DNA of 64,000 bases from Rhynchobatus australiae (taxonomy: Eukaryota): positions 84,719,738-84,783,737 of the forward strand of contig JAUZTB010000098.1 of the NCBI GenBank assembly GCA_034780895.1, read 5' to 3'. The notes below the pieces were generated by a model, which worked only from the letters and a program-made list of their open reading frames with translations, had not been told where the DNA came from and ran no database searches. The translations under genes were made by a program, and so were the position numbers. Numbering within the stretch: the stretch's first letter is position 1; each line of letters opens with the position of its first letter. Shown here one piece after another: positions 1 through 64,000 of the stretch.

Positions 1-774
1 TGTAATTTTATTTAATTAAAGGCAGTGTATCATTTTACAAACCTACACAAAATGTTTGGCCAAGTCAGTTATAAAGATCAGTAAATTTCAAACACTGCAC
101 ATTTTAATGAGATGCAGTAGAATTTTGTTCTTCACATTGTTAATAATAATCCTGATTCATTTGTCTTTTAAAAATGTGGCTTTGAGGCATGTGGTTTGAA
201 ATTGGACTTAACTGTGTGAAAAAACAAGCTCCATACTTAGATGCCCTGTTGCAGAAATATGGCTTAAGGCCGATTTGCTTAGCTAATTTATTATTGAACC
301 ACATCAAAAATGTATTACTTGTTCTCATCAGAGGTTAGTTTCACAGTTGGGCCAATAAATGACTTCTCCCAATACAGGTATATATGACGGTACTGCCAAA
401 GTATTTGCATGTGACATAATGCAACGGTTCTAACTGTAGAAAAAAAAGTCAGGGCTAGGGGAAACAAATTTTTGAAAGCCCTGCAGTTCTAAAACTGTTG
501 TTAAGTGTGTTTTTGATGGAAATATCATAACTTCTATCAATAGTATTTTGTATGTGTGTGTTAAATCATGTTTGACATCTATTGTCCATAGAATATAGAC
601 TTCACCGGAAAGTAGTAGTATTAGCATCATTGGATGTGACGGATAATCCATCATGTTAAGATTTCGAAAGCCTTGCACAACTATAAGAGCCAGGTTGCAG
701 AGAAACATGACAAAACCAACTCAGGAGATGTTGCCAGCTTCCAACTTTGACCTTGTCAAATACAATACAAGAAA

Positions 775-1160
775 GAATTTGTGTTTATATAGTGCCTTCC
801 TTGACTTCCCCAAGTACTTTATAGCCAATGAAGGTAGCTTTAAGTGTGGTAACTGCTAGAATGTAGGCTAATGGAGCTGCTAATTTGTGCAAGGTAAACT
901 GCAACAAACAGCAAAGAGATAACAATCAAGTCATTTATTTTAACTATGTTGCTTGAGGGATAAACATCACAACGGGAGTCTGACTCTGCTCTTGATCAAT
1001 AGGGCTTTGATTTATTATGCCATAGAATAGCACCTCTGATTGGGGAATATTCTGTCTGTGAGTGTTAGCCTCAATTTTATGCTCAATTCCTCAGTATAGG
1101 ATTTGAACACACAGTTTTATGATTCAGAGATTAGTGTGGCTGCTGAGCTGTGCCTGACAT
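775..1160 (-). mobile_element. Ancient DeuSINE/SacSINE1-like SINE remnant
   Basis: Recognisable blocks tttatatagtgcctt, cccaagtactttatagccaatgaag, gagggataaa, ctgctcttg and ggatttgaac...ttatgattcagag. Similar copies at about 14505-14880 (+), 30980-31400 (+) and 48130-48430 (-). Family assignment is from memory. Confidence 0.55.
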
Positions 1161-2454
1161 CTATATGTAGTGTATGCTGTATTCTGGACTTGTCCCAATT
1201 TACTTGATATCCTCACTGAGATGAATAATCTCAAACTTCACACAATTTTCCATCTCAGGGGCAGCGTGCCATCTTTGAGCCCTTGCTAATGTGAATATTA
1301 ATCACTGGAAATATTCCACTTTGTGTTAAAGAATAAACATACCTTGTGCTTTCAGTTAACCTGATTTCCTCAGCTCCCAATAAGATACTCCTTCACTGAC
1401 CTGGTAATGATGCCTCTCCTATAGACTTCTTACCTTTCAAGGTTTGCCAGAAACTTGGTCAAAATCCTAAAACTCCTAATTTAAGAGTACTGGAGGAGCA
1501 CAATCACCATGCAGAATGTAGTGTTCAAGATGTTCCACCATGGCTACCTAGGACTGGGCAATAAATGCCAGCCTTGCCAGCCTAATCCACAGCTCAATGA
1601 ATGATTAAAAATACTAAATAACAACACTTAAATGCAAAGAGGGCAACAGGGAACAGAGGAAATGGCTTTCAAGTAGACTGTGGGACTGGACTTCAAACTC
1701 AATGATCATCAAAACTCTTACTGAAATGTCAGTGCATGGTGGGTTAGGTATTAGAGAACATCGTTATAATCATATACGTACAGAGTAATATAATGGACTG
1801 ATGACATTTAAGGGCCCATCTTGTAATATTGGGAGTGATGAAGGCTTCAGGACTCTGGTGTGGGCCAGCCAACATTGCTCATATTCGGAGTTGAAAATAT
1901 GCCACCTGTTATGACTGTGAATGTGTGTTCCTCAGACCATGCAAAGCTTAGGAGTATCAGATCAAAGTAAGTGGTGATGGTGGTGGCTGGGGGTATGTGA
2001 GGGGGGAGTTGCAGCTCGAAGTGATATCAGTGACTAGATGAAGTGTGTAAGGGTTTCATGGCATGTGTGGACCACCGAAAATGGGGAGTTTAGGTTGAAT
2101 GATCAGGGCCTCAGGGGTGAGAACTGGGTGTGGAATCAACACCATGGTTGACAGTACAGGGGTTGAACCTCAAGATCATGGGTAGTTGTGCATTCATTAG
2201 TGGGGCTTATCATTCATAATTGAGGCTGGGGATATGGTTGAGAGTCTGTGAAAATGGGGTGGATGGTTGTGATCCAAAGTCAGGACAAAGATAATGTTCA
2301 AGAGGTTGAAGCAGTGGTTGGAAATTGGGGGAGTGAATGGGAGTCAGGCAGTGTTAAGAGCTGGATTAGGATGATGATCAATTGGGGATAGTGGGTGCTC
2401 ATTGGAAATTGGGATTGATGTCAGCTCTGTGTAAGGTTGAGTCTGGATAATATA

Positions 2455-2552
2455 AGATTTCTTTATTAGTCGCATGTACATCGAAACATACAGTGAAATG
2501 CATCTTCTGCGTAGAGTGTTCTGGGGGCAGCCCTCAAATGTCACCATGCTTC
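2455..2552 (-). repeat. Isolated 3' tail of the SINE family seen at 10758-11036
   Basis: tttattagtcgcatgtacatcgaaacatacagtgaaatgcatc...tgggggcagccc is the reverse complement of about 10950-11034. Confidence 0.75.
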
Positions 2553-3769
2553 GTACAAAGATGGCCAAAGGACTTTGCTAATACAGTGACCTTTCCAACA
2601 TGACATTTATAAAACATGCTTGCTCTAGGAGTGTTCACTGATCATTAATTAACAGTTGCTTATGAATATGTATCATTCAATTTTCTGCACAACTTTCCAA
2701 AAAGAATGTTGCACATGAAATGGATTATGATCAAAGCAAAGGTGAAAACGTGGCTGGAAGTAGTCAGTTGAATTTCTAGCCCTGTGTTAAACATGCCAAA
2801 TAATGTCACAGATGCCACACAGATCTCACTGCGCTGAAAAAAACCATTATGATGGAATCTAATTTCCAAGCCCGTATGTGTTCCCATTCTGTTACTAACA
2901 TTAAACCATGAATAAAAATGCTAATTAGTATCTAATTCCAAGCATAAATAGAGGAAAAGGAAAAATAAAGAGAAATGTTGATTATTTTTACTTTCCTTTC
3001 ATACTTATTCAAAGATTATAGATTTCTGTCCAGTTAGAGGATACTACAGTGACCATCCATTCCCTTTCCACAACATTCTGAGCTTTACATTAGATGTCAC
3101 TTAAAAAAAAGTGCTGTACAACCAATGAATGCTATTTCAAATACAGCCACTCTTATGATGTGGGCACAGCATGCTCTCACAAATAGCAATGTGAGTTAAA
3201 TATTTTATTAGGGCACTGAAAGNNNNNNNNNNNNNNNNNNNNNNNNNNNNNNNNNNNNNNNNNNNNNNNNNNNNNNNNNNNNNNNNNNNNNNNNNNNNNN
3301 NNNNNNNNNNNNNNNNNNNNNNAGGTGCTCTCCTGCTCTTCACAAACTGTTTTGCAGGATCTTTTACTTCCACCCAGAGCTGATGTGCATCTCCTCTCAC
3401 AGTGCGGTGTTCCTCCAGCAATGCGAAAAATGCTGGAGTTTTTGGTCAGGTCTTCTCTGACAGTGCAATGTTTCTCCAGTAGTGCACTGAAAAACTCAAG
3501 TTTTTAGTGCAGTTTCCTCACTGAGAAATGAAAATGCTCCGGGGGTGAGACCAGACACATACTTAATCCTTAGATCACTGGATTATTACAATAGTAGTCC
3601 ATTTGTATATAATTTCAGTGGTATTAAAAGGGAAATATTTATGTAATGTATTTCTCCTAGTTCTCATGACAGAGGAGGTCATTCAATCTATCCTGGTTCT
3701 CAGAACAATCCCATCAATCGCATTCTCCTATTTATTTTCCTGTGAGCCATCTCTCTCACATGCCTATCA

Positions 3770-3955
3770 ACTCCACCCTGATTCTCCTACCAGCCACTGA
3801 CACCAGAGATAATTTACCAATTAACCTCCCAACCAGCTCATCTTTGGGCTATGGAAGGAAACCAGAGCATACTGAGGAAACCTATGCTGCCACAGGAAAA
3901 ACATGTAAACTCCACACAGACAGCACCAAAGGTCAAGATAGAACCTGGGACTCCA
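3770..3955 (-). mobile_element. Older V-SINE (HE1-like) copy
   Basis: Reverse-complement V-domain: ggaaggaaaccagagcatactgaggaaacctatg...aaactccacacagacagcacc. Confidence 0.7.
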
Positions 3956-4226
3956 GTAACCAAGTTGGGATTCAGTGTCTCAGTTCAGCTAGCTATGACT
4001 TTTGCTGCCTCCCATTGTCAATCAGCACTTTTCTTCTCCATCATTGACCTCAGTGACCTCCAGCAGTTAAAGGATCACTGATCAGCACATTTCCAAATTC
4101 TATTTCCAATTTTTTAAAGGCATTTGCCAGTCCTATTCCAGAGCTTTGGGTTTCTGCAGCTGAAGACAAATTATTGCCAATAATTTCAACATTCTACTGA
4201 ACTAGTTTCATCTTCTTGTTTCTCAG

Positions 4227-4316
4227 GCTCTGGATGGATTTGTGCTGTTGGTGAGTGCTGACGGAATGGTATTTTATGTGTCTCCCACAATCATTGACTA
4301 CCTGGGATTTCATCAG
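4227..4316 (+). CDS. AHRR: AHRR coding exon (PAS-A start; AHR exon-4 equivalent), [30 protein letters not shown]
   Basis: Acceptor tttctcag and donor CAG|gtaagg; 90 nt, phase 0/0. The peptide matches the PAS-A motif of AHR/AHRR (xLNGFxLVV...DYLGFHQ). Confidence 0.95.
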
Positions 4317-6899
4317 GTAAGGAGCCCAGAAGTTGTTCTGCACCTTAAAAGGCACATTAAAAGTAGTGTCACCTGAGGGACCCCTGCTTGTTTTGCATGT
4401 GTACAGCCTGCAGCAATATTCCATTGTCCAGGAGGCCACTGATGCACAATTGAACAGGACTTGCACAGAAACCTTGAACAAATGCACAAAGGCCTCACCT
4501 CCATTTGTGCCACCAGCTGGTGAAGGAGTCAGGTAGGTTGTGGTCACTGGATGGGCTAAGTGGATTTTGAAAGTGATTTGTGAGGAGGTGGGTAGTATAA
4601 AGAGGTTGAGAGCTTCATTCATGGGCCACAAAAATCAGGTTGAAACATTGGGGCAGGATATGGATCAGGCTGGGGACTAATGGTGGAGGATCAACAGGAT
4701 AACCATAGTAGGATTAAGCAGAGTGTGCTGGAGGATAAGAGAGAGATGAATATTAATCTTAAAGGGGGCAGAACAGTAGGAATATCTATGCAGTGGACCA
4801 CTCGGCTATGGATCAGGTGAGGGTGGTCCTCTGCAAGTCACCTGTCTTGTGAAGGTGACATCGACTGGTGTTTTACACACTCCTTGACAGGACAGTCCAT
4901 GTTTGGATGCATACCTTACATATAGAAGGCAAACAGCAAATTTGATGTTCAATGTGAATTGTAACTTTTAGACAAAATGTTGCACCAAGTTAAAGAATAT
5001 CTAAGTCTGTGACTTTCATGCAGGTGATGTCACTATTCTGCCTTTGAGTTTCAAATCTATGATCTTCCATTCCTTGAATACAAGGCACATCAGCTGAGGA
5101 TCAAACACCCTCTGAGAGGGACATGGTTGAAGTCTTAGAGAGAATAATCCCAAGCTGTTCCTTCTCAGTGGTCCAATGTCCCTTTTACAAAGTTCATTTA
5201 CACTTGCATGGAGGGTGAATTGCACAGGCCACTCACGTGGAAGCAGCTCTTCACAGGAGAGGTGAGGCCTGCTTTCTTGTGACATGCTGGGAATCATCTT
5301 GACCTGGTCCATGGCCACCATGACCTGTCATGGAGTGGCTAATATCAGGGTCAAATAGTGCTCAGAAATCACTCTAAATTATATACAACTGATATTTCTT
5401 TTAACTGAGGATGGGCATGCCATTAGGATGCCAATGACTGAAAGAGCTGGCCCACCTACTGAAAAATTGTAGTTCAACTAAACATACACTGCACAGCCTT
5501 AAATTCAAAATAAGTGCCACCTGGTATTCTGTTCCAAGAGCAGGCTAAGGAGAATGTGATTGCTGGCAGCCACACGGCTGTGTTGTGGCTGGCAGGGGAA
5601 TAAAGGAGTAGGTGGTTGAGGGAGCAGGGAGCCTGGCACTGATGGATGATTGGGTGTCGGTTGGGGGTGTTGTGGCAATCAGAGGGAGCCTCGCTCTGAG
5701 GGACAGATGATGTGGAAAGAGAAAGAGTTTGGAGGAACCACATTATGGATGGTTGGAGGTGTGGAACAGAACNNNNNNNNNNNNNNNNNNNNNNNNNNNN
5801 NNNNNNNNNNNNNNNNNNNNNNNNNNNNNNNNNNNNNNNNNNNNNNNNNNNNNNNNNNNNNNNNNNNNNNNNGGAACAGAACTGGTTTTATGGTCTGGGA
5901 CTTGGGTAATCATGGGGTAATTGACTTAGCTGGCATGCATACCATTTGGAGGCTGGGTTGGGAAGACCACATCATCCCAGGCAATGTGGTCCAAGTTTCC
6001 CCATAATACTCCAGAAGAAGCATTGCCAAAGGAATGATGTCACCCCAAGAGCCTCAGTACCTGGAAGTGACTGGTCAAACTTCCAGAGTGACACCAGACA
6101 ATCTGGAAATTGTTGTCATCACTCTTTGTTCTGGAAAAATAAATATTCAAATACAAAAGTCTGTAAATAAAACACTTAGAATGAGTTATCTACAGTGCCT
6201 GGAAATAGGAAAATAAAAGAGACATGTTTTTCTTTAAAAGTTGCTCACATTTGAGAACTGCATCATACCATCGATATTAACAAATTTGACACCTGTGAGT
6301 AGTTCTATGGGTACAAAACTGGCTAAGAGTATGAACAACTGCTTTCTTTAAGAATACAGAGCTGTCACCACAGTGAGCCAAATTACATCCTTTTGTGTTT
6401 TATGTCGTTGATGTTTAAGATGACAGGGATAGTCTGGGAGATGTTGAAGGGTGAGNNNNNNNNNNNNNNNNNNNNNNNNNNNNNNNNNNNNNNNNNNNNN
6501 NNNNNNNNNNNNNNNNNNNNNNNNNNNNNNNNNNNNNNNNNNNNNNNNNNNNNNNNNNNNNNNNNNNNNNNNNNNNNNNNNNNNNNNNNNNNNNNNNNNN
6601 NNNNNNNNNNNNNNNNNNNNNNNNNNNNNNNNNNNNNNNNNNNNNNNNNNNNNNNNNNNNNNNNNNNNNNNNNNNNNNNNNNNNNNNNNNNNNNNNNNNN
6701 NNNNNNNNNNNNNNNNNNNNNNNNNNNNNNNNNNNNNNNNNNNNNNNNNNNNNNNNNNNNNNNNNNNNNNNNNNNNNNNNNNNNNNNNNNNNNNNNNNNC
6801 ATGTATTGCAAGCATGGATCCAAATTCTTCTGTTATGCATTTGATGACCTATGTGCTTTATCACAATTCACTTTGAATAACTGTCCACTAACATCATTC

Positions 6900-8640
6900 T
6901 CTCTCATTGTAGTCCATGTGGACTCACTGGCATGGTGTTGAGGGTCAATTCTACACTTGGACTGGAGCACATGAATGGGTATTTAGCCCTTGTGCCCCTT
7001 AATACCAATAAGGGAGTCTTTGAACACCTCTGCAGAGGTTCCAGAAGTTTATATAGACATGGTTGTAAAGTGCTCATTCTGAAGATGTTCTTCAAATCAT
7101 TCTTTGATTCTCTCAGTATATCTTTCCTGAAAATGGCATTTTGCTGTATACTTATTTGCATGGTCCATTATCATGCCAGATCTCTGCTGGGCCCTGCTAT
7201 GGTCGTAACTCTATTCTACCAACTGTTGATGAAGAATGAACTATAATAGTGGGGAATGGGAGTGTTCAAAGAAGGTGTATGACCTCAGCATCAGGATATA
7301 TATACCTGTACTTCTACCCAAGATAGATCAGTCAGCAGCTATGTAAAAGTTTATATAGATAGAAAGGTAATTAACTTTTATTTTAACTTTAAAAATGCTG
7401 CCTTTCCTATTGATACTACAATGGCATCTCTACTGTTTAAAATTTGCTCTTCAGACCATTTACCAGCCTCAGCATCATAGAGACTTTTCCTTTGCGGTTT
7501 CCTTTTGTCAATATTTNNNNNNNNNNNNNNNNNNNNNNNNNNNNNNNNNNNNNNNNNNNNNNNNNNNNNNNNNNNNNNNNNNNNNNNNNNNNNNNNNNNN
7601 NNNNNNNNNNNNNNNNNNNNNNNNNNNNNNNNNNNNNNNNNNNNNNNNNNNNNNNNNNNNNNNNNNNNNNNNNNNNNNNNNNNNNNNNNNNNNNNNNNNN
7701 NNNNNNNNNNNNNNNNNNNNNNNNNNNNNNNNNNNNNNNNNNNNNNNNNNNNNNNNNNNNNNNNNNNNNNNNNNNNNNNNNNNNNNNNNNNNNNNNNNNN
7801 NNNNNNNNNNNNNNNNNNNNNNNNNNNNNNNNNNNNNNNNNATGACTTTGTCTCGCTACACTTGTCCAGAAAGGTTCCAAAGTTACAATGTTGTGACAAG
7901 TTCTTCAAGGCCACTGTTTAATAACTATGGACCTTGCCTGACCTTTGAGTTCTGGTTGCAAGTTTATATATTTCTATGATCTCCAAGAGTTCTAGGTTAA
8001 ATTGATTCAGTAATCTCCATCAGCTCACCAAATGAAATATCTTTTTTGTTGTGTGCATCAGATCTAAGTCACTTACTATCTGTGACTATTTCTATCAGTG
8101 AGGTTGTTTCTCTCTATGGCTTTATTTTGGGTAGACAGAATTGTGCCCATGCCATCAACTTTAACTAAATTTTTTGCCCTGAGAAACATTTCCATTAGTT
8201 CTATGTATAACCTGAAAGTGCCCTATACTTTATTATAGACTCCAAGATTGCTGATGTAACTGGATTGGAGCTGTGCCTCCATCTTGCATCATTCCCTTCT
8301 TCTAGTTGCAAGTGTTAACCCAATGATCCCATGCACAAGCATATAATTTTCAGCTCAAGTTCAACCTGTGTTCTATTGCTTTTGATCTGCACTTTGACAT
8401 TACTGTGATTGACTTTACTATCACAAGTATTGAGTTGATCGACTGTCTTCGCAACTTTGCAACTTCGGGCAACTCACTGGGCCTGTCCTCGTTGCCAGTG
8501 TAAGGTACATACTCTGGTAAGTTTCTAATTTAGTAACTTTCTGGGCGAGGCACAGGAAACACAGATGGCTCTACAAATTGCATCAGATTTATTTGATGGC
8601 AGAGATGTGTACAATGAAGCCCATGTGATTAAGTACATCG
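6900..8640 (-). mobile_element. Old, decayed Gypsy-type LTR element remnant in an AHRR intron
   Basis: On the - strand, ...TTACA C TGGCAACGAGGA (8486-8503) looks like an LTR end plus a tRNA-Ser-like PBS. Gag-like motif ALKNLSQHCNFGTFLDK..RDK at about 7845-7915. Boundaries are uncertain and the element is interrupted by a gap. Confidence 0.6.
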
Positions 8641-10757
8641 CACTGGGCATTGCACATATTAATACACACAACAGCTGTATTTAAAAACACCAGCATCCAG
8701 TCAGAGGATGTATTTAAAATCATCTGAACGTCAGTGAGTTTGTGATAAAAATACAGATGAGGTACTGAGAGGATATCTAAAATCACCCAGGCCACATGAA
8801 TGGCATAATCTATAGCCGTCTGGACCTCAGTGAGAAAGGGCATTTATAATGATCAAGTTGTTAAGTCAGACATGTTTAAAATTGGTCCAACCTCAGTGAA
8901 GAGGTATTTTAAATATTGCAGGGTGGGGGTGAGGGGAGGGGGAATGGGTAGAATGGTCAGCCTGTCAGATTGTTCCCTCCCTACACTTTCAATGAAATTA
9001 AAAGAAGATTAGTTTGTAGCATGAACATCCCCTTGAAGTATTGCTGGCAAGAGCCCCGGGACCAGTTAAGTGCCAGTGGAATGCAGTGATTACTGGAATC
9101 TGCTGTCCTTCTGAAAATTGAACATCCCTTTATATAGCATATTTAACATAGCAAAACATCCCAAGGGCTTCACAAGAGCTTTATCAAACAAAATTTGACA
9201 CCAGCAAATGAAAATCAAGAAGTTGAAATTGTTGGAAATCTGAAATAAAGACAGAAAATGCTAGAAATTCTCAGCAACTCAGGCTTCATTTGTAGAAAGG
9301 GAAATAGAGTTAACATTTCAGGTCAAAGGCTCTTTGTCAGAAGTGAAATGTTAATTCTGATTCATTTTCCACAGATGCTGCCTGACCTGCTGAGTGCTGC
9401 CAGCAATTTGTTTTATTTAAAATTTGACACCAAATTACATAAGAGTAGATGATTGTAGAGGGTCAAAATCTTGGTAAAAGTTAGGGTTTAAGAAGTATCT
9501 TAGAGGTGGAAAAGGAGGCAGCAAACTACAGAGTTTAAGGGACCAGATTTCAGAGTTTGGGAACTTGGAAACTCACAGGGATGTAGATCTAAAGGAACTT
9601 AAAAAGTTATTACTGAACATGGAGCCAATATAGGTCAGTGAGCACCAAGATAATGGGTGAATGGGACTTGGCAAGATTTTGGGCACAGGCAGCAGAAATT
9701 TGGATGACTTCCAGTTTGCAGAGAAGGGATCAATGGAGGCTGACCAATGTGTGTTGGAAAAGTCAGGGATTAATTTATTAAAGATAGAGATGAGCTTTTG
9801 CAACTGGATTTATCTTGAGACAGTAAAACTCATAGCAGAAAAAGGAAAGATTTGTTCATTTTCTTTGAATAAAGGCTGGAAATTGAATGCTTCAGCACTG
9901 CTCAGGACTCAGTACATTAACTACAAATCTAGCATTCAAGGACTAATTTTCTGTTCACCTCAATGAAAGACATATAAGGATGAAGGTGAGGTTATATTAG
10001 GTAATTGCAGTAGGTTACTTATAATTGCAACCTTTGCATAATATCAAGCTTGTGCCAGAAGAAACACTCCAGACTCCTTTTCAACAGGCTGGTCTCATGC
10101 AATGGACATTCGATCCGCCAGCTGCAATGTTCTGTGATGTGTTTCAAGTGTTGGCTACTTGTGACAATCGTGTACAAATGTTCAGTCATTGTTTTCTTCT
10201 ATTCAGCCCATAGCGTGCCACAGCTCTGGAAAATATGGAAATGATAAATATTTCAGAAAGCCATATCACCCAAAGCATTCCTGTCAGTGAGGAGGGGGAG
10301 GGGAAAAACAAGTTTTATTTAAAGATTTTAGTCCATTGCAAAGTACAGTTAATCAGAAGAGGGAGCCACAACTGGTGTTTACCCAAAGCCTAACCACAGC
10401 AGGAGACTGATCATGCTGGTATATGTTAGGTGTGATAGTGTGGTATTCTTCTCTGCTAGTTTCAATGGCCCAAGTGATTTTTGATTGCATTTTTTCTTGA
10501 ATGAAGCACTTAATTTAGGTGCCTTAGGTGGTGTAAAATATAACACTGTGTTTTTCAAGGAACTTCCTTGGCAAAATACTTATTGCTCAATCAGTCTCAC
10601 TAGAAAAAATTTTCTTGTCATTACTTAATTATTATTCTGAATACAAGTTGAATGCAGGGTTTCCCACATTGAAATGGTGAGAATCTTTCAGATAGCATGA
10701 AATCTAATTGCAGGGCATTTTGAGATGAACTGAAGTTGCGAAACCCCCAATATTACA

Positions 10758-11036
10758 TGGCAGTGTAGCGGTTAGCGTAACACTATTACAGCACCAGCAA
10801 CCCGGGTTCAATTCTGCCGCTGTGTGTAAGGAGTTTGTACGTTCTCCCCGTGTCTGCGTGAGTTTCCTCTGCGTGCTCCGGTTTCCTCCCACATTCCAAA
10901 GATGTACAGATTAGGAGCAGTGGGCACGTTGGCGCTAGAAGAGTGGCGACACTTGCGGGCTGCCCCCATCACATTCTCAGTAATGCAAAGTGATGCATTT
11001 CACTGTGTGTTTCGATGTACGTGTGACTAATAAATA
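10758..11036 (+). mobile_element. tRNA-derived V-SINE (HE1-like head) with a Rex1-like 3' tail
   Basis: A/B-box-like head (ggcagtgtagcggttagc...cccgggttcaattc), V-domain gagtttgtacgttctccccgtgtctgcgtgagtttcc...ctccggtttcctcccacattccaaaga, and tail ...cactgtgtgtttcgatgtacgtgtgactaataaa. Confidence 0.85.
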
Positions 11037-11839
11037 AGGCTTTTTTATTTCATCTAATAGAAGATGAGACATGTTTTATTAGATGAATAAAACATGTCTC
11101 ATCTATTCATGATGAGAGGAAAGTGATAAACAGTGAGAGGATCTTACGATAAAGTTAGCAATTATTCATGGTTTTGATTCACCAAATATACAAAGTTCTT
11201 TAACCAGAGGGGGAATAGTTAATAATGCTAATTTCTAAACCTTTCTTGTTTTCCTACATCCCAGTCCTTTATTCAATCAGTAGTGAGATAACCTAAACTC
11301 AAGCCTATGCCACTCAGCTTAGTTACCAGTTACTAAGTGTTAACTGACTCAGGTGGATTTATCTTGTTTCTCCTGCTGAAGATATAGGGCTTAGCCTAAT
11401 GGGCTGACACTAGCTGTGAACTGAAGATGGTGTGATCCAGGTGTGAAACTTTGCTTTCGGATGCCAGTACATAAATCACTATCACCTAGCATATACCATA
11501 TACACATGTGTATAAATCACATCACCAAGTCCCTACCAGTCAATGCACACCGGTATATCACTATTATCCAGTACACACCAGTATCTGCATCACCAACTCC
11601 CAGTGTATACCATTTAGTCCCCATCAGTATGTAAGCCACCACTATTAAGCATATATGATACACTATTAAGCACACTGGATATAAATCACCAGCAACAAAC
11701 AAGGTGCTGGAGGAACTCAGCAGGTCAGGTAGCATCAGTGGAGGGAAATGGACAGTTGATGTTTTGGGTCAGGACCCTTCATTGGTCCAGCACCAGCACC
11801 TAAAATGCACCATACAATGGACAGCTATACATACATATA

Positions 11840-12358
11840 AATGCATTGTTTAGTGCTGATATATATTGATTTGGATTATATGGTATCAAATGGATTAAGG
11901 AATGTTGGGGGAATGGCAGGTATATTGGNNNNNNNNNNNNNNNNNNNNNNNNNNNNNNNNNNNNNNNNNNNNNNNNNNNNNNNNNNNNNNNNNNNNNNNN
12001 NNNNNNNNNNNNNNNNNNNNNNNNNNNNATATGCATCCCAACAATACCCATCAGCTTGGGTAGTGTACAGAAGTGAACATTGCATACCAGAATATAATTT
12101 CCCAGCACTCAGTGCACACCATTCAGACCACACAATGCTAGCACACAAAGTGTGGTGTAGAGGAACATGAGTAAGGTATTTAGCATTCCTACAGTGAAAC
12201 ACATTCATTCATCTTGTTGATTTCATAAGCTGATGGGTGTTGTTGGGATGCATATCTGAAACTATCTTGCCAATATACCTGCCATTCCCCCAACATTCCT
12301 TAATCCATTTGATACCATATAATCCAAATCAATATATATCAGCACCAAACAATGCATT
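11840..12358. repeat. Long inverted repeat (foldback) in an AHRR intron
   Basis: 11840-11928 pairs with 12270-12358 (88/89), and 12029-12057 pairs with 12227-12255 (28/29). Confidence 0.9.
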
Positions 12359-13813
12359 AAAAGCACACAGTGCATCCCAACAATACTCATAAGCTTATGA
12401 CATCCAGAGACTAATTCACAGACATCCACAGACTAAATTATCTCACTGTTGTTACATTAGCCTTGAAACAAGCCAAGCCAAACCAGAATATCCACTCCCT
12501 CTACCATCATTGCATGCTAATAACAGTGTGTACTACCTTCCAGATGCACTGCAGCACATTGCCAACACTTTTTTGACAACACCTCCCAAATCTGCAATAC
12601 CCATGCTCAAGAACAAAATGGGAAGCAGGTACATACGAATACTGCCACCTCCAGTTTTCATACAAACATATGAATTAGGAGCAGAAGTACTCAGCATCTG
12701 CAGAATTTCTTGTGCCTCCATCAACCTTCAAGCCTGCTGCACTATTCAATGAGACCACGGCTGATCCAACTATATCTTCAATTCTACGCTTCTGTTTAAC
12801 TCAAGAGTCAATCTACCTCTGCCTTAAAAATTATTCAAAGGCTTTGCTTTGATTGCCCTTTGAAGAAGGGAGTTCCAGAGACTAACGACGCTCAGAGAAA
12901 AGATTTTGTCACATCTCTGCCTTAAATGGACAACCCCTTATTTTTTTAACAGTGATTTCAAGTTCAAGATTCTCTCACAGGAGGAAACATCCTCTCCACA
13001 TCCACCTTGCCAAGACCCCTAGGTCATACATAATCCTCATTTAAAAACATGTTGCCTGCATTGTTACCGGATCAAGACCAAGGTAGTCTCTAGCTGTTAA
13101 CATTATGAAACTGTGAAAGCATTGTCACTGCACTTTCCACAGAGGTTCAGGAATGAGGTATTTCACTATCTTCTTAAGGCAACTAGGGACATGCAATAAA
13201 TGTTGGTCTTTCCAGTAATGCTCACATCTTGTGAATAAAAAGCTAAGAAAATTCTTGTGATCCCAGGAATCTCAGGTAGTTTGGGGAGAATGAAGTTTTG
13301 ATACAATTGGCCTCTGCCTCATTTTCCCTTCTCTGTCCCTGAGAACATTCCCCACTGAGACCAAAGAGGAATAGAATTATAGAATCATAGAAAATTTATG
13401 ACAATGAAGAAGGCTATTTTGCACTTCATGCCTGTGTTTCATCTACCAAGCTTTCATGCAGTGAGTTCCAGACCCTGACTAACCTCTGGCTGAAATTTTT
13501 TTCCCTAATCTGTCCTTTAATCCTTCTACCATTTACTTAAAGTCTATGTCCCCTAGTTTTTGATCCTATATTTAGGGAAGGAACATTTATTTTTCATTGC
13601 CTAAATGAACACTTAAGACTATTCTAGAGAAAACCAGGAACGATATTGATTTTCTGATCTTTATATTGAATGCAGGACCTGGTATATCTTCTCCATCCTA
13701 TCATATCTTTACCTTCCCTTGATTAATTTGATCTGCACCACCATTAACCCAAAACCTGATTTCTGTTGATTGGTGCCAGCTTCAATGTAACTTGTCTACT
13801 TTTGTCTCTGCAG

Positions 13814-13949
13814 ACTGATGTGATGCACCAGAGCGTGTACGACTTCATCCATGTCGACGATCGACAGGAGTTCCAGAGGCAGCTACACTGGGCCATGAAT
13901 CCACTGCAGCAGGTGTCTGGGCAGGATCCTCCGGGGCAGGGAACTAACA
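13814..13949 (+). CDS. AHRR: AHRR coding exon (PAS-A), [45 protein letters not shown]
   Basis: Acceptor tctctgcag, donor A|gtgagt; 136 nt. TDVMHQ, HVDDRQ and LHWAM are AHRR-type residues rather than AHR-type. Confidence 0.95.
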
Positions 13950-14504
13950 GTGAGTACATTCAAACTATTTCCTTCTCATAGTGTAAAGTCAAGTGCAAGG
14001 AGTGTCCCTTGGATTTTACAGTCATAGTAAAAGACTAGTTTGTGATTGCATGCCATTCATTTTTCATAGCACATTTTGGCAAACATATGGATTTCTAGAT
14101 TACTTCAGCTGATATTAAGAGTCCACAGAAAGCATGAGATGAAATCTAGTGTAGCTCAAGGTCACCTCAGGCTTGAAGATAAGGAGCCCATTGGATGTGA
14201 GTCACTTTGACTTTTACTTCCCTCCTAATATTCAGTTGCATTGACTTTGAATGAAAAGATGATGTTCAGTGGCCTACCAATTCCCTATTGCCCATTTTGG
14301 ACTCTCATACATTCAAAATGACGTCCAGTGGTAGGTTTATATTGTAAACTGTTAATTTTCAAGGTTGCCCCAAAGAACTAGCCTACAAATTATAGACAGA
14401 TTAAATATTAATTTCTATGATTAGTGTTTGGGGACTGGGGAAGTGGATTGTGGTGGTTGATGGAGGTCTAAACTCACAATTTCTTTGAGATTTAAATGAT
14501 AAAT

Positions 14505-14885
14505 TATGTCAGTTTGGCTCAGTTGATCTCATTTCTAGGTCAGGAGATTTTGGGTTCAAGCTCCATTTCAGGACTTGAGCCCAAAATCTAAACAGACAAC
14601 TCATTACAGTATTTGGTGAATATTGCTTAGTCTGAGGCCCTATTGCTTCGCCTGAGGGATATTAAATTGGCATCAGACCTGTCTATAAAGCTGGATGTTA
14701 AAGATCCTGCAGATCTATTTGAAATGGAGCAGAGGGAATGTTCCTCCATCTCAGCCAACGTTCTTCCCTTGAGCTATACCACTAAGATGAATTGCATTCA
14801 AAATGATTGCTGTTCAGTCATGAATCAATAATGATTATAATTCATTTGACATAAAGCACTTTGGGATGTTCTCAAATGTGTGATA
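14505..14885 (+). mobile_element. Ancient DeuSINE/SacSINE1-like SINE remnant
   Basis: tRNA-like head (tggctcagttg...tgggttcaag), core gatgttaaagatcc...ctatttgaaa..gagcag..gggaatgttc, and tail taaagcactttgggatgttc. Confidence 0.55.
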
Positions 14886-15616
14886 TTGTACTACATAAAA
14901 CAAAAATGCACAATGAGTCCCATTCTATGAGTTTGGACGATATAAAAATAGTTATGGAATAGATTGTGATGTATGCTTAGCAGCACCTCTCTAGCCTGGG
15001 AATCAAACATATTTTCCAATAGCATTAATTTTTCATAAAAGCAGGATTGATCAGCGAGGGGGGAAAAAGGCACAGGAAACCATGGCATTATGAGATTAGA
15101 AACCCTAGACCACACCTCCACACTTACCATCACTCTCCTGCCTGGTTATAAGAAAAAGGGGGCTGGGAGGCCATTGCTAATGGAAAAGTCCCCAGCACTA
15201 GGATAGGTCTGTACTGAGGAAGTCATGGCGGGCAGGGTGGAGGGATGGGAGGGGAAATCTGAGGCAGATGAAACTCAAGATTTCCATGTTGAGCCATTTG
15301 GCTTATTTCTAGTTCCTGCTCCTCATACTGATGGGTTTGGTTTGACATGGGAACCAGAAGGTTTCCTTGAGCAGACTTGAAGCTATGATTGGAGTCTATT
15401 CTTCAGTGTCCCACTGCTCCTGGTAAGTGTTCTGCTCATGTGCTAAATAAGTATGGTAATACAAGAATCTACAGGAGCCTACAGTATCAGAGAGAATATG
15501 TTGGAAGGAGCAGGTAAATAAGTTTAATATTTAGCAGATTTGTGAATCTCTGTGTAAAGAAATGAGAATCAACTCTTTCCAATGCAATGTCTGCTCACTC
15601 CCACACAGTGTTCAGA

Positions 15617-15637
15617 TCTCTCTCTCTCTCTCTCTCT
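15617..15637. repeat. (TC)n microsatellite
   Basis: About 10 TC units, read directly. Confidence 0.95.
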
Positions 15638-15769
15638 AACTTGTGATGAGTAGAGTTCAATATTACTGTTAGGTCTCCAATGCTTTATCCAGATGGACAA
15701 GGTTGATATTTATTCCAAGACCATTACCATCATCAAACTATCTAATTATGAATGTTATGGAAACCTATC

Positions 15770-15960
15770 CTCAGAATCAGGTTTATTATCAATGGGCATG
15801 TGTCATGAAATTTGTTGTTTAGTGGCAGCAGTAGAGCGCAAGACATATAAAAAAATTACTGTAGGTTACAAAAATAAATAAATAGTGCAAAAGAGGAATA
15901 ATGAGGTAGCGTTCATGGACCATTCAGAAATCTGATGGCAGAGGGGAAGAAGCTGTTCCT
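15770..15960 (-). mobile_element. Rex1-type LINE 3' tail fragment
   Basis: cagaatcaggtttattatc... to ...atggcagaggggaagaagctgttcctg, the same architecture as the other Rex1 tails in the window. Confidence 0.6.
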
Positions 15961-16865
15961 GCTTGCCAATCCAAGCTAGAGCTGTAATACGCAGGACAGA
16001 TAAAACTTCAAAAGTAGTAATGAGTGACTTTCATCATTATAGATACATTTCAGGATGTCCTTCCAGTTTTATTGCATTTGTTATCATCTCCAGATTGTAA
16101 AGATTGACAGTTCTTTTAAATCAGTGGAAGTGATCTTGAAGGGGACCAGTGGATTAGAATTCATTTAGTGGCTCCAGAAACATAATTCTCTCTCCCCCCA
16201 TGGGTGCTGCCCGTTCCACAGAGTATTTCCAGTATTTTTTTTGTTTGTTTTTGAAAATTTTTCATGAATTATTTGTAGGAGCATGCTAGAAGTTGGATTT
16301 ATTTTTGTATTCCTCCTTCAGGATGGGGATATCACGAGCAAGGCCAGATATGTTGTCTGTCCCTAACTATGCTTGAGAACTTCTTCTAGCGAAGGCACTC
16401 CCACTATGTTATTAAGAAGGGATATCAACCCAGCAGTGATGAAGGAGCATATCGTATGTGACTTGGAGGGGAACCTGCAGATTGTGGTATTCTAGTGCAT
16501 CCGCTGCCTGTATTCTTCCTGGTGGTAGAGGTCGTATGTTTGGTAGGTGCTGTCGATGTGGCCTAGATGGCTGTATTGTGTGGATAGTGCACACTGGCAC
16601 TATTGGCAGAGGGAATGAATGTTTAAGGTGGTGCTTGGGGTATCAGTCAAGTAGATTGCTTCATACTGGATGTAAAACAAGTAAAACTGCAGATGCTGGA
16701 ATCTGAAACAAAAACAGAAAACACTGAAAGTTGGTCTAGCAGTATCTGTGGAAAGAAAAAAAAACNNNNNNNNNNNNNNNNNNNNNNNNNNNNNNNNNNN
16801 NNNNNNNNNNNNNNNNNNNNNNNNNNNNNNNNNNNNNNNNNNNNNNNNNNNNNNNNNNNNNNNNN

Positions 16866-17165
16866 TGAAATATCAAAAGCAAGAAGGCATAGGTTTATGG
16901 TGTGAGGAAGGCATTTTAAAGGGCACCTGAGGGGGTAAATTTTTTACACAGAGAGTGACTGATATCTGGAACATGCTGCCGGAGGAGATGGTGGAATCAG
17001 ATACAATTGCCACATTTAAGAGACATTTAGACAGATACTAAATAGACAAGGCACAGAAGGATACAATCTTAATGCAGACACATGGGATTAGTGTAGAGGA
17101 GTAGAAAGGTCGGCAAGGATGTGGTGGGCCAAAGGGCCTGTTTCTGTGCTGTATGACTCTATGAC
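16866..17165 (+). mobile_element. CR1/HER1-type LINE 3' end
   Basis: ggcataggttta...ttttacacagagagtg...ggaac..gctgcc...catttaagagacatttagacag...gggccaaagggcctgtttctgtgctgtatgactctatgac; has the CR1-type short tandem tail. Confidence 0.8.
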
Positions 17166-17215
17166 AGATGATCTTCTGGTGCTCGATGTGTGATAGTGCT
17201 CTCATCCAATTTTAG

Positions 17216-17343
17216 GTGAAGAGTATCTGGGCTCTTTCAAAGCTTATGACCCAAAAGTTCTGCCACCGGAATTTTCTCCATTCCTGAACCGTTGTTTTGT
17301 CATCCGAGTGCGTTGTTTACTGGACAGCACTTCAGGATTCCTG
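17216..17343 (+). CDS. AHRR: AHRR coding exon, (S)[42 protein letters not shown]
   Basis: Acceptor ttttag, donor CTG|gtaggt; 128 nt restores phase 0. [13 protein letters not shown] is the AHRR form (AHR has RLRCLLDNSSGFL). Confidence 0.95.
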
Positions 17344-18892
17344 GTAGGTTAACAGCTGAGGATGACGTGCAAGAGAAAGGAAGTCCATCTGCCAGATGAC
17401 TTAAGATAGAAACAGTGAAGTTAATATTGAGAACCTACAATTTATGCTATGGTGTGGAGTTTTCAATTGCATGTGTCAGATCCATCACAGATCCGTCTGC
17501 AGCCTCACACAGAAGATATGATTGCACAAAGGGACCTTCTACCTACATTAAACGATCACTTGAAAAAATAAAATAATAAATCCAAAATTGTCATTCTTCC
17601 GACCACAGATCGCCCTGTATTTATTTAATAGCAATTAGATTTTGTGGCCTTTATAAAACAGTGCCTTCCCACATCCACCACACCTCCCAACAGGATTAGT
17701 ATTGAGAATGTGGTGTTTTCACTCATTGCAGCCCAGGTAATTACCTGTCTGATGTGATATTCATGTAGCTTAAAGTTAACTAATTGATGGTTTGGGGAAG
17801 ATTTGCATCACTCAGTATGCATCCTTCTGAATAGCTTCTGTGGAGTACCTCCAACTTAAAATCACAGCTCTTTATTTCAACAAGTAACAACTACTGCTAG
17901 CTCACAAAACCAAAAGTGGCAATGAAATGCTGGCGAAGGATATTGCACAGACATTAAAGCAAACTGTACAGCACAGACACAAGCCATTCAATCCAGCTCG
18001 TACATACACATGTACATGCTTTGCAATGAGACTCTTGCTTTGCCTTGTTCATCTTACCATCATGATACCCTTCCATTCCTTCCCATCAATTAGCCTCTCC
18101 CTAAGTACATTAATGATCCTTGCCTCAAATAATCCACATGGATTCAGAGGTTCCACATTATAACCTGGTGATGCAGAACTCTTGTGGGGATAGGGTTAAG
18201 TTGGCAATATGTAACGCTTGCTGTGTCCACTTACATGAAACATACCGTAGTTTAACAGAGCAGCATTCTTCTATCAAAGCCTCTTAGGACTTTTGATACT
18301 TGCTATCAAATTTTTACTTTTTCTCCAACATAATGCTCTCTCCTATGCACATTTACCCCTTGGATCATTCCCTCCTCACTCTCTCTGGTTCTTCCTGCTG
18401 CCTGAACTTCATTTCTTATTTCTCTCTTGCTCCAGTGCACTCCTTGTAGGTCATCTGTAGTTCGATTAGATCATGGATGATCTGTACCTCATAGTTCCAN
18501 NNNNNNNNNNNTTTTCACTCAGTAAAATTTATTGATCTCAATTTTGAAAAATAAAGTTGTCCCAGCACTTTTTTGGAAAAGAGAGTTCAAGAATTCCACT
18601 AACTTTTGTATGAAGGAGCCCTTCTTCACATCATTACTCACCAGCCCATCTCTAGTTTTAAGATTATGCCCTCAGGCTCTGATCTTCATTACCAGAGATA
18701 GTTTCTTTCCATCTCCCCTATCAAATTCTTTAAACATCTCTTTTGAATCACCCTTAGTTATCTTCATTCAAGGGATGACATACCTAGTTTCCTCTTAATT
18801 AATTTCTGTTATCAGATTTCATGTTCATTAACTTTTTTCAATGAGTTCTTTCCTTCTCTAATCCATCTCCCCATCCCCCCTACTCACAATAG

Positions 18893-19095
18893 ACGATGCA
18901 GTTCCAAGGCAGACTAAAGTACCTCCAGGGACAGAGGAAGAAAGACAGGTCTGGTGCTGCCCTTCCACCACAGCTGGGCTTGTTTTGTATCGCTGTACCT
19001 CTGCTGCTCCCATCCATTGGTGAAATGAAGCTGAAGAGCCTGCTCCTCAAGACCAAGCACAAGCTTGATCTCAGCCCCATGACACTTGGTGCAAA
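18893..19095 (+). CDS. AHRR: AHRR coding exon (end of PAS-A, linker, start of PAS-B-like region), [14 protein letters not shown]...[30 protein letters not shown](K)
   Basis: Pyrimidine-rich acceptor ending caatag, donor AA|gtaagt; 203 nt; overlaps ORF 18896..19099. Confidence 0.95.
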
Positions 19096-22000
19096 GTAAG
19101 TAACAAAGTCCCAGTCATCTTGAAATGGCTGCCTGAAAGGGTGGTGGAGCTAGATTCATGAGTAAATTTCAAAAGGGCATTTGATATACATGAGAAAAGG
19201 AAAAGGTTTCAGGCTTTTGAACAAAATCAACAGAAGTGGGACTAATTGAATAGCTCTTCCAAAGAACTAATGCAAACCTTGTTAACCAAATGACCTGCTT
19301 CAGTGCGTTACAAATCAATGATTCTATGAAGTGGGGTTTAATTAATAAAGAAAGTATCTCAGAACAGAAATTGTGTTTACTGTTTGAGATCATTTAGGTC
19401 AATCTAATAGAAGTAGCTTGCAGACAAGCACACAATACAGGTAACCCTGTTGCATGAGTATATTTACTTACTAAGGATCTGCCACACTCATTTAACAAAG
19501 AAATAAGGCAACTATATTAATCTAAAAAAAACACTTGATTTTCATCTTTATATTTTACAAAAATATCCACAAGAAGGCTTAAGTTCACATGAATCTGGTG
19601 TGTAACTGTCAGTGTTGACTTGGGTCCGGTTGTATAGTGATCACATAACTAAACTAGTAATCTAGAGAACATGAATTTGCATTGCATTGGAGGATTTGAG
19701 TTTAGTTTGATAAAATCTGAGCTAAAAAGCTGATGACAGTAAAAGGTTTTAAGAATCAGGATGCCCAGATCTTGGGCTTTGGAATTCACTTTCAGATTGG
19801 AACAGAGGACCATAGATGAAAATGGTTGTGAGATGATAATTCACCAAGGTCATCAATGAAGCTTCGTGACTGCATATAAGGACCACATAAACAGTGATGG
19901 TCTTAATCTGAGGTCTGTTTCAGGGTTAGATAAAGTGCTACCCCTCTCCTTCTGCTGCTAGAGACTCTGATGTGTACTTGGAAGGTGTCCTCCATAACTT
20001 TCCTTTTTACTTATCATTCCCACCTCCTCCCACTCCCACCATCATCTGGCTGAACTACCTAGATGTCCATACCCCATTCTCTAGATAATCCTTCCTCCGA
20101 CCACTGCTGCAGTAACTCTTCCACGATGGTGGGTGATCACATAGGTTGGGCCTGTTCCGCTGTGTACAAGAGCCTTGGGCTTCTGCCTGTTGGACTTGTT
20201 TGGGTATCTTTACTCTAGATCAGAAATGTCCAACAGCTTGCTAATATCCTTTACAGAGTGTACCTGTTACCCACACCAGGTTTGAGGTATCCATATCTCT
20301 GGGGTCACAAACCATCGAGGTTTACTTTTAACTGTGGTGGCTTAGCAAACCATTTAATGATATCAAACTGCTGTTCAAAGAGCAAAGCAGTGGACAATTA
20401 ATGCTGGCCTGACCAGTGACCCCTGTGTAAGTAATAAATAATAAAAATATTTAAAACCCTATAATGGCCCTATTAATCATTCCATATTTATTAATATGAA
20501 TTGCATTTATCATAAGCCAGACTGTCATTTACTTCCTGTGCTTTAATTTCTTTGTGGTGTTGGTTTTTCTTGACCTGTGGGTCTTGTTAAGTGCATAGGA
20601 ATGAAGCTCAAAACTAAGCACAGTGAAATCACCTTTGCTGATCCCAGCTTTTTATTTTCAGATTTTTTTAAAAGTAACTTTAAATTCTCAAAAGGCCATG
20701 TTGGAATTTAAACAATGAACCAAGCCTCTGAACCACTAGCTCAGTAATATAAACACAACAGTATCTGTACTGTATATTGGTAACATTTCTCTGGATGTAG
20801 CAATCAGAAATGGAATGAACACAATAGTTATGATTGCTTTGCTTAGAGATTGGAGTTCACTCTCAGTGTGTGTAGTGCTATTGCCCACTTGAATGTACTG
20901 AAAGCATTGGACAAAATTACTTTAAAGGTTGCACACTGATTCATGGGCTCATAGCCATCACATCACTGCTGTGCTGGACTCTGAGAAGGTGGTCAGACCT
21001 TAAAGAGCCTCTCTGCATGGCAGCCTCAGAACCACTGAGGAAAAGGCTGCCAGAGAGATGAAGGAAAACACAGGCAGATGGAAACAGACAGCATGTAATC
21101 CAATCCACTGATTTGGTCTTATGCAACGAGAGGCCTCACATCACTGCGAGGTTCCAGGCCAGTCTGACGGACATTGCAGCAAACTGCACTGAGGTGCACG
21201 ACCTGAAACTGCCACGGTTACCACAGAGACACGCTGATCCTCCTGGATATGAGCAATGAAAATTTAGGTTGTGGAAGCTGTGAATTAACTGGGAATCATT
21301 TCATTCTCATCTCATTATTGGTCTGCATCAGAGTTTGTTCCCTTTAGTGTAATTGATAAGCAAAACTGTAGGTTGTATCCTTATGCACCAATTTAATTCG
21401 GTAAGCACAGAAATGGCTGCTGTACAAAACTCTGTCCTGAAGCTGCATGACAGCCACTGGGCAAATGTTAGCCACTGAGAGGGAATCGTGCAGAGCAGTG
21501 CCAGGGCCAATTTCCCAATGAGAGCTAATTGACCTGGAAATGATTGCTACTGGGAACTAATGAGAACAAAAGGGCAATGATGCACACAACTTGCACAGAA
21601 GAAACATACACAGATTGCTCCAATTTTGAGGCTGTGGTGTTGCTGCTACTGCCACACCTCCTCCTTCTCCTCCCAGCATCCCACCCTCTCCCCTACCTTC
21701 GCTGATCTCAGATACCAGCAAAACAAGTCGTTAACATTGGAAGTTGTCCTTCAAGGATTCAGCAAGGGTTGGGGGGCATCAGCTGGCTCCCAGAACAATT
21801 AAGGTATCACCTTCACCTCACTCTCTTGAATCCCCACCCCTGACCTATCCTCACATTACCTCATCCCATTCTCCCCCACAGAAACATCTGGGACTGAATC
21901 ATGACCTGGTTCAAGTGTAAAGTGCTGCATCTCACAGGTTATGGAAAACTGGGTTGTGGGGAGTGGGAGGTGGGAAGAGCAGATAATATGATATTGGATA

Positions 22001-24270
22001 AGAGTATCAAGAGATTTGTTACCTGTTGAACATCTCTATCCCTGCTTTCTGAAGGACTCCTGCTTCTTCCTGGCTTTTCCTGCTTAAATGTGATTTATTG
22101 GCCAGTGGCTGAATATTCACTGAAGAGATAAATTCATTTTGTTAAAATTGTGACAGGCAAAACCAAAGTCAGCAGTTTTTTGGCAAGTACAAAAATCACC
22201 TTGCCTGTACACAGGTGATGCCAAGGTCAGTGTTTCAAGCCTTGTCTACTTTCCTTCAGTCCCTTGTCTCTAATTCCAAGTTCCTCACCTTTCCTCCCCA
22301 TATCGAAATATTTCAAAGGAACATTTTCACCAAACAAATGTACAAAGATCAACATCACCATCTGCTGTTGACAACTGGAACTCCACAAGTATTAAACTTG
22401 TAGCAAAAATGAAAAACTACAAAACCCAACAATTATTCTGCTTGGAGATGATTTTTACACCTTTCTTATGGACAACACAATCTTAAGTAAAGTGGTGCCA
22501 CCTCAATTTTGTCCTTGGTTCTATTCATTTTATTTCCTGCTAAACTTGATTCATTGTTTATACCAAACTAAAGCGGTTGGAAATCTGAAATGAAAAGACA
22601 AAATACTGAGCAGGCCTGGCAACATCTGTAGAGAGGAGAAAATGTAAGGTCCTTGCTTCTGACACAACAATGATTTTCATTCCACTGCCAATGGCTTCAG
22701 TGCCTTCAACTGCCGAGGGCCCTAAACTCTGGTATTCCATCTGTAGACCACTCCTCATTTCCAGTTCTCTTTTCTGCTTTAAGATGCTCTCTGAAACCTT
22801 TTTCTTTCACAAAACTTATGCTCATCTCCCCTAATATTTCATTCATTTGCTCAGTGTCAAATTTTGTTTGTTGATTCTTCTCTCATCTGCCTGTAGACCT
22901 GTACAGAACGCACTTTTAATTTTATGTCAGGGTACCTAAGCATATCACAATAACATCTACTTTATAGTTGTGATTTATGTTTTTAAATTGAGTTAAGTGT
23001 GCTGGGTAAATTCAGGTGTTTAAGTCTTTAAGACAGAGTTTAATGTTGTGTGGCATCTCACAGTACATCCAGTGAACTTTTAGCAGAAGTTCATTGTTCA
23101 TGTTGTGAGCCTGACCTTCCAGAGTACCTTTCACAAAAGTTAGGGCTCTGTAGAAGCTGTACACAAGGGAAGATGAAATGACTGAAATGAAATTGGAATG
23201 TCTGAATCTCATGGAGAGTCCAGAGCCAGAGGAATTGATTCCTTATCATCTGGAGCTAAAGATCTCCTTGAGGCAGTATTTTTCTGGTGGTTTTGGTCAG
23301 TGGAACTGCTGCACCTGTTCACCCAGGGCAAACACCCACAATACTTCTACCTAAAACGTGCTAATAGTATTCATCTTGGAAGGTCTGCATCCATGACTTT
23401 GGACAGTCAGGACCCCAAATCACCCTTTTTGTATAATAGAGAAAGTGTCCCAGAACCCAGCCCCAGACTGCAAATTTCTTCAGTTTCCAGCCTTCTCTAC
23501 CATTCAGTTCAATCACAGTTGAGCANNNNNNNNNATCCATCTACCTGCCATGGTACTGAGACCTTTAATGGTCTTCCCTTGCTAAAAACTATTAACCTCA
23601 CCTTTAAATTTTTAAATAACATAGCCCAACAGTTTTTTTTGTGGGAGACAGCTGTAGATTTTCATTATTGTTTGTGCAAAGTATTGTGTCATGACTTCCA
23701 ATTTTAAGGATAAGCCTGCTTATTCTGAACTTCTTAACAAAAGAAATGGTTTCTGTCAACTCTGTCAAATCGTCTTCAACATCTCAAATTACTTCACCCT
23801 TTGTAACCTCTTCTTATAATTAGAGCTTGATTTTTTTTTGCTATTTTTTATTTAAGGTTCTGTTTGGGGGATTTCTTTTTTTATCATGGTAAATTGGGTA
23901 TTTTCAATTATTGAAAAAGTTCATATATTAAGATGCTTCAATTTATAATTTCTGTATAACACAACTAAATTGAAATTGGTTATAGTAACAATTACAGGCC
24001 AGTCCAGGCTTTACCTCAATATCACAAAATCATAATTTTCTTCCATGTCGTTGTACATAGCTTTCGGGTTTTGCCCCATTTCCACTCATGCTTCTTTCAT
24101 CACCATCCTGTCCACAGACAAATAGGACTGGTCAGTATGAGCATTTTTGAAAGGCATGTATGGTCTTTATAAAGCAAAATGAAAGACAGTGTGAATTATG
24201 TATATTTCATATTTATTCATGACACAGTGATTAATTGGTGAAAATAAAATTGATTTTTGAGATTTGATTT

Positions 24271-24390
24271 TCGTGTCCGCGTGGGTTTCCTCCGGGTGCT
24301 CTAGTTTCCTCCCACATTCCAAAGATGGGTTTAAATGGGTGGTGCAGACTCGGGCCAGAAGGGCCTATTACCACGCTGTAAATAAAATGT
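24271..24390 (+). mobile_element. 5'-truncated V-SINE with a CR1/HER1-like tail
   Basis: V-domain cgtgtccgcgtgggtttcctccgggtgctctagtttcctcccacattccaaaga, then gggccagaagggcctattaccacgctgtaaataaa. Confidence 0.75.
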
Positions 24391-24577
24391 TAAAAAATTT
24401 AATTTAATCTCAGTGATGCTTTCTTTCAGCTTTTATATGTTAAAATTTAAAAAAAAATTCAAGCCCCACTTCAGCTACTGAGGTTTGGTGCTCAGAACTG
24501 AACATGCAGCCAAATCCAGTCAAGGAAGAGAATTACATAACTCGAAAGTAACTTGTATCCCTTTGTTATGTACCTAG

Positions 24578-24684
24578 GGGCAAAGCAATTGCAGGATGGT
24601 CAGACACAGAGCACCGAACAAGATCAGGTTGCCATTACCTCCACTTTACGGATGTGCTGTGCCGTGCAGAGAATCAAATCCGAA
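24578..24684 (+). CDS. AHRR: AHRR coding exon (PAS-B-like), GKAIAGWSDTEHRTRSGCHYLHFTDVLCRAENQIR
   Basis: Acceptor tacctag, donor A|gtaagt; 107 nt with phases 2/1, which fits both neighbours. Aligns to AHR [36 protein letters not shown]. Confidence 0.88.
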
Positions 24685-24973
24685 GTAAGTTTGTCCTAAA
24701 CCTCCCTGGCTCTCTCCTCCTAAAACCTGCCTCTTTGATCAAGCTTTTGGACACTATCTCCTGAGGCACCTTGTTGAAATATTTTTATGATGATCACTCC
24801 AGTGAAGCATCTTGGATGTCATACTACTTTAAAAGTGCTGTGTCAGTGGTCGTCAGGTAGATTCTCTGCTCTGCACTCCACGGAGCAAACATTTTCGTAT
24901 GCAGTTATGTACAGGAATCCTGAATGGAGCGACACGGATCATGTTTGTTTCAAAAATGTTCATGTTCCCACAG

Positions 24974-25115
24974 GGATGAACACTGGAGAAAATGGCCTCA
25001 CGGTCTTCAGAGTGCTCACTAAAGAAGGTCAGTGGGTTTGGTTCCAAACTAATGGCCATCTTCCCCATAGGAACAAATCTGCGGAATTTGCCACAGTGCC
25101 TCAAGAGGAACTCAA
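24974..25115 (+). CDS. AHRR: AHRR coding exon (PAS-B-like C-terminal half), (R)MNTGENGLTVFRVLTKEGQWVWFQTNGHLPHRNKSAEFATVPQEEL(K)
   Basis: Acceptor ttcccacag, donor AA|gtaagt; 142 nt. Gap-free alignment to AHR [46 protein letters not shown]. Confidence 0.92.
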
Positions 25116-26154
25116 GTAAGTTAGTTATTTATAAATAGTATTTCTTTTGGAATTGTTCCTCAGTTATAATATCTCTCAGACTCCATGTTGTGTTTGAACA
25201 AGTAAGTAAAACCATTAAAAGAAGTTAAAAAAGGGCACAAACTTTCTTCATATCTGATGATTTATTTCCTAAATCACTTGCAGCAGTACTCTGAGGATTT
25301 ATCTTTAATTCTTGGGAAATCTAGGGTTTTTGCCCAATTGTTTCTAGATGTACTCTAATCTGCAGTTAGTTGTAGCTTCTCAAATCTGTCTGTATTTTAC
25401 CTGGATCTCCATTTTTGAATCCCTCCAATCAAATTTCCTCCATTGTCACAGTATTGAAACAGCTCTATTCAAAGGTGATTGTGATAAAGGTAGCCTTCTC
25501 AACCAGTTTGAGGCCTTTGACACGGTTGACCACACCTTCTGCCTCCAATACCTCAGCACCATTTTACACCTTGATAGGACTACATTTTTATCTATCCAGT
25601 CAAAGTCAGTGAATCACCAGCAATGGCTTCTCATACGATCACGCCAATGGGCTGAAGGGCCTGTTTCCATGCTGTACGATTTAAGACTTTATGCTCCTTA
25701 AGACCTATCTTTCTGGTCAAGCTTCAGGCCAAGTGCCTTAAATCTCCTTATGTGGTTCAGCAGCAGTATTTTTCATAATGCCTCTGTGATCACCCTGGGA
25801 CATGTTTGTTCTATTAAGGGTGTTGTCATCATTGTTTTAACCCTACTCTACCTGAAGTAATGAGATGCTGCTGACTTAATTATTTACTTGTATGTTCTTG
25901 TATCGACAAGTTGTGAAATAATAAGCCCAACAATTTCTAGTCCTAAAATATGTCACGTGTAAGACACTGAAACAAGCAACGCTGAAGCTGACATTATTGA
26001 AAGTGGTTAATGGTTGTGGCTACTTTGACTACTGTTAGTGAATGCTTATTTTAAAAGCAAATATTTAAAGTGTTGGGGAACTGTACGGGAAAACTGGTTA
26101 ATAGCAAGCAGCATGTTGTCTACATGTTATATTCATGGTTCTGATTTCCCACAG

Positions 26155-27385
26155 GGACACAGAGAGATCCAAGGAAGAGCATCTGAGGAACCAGTCAAAC
26201 ACTGACCAGTCAAGCAGCACCAATGGATTTATGTACAGCAACTGCAGTGATATATCTTTGCAATTAAAACAACTGTATGACGAGGCCCCAACAAAAGAAG
26301 GAAGAGAAGAGAAATATGAGCCTGTTAGAAATGATGGTGGTGTCAACCTGAACGAGCCCCTCAATTTTAGCACATCATTTCCCAGACCTGCAAAAGTTTC
26401 CATTGCAGATGACTTATGGGTATCAGAGTACAGCAGAGGCCCATCGAATCCACAGCCCCTGAGGCCACTGGGCAGAACGAATAATGATCCTGCTCGAGTG
26501 GCTAAAGGCTTCTGTGGCAGAAGTAGACTGCTATCTGAGCCGCAGCTCAGGGATAACACACAGACCTCCAGCTTTCAAAACATAGTCCAGAACTTCCGGG
26601 CTGTCGGAGAAAAAGTGCAGCAAAGCCAACTGTTCAACCTGCACTCTAGCAACCTGGAGAGCTACCCAGCTGAAAGCTGCAAATCGGAAGGTGTTACGGC
26701 AATGTGCAATCCCATTAGTCAAAGGTCAAGGGATCTTCCCGCGGAGTACTGTAACAGCGCAGACATGTTCCAGGGGGTGCAAATCAAAAGCGAGTACAAT
26801 GTGGAACTGCACAATGGGCTAGGTGGGCCCTTGGAATCTCCGAGTCATCTCTGGGTTGACAGCGAAATGGGAAAAAAGATGGTGGCAAGCTTTCCAGGAC
26901 AGCAGCAATTAAAGTGCGATCCCAATACACTGGAGCAGGTGTCACCCTGTGAGAAACTGAAGGCTCTCCTGCCAACTCCATTCTGTGGAGCCAGCACAGC
27001 TAAGGGCAATGGCGTGTGGATGGTGGGCAGTGCTTGCAACCACAGTAGGCCTTCAAAGCAAGGAATGGACATGGCTCACTTCAATTCACAGAGAGCCACC
27101 CATTCCCATTGCTCTCACAGTGATCAACCCACAGGCTGTTTGCAAGCACATGCCTTTCCCCGCCATACTATCCAGGATAAGTGTCCAGGTCAGGTGGAAT
27201 ATAAAGTACCTCTGCAGTTCAAAGGTCATGATCTAGTCCATACAGTCATCAAACGAGAGCCCTCACCCTCTCCTCCTTGGTCTTGTGATAATCTGCACAA
27301 CATACAGGCAGGCTTACAGAAAAATATGCCCAGTTGTTTGATCAATTCATTGACTCATAAGATTACACAAAATGCATATTTGTAA
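26155..27385 (+). CDS. AHRR: AHRR terminal coding exon (C-terminal repression region), ending ...KITQNAYL*
   Basis: Acceptor tttcccacag in frame with the 416-aa ORF 26135..27385. Contains IKSE, LKCDP and IKREPSPSPPW, which correspond to AHRR SUMO motifs. No Q-rich transactivation domain. The seven exons sum to 2037 nt (679 codons including stop). Confidence 0.92.
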
Positions 27386-29140
27386 TTTTTTTGAAAACAG
27401 AAGAAACCATTGTGCATTTTTTTAAAGTGCTGGGTTTAAAGATTGTTGTCCTAAAGTCTGATATGTCACTCCATCGTTGAATTTTCAAATTTATCAGAGA
27501 ATTTTATTATGAATTGCTTAAGACAATATTGCATGTGGAAGTTTGATCTTGCAGCACATGGGAAACATTGAAATATTCAGCTTTTTTAAAGTCAGTTTTC
27601 TTCAAGGAAGATGCTTTCAGAACAACAAGAACTTGCCTTAAATTGAAAGGAATCACAGAAACATTATCAAACAAAATTTGACATTGAACCACATATTAGA
27701 GTAGCATGACCAATGCTTTGAAAGTGTCTTAAGGAAGAAGAGGGAGAGCGGGGCAGAAAAAAATTAGGAAGGGAATTCCGGAGCTTTGGACCTGGACCTC
27801 CGAAGATACAGCCTCCAGTGAAAATAGAATGGAACCCAGTCTGATCAAGAAATGCATTATGTTCAAGTGGTCCAGAGCAAGTGGGTTTTATTCTCTTCCA
27901 CTGAGTTCCTGCTCTTGTCCTAAAGACAGGAGCTCAGTGCTCTACTGATGATATCTTGTTCCAAAATCGATACTTCATCGTTTAAGTCTGTCATGCTGAA
28001 CCAGTGTTAAATTTTTATAATCATACCTGATTTAGTTCAACCATGAACATAAATATCCAGCACAGGATAACTAAACTGCAGTCAGAAGAGAGTGGCCAGA
28101 CTTCATTCTAGTATGACAAAACTATAATTCTCTCTGTACTGCTCCATAAATCCAGCACAGATCAGGAATTGTACCTTGGACCTACTTGACTCAGTATCAT
28201 ACCTGGTGTTTGGGTTTGTCTTCTATTTAACATTAAATTGGTTGCATTGTTATAATGTACAAGTGGCTCAGCGTGCACAATGTGCAGAAAGCTTTCCGTT
28301 CTTTCAAATGGAATGAAAGAAATTAGTTACCTTGCCTTGGGATAATTTTCTCCATTAAAAGGTACTAACCAAATACAAGTTCTTGCTATGATCATTACAT
28401 AGAACAACAGAGATTGAGGATGAGTTGCAGACATGTATTGGATTTATATTGTCTTTGGACTTATGTGCAGTATCACAATGTCCATCTGTAATAATCACAG
28501 TATAGAGATAGAGTAATTTTATTACTGGAGTAGTAATTCAAGTGCATGAATTCAAATTACCAGATAGAGTGATCATAAAATGGTCATATTGTCATGGAAA
28601 CTCATCTGGTTCGCTAATGAATTTCAGAGGAAAAGACCTACTGTCCTTCCCTGTTCTGATCTATATGTGTTACTCTTAATTCCACTCTGAGAGTGGCTTC
28701 ACAAACCGTTAGGTTATTCACCACCTCTCAAAGCATCCAGGATAGCCCATAAATGGCACCCTTATCAGTGGCATCCAAATACCATGTATACCTGCAACAT
28801 AACTCTTTTTCTATGTAACAATTTCAGCAACAATTTGCATTTAAGTAGCACTTTACATTCCACTGGCAAGACAATGTAAATTTTTCTTTGAAAGCACCAT
28901 TGGTCAAGAGAAGTAAAATTTATCATGAGAAAATAATTCTATCAAATTATTTAACACCAGCGTAAAATAGAAGGACCATATTTTATCAACTGATTAGTAT
29001 CTTAATACCATTTTCCAAATATATAACACACATATAAGAATGTCAGTATTATTTTTAACAATAAATATTGAGGCAACATTGAGGTCAGGGTTTTGTTTTT
29101 AAGTAACATTTTCTCCATTGAATCGCAGCATTATTAAAAA

Positions 29141-29440
29141 CATGATGATGCTGGAGGAACTCAGCAGGCCAGGCAGCATCCGTGGAGAAAAGCAGGAGGT
29201 CAACATTTCNNNNNNNNNNNNNNNNNNNNNNNNNNNNNNNNNNNNNNNNNNNNNNNNNNNNNNNNNNNNNNNNNNNNNNNNNNNNNNNNNNNNNNNNNNN
29301 NNNNNNNNNNNNNNAAGGGTCCTGACCCGAAATGTTGACCGCCTGCTTTTCTCCACGGATGCTGCCCGGCCTGCTGAGTTCCTCCAGCATCATAGTGTTT
29401 TTCATCTAGGTATTCCAGCATCTGCAGTCCTTTGTTTCTC
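29141..29440. repeat. Inverted pair of the same Penelope-derived repeat, with an assembly gap in the middle
   Basis: Left arm about 29145-29209 is the near-perfect reverse complement of about 29329-29393. Confidence 0.85.
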
Positions 29441-32400
29441 CGGCAGCAAGATTAATTAGATTTCATAAAGAGTAAAATGGTACATTTTTTTTATCCACTA
29501 TGGCCACCGCACTGTGGTATTTCAATCCAGTTTCCCCACAAAGGTTAACATAGGCTCTGGTTTTGCAGCTGTAACATCTGTAAAATTATTGGTGTTTGTT
29601 GCAGTTATACCTTGAAATTAATCATATGGGTTTCCATACATGTGCTTCTTAACATGGGAATCCTGAAATTAATGTCCATAATTCAGCCTTTCTCCACAGG
29701 CTGGAGCTTTGAGCAGCTTTTGCAAATGGAATCCAAAGGAAATTATTGAATTGGCAAGAAATTCAGATCGTTGTAAACTAGTTTCGGTATGAGTACTAAG
29801 GCTTATGTAAACAGGGATGAGGCTGAGGATCAGCCATCATTTTATTAAATGGAGGAACAGGCTTAATACCCCACTCCAGCTTCTGTCACTAACATTGTTA
29901 TATTTTTAAACATTACACTTTCTTGCATTACATCTAAATGAGCATTTAATAGCATTCTAAATGATAACTACTACTCACCCAGTTCTTTGGCCAAAAACAA
30001 AACACATTTTATGGATGTGGATTGTAATTTCCTCAGGAAAAAAAATCAAAATATGGTGAATTTAGGTTAAATTAGTTTTGAATATTTAATTTATTATATT
30101 TTAGCTTTTACTTTATCATATGTGTACATTCCAATCTTTATTTTGCACTCTGCTAAATGTTTAAAATAGTAGCTTAAAAATGAGTTGTTTTCTTCCCAGT
30201 TTGGTGTTTCTGATAATTCAGGAACTGCCAGTTTGAGTTTGTGTCTGATAGCAACTGATGTTTGTTAAGAGTGTTTCCATGCCTTAAAGATCATTAGATC
30301 TTTGCCGAGTTCAGTGGCATATTCCATTACTTCATTGCTAACTGCAGAATTTGGGCCATAATTTTCCTCATTTATATTTTCAGTACCTTCTGTTTGTTTC
30401 TTGGACATTGATTTTTTTCATGAATTTTCCATCACAGTGCAAAAAGGATTCACTTTTATTCCATCTACAACATCTAGTATTAAAATAAAATGTTGAGAAT
30501 AATCTTTGATTCAGGAATGTTTACTGACTGCTGAAATATGCTATCAATTTTGCTGCTCATTTCTTGTAACTAAGTGTAAACAGCAATAATGTATAGNNNA
30601 AGCAATTATTTATGTAACAACATCATTTAGTCTCAAAACTTATGTAAGATCCTTAATACTGTGCTTTTGTTTGCTTTATGTAGATGAAAAAATAGTAGTG
30701 TTGGGTTGATTTCATTGAAACAAGCACTTGCAGGTCAAGTTCAGGTTGTTACATGGTCACTGTTTCAATAATGTGCCTTAAAAGAAACTTCATAAAAATA
30801 CTTACTGCTGTGGGAAAGAGATGTTTGGCAGGTCATAAACTATGACGATTAAACTTCTATTCCATGCCATTTCCCCTCTTTCCTTTTACAGAGTGCAGTA
30901 TTTTTGTGCTAAGATGCACCATCCGCTATTATTTTAGAGACTATTGAAGTGGATGTATCAGATCCATTGCAAGCTTTTTAATCATATTTTATGTTCAGCT
31001 CCTGGTTGAAATAGAGTTCTACACACTGAGTTGAGATGAAGGGCAGTTTCCAGGTGTGTCAGGGACAATATAAGAAAGTTATGTCATGTCTTCTGTTGTT
31101 GTGACATTTCTATTATGGATTGGTATGCCTGCATCTTTTAATGGAAATAGTCTGTGTTAAATCAAGGCCTCTGCGCACTTGGATGAAAATAAAAGGTCCT
31201 GCAAAATTATTTCAAAGAATATCAGGGAAATTCATCCCTGGTGCCCTGGCTCAGGCATCATTGATAAAACAGTTGATCTCATTATTTTCACATTGTAAGC
31301 TGTGAGAGCTTGCCATGTGGAGATTACCACATATCTTACATTAGAACAGTGACAAAAATACTCTTGGAACTCCCTAAGACAGTGAAAGAAGTGCAAATGT
31401 ATTTCTTCCTTTCCCTGTGTAAACTTATAATGTTCTATACCCTCTCACTTTTTGTAACTCTTCAGTTCCTATTATAAATGTGGTTATAAAGAATTTATAA
31501 AGGTGACAGGACACTTGTGCAAATAAAATACTTCTAGTTTTGAATTTTAAAGATACATACAACCACTGTTTTTCAGAAGCTTGTGGAGACAGTTTCCACT
31601 GAAAATAATATTTCAAAACATCAATGCAAAATAGTTTACAATATGAGCTTCATTATTTCCTTATTTAGAATTAAGAAAAGAATATTTGCCTTAATATTTT
31701 TTACAGATAACATGAATTTAACAAGAAAAACACATAGAACATTCAAGTTTTTCAATAAACAAATATCCTTTAGAATCTTCCGGAGTGAAGGATTTTCATG
31801 TTTTTGCCATTTTGCTGTGTATTAATTATTATTTTATAGCTACAAAATATTGAAAATTGTAGTTTATAAAAACTACCTGGAATAAAAAACATTGTACATA
31901 TTTTATCAAAACCTTTGTAATCGCTTCTATCAATGCAACTAACACATGCTTGTACACAACAAAAAAATAGTTAAAATTACACAAAAAATGATGAGGGTGT
32001 ACTTGAAAAGAATGCACTTCGGTTATATATTTTAAATGAGAAACAATGGAAATGTGCGATTTTCTTCACCCAAAAGAGTAGAGGATAGAGGGAGTATTTA
32101 AGAAAAGTCAATGAATTGTGTTTGGGAAAGGGTATCCAAGGATCTGAAATAAAGGCAGGTAATTGGAGATGAGTGTGGATCAGCCACGATTTAATTCAAT
32201 GGCAGGTGAATGGATTTTCCCAGATTACATGGAGCTCAAATTATGGCTCTGTCAAAAGACAATGAGTTAAGATCTCGTTTAGAGATAAGAAAGCAGGATC
32301 TATCAAAATGAAGTCCAAGTTTACTACTCAGGACAGGAAGAATCCCACGTCATAATCTATTTCTGCAATACAAACATTTGATAACAGTGTTTTTAGAACA

Positions 32401-35400
32401 CCTGTGAGATTGATTTTAACATTAAACTGGCAGAGTGCCGCTACTTTGCCCACTCTCCAGGAGGTGGGGACAGATGGAGTGAGGCACTGGCCTGATTCAC
32501 ATGGTATCAGCAAACTGCTTCCTGCAAGTGGCACATCTATTTAAATAATTCCTTTATTCTGTTGCCTACTCAAGTGTTTTAATTGCATTTAATTTTTTGT
32601 AATTGCAGCCTGACCCATTAAAGGGAAATACTCCATTCAGGAAGCTCCTTGACTTAATTGTGAATTAACTCATTATTCTAATTTGTATAATTAGCTAGAC
32701 TTTACTTGACCTGTTTAGCTTCTTTTGATTTGGTCTGCATCCTGGCCAATGTGTAATAGTTTGAACTGCTACATTGTCAGTTCAAATCAAATGAAACATT
32801 CCAAGTGTAACATATGATCCAATTGTCCAGGATATATTCTTGTGCATTTTTGCAACTGATGAAGAGTCTCAAAAACATGTATGATATTCGTAATAAACTT
32901 AACAAAATAGTGTTCATCTAATTTATGTTAACTACCAGTTCAAAGTGTTGGATAGTTTTGTTTACTTTGGTATAGTTTTGGTTACAGCATTGGAATCATC
33001 CAGTTTAAAGGTGAAAAAAGTCAGAGCTCTGTCAGGGCAGACAAGTTATTATTTTACTGAGGCAATTGTAAAAAAAAATCATTATTTAAATTACATATCT
33101 TCAAAAACCATGAAGCCACATAAACTCAGAGATACTCACTTGTCAATGCCCGGACATGAACCGTTCACACCTGTGGAAAGGTAGCTGGAGATAACAGGCA
33201 GCTGTGAAAGTGTGCCAATGTCATTAAACAACTGTGAGAGAAGCAAAAGGGGCCAGATAAAGAGAAAGTGTTGGGCTTGATGCCAAATAGTCAAAGAATT
33301 TGATTTACATAGTAACTTTCATGACTTCAGGCTATCACCTGTCAAAGCTTCCATTAAGACATTATAAGAAAACACTTGGCAGGATAGCTTGGGATTTACC
33401 TCTCCCCAAGGGTGTGAGGAGTCAGACGATGATTTCCTCTCTTCCCTTCCATTGAAATTTAACATTGTGGAACTTTAATATTAAACATCAATATTAAATT
33501 TAAACTTTAATATTAAACTTTAATATTTAACTTAAATTTAATATGGTGGAACTGCTGGCCAGGTAGCATTGCATCCCAAGTTTCCAGTTGGCAGCCGGAT
33601 CAGTTTACTGTCTGCCGAATAGATTCTAGTAACCATGTTCTCTATTTCCAACCCCGCTTCATTCTCTCTATTTTCCAGGTTGTTTCTGTCGCATGGATTT
33701 TTATTTCTCCTGATAAGCCCCTTGCTTACACAAATAGTCCCCAGCTATTATGAAGTGTTGACAAACAGTTGACAGGTTTCAGTGAACGTTGTTCTTGGTT
33801 TGATTGCTGACATGTGTCGGAAACTGGGTATTGGTCGCCCAGTTTCCAAAGCTATGAGGAGGAGGCCTGGGTTCCATCAAGCACAAGAACTCAACAACGT
33901 GACTGAGATCAAAACATCACCATGCATGGAATGCTCAGAATAAACCGCAAAATTAGCTGTGCATTCCTATCTGCATTCTTGGGTTGCACACATACCTGGA
34001 ACAGATGACACATACTGCCTATTGACAGTTCACTGAAAAGGTAACGCTGCAAATGAATGGTTTGCTAGATTGCTCCAGAGGGTAGGTAGCAGGCAACTGA
34101 GGAAAGGCAGGGGGCTGATAGCCATAAGTCCTCCCAAGTTTCCAAACTCACCCATGCTAGTTCAGAAAGACTGTGGAAAAATTGCTGCCTCCCATCAGTC
34201 GAGGCTGGGTAAGAAAGCTGGCAAACCCAAAACCCCACCTGCCTCAATGGTAAGTGATGCCTTGACATTGCTCGAAGTCTGAGCCATGATCATAGGTGAT
34301 ATTGTGCATAGCCATGAGATATCCCTCAGAATAGAAAAGTAGAGTACTATTTAATTGGTGTGAAAGTATTAACTGCTTTTGCTCAAAGGGACCTGGGGTT
34401 GTCATAAAAGAAACTAAAAGTTAGCACATTGGTGCACTAAGTAATCGGAAGCCAAATGGAATGTTGGTCTTCACTGAAAGGGGATGGAGTATTAGAGTAA
34501 GGATGTCTTGTAGTAACTGTAACTATGAAACCACACCCGGGTAGCCCTGCACAGTTACTGTCTCCTCAATGCAGTGAAGAATCAACTAATAAATTCTTTA
34601 GGTAAAGGGTCTGTCCCATGATTCAGCACAGCAGACTCTGGGGTCTCTGGTTAACTTAATGAGAGGTGATCTCATTAAAGCAGTGGAGATACTGTGAGGA
34701 TGTCTCCCCCTGATGGATGAGTCTGGAAATAAGAAGTCTTAGGATGAGGAAGACTTCCTTAATCTTTGGAAGGCTGCACCAAAGAGAGCTGCAAATGGTG
34801 AGTCATTAAGGATATTCAAGGCCAAGGCAGATAAATTCTTCAATAACAGTGTTCATTCATTTGAAAGTCAAAAGATTTTGGGTTTGAGATCTAGTCCATA
34901 CGCTTAAGAACAAATAAATTCAGACTGACACTCCAGTTCGGTACTGAGAGAGCACTACCACATAATTCTCCCATGGGGTAGACTAATCAATCCTCTGCAT
35001 GAACCATTAAGATCTTCCAAACAAAGCACTGACTATTTAATGTAATTCCCCATACAGTCCACAAATTACTACAAGAATCTTCCTTAAGTAAGCAACAGGC
35101 AGCATAGATATACTTTAAGCAGGAAGTGCTGGAATCACTCAGCATTTCAGGCAGCAGTAGTGGAGAGAGAAACAAAGTTGATGTTTCAGGCTAATAACCC
35201 TCTATGAGGAGTGGAATAGTGACAAATTAAGTGTGTTTTAAGTTGCAGAGGGAGGGAGGGATGTAGAGAATAAAGGAAAGGTCTGTGACGGGGTAGAGAT
35301 TGAGGTCTGTCTTTTGATTCTTCAGAATTCTGACTTATATTAGGGCGGCACAATNNNNNNNNNNNNNNNNNNNNNNNNNNNNNNNNNNNNNNNNNNNNNN

Positions 35401-36464
35401 NNNNNNNNNNNNNNNNNNNNNNNNNNNNNNNNNNNNNNNNNNNNNNNNNNNNNNGTGGTTGCAGTCATAATGACATACACTTCCTGTCTACCAGGATAAT
35501 TAGCACCTGAAAAACAGTCACTTTGCAGTCAAATTTCTAGGTAAATACCACTGGGATGTTTGATGAAGTGTTGAATCTTTGTAAACTGCTGTTAAAGTCG
35601 TGGAATCTTTTGTGAACTAAAGCTCTGAGTGGTTTTAGGGCACAGGTCTGTTTAAAAACTATGCATCGTTACCATGGGAATCTTCTTAACACTCCATTAA
35701 CTGTGGGTCTTTATAATATGTAACCTATTACCACAGTGTGTAATTCAAGCAAATAGCACAGAAGGATGCCTTTGAAAGGAGGTTGGATAAAAATGTGAAG
35801 GATAGAGGAACAGACAGATATGTTGATAAAGTGAACTGAGAAGATCTATTTAAACCATAAACATGTGCCTGGTCCAGTTTGATCACTGATTTGGTTCTGG
35901 GGTTTAAATTCTGTGTAAGCACAGTAGCGCTTAAAGTAAATTAGAACACAAAAACGTTAATGCAAAGGTATTTATTTCCCAGACAATACCTTCACATTTC
36001 CCTCAAAATGCACCAACTGTTTTATCCCTTTGACATTTAGATTTCCCTCTACATATTTTCATGTTACTAATTTGTAGGCAGTCCCTCAGAATCGAGAACT
36101 TGTTTCCACTGTAGTTCTGTCGGTTCTAAGGTAGCCGACGGGACCAATGTAAGAGCAGCAGATTGGGACAGAGGGGAGGTGGGTATTCAGTGGCATTCGA
36201 AGGGCTTCTTCTCCACGTTGAACCATCACCTCACATGGATCCCCAGGAGTCAGTGGGGATGTTGCACTATTTTCGAAGAAGCTTTGAGAAAAGTCTTGAA
36301 TCCTTTCATTTGCCCAACCGGTAACCTCTTCTGACAAGAGAGCTTGAAATAGGGAAACAGTTGTTCGGCAATGCAAACGACGTGACCTACTCAGGCCAGG
36401 AACCCATGGAGCCTCAATGCTAGGCGTGTTGACCTGGGAGAGGCGCAGACATTGATTAGGAGAT

Positions 36465-36591
36465 GCAAGAGACTGCAGATGCTGGAATCTGGAGCAACAC
36501 AGAAGGTGCTGGAGGAACTCAGCGGGTCAGGCAGCATCCGTGGAAGGAAATGGACAGTCGACGTTTCGGGCCCAGACCCTTCCTCTAGACT
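36465..36591. repeat. Penelope-terminal-repeat-like short element carrying a degenerate minimal hammerhead motif on the - strand
   Basis: gactgcagatgctggaatctggagcaac...gtgctggaggaactcagcgggtcaggcagcatc...gtcgacgtttcgggcccagacccttc. The same family occurs at about 9230-9410, 11692-11785, 16680-16765, 22575-22645, 29141-29440, 35115-35210 and 45010-45080. Confidence 0.7.
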
Positions 36592-36699
36592 CACTGATTT
36601 GCTTGTCCTACAGTGGAGGATCCTGCAGAGACTGCACGAGTGGGATCTCTTCGGTGCATTGCGGCTGCTCGAAGCTGAGCAGCTCTAAGACATCACATA

Positions 36700-37200
36700 A
36701 GGTGAATTGTTGGCGCAGAGACATTACTTCGTCCTACGAGGCCCGGAAATGATTGCAAGGGGCGGGCGTTATCGCCGAGCGTTCTGGGACTTGCAGTTCA
36801 GCGGTGCGAACTACACTGCCCGGCAGGCTCAGCAACTTCCGGAAGGGCAGGTGTCGGTCGGTCGGTCGGTTGGCGTGGCGGGGGTCCGCGCGCGGTCCCG
36901 GTCAGTGAACGTTCCATTCCGTTATTGTTTCCCGCCGCGCGCGGTCACGCGCAGCGCCCGGTGTCCTGCAGCTCCGGCCGGGCGAGCGGCTCCGGGACTG
37001 GGGGCTGGAACCTGCGGCCTGGCCGTGCCGCTCGGGAAGGCACGGCCAGGGAGACCGAGGAGACCCTCCGCAGGGACGGGCAGTCGGTGTCACGGCAGCC
37101 TCGGGCTCTGGTGGGAGGACAGCCCCGCGGTTTGACAGCAGAGTCCTGCCGGTCGGCAGTTAGTTTCGGTGTCGTCTCTGGCTACATCTGCTGCCTGCAG
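36700..37200. promoter_or_regulatory. CpG-island housekeeping promoter of EXOC3
   Basis: The only strongly CpG-rich non-repeat stretch in the window. Contains ETS site CCGGAAAT 36743-36750, GC-box GGGGCGGG 36759-36766, two oppositely oriented ZNF143/THAP11-type ACTACAnnTCCCA-like motifs (36782-36799 on -, 36808-36828 on +) and an overlapping ETS palindrome ACTTCCGGAAG 36835-36845. Confidence 0.85.
36850..36900 (+). other. EXOC3: Putative non-coding first exon of EXOC3
   Basis: Lies just downstream of the promoter motifs, with a donor-like CCG|gtcagt at 36900/36901. The TSS position is inferred, not observed. Confidence 0.5.
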
Positions 37201-38489
37201 TTGAAGGCTCTCGGAGCCTATGTTGTTGCTGTGCATTGTTGCAGTCTCACAACCTTCAGTACTCAGCAGTGTGTATCAATGCAGCCTTTGGCACTGGGGT
37301 GGATTACAGTTCCAATGATAACCGCTGCATGCCATTGCAGTTTTGGTGTCTGACGCTGTTTTATCATCGCTATTCCACATTATCAGAATTTTGCGCATCC
37401 TTGTCAAGTATTACTATGCGGGACTCATGATGTATAGTATCCACAGTTGTGTTAGAATGCTACATGTTGTTTTGGTATTGGGATGTTATGCTCCCCATTG
37501 CAGTGCATTGTATTTTTGTACACTTTGTCCTTGTTATTTGCATGGGATAGGAACACAGACCTCCAGTGGTTACCACTCAGGACTTGACTTGTGTGTGGAA
37601 GTATTAACGTGACCTCTCCACATTCCTAAATCATAGTTCTGTAAACTATAAGATTACTGTGATGGGAGGGAGGGGTCTTGCTGAAATTCTCCTTTGTTTC
37701 CATAGCAATCTTCATCTTAATGACATCTGCATATTGGAGGCTTCTCAAATTCCACAGATCCAACTCATAACGGTTACACATTGTTGCTGCCCTTTAGTTT
37801 TTGAGGTTTGCAATTGCTTTGCCTGAAGCTGGCAAGAATGGGAGGATTTCCAGGCATTGCATGTGTCACTTGGAGCTCAGTGCTGCTTCTGCTCCATGTC
37901 ATTATGCCCTGATTAGGGAGAGGCTGGTTACACGGTCCTTTTCCTGGAAAGTCTCTGGCAGAAGTCCTCCAATTAAACAGATGCCATAGGGAGGACTCTG
38001 GATGATTACGCAGTGTTTACCGACACTCCCAATATTGCATGACTATGTGGATCCACGGAGTGCAGATCAACAAATAACAAGGACTGGGTTTATTGCTGTT
38101 TCATGAGGGATACTGTATCATCAGAATGGAGAAGGCATTCTTAAAAGGTATTTTGGAAACTTAATGCCATCTGACCAGGTAGACATGGCCGTGGTTTAAT
38201 ATCTGTCTCGGAATGTCTCGCCTCCAGAAATACACTCCCTAAGGGGGAAATTCAAATGTCAGGCACGTTTATCTGTTCAAGCTCTACATCAGGGATTGAA
38301 CTTATGACTTTCAGAACTGAAAATATTATCACCGAACCAAGCTTGTTCTTGGTTATAATATCCTGAACTATGCTACCCTTAACTTACCCTGCAGTATTCT
38401 ATTTACATTTTCTTATTCTAATTGCTTGACGATGGTCAGACATTTAAAAAGTGTAGAGCAGCTGGTTCTTGGAGTGTATGATCACTGTT

Positions 38490-39030
38490 TCCTGTTATTT
38501 CGTCACGTGTACTGAGACACAGTGAACCTTTGTTTTCTGCCATCCAGGCAGATCATGCCATACACAAGTTCATTGAGGTAGTAAAAAGCAAACAGAATGC
38601 AGAATGTAGTGTTGCAGCTCCAGAGAGAGTGCATTGCAGGTAAACAAATAAAGTGTAATGGCTGTGACAAGGTAGATTGGGTGATCAAGAATTTATCTCT
38701 AGCATATGGGAGGTTCATTCAAGAGTCTGATAACAGTGGGATAAAAGCTGTCCTTGAGTTTGGTGGTATGTGCTTTTAGGTTTGTGTATCTTCTGCCCAA
38801 TGGGAGAGGGGTGCAGAGGGATTGACTGGGGTGAGAAGGATCCTTGATTATGTTGGCTGTAGGAAGTGTGGGCGGAGTCAATGGAGGGAAGGCTGATTTG
38901 TGTGATGGATTGGATTGCATTCACCACTCTGCAAATTCCTGTGGACTTGGGCAGAGCAGTTGCCATGCTACTCTGATGCATCTGAACATATATTCTTCTG
39001 TAAAAATTGGTAAAAGTCAGTAGGGACATG
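38490..39030 (-). mobile_element. Rex1-type LINE 3' fragment
   Basis: IIKDPSHPSQSLCTPLPLGRRYTNLKAHTTKLKDSFYPTVIRLLN, followed by a tail ending ...cactgtgtctcagtacacgtgacgaaataa. Confidence 0.85.
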
Positions 39031-39069
39031 CAGGTCACACAAAGGATGTGATTGCAATTTATAAGGTGC

Positions 39070-39710
39070 AAAGGAGATTTGAGGATGGTGCTAGGTCTGA
39101 TAATTATAATGATTAGAAGATGCAGGCTAGGTTGAGTTTTTCTTTGTTACATGGGAAAACTTGGATGATTTAATTGAGGTTTGTAAAATGAGAGGCCTGG
39201 ATGGTGAAAAGGGATCACCCATTTCCTTTCCTAGACAGAACAAAAATGAAGGAGCATAGATTTATGTTATGAAAGGAGTAGAGGAGGTTGAGAATTTTGT
39301 TTTTTCACATGATGGGGGCATGGAACTCACTACCTGAAAAGTTGGTTGAAGCAGAAATCATTATCACATTCAATTTGAAATGAATGAACCTTTTGAGGGA
39401 GAGTCACAAACAACAGAACATAGCTGAAATATAAGGGGCTGGTCATTTAAAACAGGTGCATAAAAATTTCTTGTCTCAGAGGGTAGTGAATCGCTGGAAT
39501 TCTCTGCCCCTGGGGGTGGTGGAGGCCAGATCAATAGATATATTTAAGTTGGAGATAGATGATTGTGTGAAAGCTCAAGGAATTGAGGGTTATGGGGAAC
39601 TGGCACAGAAGGGAATTGAGGCCAGCGTAAATCAGCTGTGATCATGTTGATTGGCAGGCAGGGTTGAGGGGCCTGGTGGCATACTTGTGTTCATGTTTTC
39701 TATTCCTATT
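39070..39710 (+). mobile_element. CR1-type LINE 3' fragments
   Basis: ORF 39456..39641 NFLSQRVVNRWNSLPLGVVEARSIDIFKLEID is the CR1 ORF2 C-terminus. Confidence 0.8.
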
Positions 39711-40029
39711 GCTGAGTTCCTGTAGTATCTTGTTTTTCATCTAGATTTCAGTATCTGCAGTCCTTTGTTTCTCTTCCTATTTTTTTTGCAACCTAAGGCT
39801 ATAGACTAAGAACTGGAAAATGGATTAACTTTAAAGTCCATATTTGGATACAACAAGCTGAATAGCTGCCCCCTTTGCCATAAATCTCTATGATCCACCT
39901 GTCTTATTCACATTATGTATTATGGTACATGATTACACTAGTATTATGCTTTGCCTTAAGCCATAGTGCAAACAAAAGTGTTATTTGCAGCATTATGATG
40001 CCTATATGGTATACTAACTGGTAGCAATA

Positions 40030-41675
40030 TCAAAGTCAAGTTTATTGTCATATACACAAGTACATGCATGCACAGGTGCAATGAGAAACATACTTGCAGC
40101 AGCATCACAGGCACATAGCATCAGAAAAAGCAGCATTCACAAGAAAAACATAAACATAAGTTATACACAATTTTTACAAGAAAAAAACACAATTAGAACA
40201 AAATAAAACCAAAGTCCATTTTAGTGCAAAGTGATCAGAATGGTCTTGGTGTTGTTCAAGTGTTGCTAAACTGTAATGGTGATTAGAATTTTGCTGGTTG
40301 GTTCAAGAACCGAATGGTTGAAGGGGAGTAGCTGTTCTTGAACCTGGTGGTGTGAGACTTCAGGCATCTGTACCTCCTTCCCGATGGTAGCTGTGAAAAG
40401 AAGGCATGGCCTAGATGGTGGGGATCTTTGATGATGAATGCTGCCTTCTTGAGACAGTGCCTCCTGTAAATACTACCAGTGGTGGAGAAGGATGTGCCTA
40501 TGATGTATTGGGCAGACTCCACTACTCTCTGCAGCTTCTTGTGTTACTGCACATTCGAATTGCCATACCAGACCACGATGCAACCAATCAGGATACTTTC
40601 AACAGTACATCTGTAGAAGTTTGTTAGGGTGTTCAATGACAAGCCGATTCTCCTTAACTTCCTAAGAAAGCAAAGACGCTGGTGCGCTTTCCTTGTGATT
40701 GCAGCAATGTGCTGAGCCCAGGACAGGTCATCTGATATGTTAACGCCCAGGAATTTAAAGCTGCTGACTCTGTCCAACGCTGATCCCCCAATGTAGACTG
40801 GTGCATGTTCACCCTCCTTCCCCTTCCTGAAGTCAACAATCAGCTCTTTAGTTTAGCTGATGTTGAGGGAGAGGTTGTTGTTGCAGCACCATTCAACCAG
40901 GTGACCTATCTCACTCCAGTAAGCCAACTCATCACCACCTGTGATTTGTCCAACAACAGTAGTGTCGTCAGTGAATCTGAAGATGACATTGGAGCTGTGC
41001 TTAGCCACACAGTCATGTGTGTATACACAGTAGCGCAAGGGGGCTAAGCACAAAGCAGCCATGAGGTGCACCTGTGTTGATGGTCAGTGAGGAGGAAATG
41101 TTGTTACAAATCCTCATTGATTGAGGTCTGCTGATAAGGAAGTTAAGCATCCATTTTCAGAGGGAAGTACAGAGGCCCAGGACTTGAAGTTTGATGATGA
41201 GTTTGAATGGGATAATTGTGTTGAACACCGAGCTATAGTTGAACAGCAGCCTGATGTCGAGTTCCTGTTGTCCAGATGGTCCACAGCAGAGTGAAGAGCC
41301 AGAGAAATCACATCTGCTGTTGACCTGTTGTGATGGTAGGCAGAGTGAAGCTTATCCAGGACATTTCTGAGGCAGAAGTTGCTGCACACTATAACCAACC
41401 TCTCAAAGGACTTCATTACAGTTGAGGTAAGCGCTACCAGACAATAGTCATTGAGGCAGGTCACCACACCCTTCTGCCTTTTTGAAGCAGGTGTGAACCT
41501 CAGACCACAGAAGTGAGAGGTTGAATATGTCTGTAAATACTCCAGCCAGTTGGTCCACACACATCTTTAATATTCAGCCAGGTAGGCTCTCTGGACTAGA
41601 CGCCTTTTGTGGATTCACCCTCTTGAAGGATGCCCGGACGTCGGCCTCAGAGACTGAGATTACAGGGTCATCTGG
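40030..41675 (-). mobile_element. 5'-truncated Rex1/Babar-type LINE with decayed RT
   Basis: ORF fragments [33 protein letters not shown] (RT FADD motif), FKFLGVNISDDLSW, LTNFYRCTVESIL and LPSGRRYRCLKSHTTRFKNS; 3' tail ends in aataaac-ttgact. Confidence 0.9.
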
Positions 41676-41775
41676 NNNNNNNNNNNNNNNNNNNNNNNNN
41701 NNNNNNNNNNNNNNNNNNNNNNNNNNNNNNNNNNNNNNNNNNNNNNNNNNNNNNNNNNNNNNNNNNNNNNNNNNN

Positions 41776-42115
41776 GCACATTCGAATTGCCATACCAGAC
41801 CACGATGCAACCAATCAGGATACTTTCAACAGTACATCTGTAGAAGTTTGTTGGAGTGTTCGGTGACAAGCCGAGCCTCTTTAACCTCCTAAGAAAGTAA
41901 AGACACTGGCGTGCTTTCCTTTTGATTGCATCTATGTGCCAGGCCCAGGACAAGTCATCTGATGTGTTGATACCCAGGAATATAAAGCTGCTGACTCTCC
42001 ATTGCTGATTTCCCCCAATGTAGACTGGTGTATGTTCACCCTCCTCCTCCTCCATGAAGTCAACAATCAGCTCTTTAGTTTTGCTGATGTTGAGTGAGAT
42101 GTTGCTGCTGCAGAA
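41776..42115 (-). mobile_element. Second Rex1-type LINE fragment
   Basis: Homologous but not identical to 40548-40890 (FIFLGINTSDDLSW, TNFYRCTVESIL). Confidence 0.85.
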
Positions 42116-43381
42116 TTACTTGTGTGGATTTTAAAGTTTGTAACAGAGAAGTGCCTGCTAATTACACCAGCATTATGGTTACTGAAGACGGCAAAAATTA
42201 TTTTTGTTTAACTTGTACAGATTGATTGGACAGGTTGATAGGAATACTTTTGGAAATACCTGCTGCTGATATCAGAATGCACTTATGTTTATCATTTATT
42301 TGCACATATACCTAATTTATTTTTTTAATGTTTCCAAATTACACAATTGACTTCCTTTTTTCAGATAAGTTCTGAGAATTTATTCTCGATCTTGTGCTAA
42401 TTATTTTTATGCAGTAAAATTGTAATTGCGTTTTTGTTGTTACTTTGAGGAATGTATCTGCATTTTGAAAATGATTTTGCAATTAACAGTGACAATATTT
42501 GATGTATGGAACTGGAAATTTTTCTCATCTTGCAGTTTGTTGATTTTCTGCAGCTGATAAACTTCTGCTTTCCTGAAATAAATACAATTTTTAGAAAGAT
42601 AGGGCACTTCTCACATTCACTTAGCTGCTGTGCTCAACATTAGAATTTTTTTTTACTGAGTTAGATTCTCGCTCCATGTTTCTGCACCTCCATTCATTTA
42701 TGTCTTTCTGCCCTTTGCTTCCCACATTATTACAATCTACATAATTGCAATTTAATCAGAACAAAATTAATTTTTTTCAACTTGTCTTTTTTGATTTATG
42801 CGCAAATNNNNNNNNNNNNNNNNNNNNNNNNNNNNNNNNNNNNNNNNNNNNNNNNNNNNNNNNNNNNNNNNNNNNNNNNNNNNNNNNNNNNNNNNNNNNN
42901 NNNNNNNGGCGTTACGGCAGTTGTGCCTATAATACTTTTAATTTGCATCTACGACTCTGAGCTGACTGGGAAGAATGAAGCAATAGCAGCACACACTCCT
43001 GCCATCAAACAATAAGCAAGACGTGCATCCATCAAGCATGTAATATTTTTATTAATGTTATATTATGTGCTTCAACACATTGCTTGATGGGAAATGGGCA
43101 AAAGCTGGTATAGTACAACAAGATTAAAAGGTTAAGAGTAAAACTGGTAGTTGTTCATTGATTTTGGGCTTAATCTTTAAAAGCCAGAATATTGTAGGAG
43201 CTTGGTAAATAATGAATATAAGAGATGGAGTGAGGCTTCTTAGTTTAAACACAGGGTGCTGGAAGGAAGCGTGTACATCATTGGCACAATCAAGATTTGG
43301 AACCAAAAAAAAGAGGATAAGTGACATGCATTTCAAACTTTCTATTGCATTAACTAAATGATGTTTGTTTTTCTAATGCAG

Positions 43382-43429
43382 GTTGAATCTCAAGCATCAG
43401 AAGTCTCCAGAAATTAGCAGAAAACTGAA
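43382..43429 (+). other. Candidate 48-nt 5'UTR exon of EXOC3
   Basis: Branch-point-like taactaa, then tgtttgtttttctaatgcag acceptor and GAA|gtgagt donor. No ATG inside. Confidence 0.45.
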
Positions 43430-44079
43430 GTGAGTGTGACGTATTGCAGATATTATACCTGTTTGATTTAAACCAGTGCAAGACTTATATAAAAATTAAT
43501 TCTTGTGGATCTCGGGAGTTACTTGAAATTACTAAAGTGAACAGCATCTTAAAATGTTATCTTTTAAAAAAATTATAGTCAATGATTCACAGTTGAGAGT
43601 TTTTTGGCCTTAAACCATAGTGCAATGGTGTTATTTGCAGAGGTCATTCTGAGCTTTATGATGCCTATAATGGTATACTAACTGTGTAGCAATGTGTGGA
43701 ATTTAATGTCTGTAATAGAGAAGTGAATGAGAGAGATGAATTTTCCTTCAGCTTAATTGTACAGTTATATAAAATCATCTTGCTGATGAATCATGGAATT
43801 AGGCATTTATTTTTACACTAGGTTGCAAGAAAAAAAATTGATGAACAATTTATCCATGTGACATGGGTAGATTGGGTGAGTGCAGTCATGTATCATGCAC
43901 TAATCTTTAAGAATGGTTCCCAAGTACTTCTGTACTGTACAATGCAAACTGCTGGATTTTAAAAATTGCTTTCTTTCTATATTGTCCTATTTCATCCAAT
44001 GTCTTGTGCACCACTGGGGCTAACTAAAGGAGTTAAGGATAGTGTTGAATTGAAAGAACGTACCTACAATGACTATGTA

Positions 44080-44820
44080 TTGTAGCCAAATTTACTGATG
44101 AAAGAAATATAGAATGTTTAACAAGTTTTGAGGAGGACACAGAGTTTGCAAAGGGATGTAGAAAATTTAAGTGATTGGACATGAAGTTGCCTGATAGAAT
44201 ATGATGTGGGAAACTTTGAAGTTAACTTTGGGTTTTAAAGGAAAAATGAAAAACAAGTTTCTATTTAAATAGGATGGGATTACAAGATATTGTAGTACAT
44301 AGGAATCTACAAGTCCTGGTGCATTGAACGCAAAAGATTGGTACACAGATGTGGCAAATAATTAGTTTATTGTAAGGAATGTGGAAGGTAAAAGAATGGA
44401 GATTTTGATACAATTTTGCAGGATGTGGATGAAACGGGACCAAGAATGTTGTGTGGGATGAAGGGGTTGATGTACAAAGAGAAGTTGAGCTTATGCTTGT
44501 CAAAACATACAAGTCTGAGGATGATTAATAGAGAAGATATTTCCTTCCATGGGGATATCTAGAACTAAGGAACATAGTTTCAGAATAAGGGATCACCATT
44601 TAACATGGAATTTCTTCTGAGGGTTGTGACCTTTTGGAATTCTTTACCTGAGAGAGCTGTGGAGGCAAAGTCATTGAATATATTCAAGCTGGAGACTGAC
44701 AGACATTTGAACTTCAACGTAGTAAAGGAGAATGGGTAGAGGGAGGTGCTGACGCCAAGACTGGGTCAGCTTTCGAATTATGCAGCAGTCTCGTGTGGCT
44801 GATTTGCTGTTTATTCTTAT
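44080..44820 (+). mobile_element. Decayed CR1-type LINE 3' region
   Basis: ttgcaaagggatgta..., tctagaactaaggaacatagtttcagaataaggg and gagagagctgtggaggcaaagtcattgaatatattcaagctggag, as in other CR1 copies. Confidence 0.65.
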
Positions 44821-46228
44821 CCAGTAGATGACTTTCCACAATTGAACAAGCATTCTTTTGTTTCATATTTCCCACAACTGATGTGTTCTGTCTCTCATGG
44901 TTCCAACATGTTCTTCTGCTTTATTTTTCCTCTCTCTGTCCTCGTATCTCTGACTAGGTAGCTCCAAAATCATTGTGTCCTCCCAGACAACCTTGGTCTC
45001 CACCCTATCATAGACGTTAACTCCATTTCTTTTTCTATAGATGCTGTGTAATCTGCTGAATATCTCCAGCATTTTTTTGTTATTTGGGAATTTAAGGAAT
45101 ATAAACAGGCATAAGCTGTACCCTCCAGCCAACTCTACCATTCAATAACATGGCTAATACTCTGTTTTGTCTGCTTTTGTAACCAATCCCTATACCTTCT
45201 GATTTTCTTAGGAGAGATGTAATCATGTATAAAATTAAAACCTAATTCTATCCAGAGCCCACAAAATTTCCATTCGTGGTCTAAACCAATTATTGTTGGA
45301 AATATATCTATGTCAAGTATGTTCCACAAATGCTGTAATGCCAAGCAAATCATCTTGACTTGAATGAAGTTCCAAGGCAGCCTGGAATGGTATGGCCCAG
45401 CCTGAATGTCATAACAGAATAAACACCTGACTTGACCTCAACCTGACACACATGGTTGGGTTCCTTTGGACTTGGCAGCATCCCTGCTGTCTCCAAAAAT
45501 TTGGTGAAGTCAATCTTGAATAAACTGAGATAGAATTCATGAAGGCACTTCAGCTGGTGTAAGCATCCTATTGATGATGCTCTTTAAATCTCTTTGATTC
45601 CTCCTTTGTGCTTGGCAAGATTGCAGAGGGTGTTGTGTGAAAGTGAAAATGTCCTCTGCTTATGAACTTGCTTTGTAGGGAAGTATTGTCTTGAAGTTGG
45701 CATTTGGGGAGGATGAGAAATTTAGAGGGTTCTTTCCAATCACTGATTTGCCTGCCTGAAAAGAGTTATTGACACTGAGTAGGAGCAGGTTGTCTGTTGT
45801 AGGTTTGGTGACTGTGTGTATATTCCTTCAGCTAGATGCCTGATACGTGCAGAAACCATCACTTTGACTCCTATTTCATGTTACCCACTTTTACTTTGAA
45901 ACAAAATACACACCCTCTTTTCCCCCCAAATGGTCACATAACACTTTTCCCACATGGACAGCCCTGTTACTACTTACTATCACAAGTAGTCTACCTTGCT
46001 TTTTCAAGTTGGCTTGTTGGGTATCAGTGCAAATGACAGGTCTACCTGTTGGTGCCTAGTCAACTGGGCAATCATCAAAAGCTTCCTTTTCATTGTGAGA
46101 TATGCAACAATCAAAAAATTAAATGAAATGGCATGAAATAACTGAAAATATTAGAATGGGTAAAACGTAATTTGACTTAAATAAATATCCCAAAGGACTT
46201 AAATGCTCTTGCAGTAGACGTTGTGAAC

Positions 46229-46372
46229 ATGGAAGAAACTGATAGGGAAGCTGTGTCGACAGCTGCACAACGAGTGGCTGGAATGCTTCAACGACCTGAC
46301 CAACTGGACAAAGTGGAGCAGTATCGCAGGCGAGAAGCTCGGAAGAAGGCCTCTGTGGAAGCCAGGCTAAAG
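46229..46372 (+). CDS. EXOC3: EXOC3 (Sec6) first coding exon, [48 protein letters not shown]
   Basis: ATG in good Kozak context (aacATGg); tandem cagtag acceptor at 46212-46217; donor AAG|gtatgt. Near-identical to the vertebrate EXOC3 N-terminus. Confidence 0.97.
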
Positions 46373-47254
46373 GTATGTACACCAAATGAAGAGGAAACAT
46401 CCATTTGCATATAACTCAAAAAAAAATCCTCCAATGTATCTTTTGTATTGCTGTGTAGACAGCAATTTTACTAATAACTAGTCAATTTCCTGTGTCAAAT
46501 TTGGCTACTTGAAGACTTATCTTCCACTGCAGGGGCAACATTGACTGAAAGCAATAAGTCCAGGCCTTCAGTACAGATATTTCTTAAAGCTATTCCAATA
46601 TTGTAACAGATTGGATTTCTTCTTTTCTTGCCTTGTTTTTAACATTTTGTTTAAGTAATAAATATATTTTCTAATTTTAATTAAGTTATAAATGATGCAA
46701 ACTCCTTCCACTTAAAAGATACTTTAGGAGGATAAAGTTTAAATATTTCAGTAATTGTTCTACAGAAGGATTTGCAGTCTTAATTAGATAGGAACATTTT
46801 CAATGACAATTGCATAGTGAAAGTTGCCATTTTTATGCATCTATTTACAATACAAACTAACTATGTTGAAGATAATTAATCTAAATTTTAAATAATCTTC
46901 ATTTTGAGGTCTGTATCTTTTCAATGCTGCATCATTGATATTTAATGCATCCATGATCAAGAACTTGCTTAGCCCTAAATTGCATGTGGTAGAAGTTATA
47001 ATGTGGAAACGGAATGTTTCTGCTAATATACATGTATCAGCTGTGGCTCTGCAAATGAACAGAGAAAAATGCTTCAGAGTAGAATTGTCTATGGTTTTAA
47101 GCTTTGAAGTGTATATGTTCAAAATTTAAACCACAGCCATGCACAGAAAATAGGAGCTCTCATGTGGTTTTCAAATCTGTGGTTTCCAAAATATGTTAAA
47201 TAGTATGTCTACCATATCAGTCATGGGAATATCGCATTGTTCAGAAACTGGACT

Positions 47255-47645
47255 TATTGGTATTGGTTTATTATGTCACTTGTACCAAGGTACAGTGAAA
47301 AACTTGTCTTGCATACCATTCAAACAGATCAGTTCATTGCATGGTGCATTGAAGTAGTACAGGGTAAAACCAATAACAGAATACAGAGTAAAGTGTAACA
47401 GCTACACGGAAGTGCATTGCAAGTAGACAATAACGTGCAAGGTCAGAACAAGGTAGATTGAGTTCAAGAGTCCATCTCATCATATAAGGGAATCGTTCAA
47501 TAGTCTTTTCACAGTGGGATAGAAGTTGTCCTTGAGCCTGGTGGTATATGGCCTCAGGCTCCTGTGTCTTCTGCCTGATGGAAGAGGGGAGAAGAGAAAA
47601 TGACAAGGGTGGGTGGGGTCTTTGATTATGTTGGCTGCTTCAAGT
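47255..47645 (-). mobile_element. Rex1-type LINE 3' fragment
   Basis: AANIIKDPTHPCHFLFSPLPSGRRHRSLRPYTTRLKDNFYPTVKRLLN plus tail. Confidence 0.85.
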
Positions 47646-47731
47646 TTTGAATTTTTTTCCCAGGAGCTTCTGAAATTAGTTTTGTTTCTGTCATGCAGTC
47701 TTGCATACATTTCTTTATAATTGTCTTTCAG

Positions 47732-47951
47732 GCAGCAATCCAGTCCCAGTTGGATGGAGTACGGACGGGGCTCAGTCAGCTTCACAATGCTTTGAATGAT
47801 GTTAAGGACATTCAACATTCCTTGGCAGATGTCAGTAAGGACTGGAGACAGAGCATTAATACTATAGAGAACCTGAAGGATGTGAAAGATGCTGTGGTTC
47901 AGCATAGCCAGTTGGCAGCTGCTGTCGAAAACCTGAAAAACATTTTCTCGG
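47732..47951 (+). CDS. EXOC3: EXOC3 coding exon 2, [21 protein letters not shown]...ENLKNIFS
   Basis: Acceptor tctttcag, donor G|gtaatt; 220 nt. Confidence 0.97.
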
Positions 47952-50198
47952 GTAATTCCTATCATTCGGATTTTTGCTAATGATGGTTCTCGAATGATAG
48001 TTCAGGTGAAAAGGCAGATGGGGGTTGGCAGTGGAATAGTTTCAGGGTGAAAGCACCTTGGGTTGTAAGTTTGACAGTGAACAATTTTATCAAACTGAAT
48101 TATATTTCTCAAATGACATTCATGATGTCAATATGTTTTAAACACTATATGGCAAATGAAATAGTTTTGAAGTATAGTCACTATTGTAATCCCAGCAGCC
48201 AATTTACAAGTACCAATACAATGAAAATCAATTTTAGTGACATTGGCTGAGGGATAAATGTTGGCCAAGACACAGGCCAATTAATCTCAAATGAAATGCC
48301 TCTGACAACTTAGAATTTCCTTGGTATACTTCTGGAGTGTCTGCTTAGATTTTTTGTGCTTAACCCTGGAGTGGGACTTGAACTTTCTAACTTGATTAGA
48401 CTGTTGCAGGTGAGTCCCAGCTGACACTCACAAATGTAGGTGCAGGAATTTTTAATTACTTCATGTATTTATAGCTTTATACAACTTTAAAATGGCAATT
48501 GGTTAACCCATACAATTGAACCACACATGATATAAAAGCCTTAGAAATGCTGTGTTCAATGTCTCAGAGTATTAATTAGTAATAACAAAGTACAAAATCT
48601 AAACAGTGTCAAAATATTGTTACGATGAGTACCAATGGGTGAATATGATTCACTGGTTAATAAACAATATTTAGGAACAAGTAATTATTGGAAAATAGCG
48701 TAAGATGCATTTTCCACATTTAACTGGGGAAGACTGTGACCTAATTAGAATCACTGAAAGAAAAGTTTTTTTGCACTCTTGCTACTGTAAGGCAGCAATT
48801 ATTTTCCCACAGTTTTTTGCATTGCTATGCCTTCTGAGAGTCACTTCAAGGATGAATTCTTAAGCATATTTATCTTAAAATGTAATGTAGTAATTCTGTA
48901 CTCAACAAACATCAGAAGTCCATCAGGTCTTTGTAGTTGAACTTTGGAGCCGTTCAGGTTTTTTTCTGCATATAGTACATCATCAGAGAATTACTTCACA
49001 CAAAAAGAGGGTATTTGGCCCATCCTTTTGAAAGGGCCCAAATAATCCCAGTTACCCACAGGTCTTTTCCCTAGGTAAATATTCAGATCCATTTAATCAA
49101 TTACTATTGAATTTGTTTCCATGAGCCTTCCATGAATCAAGTAATTCCAGATTATTATTAATTTTTGTATAAAAATTGTTTCCTTTTCCATTGTGGTCTT
49201 GTACCTTAAATGTAGGAACTTTAGTTATGTCATAAAAACATTCTTTAAAAAAAAAAGGAGCAGTAGTGTCTGTTTGGCCCCTTGGGAAAGCTCCACCATT
49301 CAACACAATCGTAGGCGATTCTCTGTTTTAACACAATATTCTCCTACCCCTAGATGCTTTTTGCATCTGGAAATCTATCTAATTCTTATACCTATTCAGT
49401 GACTTGGGCTCCACTGTGGTGGAGAATCTCATAGGTTCACCACCCAATGAGTGAAGAAGTTTCTCATTTCAGTGTTGAGTGCTTTGCCTGGTCTTTTGTG
49501 TCTGTGACCTCTCACTACAGAACCCCCAACCAAGGAAAACATGAACCTTGCATCCAGTTTGTTCAGCCTATCAGAATTTTGAATGTCTCAATGAGATCTG
49601 CACACATTCTTCTAAACTCTAGTGAATATAGGCCTAGTCAACCCATTCTGTCCTTGTACAACAGAACTACCATCCTAGGACTCAATGTGATGAACCTTTG
49701 ATGCACTCCCTTTGTAGCTGATGTTTCCTTTCCTAGGTAAGGAGACTATAATTACACATATTGCTCCAGGTATGGTCTCACCAGGACCCTGTATGATTAT
49801 AGCATTCCAAGGCCCCTCTGTTGTACAATGCTCCCTGGGGCCCTGCCATTCACCGTGGAAGTCCTATCTGGATTTGACTTTCCAAAATGCAACACCTCAC
49901 ATTTATCTAAATTAAACTGCAGATATTGCCCAAATTATTATTTTTTAAAATTTAACATCTTATAGACTCGCACTGCAGAACCAGTCCATTTGGTCAATTA
50001 GCTTCAGAGTTTTGCTTTAAAATGTCCATTCTTCAAATTGTGAGCTCTCTTAACTGTAGTAATCACAAATGTTGTAAACCACTTTGAAATTATGATCATT
50101 AATAGAAGATACTTTTGAACATTTAATAATGTTTTAAATCAATATTGTTGCTAATCCTGTGACAACACAACAGCTAATATTACTTATCTGGCTTTCAG

Positions 50199-50880
50199 TT
50201 CCAGAGATTGTGCAGGAGGCCTATGAACTAATTGAACGCGGAGAACTGCTTTTAGCCCACCGAAAGCTGATGGACCTAGAGTGCTCCCGTGATGATCTAA
50301 TGTATGAGCAATATCGTATGGATAGCAAGAATATGCATGATATGAAACTAATTCAGGCCTATTTCACTGAGGTGCAGAACCTCTCTGAGCAAATGGGCAA
50401 GCAGATTTGGATGCTGGTGCAAAGATCCTCAGTGACAGTCCGCAGTGATCCAGCCCAACTTGTCTCAATGATTCGAATCATTGAGAGAGAAGAAAAAATT
50501 GATAAGAAAATGCTTGACCGGCAGAAGCAGACTGGGTTCATTCCTCCTGGCAGACCAAAAGAGTGGAAAAACAAATTGTTTGCCGTTTTAGAACAGACTG
50601 TTGCGAATCGAATTGAAGCCAGTCAGTCTGATACACGAGAATTAGATAAAATGTGGCTTGTGCGTCACTTAGAGCTCACACGCAAATATGTTCTTGAGGA
50701 CTTGCTGGTCATGAAGAACTTGATGGTGCAGTGTTTTCCCCCTCACTACAACATCTTCAGAAGGCTTCAGAATTTGTATCACCAGGCTCTAGTGGCACGT
50801 GTGGAAGAACTTGCATCTGAGGATCTGGAGGCCAATGAAATTGTTTCACTTTTGACTTGGGTTCTAAATACGTATCAGAG
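50199..50880 (+). CDS. EXOC3: EXOC3 coding exon 3, VPEIVQE...LLTWVLNTYQ(S)
   Basis: Acceptor gctttcag, donor AG|gtgaga; 682 nt; inside ORF 50159..50884. Confidence 0.97.
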
Positions 50881-51662
50881 GTGAGAATTTGATTTAGCGG
50901 TATTTAACATCAAATCATATTTACAATACAGAAGGACACCGTTCAGTTCATCATGTTCATGCTGGCCAAAGGACATGGTCTATTTGGATGAATCTCACTT
51001 ACCACCTCTCCGTCAATAGTCTTGTAGGTTACACCACCTCAGCACATTCAGGTACCACTTAAATGTTTTGCAGTTTTCCATTCCACTCTTTAGGTAATTA
51101 ATTCCAGACCCCCTTCCCTTGCCCATCTCCCAACCGCTCTCTGCATTTAAAACAAAATGTCTTTCTCAGTTCTCATCTGTTTCTACCAATTAACTTTAAA
51201 TTTATGTCCTCTATCACTGAACTCTCTACTAAGGAGAATGGGTCCTTTCTGTCTCGGCCTTGCAGTATTATACACCTTGATTAAATCTCTCCTTGTGCAT
51301 TGTATAAGACCGTAACTTTTCTCTTGTAATTTATTCTAGTATGGCAAACTTCCGTTTTGGCCCACTTTATCAGAGAGTCAGCAAATTGCAGAAATAGGTA
51401 GCTAATAGGTGGGTGGAGGAGAGGAAAGTTAGGTGTGTTCCTATTAAACCAGAAAACCTACAGTGTGCTCTTTCAAAGACCAGTTTATCCTCCTTGAAGT
51501 GGTATGCTCAAAACTAATTGGAGTACTACAGATTCAATCTAAATTTGTACGATTGTCATAGTAAGCTGCTAACTTTTGTTAGCAATAGCTTGTTGAACTT
51601 TACCTTTGGTCTTAGTTGCTGACTTGAATTGTGTTTTGCATTTCGATATATTTTCTGTATAG

Positions 51663-51780
51663 TGAGGATATGATGGGACACCCAGATCTTGCTCCTGAAG
51701 TAGACGTGAAGACCCTGGAACCCTTACTTTCAAATGATGTGGCCAATATGCTTCTCAGCAAATACATGACAACTCTTACT
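51663..51780 (+). CDS. EXOC3: EXOC3 coding exon 4, EDMMGHPDLAPEVDVKTLEPLL...YMTTLT
   Basis: Acceptor tctgtatag, donor ACT|gtaagt; 118 nt. Confidence 0.96.
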
Positions 51781-53398
51781 GTAAGTAGAGCTTCTAAAAA
51801 GCAAAGGGCAGTGGAGTGAAACCTCTGCTTTTACTCATACTAAAAAGATGAAAGGTTTATCATTATATTTTCCACATTTTGCTGTTTAGTCAAATGTCTG
51901 AATGAAGGAGCAAATACACAATTTGACCTTTATATAAATCTAACAAAGGTACAAAATTGATATGTATGGACCATAAAAGTTTAACTGACAACCATTCTAA
52001 TGTCCAATCAAGTAAAATGATACTGCACCTTTATTTTTAAGAGATCTTCATCTTTAACATGGAAGAATGCTGTTTTGTTACTGGTTATTTAATATCTTTA
52101 ATGGGAGATAAATTTAATTTTGGTGTGTAGACTGGCAATTGTGTTCTGGGCACCTAGAAGATATATGCATAAAATCTTTGAATTGCAATTTTGACTTGTG
52201 CATCATCTTCTTAAACTGGCTGGCTCTTCACTAAATGTTCCTTCACCCTTTAAGTGAATAAACTATTGATGTCAAGATAGTTAAGAGAATTCTCAGATAA
52301 TTTTGGATTAAAATCAATAGTGCACTTGGAAAATCACACTATGATTAACTAGAATCAACTATAAAGGAAAATTATGCTAGACAAAGATGGGAGGTGGGGT
52401 GGCGGAGGGACCAGGATTGTGGCTGAGGATAGGGAAAGGGTGTTTAGGTCTGTAACCAGTTTGGAGGCTGGGTCTCAAGATGGGGTGGAAGTCAGGGGTA
52501 ATATCAAGTGGTGGTGTCAGAGGTATGAAAGATAAAGAAAGAATTTCATTTGATAGGGATCCAATCCTGTGTTAGAGTGAGAAGATCTAGTTGTGCCAGA
52601 AGGACCATCAATGATAGGTCCTGGGATAATTTGGACAAAATTCTTCTGCAGTGCTCCAGAAGGAGTATTGCTTGACATCACACCCATGCATCTTGAAGTC
52701 ATATTAGGGGTGCAAGCGTGGATCACAACAGGAAAATTCTGAATGAATTTCTGCAGTCACATGAAACAATTGGGAAGTGGTTATTAATCATGTTTCACTC
52801 TAACATTTTTTCACCAGCAAGAGAAAATCTCTGGTATTGAATTTTTATACAGTCATTCTGAAATTCTCATTAAAGTTGACTGCATTCAGTTGTACATTTA
52901 TGACCAGCATTGTGTTGCCTTTTGTGTGGGTTTAATTTGTCAAGTGTGTGTGTGCGGTTGCATGAGCATAATGAATCTTTCTGAAACCTTCCAGCTGAAT
53001 CTTTTCTCCACTTTTATATTTTTTTTCTTTTTAGCTTTTGCAAATTTTAAGATGAGATTTACTTACAATATCAGCTGTTTACATAGATTAGGAACTAAGG
53101 ATCAAACTGGCCCTTTTAAAGTTTTTACTCATTGATTAACCTTCAGCTTAATTAAAAATGTTTATTGTGTAACTTCATTTGAGAATTTTGTAATCCCAGT
53201 TAGTGTTTTATGTTTTAACTTTAAAGCCTTGAAAGCTACTGAGCAGGTTTATTGGTCAGGATCATCTCCTACTCCAGATCTCTTCTCTGTTCTTAAGTTT
53301 TTGCTGCATTGGTTATCCTTGGCTTGTCTCTGATCCATTATTCATGCTTCAGCTTGTCCAAGGGAAATAGCAAAATAATAAGAATTTTCATCTTATAG

Positions 53399-53524
53399 TC
53401 TAATATTATTGGATGGCTACGGAAGGCACTTGAAACTGACAAGAAGGATTGGAAAAAAGAACAAGAGCCGGAAGCGGATCAGGATGGATACTATCAAACC
53501 ACACTGCCAGCTATTGTATTTCAG
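53399..53524 (+). CDS. EXOC3: EXOC3 coding exon 5, [42 protein letters not shown]
   Basis: Acceptor tcttatag, donor CAG|gtattt; 126 nt. Confidence 0.96.
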
Positions 53525-54319
53525 GTATTTTAAACTTCCTCATTTATACTTGTTGCAAATACTCAATATTCAATTTTTATCTTAATACCTTAGAAGTGTT
53601 TAAGCTGCAACCAGTTATAAACATGGCGAGCACTGGGGTTTGTAAGAATGAGAGGTGATTGCATTGAAACAAGATTCTAATGCGGTTTAAGTGGCGCTTT
53701 GCCATGGCCACAATCTTGAGCAGGAGCTGAAGATAAGGGATTGGATAATGAGAACTGAGGACAGGAAGAATTTAATTACTCAGAGGCTTGTATATCCACT
53801 CCAGAGGGCTTTTGATCCTCTGTCATTGAATATATTCAATGCTGGAATCAATGGATTTTAGAATTCTTGGGAATCAAGGAATATGGAGGTTGGGCAGGAA
53901 GGAAGAGTGAATGAGATTAGTCTGACTTGTTGGATGGTGGAGGGGACATAAGGGGACTTGTGGCCCACACCTGCATCTATTTCTTGTGCTCCTTTGTTTC
54001 TTCTCTGGTAGCATTTTGTTACTCAAGTTAGGCTGGTCCTAATTGATTTCAGGCTTTTTCAAAACTTGCATGCCCATTTTAAAATAGAGTGGTTCATTTC
54101 CATATTTGTATTTCATTTTGCAGAGCAAACCTGAACCATATCACTGCTCATTATTGTCATTTCTCTGTTGTGCATTTCACAAGTGCTTCAGAATCCTTGT
54201 GGGATTCTCATGAATTTCTGCCTTTACTTTGCCATGTAACATTTTGGTCACTAATGATGTTGGTAATGTTAAGGAATTAGTTTGTTTTGTATATCAAGTA
54301 TACCTGCATATTGTGTCCG

Positions 54320-54785
54320 TCAGACTTGTATAGCACAAAATGGGCTCTTTGGCTCACCATGTCCACGTCAACCATATATACAAATGTCATTTGCCAGCAC
54401 TTAGGCCATAACCTGGTCATTCAAGTGTTCATCTAGATACTTCAGTGTTGAGAGTTATCTGCCTCTGCTTAAACTCAGACAATGTGTTCCAGATTTAAAG
54501 TACCCTCTGGTGGAAAAAGTTCTTCAGAGGATCTCATCTAAATCTTTTACACCTTCCCCTCAGTCTGTGGCCTCTAGTTTTAGAAAGTTCTGCCATGGGG
54601 AAGGGTTTCCTTTTATCTACCTTATCCGTGGCCCTCAGAATTTTGTATACCTCTATTAGGTCTCCCTTCAGCCTCTTCTGCTCCAAGGGAAACAATCCAC
54701 CCTATTTAGTCTCTCCTCATCTATGAAACACTCCATCCCAGGCAAAATCCTGGGGAATCTTTTCTGCACCTTATCCAGTGCAGTC
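54320..54785 (-). mobile_element. CR1-type LINE 3' fragment
   Basis: Reverse complement of the CR1 3' end (ctctagttttaga...atctaccttatcc...ttttgtatacctctattaggtctccc...ccaggcaaaatcctgg). Confidence 0.7.
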
Positions 54786-55003
54786 TGATGTGCTTGTACG
54801 AGCACAGGACAGGAAAGTATAAATGAATACTTTATACATGAAATTATAAATGAAAGGTATATATGGTCCTGCTATTCAGACTCGTACTTGCACAGGCCAG
54901 CAATTTCTTCATATTGGTAAATAGTTGTTTTGCTACTGATTTTTGGAGCCATAAAGTTTGGAAATGTGTAGAATGTTTGATATGCACTCATGTTCTGTTT
55001 TAG

Positions 55004-55104
55004 ATGTTTGAACAAAATCTACAGGTGGCTGCTCAAATCAGTGATGATCTGAAACTTAAGGTGCTAACATTGTGCCTTCAGCAAATGAACTCTTTCTTGA
55101 GCAG
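55004..55104 (+). CDS. EXOC3: EXOC3 coding exon 6, [33 protein letters not shown](R)
   Basis: Acceptor ctgttttag, donor AG|gtgagt; 101 nt. Confidence 0.96.
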
Positions 55105-56225
55105 GTGAGTACATGTGCAATAAAGAGAGACGTTTTAAGAATGATTGAGCTAAACATAGTTTTGGTTCTGGTCTTCAGCTGATACCTGCAAAAATGATTC
55201 CCAATTTCCTGTAGTTTATGTCTGCCTTTGTTAGCTCTCAAATGTGACACTGTTCATACCAGGAAAGAGAATGGAAAACAGTGTTTTCATGGGAATTATA
55301 TCAATGTCTCTTGCAGATTAGGTTGATCCCAACATAACTGTAGAATTTCTTGAATTCATGGAGGTATTGAGTTAAAGTAATCCTTCTATAACATCTGCTA
55401 AGATGCAGATCTGCTGTATTTTCCTGAGATGTCAGATTTTTGAAAGACTTGAGTGACTGAGAACCATGGTAACCATACTGCTTTCATTTTGCATGAATTT
55501 GTGTGTGTAGCCAATTCTTCTTTACCACCTCATTGTAGAGAAGGTTATGAGTTGGTGCAATAATCTGAATATATTTGTGAATTGAGTAGAGTACATCTCA
55601 ATCAAAGCATCAGTAACTTCCTGCATTGTTAGCTGTGCCAGAATTGGAGGACTAATGCTTCCAAACACTGCCAGAAGTGACGTAGAAATTTTAAAAATCA
55701 CAACTAAGTCTGGGTCCCCTTTTCTGTGACACTCCTACACTCCTTTCATCCAAACATTTGACTCTTAAAGTAGGATGCCATCAGTAAATGATAAACCTCT
55801 TCCTTCCAGTTTAATGCACCAAAAACAAATTGATGAACTATGCATAGATTTTTTGGGGTTGAGAAGATCTAATGTGTTCAACAAAAACTTGAAGTTATGA
55901 TTACTGTTGCAGCTCCTGTTTGGAGTGATATTTTAGGATCCTGATTGCAGATTGTTTCTGTTGCCTCGAGAATCGTAAACCTTTCAAAATGGACATGGCG
56001 GGGTGGTGGGAAATAACATTTTAATCTTATTGAGATTACTGATAAAATAATTTTTCAAAAAGAGAATTTGTCTTTTAAAGATGGAAGCAAATGCTTTTGG
56101 AGTAAGAGGAGAGAGGAGGACTGGAGACTTCTTATCTCTGAAAGAAGCAGCAGTTGGAATATGTCTGAATTACATAAATGCAAATTCGCCTAAATAGTGA
56201 AATAATGGACTTTGCTTCTTGCCAG

Positions 56226-56336
56226 GTACAAGGAAGAAGTGACGCTATATAAAGATGATCACCTGAAAGATCGTCAACATCCTCAGTTCTACATTCAATA
56301 TATGGTTGCAGTTGTTAACAACTGCCAAACTTTCAA
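56226..56336 (+). CDS. EXOC3: EXOC3 coding exon 7, YKEEVTLYKDDHLKDRQHPQFYIQYMVAVVNNCQTF(K)
   Basis: Acceptor tttgccag, donor AA|gtaaat; 111 nt. Confidence 0.96.
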
Positions 56337-56853
56337 GTAAATGCACAGTTTTACTTCTTTACAAAACAGTATTTGGGAATGAATAGTTTCTTTTAATGGC
56401 ACAGCTGCCATCAAACAGTTTATTTACTTAGTATTACATGGTGACTAATACATGGTGTTGTAATGCTTATATTTAAACTATACTAAGGAGGTCCACAGAA
56501 GTTTAACTAACAGTACTGCCTTTCTGCAGAATGGTAATATTCCTGGGAGTCTGTGCAGAAGTATTTAGAAATGCTTCTGGATTTTTAATAGGTTTGTTGA
56601 TCTTTTAAGGAGTTTATTTAACTTTTAACAGTTAAACAGATCTTAACAACAAGAATGAAATGAACAAGATCAACTATTGGTATTGATTTATTATTGAATT
56701 GGATGTTTAGAGCATTGTTTATGCCCAACAGTGGTTGGGTTTGGTGGTGGGGAGGGTGGTAGTAGAGGGGAGAGGAGTCTAACTAAATGACAATGTGTAT
56801 TTATATAACAACATAGTTAATGTAATCACTTAAGTTCATTTTGTATATTGCAG

Positions 56854-57010
56854 AGAATCTCTCAACAGTTTAAAGAGGAAATACACAAAGTTTGAGATAG
56901 AGATGGAAGAAGAACATTATGGTAATCAGCCAACAATAGAGGGAACTCTGGATATTATTGCCAAAGATGGATGTGCCTATCTGCTAAACGAAGTATTCCT
57001 TGATTTAGAG
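56854..57010 (+). CDS. EXOC3: EXOC3 coding exon 8, ESLNSLKRKY...AYLLNEVFLDLE
   Basis: Acceptor tattgcag, donor GAG|gttggt; 157 nt. Confidence 0.95.
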
Positions 57011-57547
57011 GTTGGTGTACACAAAATATCCCTTCAGTTGGAAACAAAATGTTGTATGAATTTTAGAAAGGGCTGAGTGATATTCTGTTACCAAAATACA
57101 TATTTAAAACTCCATTTGCCAAGGCATATTTCTCCATGAAAACTTTTAATACAGAGGAAATACTGTAGTGTGGGAGGTACCATCTTTCAGATGAAAAGTT
57201 AAGCAATGGTCCCATTTTCTTGATTAAGTGGGCTTAGAGCAGAGAGCTGTCTCTCAATTTCTGCCGATATTCGTATGCGGTTAAACGAGATTAGTGTAGA
57301 TGGGTACAATGGACATGATGGCTGAAGGACCTGTTTCTTTGCTGCATGATTCTGATTCAAGGCCCATAATGAAAATCTCTGTGCTGCACAGATTGACAGC
57401 CATTGGATTTTGAATATTTGCATTTAAGACATTTATGTTTATGTTTTATATTTATTTCCTCGACTGCAGAAATCTGCCAAGTATAGGATGGGATTGATTG
57501 CATCCTCAGTGGCTGTGCAATGCTAAGATGCACTTTTTTCATTTCAG

Positions 57548-57670
57548 CCTCATCTTCAAGAGTTGATGACCAGAAAATGGCTTGCTGGGTCTAATGCTGT
57601 GGATATCATTTGTGTTACCGTAGAGGATTATTTCAATGACTTTGCTAAAATTAAAAGACCATACAGCAAG
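57548..57670 (+). CDS. EXOC3: EXOC3 coding exon 9, PHLQELMTRKWLAGSNAVDIICVTVEDYFNDFAKIKRPYSK
   Basis: Acceptor catttcag, donor AAG|gtaaaa; 123 nt. Confidence 0.96.
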
Positions 57671-58272
57671 GTAAAATGTTAATCTATAACTTAAAATAGT
57701 TTATTTTCATTGTCTCTGCTGAAAAGTTAACTTCTGGAAAACTATATTCTCACCATTCATCTATATTCATTATGTTACCGTTAATCTCTTCACGTTTTTA
57801 CAGAAATACATTGCAGTATGTGAAAGCAACAAAAGATAATTAATAAAGTTACATTTTTTTCCTGGTGGAATTCTACATTAATCATTTTCAAACTAGTTTT
57901 AGCAAAGCCAATTCAGGTTTTTTGACTGGTTAACTCAAGTTCCCTCTTTGCAAAGAATATGTCTTCAGAGAACAGGAAAAGTTTTTTTTTAAACAAAAAC
58001 CCAATGTTTTAGAAGTGGGTCAAGTTTCTGACAGAGAATGTTAATAGGATAGGTTTCAGCTTAAGCAAAATTTAATTTATTTGTAGAGTAATTCAATGAT
58101 TTGTTTCATGAGGAATGTTTCGAAACCTTAACACTATGCTGTAGGTAAAATGCAGAAAAAAAACTTTTTCTTTTAACTTTCACTTGTGGATTGAATTACT
58201 GTTGTTTAATTTCTGACAACAATTTCCTTTTGAGGGGTTCATAACATCAAAAACTTGTATTTTTTTGTACAG

Positions 58273-58434
58273 GACATAACAATAGAAGCTCATAGAAGGG
58301 TTGTAGTGGAGTATATCAGAACTATGATGCAAAGAAGGATCACGTTCAAAGGTTTGGATGAACGCAGAGAAGGGGCTGAGAGAGTTATAAAAGATGCGGA
58401 GCAGTTTCGGTTCTTGTTTAAAAAACTTTCAGCT
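58273..58434 (+). CDS. EXOC3: EXOC3 coding exon 10, DITIEAHRRVVVEYIRTMMQRRITFK...FLFKKLSA
   Basis: Acceptor tttgtacag, donor GCT|gtaagt; 162 nt. Confidence 0.96.
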
Positions 58435-59168
58435 GTAAGTACTTTGTTTTCCCCACAATTTCAATGATATTTCTGAATGTTATAAGCTCCATGAGATAAT
58501 TGTGCAGATGGTAAGAGTTTAAGACTTTTAATTTTTTAATTACTGCCATTTCTTTATTTTACATTTAAATGTACAAGAAAAAGAAATGGGAGTAATTAAA
58601 ATGTGCAGTTAAATGTACAGCTAGGAGAATAAACTCAAAGGACCAGTTCACAAACTTGCTGGGGCTACATATTGAGAATTCAGAATATGTTCAAATTCTT
58701 TCCAATGATTCAATTCACACATCATGTTCCCGATGCAAACTTCTGCAGAATCAGTTATCGGCAACAGAAGAGATCTGACAGCAACTTCTGGAGTATGCAC
58801 ACGCAGTTAAATGTGGAAATTCAGAAGTTGCTGTCACTGATTCTGACCCCTTAGGGAGTGCTATTTCTCCACCATAATCTTCAGAAATCGGTAAAACAAT
58901 GAAAACTAGAAATACTGGAGGATGTCCATTTAATGAGAGGAGAAAAGTTTAAAGGAAATGTGTGGGGCAAGATTTTTTACACAGTGATAGGTGCCTGGAG
59001 TGGGCTGCCAGGGATAGTGGTGGAAGCACAGATGGAAAAAATGTCTTGTCCTTCACTTTGTCCCTGTGGAGACTTGAAGGAAAATTGGTGTAAAATATGA
59101 GTACAATGTATTACATAACTATATTTTAAGTTTGTATAGAAGATATTCAATAATTCTTTTACCTGCAG

Positions 59169-59296
59169 GGTTTTGGAGAAGACGCTGATCTACTGTGTGA
59201 TGCTATCCCAGCTCTAGCTGAAGTCTTAAAGCTCACCGATCCATCTTTATTATGTCTTGAGGTCTCTACATTAGTTAATAAATTTCCTGACTTCAG
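59169..59296 (+). CDS. EXOC3: EXOC3 coding exon 11, GFGEDADLLCDAIPALAEVLKLTDPSLLCLEVSTLVNKFPDF(R)
   Basis: Acceptor acctgcag, donor AG|gttagt; 128 nt. Confidence 0.96.
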
Positions 59297-60665
59297 GTTA
59301 GTCTTTTTGTTAAATGTGTCATCAAGGAAAAAGTTCTGTCGCATAATATCATGGGGAACAGCAGCTTAATGCTGTCACACATTACAGGTGGTGGCTCTCG
59401 CTCAGGTTGCTGAATCTGATAAGTTTTACTGGTGGAGCCATAGATTGACTTCCGGAGCTATGTAATATTCAAAACATGACTGATTATATAAAAACATTAG
59501 CAGGATTCCTTAAGAGATGTGGCATTTCATTTTGTAAAAAGATAGAAATCCTCTTTCAAATACACACTTAAAGTTACACCACTTACAATCCATTGATGGA
59601 ATGGCATTGATAGCAGTCATAAACAGTGAATTTGCCCTATTCCTATTCTAGAAGACTTATGCATGACCTTTGTGGAAAAGCTTTTTTTTTATAAAAGTCT
59701 TGTCACCCCAGGGTTGAAAATTTCCTTTCATGTTGTATTTATGCAATCACATTTGGCAAGATCTGAGATAGAAGGGTGGAATTTAAATGTAATGGGAAAA
59801 TATATTGGAAAAAAATTAAGTTCAAATAAAGCTGTACTTTCCCATTCCATTGCTATGTTGGAAGTGAGAATGGTATCTAGTTAAAACTAATGCTCAAGAA
59901 ATTCTTATTTCAAATATCATTGCATCTGAGTTTCACTGAATTAACAACCTTGATGAATTTCCAGTCTCTGACTGTAGTCAAAAGGGAGAGACTACATTTA
60001 AATGTCAAATACAGTGTGAAGGAACAGCTAATGTTTGGTGTTCACCTAAACCACTGGAAAAGCCAGGCAGGTCATTCATCATCCACAGTGCAGCACCACC
60101 TTGAGTAACAGCTGGTGTCTCCACATAGATTAAATTCCAGGAGAAGAATTTGAATTCGGAACTTTATATAGAGGTCATGTTATAAAGTGAGTGAATGAAT
60201 TCTGTTTTAAATCTTCATTGGGATTGAACATTTTCCAATCTAAATTTCCTTGAACAATTTTGTGGGGAAACTTTTGTGTTTCATGATGAAATTGGATTTT
60301 CCAGCTTGTGTAAGTGTTATTTTTGCAAGAACTTTAAATTGGAGCCCGCCAGCTTCCATTAAACATGAGCATAGGAAGTTGTAATTGACCATAAAGACTG
60401 TAAAGGAAACTGGGTCATGGTTATGAACTTTGGTTTATTTGTTCCCAGTCCTCTGATTCCACTTCACCTGAAGACCATCCTCTACTTGGGTTCTTGGCTT
60501 CCAGGAAATTATGCAATGTATTTGCTTTTTAAAAAAAACTTGTAACATGGCTGTTTTTCTTTCTGCTTAACTATGAGCAATGCACAAGCTAATAACGTAA
60601 ATATAAAGCAAACTTATTTTCCAATGAACCTTTTATAATTTAGAAACTTTACTGTTACTCCACAG

Positions 60666-60837
60666 GGAAGAACACATCACAGCCCTCCTGGCGATGAGGG
60701 GAGATGCCAGCAGGGAAATGAAACAGACGGTTATTGAAACTTTGTGCCAAAACCAAGCTCATCCTGGTCCTAATTTTAAGCCAATCTTCAAAGATATTTC
60801 AGTACAAAATTTAACATTGGCAAAATTAGTAAAATGA
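60666..60837 (+). CDS. EXOC3: EXOC3 last coding exon, EEHITALLAMRGDASREMKQTVIETL...LAKLVK*
   Basis: Acceptor ctccacag; TGA at 60835-60837. The 12 exons sum to 2244 nt, giving 747 aa with no frameshift. Confidence 0.96.
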
Positions 60838-61584
60838 AATGTTCATTTTTGGAATTTAATGTATACAGTAGACCTTGCTATAGCAACACTTGGGAAGCAT
60901 CTAGAAAGTATTATGGAAAGTTGTATTGTAAGCTTGAGTATCCTTGGAATAATTTTTATTTAAAATAATCAGTGCAAGTTTTTCTGACTGTGAATTGTAA
61001 AATGAGTGGACTCTACTAGCTAAAAAGATGTGTGTTCAGCAGAGACATTGTCTCACTGAGCTCCTTGATTTGTCAGCTGAGCATCTGGTAGTCTTCTGAA
61101 CCTGAAATAGATCCAAGAGTGTAGATGTAGCTTCACTACTTTTGTAACTAAAAGTATTTTGAAACTACTTTGGGCCCAACAAGCAGGGCCACACTGCTTT
61201 TAGTGAGCTTGTTAATGATGCAATAAGAATTATAGCTCTGTTAAACTGACAAGCAACTTTGTATGTATTTTTGCCTTTTTGTCAGCAATTTTGAGAACAA
61301 ATAATTAAGCCACATTTTGGAAGACACAGAATGAGGAATGTATTTTTATGTATGCACGTTTGTACAGGGTTTAAGGTGCATATCCAGAAGTAAAATGGAT
61401 AATTTTGCAGAAGGTTTTTAATTCTGATTGAAATTGTCTTCTGTAAAATAAGTTCACAAATGTACATTTAACATAAACTCAACAATAGTTTGGTGGACAT
61501 TTCAAATGGTGTTTGTGGTGTTCGCTCTTTTTAAAAGAAAATAGAATTCAAATATGTATAAAACAAAACAAGATTGTAAAGGGT

Positions 61585-61821
61585 TGTAGCGGTTAACTAT
61601 GCTGACTAAAGACACAAGATGATTGAAGTTAGAGTCGAATGAACGACTGGGGCACACTGCCCCTTTAATACTAACTGTTCCCACACTGACATCACGTGCA
61701 GGTCACGTGACTCCTGCATGCGGACTTTCCTAGCCCAACGAAGGAGGAGTGCCCTGTGCCATCTTAGATCGGGGCCTCTGACGATCACGGGAGCCGATTT
61801 CGTTATCGGTAAGTTGCTACA
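61585..61821 (-). repeat. 3' LTR (237 bp) of the Gypsy element
   Basis: Inverted termini TGTAGC...GCTACA, next to a G-rich PPT on the - strand. Its first 12 nt (tgtagcggttaa) match 63989-64000 (tgtagcggctag) at 10/12. Confidence 0.9.
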
Positions 61822-63975
61822 TAACCCCCCCACCAGAACTGGCGATACAGTCACGAAAACCAGAATTAAATAAACTATGGCTTGGGTGGCCTGCCCCTGC
61901 ATCGTGCTGGCTGGACCACTACCAGTTGGTCCAGGTCTAAATGAGCCGGCTTCGGCTGGTCAATTGTAAAAACCTCCTCACACCCCCCAATGTCCAACAC
62001 AAATGTAGACCCATTGTCCTTGATGACCCGGAATGGCCTTTCGTATGGCCGCTGCAGTGGTGTTCAGTGTGCGCCCCTCCTGACAAAGACAAATGTAGTC
62101 TCAGATGGATATCGGCATACGGGTCGGGGTCTGTGTGTCACGAGGTGGGAATCGGAGCCAGGTTGCCAAGCCACTTTCGCAGCCAATCGAGCGTCACAGC
62201 AGGTTCTTCCTCTGGCCCCCCGAGGGGCTGGTAGGAACTCGCCCGGGACTACCAAGGGCGTTCTGTAAACCATTTCTGCGGACAAGGCGTTCAGGTCCTC
62301 TCTTGGTGAGGTACGTATCCCCAGCAGGACCCAGGGAGTTCATCCATAAGGCGGGCCATGAGTGCAGATTTCAGGTGCCAATGGAACCTCTCTACCATTG
62401 GATTGCGGATGATAGGCAGTGGTGAGGTGAATTTGGGAACCCCACAAGTTGGTGACAGCTGACCACAGGCCGGAGGTGAATTGAGCTCCCCTGTCCGAGG
62501 TGATATGGGCTGGGACACCGAAATGGGCCACCCAAGTTGACAAAAGGGCCCGTGCGCAGGACTGGGTGGAGGTGTCCGCGAGTGGAATGGCTTTGGGCCA
62601 ATGGGTGAAGTGGTTGACAATCGTGAGGAGGTACCATGCTCCTTGGGAGACTGGGAGGGGGCCGAAAAGGTTGATATGGATATGGTCAAACCTCCGGCAG
62701 GTTGGTGGAAAATCCTGCAGAACGGCCTTGACATGCTACTGTACTTTTGGAAATTTGGCAGTGTGTGCAGGATCGGGCCCATTCGAAAACCTACTTACGC
62801 AGGCTGTGCCAGGCAAACTTGTCAGACACCATCCGGACAGTAGTCCGGATGGATGGGTGTGCCAGGCCGTGGATGTCCAGGTGAAATTGCTGGTGCTGAA
62901 CTGGNNNNNNNNNNNNNNNNNNNNNNNNNNNNNNNNNNNNNNNNNNNNNNNNNNNNNNNNNNNNNNNNNNNNNNNNNNNNNNNNNNNNNNNNNNNNNNNN
63001 NNNNGGATGGGTGTGCCAGGCCGTGGATGTCCAGGTGAAATTGCTGGTGCTGAACTGGAGTTGTACCGAATGGGTGCCAAAGGTTCGGATGGCACTGCTG
63101 TTGGTGGCTTGGAGGGTGGGTCCTGGTGCGCAATTGCGAGTCTCGTGGCTGTTGGGAGGCATGACGCTGACCTCTGCCCTGGTATTAACTAGGAAAGGAC
63201 GACCTGAACGCCTGTCCCACACATGCAAGAGGCCATCTGGGTGGCCAACTGCCGTAGCCATCAGCAGCAGCTGGCCCTGGCATTTCCCGGAAACCTGCAT
63301 GGTGGTCAGCACCTGCAGGCGTCTGCGCCCCACTGCCAGGGGTAGAAACACCATTGGTCAGTCAGTGTCTCAGACCTGGTGGCGGGTGGGGTGCGGTTGA
63401 TTGCTGGGCCGTTGGGTATGTGGTGTGGCTATGCGCTCGACAGACACCCCACTCTCCTTCGCCTGCCAAAGGACGTCAGCACGGGTGGCCACCTTCCGGG
63501 GGTTGCTGAAATCGGCATCCGCTAGGAGCAGGTGGATGTTGTCAGGTAACTGCTCCAGAAATGCCTGCTCAAAACATTAGGCAGGGTTTGTGGCTGTCTG
63601 CCAGGGCCAACATCTCGTTCATGAACACAGAGGGGGATCTGTCACCCAACCCATCGAGGTGGAGGAGGCGGGAGGCCCGTTCGCGTTGGGAAAGGCCAAA
63701 AGTCTGATGAAGGAGGGTTTTGAAGTTAGCATACCTATCATCCTCTGGGGGCGCCTAGATAATGTCCTCGACCTGGGCTGTGGTGTCTTGGTTGAGGGCG
63801 CTCACCACTTAGTAATACTTGGTGTCGTCCCTGGTGATCTGGCAAATCTGGAACTGGGCCTTGGCTTGGTCGAACCAGACATGATGCCAGAGGGTCCAAA
63901 AGTTGGGCAATTTAAGAGCTACTGCCTGTACCTCTTGTTGTGCAGACATCATGGGTCCAAAAATGTTTGGGCCCA

Positions 63976-63987
63976 TCGGGGTCACCA
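63976..63987 (-). other. Primer-binding site TGGTGACCCCGA (complementary to the tRNA-Trp 3' end)
   Basis: Lies 1 nt inside the 5' LTR end (...GCTACA T TGGTGACCCCGA) and matches the tRNA-Trp 3' end ...TCGGGGTCACCA. Confidence 0.85.
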
Positions 63988-64000
63988 ATGTAGCGGCTAG

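What the first reader, a model, noticed from the sequence alone, without database searches (positions are those of the whole stretch)
19040..25115. AHRR that retains a nearly colinear PAS-B (ligand-binding-type) domain
Seen: three in-frame exons encode [98 protein letters not shown]. This aligns to human AHR PAS-B (sequence recalled from memory) with a single 1-residue deletion. Established: characterised AHRRs are described as lacking PAS-B and not binding ligand. The gene is still AHRR by PAS-A signatures, SUMO motifs, lack of a Q-rich domain and EXOC3 synteny. By hand alignment, equivalents of H291, G321, F351, V381 and Q383 are kept, while F295L, L308A, L315H, Y322C, C333R and H337Q differ. 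Inference: this is an evolutionary intermediate between AHR and the PAS-B-less repressor. It may still fold, bind HSP90/AIP or ARNT PAS-B, or sense a different ligand.
Basis: partly seen in the sequence, partly recalled or inferred. Interest (0 to 1): 0.75.

Follow-up and report, generated by a model that had tools for sequence, protein, structure and literature searches.

The report
Ray dioxin-receptor repressor keeps eroded pocket
In a ray, the gene for the protein that switches off the dioxin receptor still carries the full-length ligand-binding domain that reviews describe as missing, but in a worn form that likely no longer binds dioxin-type ligands, and it marks the best-preserved end of a stepwise loss seen across vertebrates.

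Summary
Three canonical exons (18893-19095, 24578-24684, 24974-25115) encode a segment colinear with AHR PAS-B. Contigs from probable RNA runs of a relative join them. The gene is an AHRR orthologue (100/100 on bHLH+PAS-A).

- The one-residue 'deletion' is ancestral; invertebrate AHRs share it.
- Gln383 is not kept in most sharks, and Val381 is the low-affinity state.
- The segment is not unique. All 11 chondrichthyan AHRRs found carry it, sturgeon and coelacanth nearly as well, tetrapods partly, gar and teleosts not at all.

The domain breaks 8 of 22 near-invariant AHR PAS-B positions (reference AHRs 0-4) and 9 of 15 indirubin contacts. It lacks the XAP2/ARNT-binding C-terminal loop. It evolves 2.3 times faster than PAS-A but about half as fast as the tail. 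AlphaFold builds only its helical core and G/H hairpin; no AHR control fold was run.

Best reading: a ligand-blind, partly constrained remnant in an ordinary repressor. I found no paper describing the stepwise erosion, but key papers were unavailable. A ligand-gated repressor is not excluded (about 12%).

The parts
4227..4316 (+). AHRR exon equivalent to AHR exon 4 (start of PAS-A); the bHLH exons lie upstream of the window
   Evidence: tblastn with P0005; AG/GT ends and open frame
13814..13949 (+). AHRR exon 5 equivalent (PAS-A)
17216..17343 (+). AHRR exon 6 equivalent (PAS-A)
18893..19095 (+). Exon 7 equivalent: end of PAS-A, the linker that threads HSP90 in AHR (S276, I277 kept; I280M, R281K), and the first two PAS-B strands (F287L, H291 kept, F295L)
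   Evidence: joined to exon 8 in contig X3 record 16
24578..24684 (+). Exon 8 equivalent: PAS-B helical core (L308A, L315H, Y322C, C333R, H337Q; G321, H326, D329 kept; ancestral short loop without G319)
   Evidence: joined on both sides in contigs of a relative
24974..25115 (+). Exon 9 equivalent: conserved G/H hairpin (F351, W360, W362 kept; L353V) and an eroded last strand (I379A, I380T, T382P, R384E)
   Evidence: Pfam PAS_3 E=0.0023 on this exon alone; GT..AG joint 24684-24974 in X2
26155..27385 (+). Last coding exon: no AHR-type C-terminal loop, no Q-rich region, long repression-type tail, stop codon
26783..26794 (+). SUMO consensus site 1 (K601 in P0005 numbering)
   Evidence: lysine invariant in alignment A2
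26909..26920 (+). SUMO consensus site 2 (K643; psi-K-x-D form)
27248..27259 (+). SUMO consensus site 3 (K756)
   Evidence: I755, K756, E758 invariant in A2
50195..50881 (+). Exon of the downstream EXOC3/Sec6 gene (synteny marker; the AHRR-EXOC3 neighbourhood in other vertebrates is recalled)
   Evidence: Pfam Sec6 E=1.8e-45

Best explanation
This is the ray orthologue of AHRR, and its spliced-in PAS-B segment is likely a ligand-blind, partly folded remnant of the ancestral AHR pocket, so the protein would act as an ordinary ligand-independent repressor. Shown: orthology, splicing in a relative, colinearity, pocket and last-strand substitutions, loss of the C-terminal loop, three SUMO consensus sites, no Q-rich region, and an intermediate rate of change. 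Inferred: point changes on the AHRR stem disabled ligand gating before cartilaginous and bony fishes split. The protein would then pair with ARNT through bHLH and PAS-A, occupy XREs and recruit corepressors through its tail. Later lineages trimmed the redundant segment independently: exon 8 was shortened in mammals and squamates, and exons 8-9 were dropped in frame in gar and teleosts. The F-helix and G/H hairpin stay under moderate selection, most likely as a structural spacer or protein-contact surface rather than a pocket.
For: AHRR clade 100/100 on bHLH+PAS-A and 100/99 on PAS-B alone. 8 of 22 near-invariant PAS-B positions broken in the window and 6-8 in the other 11 chondrichthyan proteins, against 0-4 in 37 reference AHRs scored leave-one-out. 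9 of 15 indirubin contacts listed in PMC9668932 and 4 of 8 pocket-outline residues in PMC11791172 are changed, including F295 and L353. Arg at C333 and His at L315 put polar residues at pocket positions in batoids. No counterpart of F404/F406, and R398 aligns to Gln; these serve XAP2 binding and allosteric activation. PAS-B/PAS-A rate ratio 2.28 (1.64-3.59) against 0.67-0.89 in three AHR orthologue pairs; last strand as fast as the tail. AlphaFold with an AHR-rich alignment gives PAS-A 88-98 but PAS-B first-strand region under 55 (drawn as helix) and last strand 51-57. None of 62 named gar/teleost AHRRs scores above 2 bits, so the segment is dispensable for AHRRs. Deleting exons 8-9 makes human AHR nuclear and ligand-independent (PMC9203531).
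Against: The segment changes only 0.55 (0.37-0.65) times as fast as the tail and keeps its length almost unchanged across rays, sharks and a chimaera. 28 of 29 further chondrichthyan records carry both exons. Pfam PAS_11 scores of shark and chimaera AHRRs (27-39) approach that of a skate AHR (40.5). H291, P297, G321, H326, D329, F351 and most of the HSP90-lumen linker are kept. The core folds at pLDDT 74-85. No AHR was folded as a control, so the low-confidence strands may partly reflect the run. Two of the nine changed contacts (I349T, S365T) lie at positions that vary among AHRs. No binding or repression assay exists here.
Confidence: 0.62

Rival explanations
1. The PAS-B still folds completely but as a cavity-less interaction domain that contacts ARNT PAS-B, HSP90 or a corepressor and tunes repression.
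For: G/H hairpin rate 0.40 (0.21-0.56) of the tail. W360, W362, F351, D329 and H326 kept. The hairpin survives in newt, turtle, birds, platypus and dunnart. S276 and I277 of the HSP90 linker kept.
Against: Last strand has Pro at T382 and loses both buried aliphatics. AlphaFold does not complete the sheet. The loop that glues AHR PAS-B to ARNT PAS-B is absent. The HSP90-type linker is also kept in gar and teleost AHRRs that have no PAS-B, so it is not evidence of chaperone binding.
Confidence: 0.18
2. Chondrichthyan AHRR is a ligand-gated repressor: its PAS-B binds a different, more polar ligand and controls chaperone release or nuclear entry.
For: Full-length colinear domain with 6 of 15 indirubin contacts identical in the window. 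Sharks keep C333 (6 of 6) and mostly L315 (5 of 6). Y322C, H337Q and L353V are fixed in nearly all elasmobranchs, as a re-specified pocket would be.
Against: Pocket residues differ between rays, sharks and chimaera (Q/K/P at 383; R/H/C at 333; H291 lost in chimaera). The R398-D329 relay and C-terminal loop are missing. The rate is accelerated two- to threefold relative to PAS-A.
Confidence: 0.12
3. The segment is functionless and only looks conserved because cartilaginous fish genomes change slowly.
For: Between the window and P0005, 6 of 102 PAS-B residues differ against 19 of 400 in the tail and none in the PAS-A core. Gar and teleosts lost it altogether.
Against: Across nine chondrichthyans it changes at 0.55 of the tail rate and 0.37 of the linker rate, with intervals below 1. 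The hairpin persists in tetrapods.
Confidence: 0.07
4. The gene is an AHR paralogue (for example AHR3-like) mislabelled as AHRR.
For: It shares Trp at Y310, the short loop and the H-F-x-D motif with an AHR3-like clade; one database names an orthologue 'AHR-like'.
Against: Nested in AHRR with full support in three trees. Top structural match of PAS-A is human AHRR 5y7y. Three SUMO sites, EXOC3 neighbour. The AHR3-like clade is separate.
Confidence: 0.01

Closest known systems
Vertebrate AHRR (human AHRR, PDB 5Y7Y; killifish and zebrafish AHRR)
   Same: Same clade, bHLH+PAS-A, three SUMO consensus sites in the tail, no Q-rich region, EXOC3 neighbour.
   Different: Keeps a full-length PAS-B-like segment of about 102 residues. 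Placental AHRRs keep only an unscorable trace, and gar and teleost AHRRs lack about 84 residues there.
AHR / AHR1 / AHR2 PAS-B ligand-binding domain (PDB 7ZUB, 8QMO, 8XS6-8XSB)
   Same: Colinear, 40-43% identical, same exon frame (exons 8-9 = 83 codons against 84), H291, P297, G321, H326, D329, F351 kept.
   Different: 9 of 15 indirubin contacts changed, last strand eroded, no G319, no F404/F406 loop, R398 replaced, no Q-rich activation domain.
Sturgeon and coelacanth AHRR
   Same: Nearly colinear PAS-B remnants with a Pfam PAS_3 stretch; better-kept last strand and Y322.
   Different: Small deletions and heavier change in the first two strands; profile scores 82 and 75 against 85-111 in chondrichthyans.
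AHR3-like paralogue of sawshark, coelacanth, lungfish, paddlefish, gar and bichir (the name AHR3 is my recalled label)
   Same: Short loop without G319, Trp at Y310, H-F-x-D motif, no Q-rich tail in the two members measured.
   Different: Its PAS-B is intact (0-2 of 22 invariants broken) and it forms a separate clade; a sister relation to AHRR was not resolved.
Tumour AHR delta-exon-8-9 (PMC9203531)
   Same: Removes the same two exons that gar and teleost AHRRs appear to lack; the product is nuclear and ligand-independent.
   Different: It keeps the activation domain and activates; the ray gene still has both exons.

Membership tests
AHRR | Orthology of bHLH and PAS-A to named AHRRs | tested here: met
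   Clade 100/100 (using P0005; window placed beside it). The bHLH exons are outside the window.
AHRR | No Q-rich activation domain | tested here: met
   Highest Gln share in 40 residues 0.175 against 0.45 and 0.525 in two AHRs. AHR3-like proteins also lack it, so it is not specific.
AHRR | Three C-terminal SUMO consensus sites (their role in repression is recalled) | tested here: met
   K601, K643, K756; three matching sites in gorilla AHRR, none in two AHRs
AHRR | Position next to EXOC3 (synteny recalled) | tested here: met
   Sec6 exon downstream on the same strand
AHRR | Ligand-independent repression of AHR-ARNT at XREs | not testable with these tools
   Needs a reporter assay
Textbook 'PAS-B-less' repressor class | PAS-B sequence missing | tested here: not met
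   Full-length remnant present. Not filed under this class. Named AHRRs of sturgeon, coelacanth, newt, turtle and birds also fail it, so it does not define the AHRR clade.
Ligand-binding AHR PAS-B | Conserved pocket residues | tested here: not met
   4 of 8 pocket-outline and 9 of 15 indirubin-contact residues changed
[quoted passage not shown]
   No counterpart of the two Phe; Gln at R398; D329 kept; a Tyr near Y414 may be kept
Ligand-binding AHR PAS-B | Complete five-stranded PAS fold | tested here: inconclusive
   Core and G/H hairpin at pLDDT 74-85, outer strands 48-57; no AHR control; modelled on P0005, 6 residues different in PAS-B
Ligand-binding AHR PAS-B | HSP90-lumen linker (S276, I277, I280, R281) | tested here: inconclusive
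   Two identical, two conservative changes; also present in AHRRs without PAS-B
Ligand-binding AHR PAS-B | Binding of TCDD/FICZ and HSP90 | not testable with these tools
   Needs experiment

The most novel reading that the evidence does not exclude
Shark, ray and chimaera AHRRs keep a folded, chaperone-bound PAS-B with a re-specified pocket and are ligand-gated repressors: the surviving ancestral state from which the ligand-blind AHRR of other vertebrates arose by repeated, independent erosion.
Probability: 0.12. Interest if true: 0.85.

Novelty: new variant of a known kind. Interest (0 to 1): 0.43.

Why it matters
Reviews state that AHRR lacks PAS-B, a picture that fits the placental and teleost proteins. 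The comparison here shows that the ancestral jawed-vertebrate AHRR had a full-length PAS-B and that it was eroded separately in several lineages. So loss of ligand gating likely came by point changes before deletion. Living steps (chimaera, shark, ray, sturgeon, coelacanth, newt, bird, marsupial, gar) make the question of how a ligand sensor became its own repressor directly testable. If the shark domain still binds something, dioxin-pathway feedback in cartilaginous fishes would work differently from the standard model.

Tried and rejected
No whole genome is held for this window, so the upstream exons, promoter XREs and this animal's own AHR paralogues could not be read.

AlphaFold on the full 799-residue orthologue with an AHRR-only alignment failed, PAS-A included (mean pLDDT 32.8); it is not used as evidence. 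The fold searches were dominated by PAS-A; PAS-B was not modelled or searched alone.

No listed run is on record as RNA; runs X1-X3 are guesses from one study, and what counts is the joined contigs. No exon 7-10 skip appeared among the joints shown (33 were not shown), which is no evidence either way.

Of the read differences listed, those in PAS-B were 4 amino-acid-changing and 2 silent; too few for dN/dS.

A sister relation of AHRR to the AHR3-like clade was suggested by shared residues but not resolved in any tree.

Left out of the 37-row reference set: P0187 (apparent mis-splice), lamprey P0228/P0233 (deviant, 7 of 22 broken) and P0248 (0 of 22). One sawshark record (P0127, 364 aa) runs into unrelated sequence after exon 7; I treat it as a faulty model, untested.

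Earlier-findings searches returned nothing. No complex was predicted because no ARNT sequence was on hand.
Full report
Observation. The window holds seven coding exons of one gene on the + strand: 4227-4316, 13814-13949, 17216-17343, 18893-19095, 24578-24684, 24974-25115 and 26155-27385. All six internal exons have AG/GT ends, and together the seven give one open frame of 678 residues. The last exon finds 8 proteins among 1548 candidates, all elasmobranch; the best is a Pristis AHRR-like protein (P0005, 95% identical), so the animal is likely a ray. The frame differs from P0005 at 27 positions. Against solved human AHR chains the segment of the finding is colinear with PAS-B, one residue shorter at G319. 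Human numbers below come from that alignment, offset to match the residue names in PMC9668932. Contigs from probable RNA runs of a relative join 19095 to 24578 (X3, record 16) and 24684 to 24974 (X2, record 14, GT..AG); run X4 matches the genomic sequence with 0-1 other letters per listed piece and may be the window's own sample.

Identity of the gene. On 223 bHLH+PAS-A columns, 18 AHRRs form one clade (100/100), with chondrichthyans sister to bony vertebrates. On PAS-B alone the window again falls among AHRRs (100/99). The tail has three SUMO consensus sites and no Q-rich region, and an EXOC3 exon follows downstream. The PAS-A model matches human AHRR 5y7y best (Z 20.0, rmsd 2.0, 142 residues), tied within 1 Z with AHR PAS-A.

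How widespread. A search with bHLH+PAS-A alone listed the best 120 of 1669 relatives, unbiased for PAS-B. Against a rodent AHR PAS-B, chondrichthyan AHRRs score 73-98 bits and the window 78; none of 62 named gar and teleost AHRRs exceeds 2 bits. A profile from 92 intact AHR-type PAS-Bs gives: chondrichthyans 85-111, sturgeon 82, coelacanth 75, newt 52, turtles 47-52, bichir 45, birds 41-45, gharial 43, tuatara 40, frogs 38, dunnart 34, platypus 24, two lizards 20-23, and no PAS-B hit in two placentals, gar or two teleosts. The training set scores 137-194, which is in-sample. Gar lacks about 84 residues relative to sturgeon at this place, and dunnart lacks 15 relative to coelacanth. That size matches exons 8-9 (83 codons here; 84 residues in human AHR per PMC9203531, passages). 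True exon loss in gar is inferred from proteins. 28 of 29 further chondrichthyan records carry the whole segment; the other begins in the last exon. The feature is therefore real, shared by all chondrichthyan AHRRs examined except one doubtful record (P0127), and one end of a gradient.

The missing residue is absent in 13 of 13 invertebrate-type AHRs and 6 of 6 AHR3-like proteins and present in 18 of 18 AHR/AHR1/AHR2 proteins, so it is an insertion in those AHRs. Position 381 is Ala in 17 of 18 vertebrate AHRs. PMC11791172 and PMC8042735 (passages) describe Val as the weaker-binding state, though the latter found little effect in human cells. Gln383 is kept in 4 of 4 batoid representatives but is Lys in 5 of 6 sharks and Pro in the chimaera, which has also lost His291. 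Arg or His at C333 and His at L315 are batoid changes; sharks keep Cys (6 of 6) and mostly Leu (5 of 6).

Is it a working pocket? Of 22 positions at least 90% fixed in 37 reference AHRs, the window breaks 8 (F287L, D301G, L308A, Y322C, H337Q, R368H, P376A, R384E). Other chondrichthyans break 6-8, sturgeon 8, coelacanth 12, and the references 0-4 when left out one at a time. Of 15 indirubin contacts in PMC9668932 (passages), 6 are identical (H291, P297, G321, F351, V381, Q383) and 9 changed; two of these (I349T, S365T) are at variable positions. Of 8 pocket-outline residues in PMC11791172, 4 are changed, including the two with high computed binding energy (human F295, L353). The last strand loses both aliphatic residues and gains a proline. 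The C-terminal loop that binds XAP2 in the cytosol and ARNT PAS-B in the nucleus has no F404/F406 counterpart, and R398 aligns to Gln, while H326 and D329 remain. The HSP90-lumen linker is largely kept, but so it is in AHRRs with no PAS-B.

Selection. On a fixed tree of nine chondrichthyans, tree lengths were PAS-A 0.63, PAS-B 1.36, tail 2.55 and linkers 3.62. PAS-B/tail is 0.55 (0.37-0.65) and PAS-B/PAS-A 2.28 (1.64-3.59), from 60 resamples. The G/H hairpin is slow (0.99) and the last strand fast (3.23). In three AHR orthologue pairs PAS-B is slower than PAS-A (0.67-0.89). So constraint is relaxed but not gone. Against this, the window and P0005 differ at 6 of 102 PAS-B residues and 19 of 400 tail residues. 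These are protein rates, not dN/dS.

Structure. An AHRR-only fold failed outright. With 138 rows dominated by AHRs, P0005 residues 113-400 gave PAS-A blocks of 88-98, the PAS-B helical core and G/H hairpin 74-85, the first-strand region 48-54 drawn as a helix, and the last strand 51-57. An AHR-rich alignment should favour the PAS fold, so the incomplete sheet counts mildly against an intact domain. No AHR control was folded.

Mechanism. Most likely (0.62) the AHRR ancestor lost ligand gating through pocket, strand and loop substitutions while keeping the exons. The ray protein would pair with ARNT through bHLH and PAS-A and repress at XREs like other AHRRs (PMC12808330, section 12 and passages; PMC4057711, passages). 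That disabling PAS-B frees an AHR-type protein from ligand control is shown for human AHR lacking exons 8-9. Rivals: a folded cavity-less contact domain (0.18), a ligand-gated repressor (0.12), a functionless slow-decaying stretch (0.07), a mislabelled AHR (0.01).

What is known. PMC12076877 says AHRR lacks PAS-B (passage); PMC8671103 says it misses part of PAS-B and, elsewhere, PAS-B (passages). The bioRxiv phylogeny 10.1101/2022.07.13.499904 includes cartilaginous fish AHRRs; its passages on AHRR and PAS do not mention PAS-B retention (supplements closed). PMC13747243, PMC8708342 and PMC3899389 (passages) add nothing on it. Ten searches listed no paper on PAS-B remnants in shark or ray AHRR. 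Hahn 2017, Sakurai 2017 and the journal version of the phylogeny were not held, and the non-mammalian cloning papers were not seen, so earlier mention of partial remnants is quite possible. The PAS_3/PAS_11 hits are already in precomputed annotation of these public proteins.

Verdict. Real and spliced; a new variant of a known kind; most likely an eroded, ligand-blind domain. Its interest lies in the graded, repeated loss across vertebrates and in the small chance of a ligand-gated repressor. Interest 0.43.

Noticed in passing
proteins P0129, P0149, P0150, P0174, P0184, P0188: A separate AHR paralogue with intact PAS-B in coelacanth, paddlefish, sawshark, lungfish, bichir and gar (100/99 on bHLH+PAS-A); no Q-rich tail in the two measured. 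It shares Trp at Y310, the short loop and H-F-x-D with chondrichthyan AHRR. Probably AHR3 (label recalled).
   Followed up: partly
AHR position G319: A one-residue insertion marks AHR, AHR1, AHR2 and a lamprey AHR but not AHRR, the AHR3-like clade or invertebrates. Carriers form a weak clade (80/80), which sits badly with a published tree grouping AHRR with AHR2.
   Followed up: partly
proteins P0228, P0233: A sea lamprey gene called AHRR-like in some records has a full-length but deviant PAS-B (7 of 22 invariants broken), no SUMO consensus sites and an unresolved long-branch position; not shown to be an AHRR.
   Followed up: partly
gar and teleost AHRRs, e.g. P0016, P0017: They lack about 82-86 residues matching exons 8-9, the same in-frame pair deleted in AHR of about 10% of metastatic urinary tract cancers.
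   Followed up: partly
window 36700-37400 and 46200-58500, + strand: GC-rich stretch, likely the EXOC3 promoter, followed by EXOC3-like exons; one exon confirmed as Sec6.
   Followed up: partly
window 62000-63400, - strand: Broken frames that look like LTR-retrotransposon integrase and protease/RNase H pieces; label by eye.
   Followed up: no
window 40300-42100 and 38700-38900, - strand: Broken frames that look like LINE reverse-transcriptase ends, partly duplicated; label by eye.
   Followed up: no
window 24270-24400, 25645-25680, 22585-22840: Short high-copy repeats inside the AHRR introns; very high contig depth in all four runs.
   Followed up: no
window 10211 and 27010: Two XRE-like T-N-GCGTG cores inside the gene (intron 4 and the last exon); no more than chance would plausibly give, not tested.
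   Followed up: no
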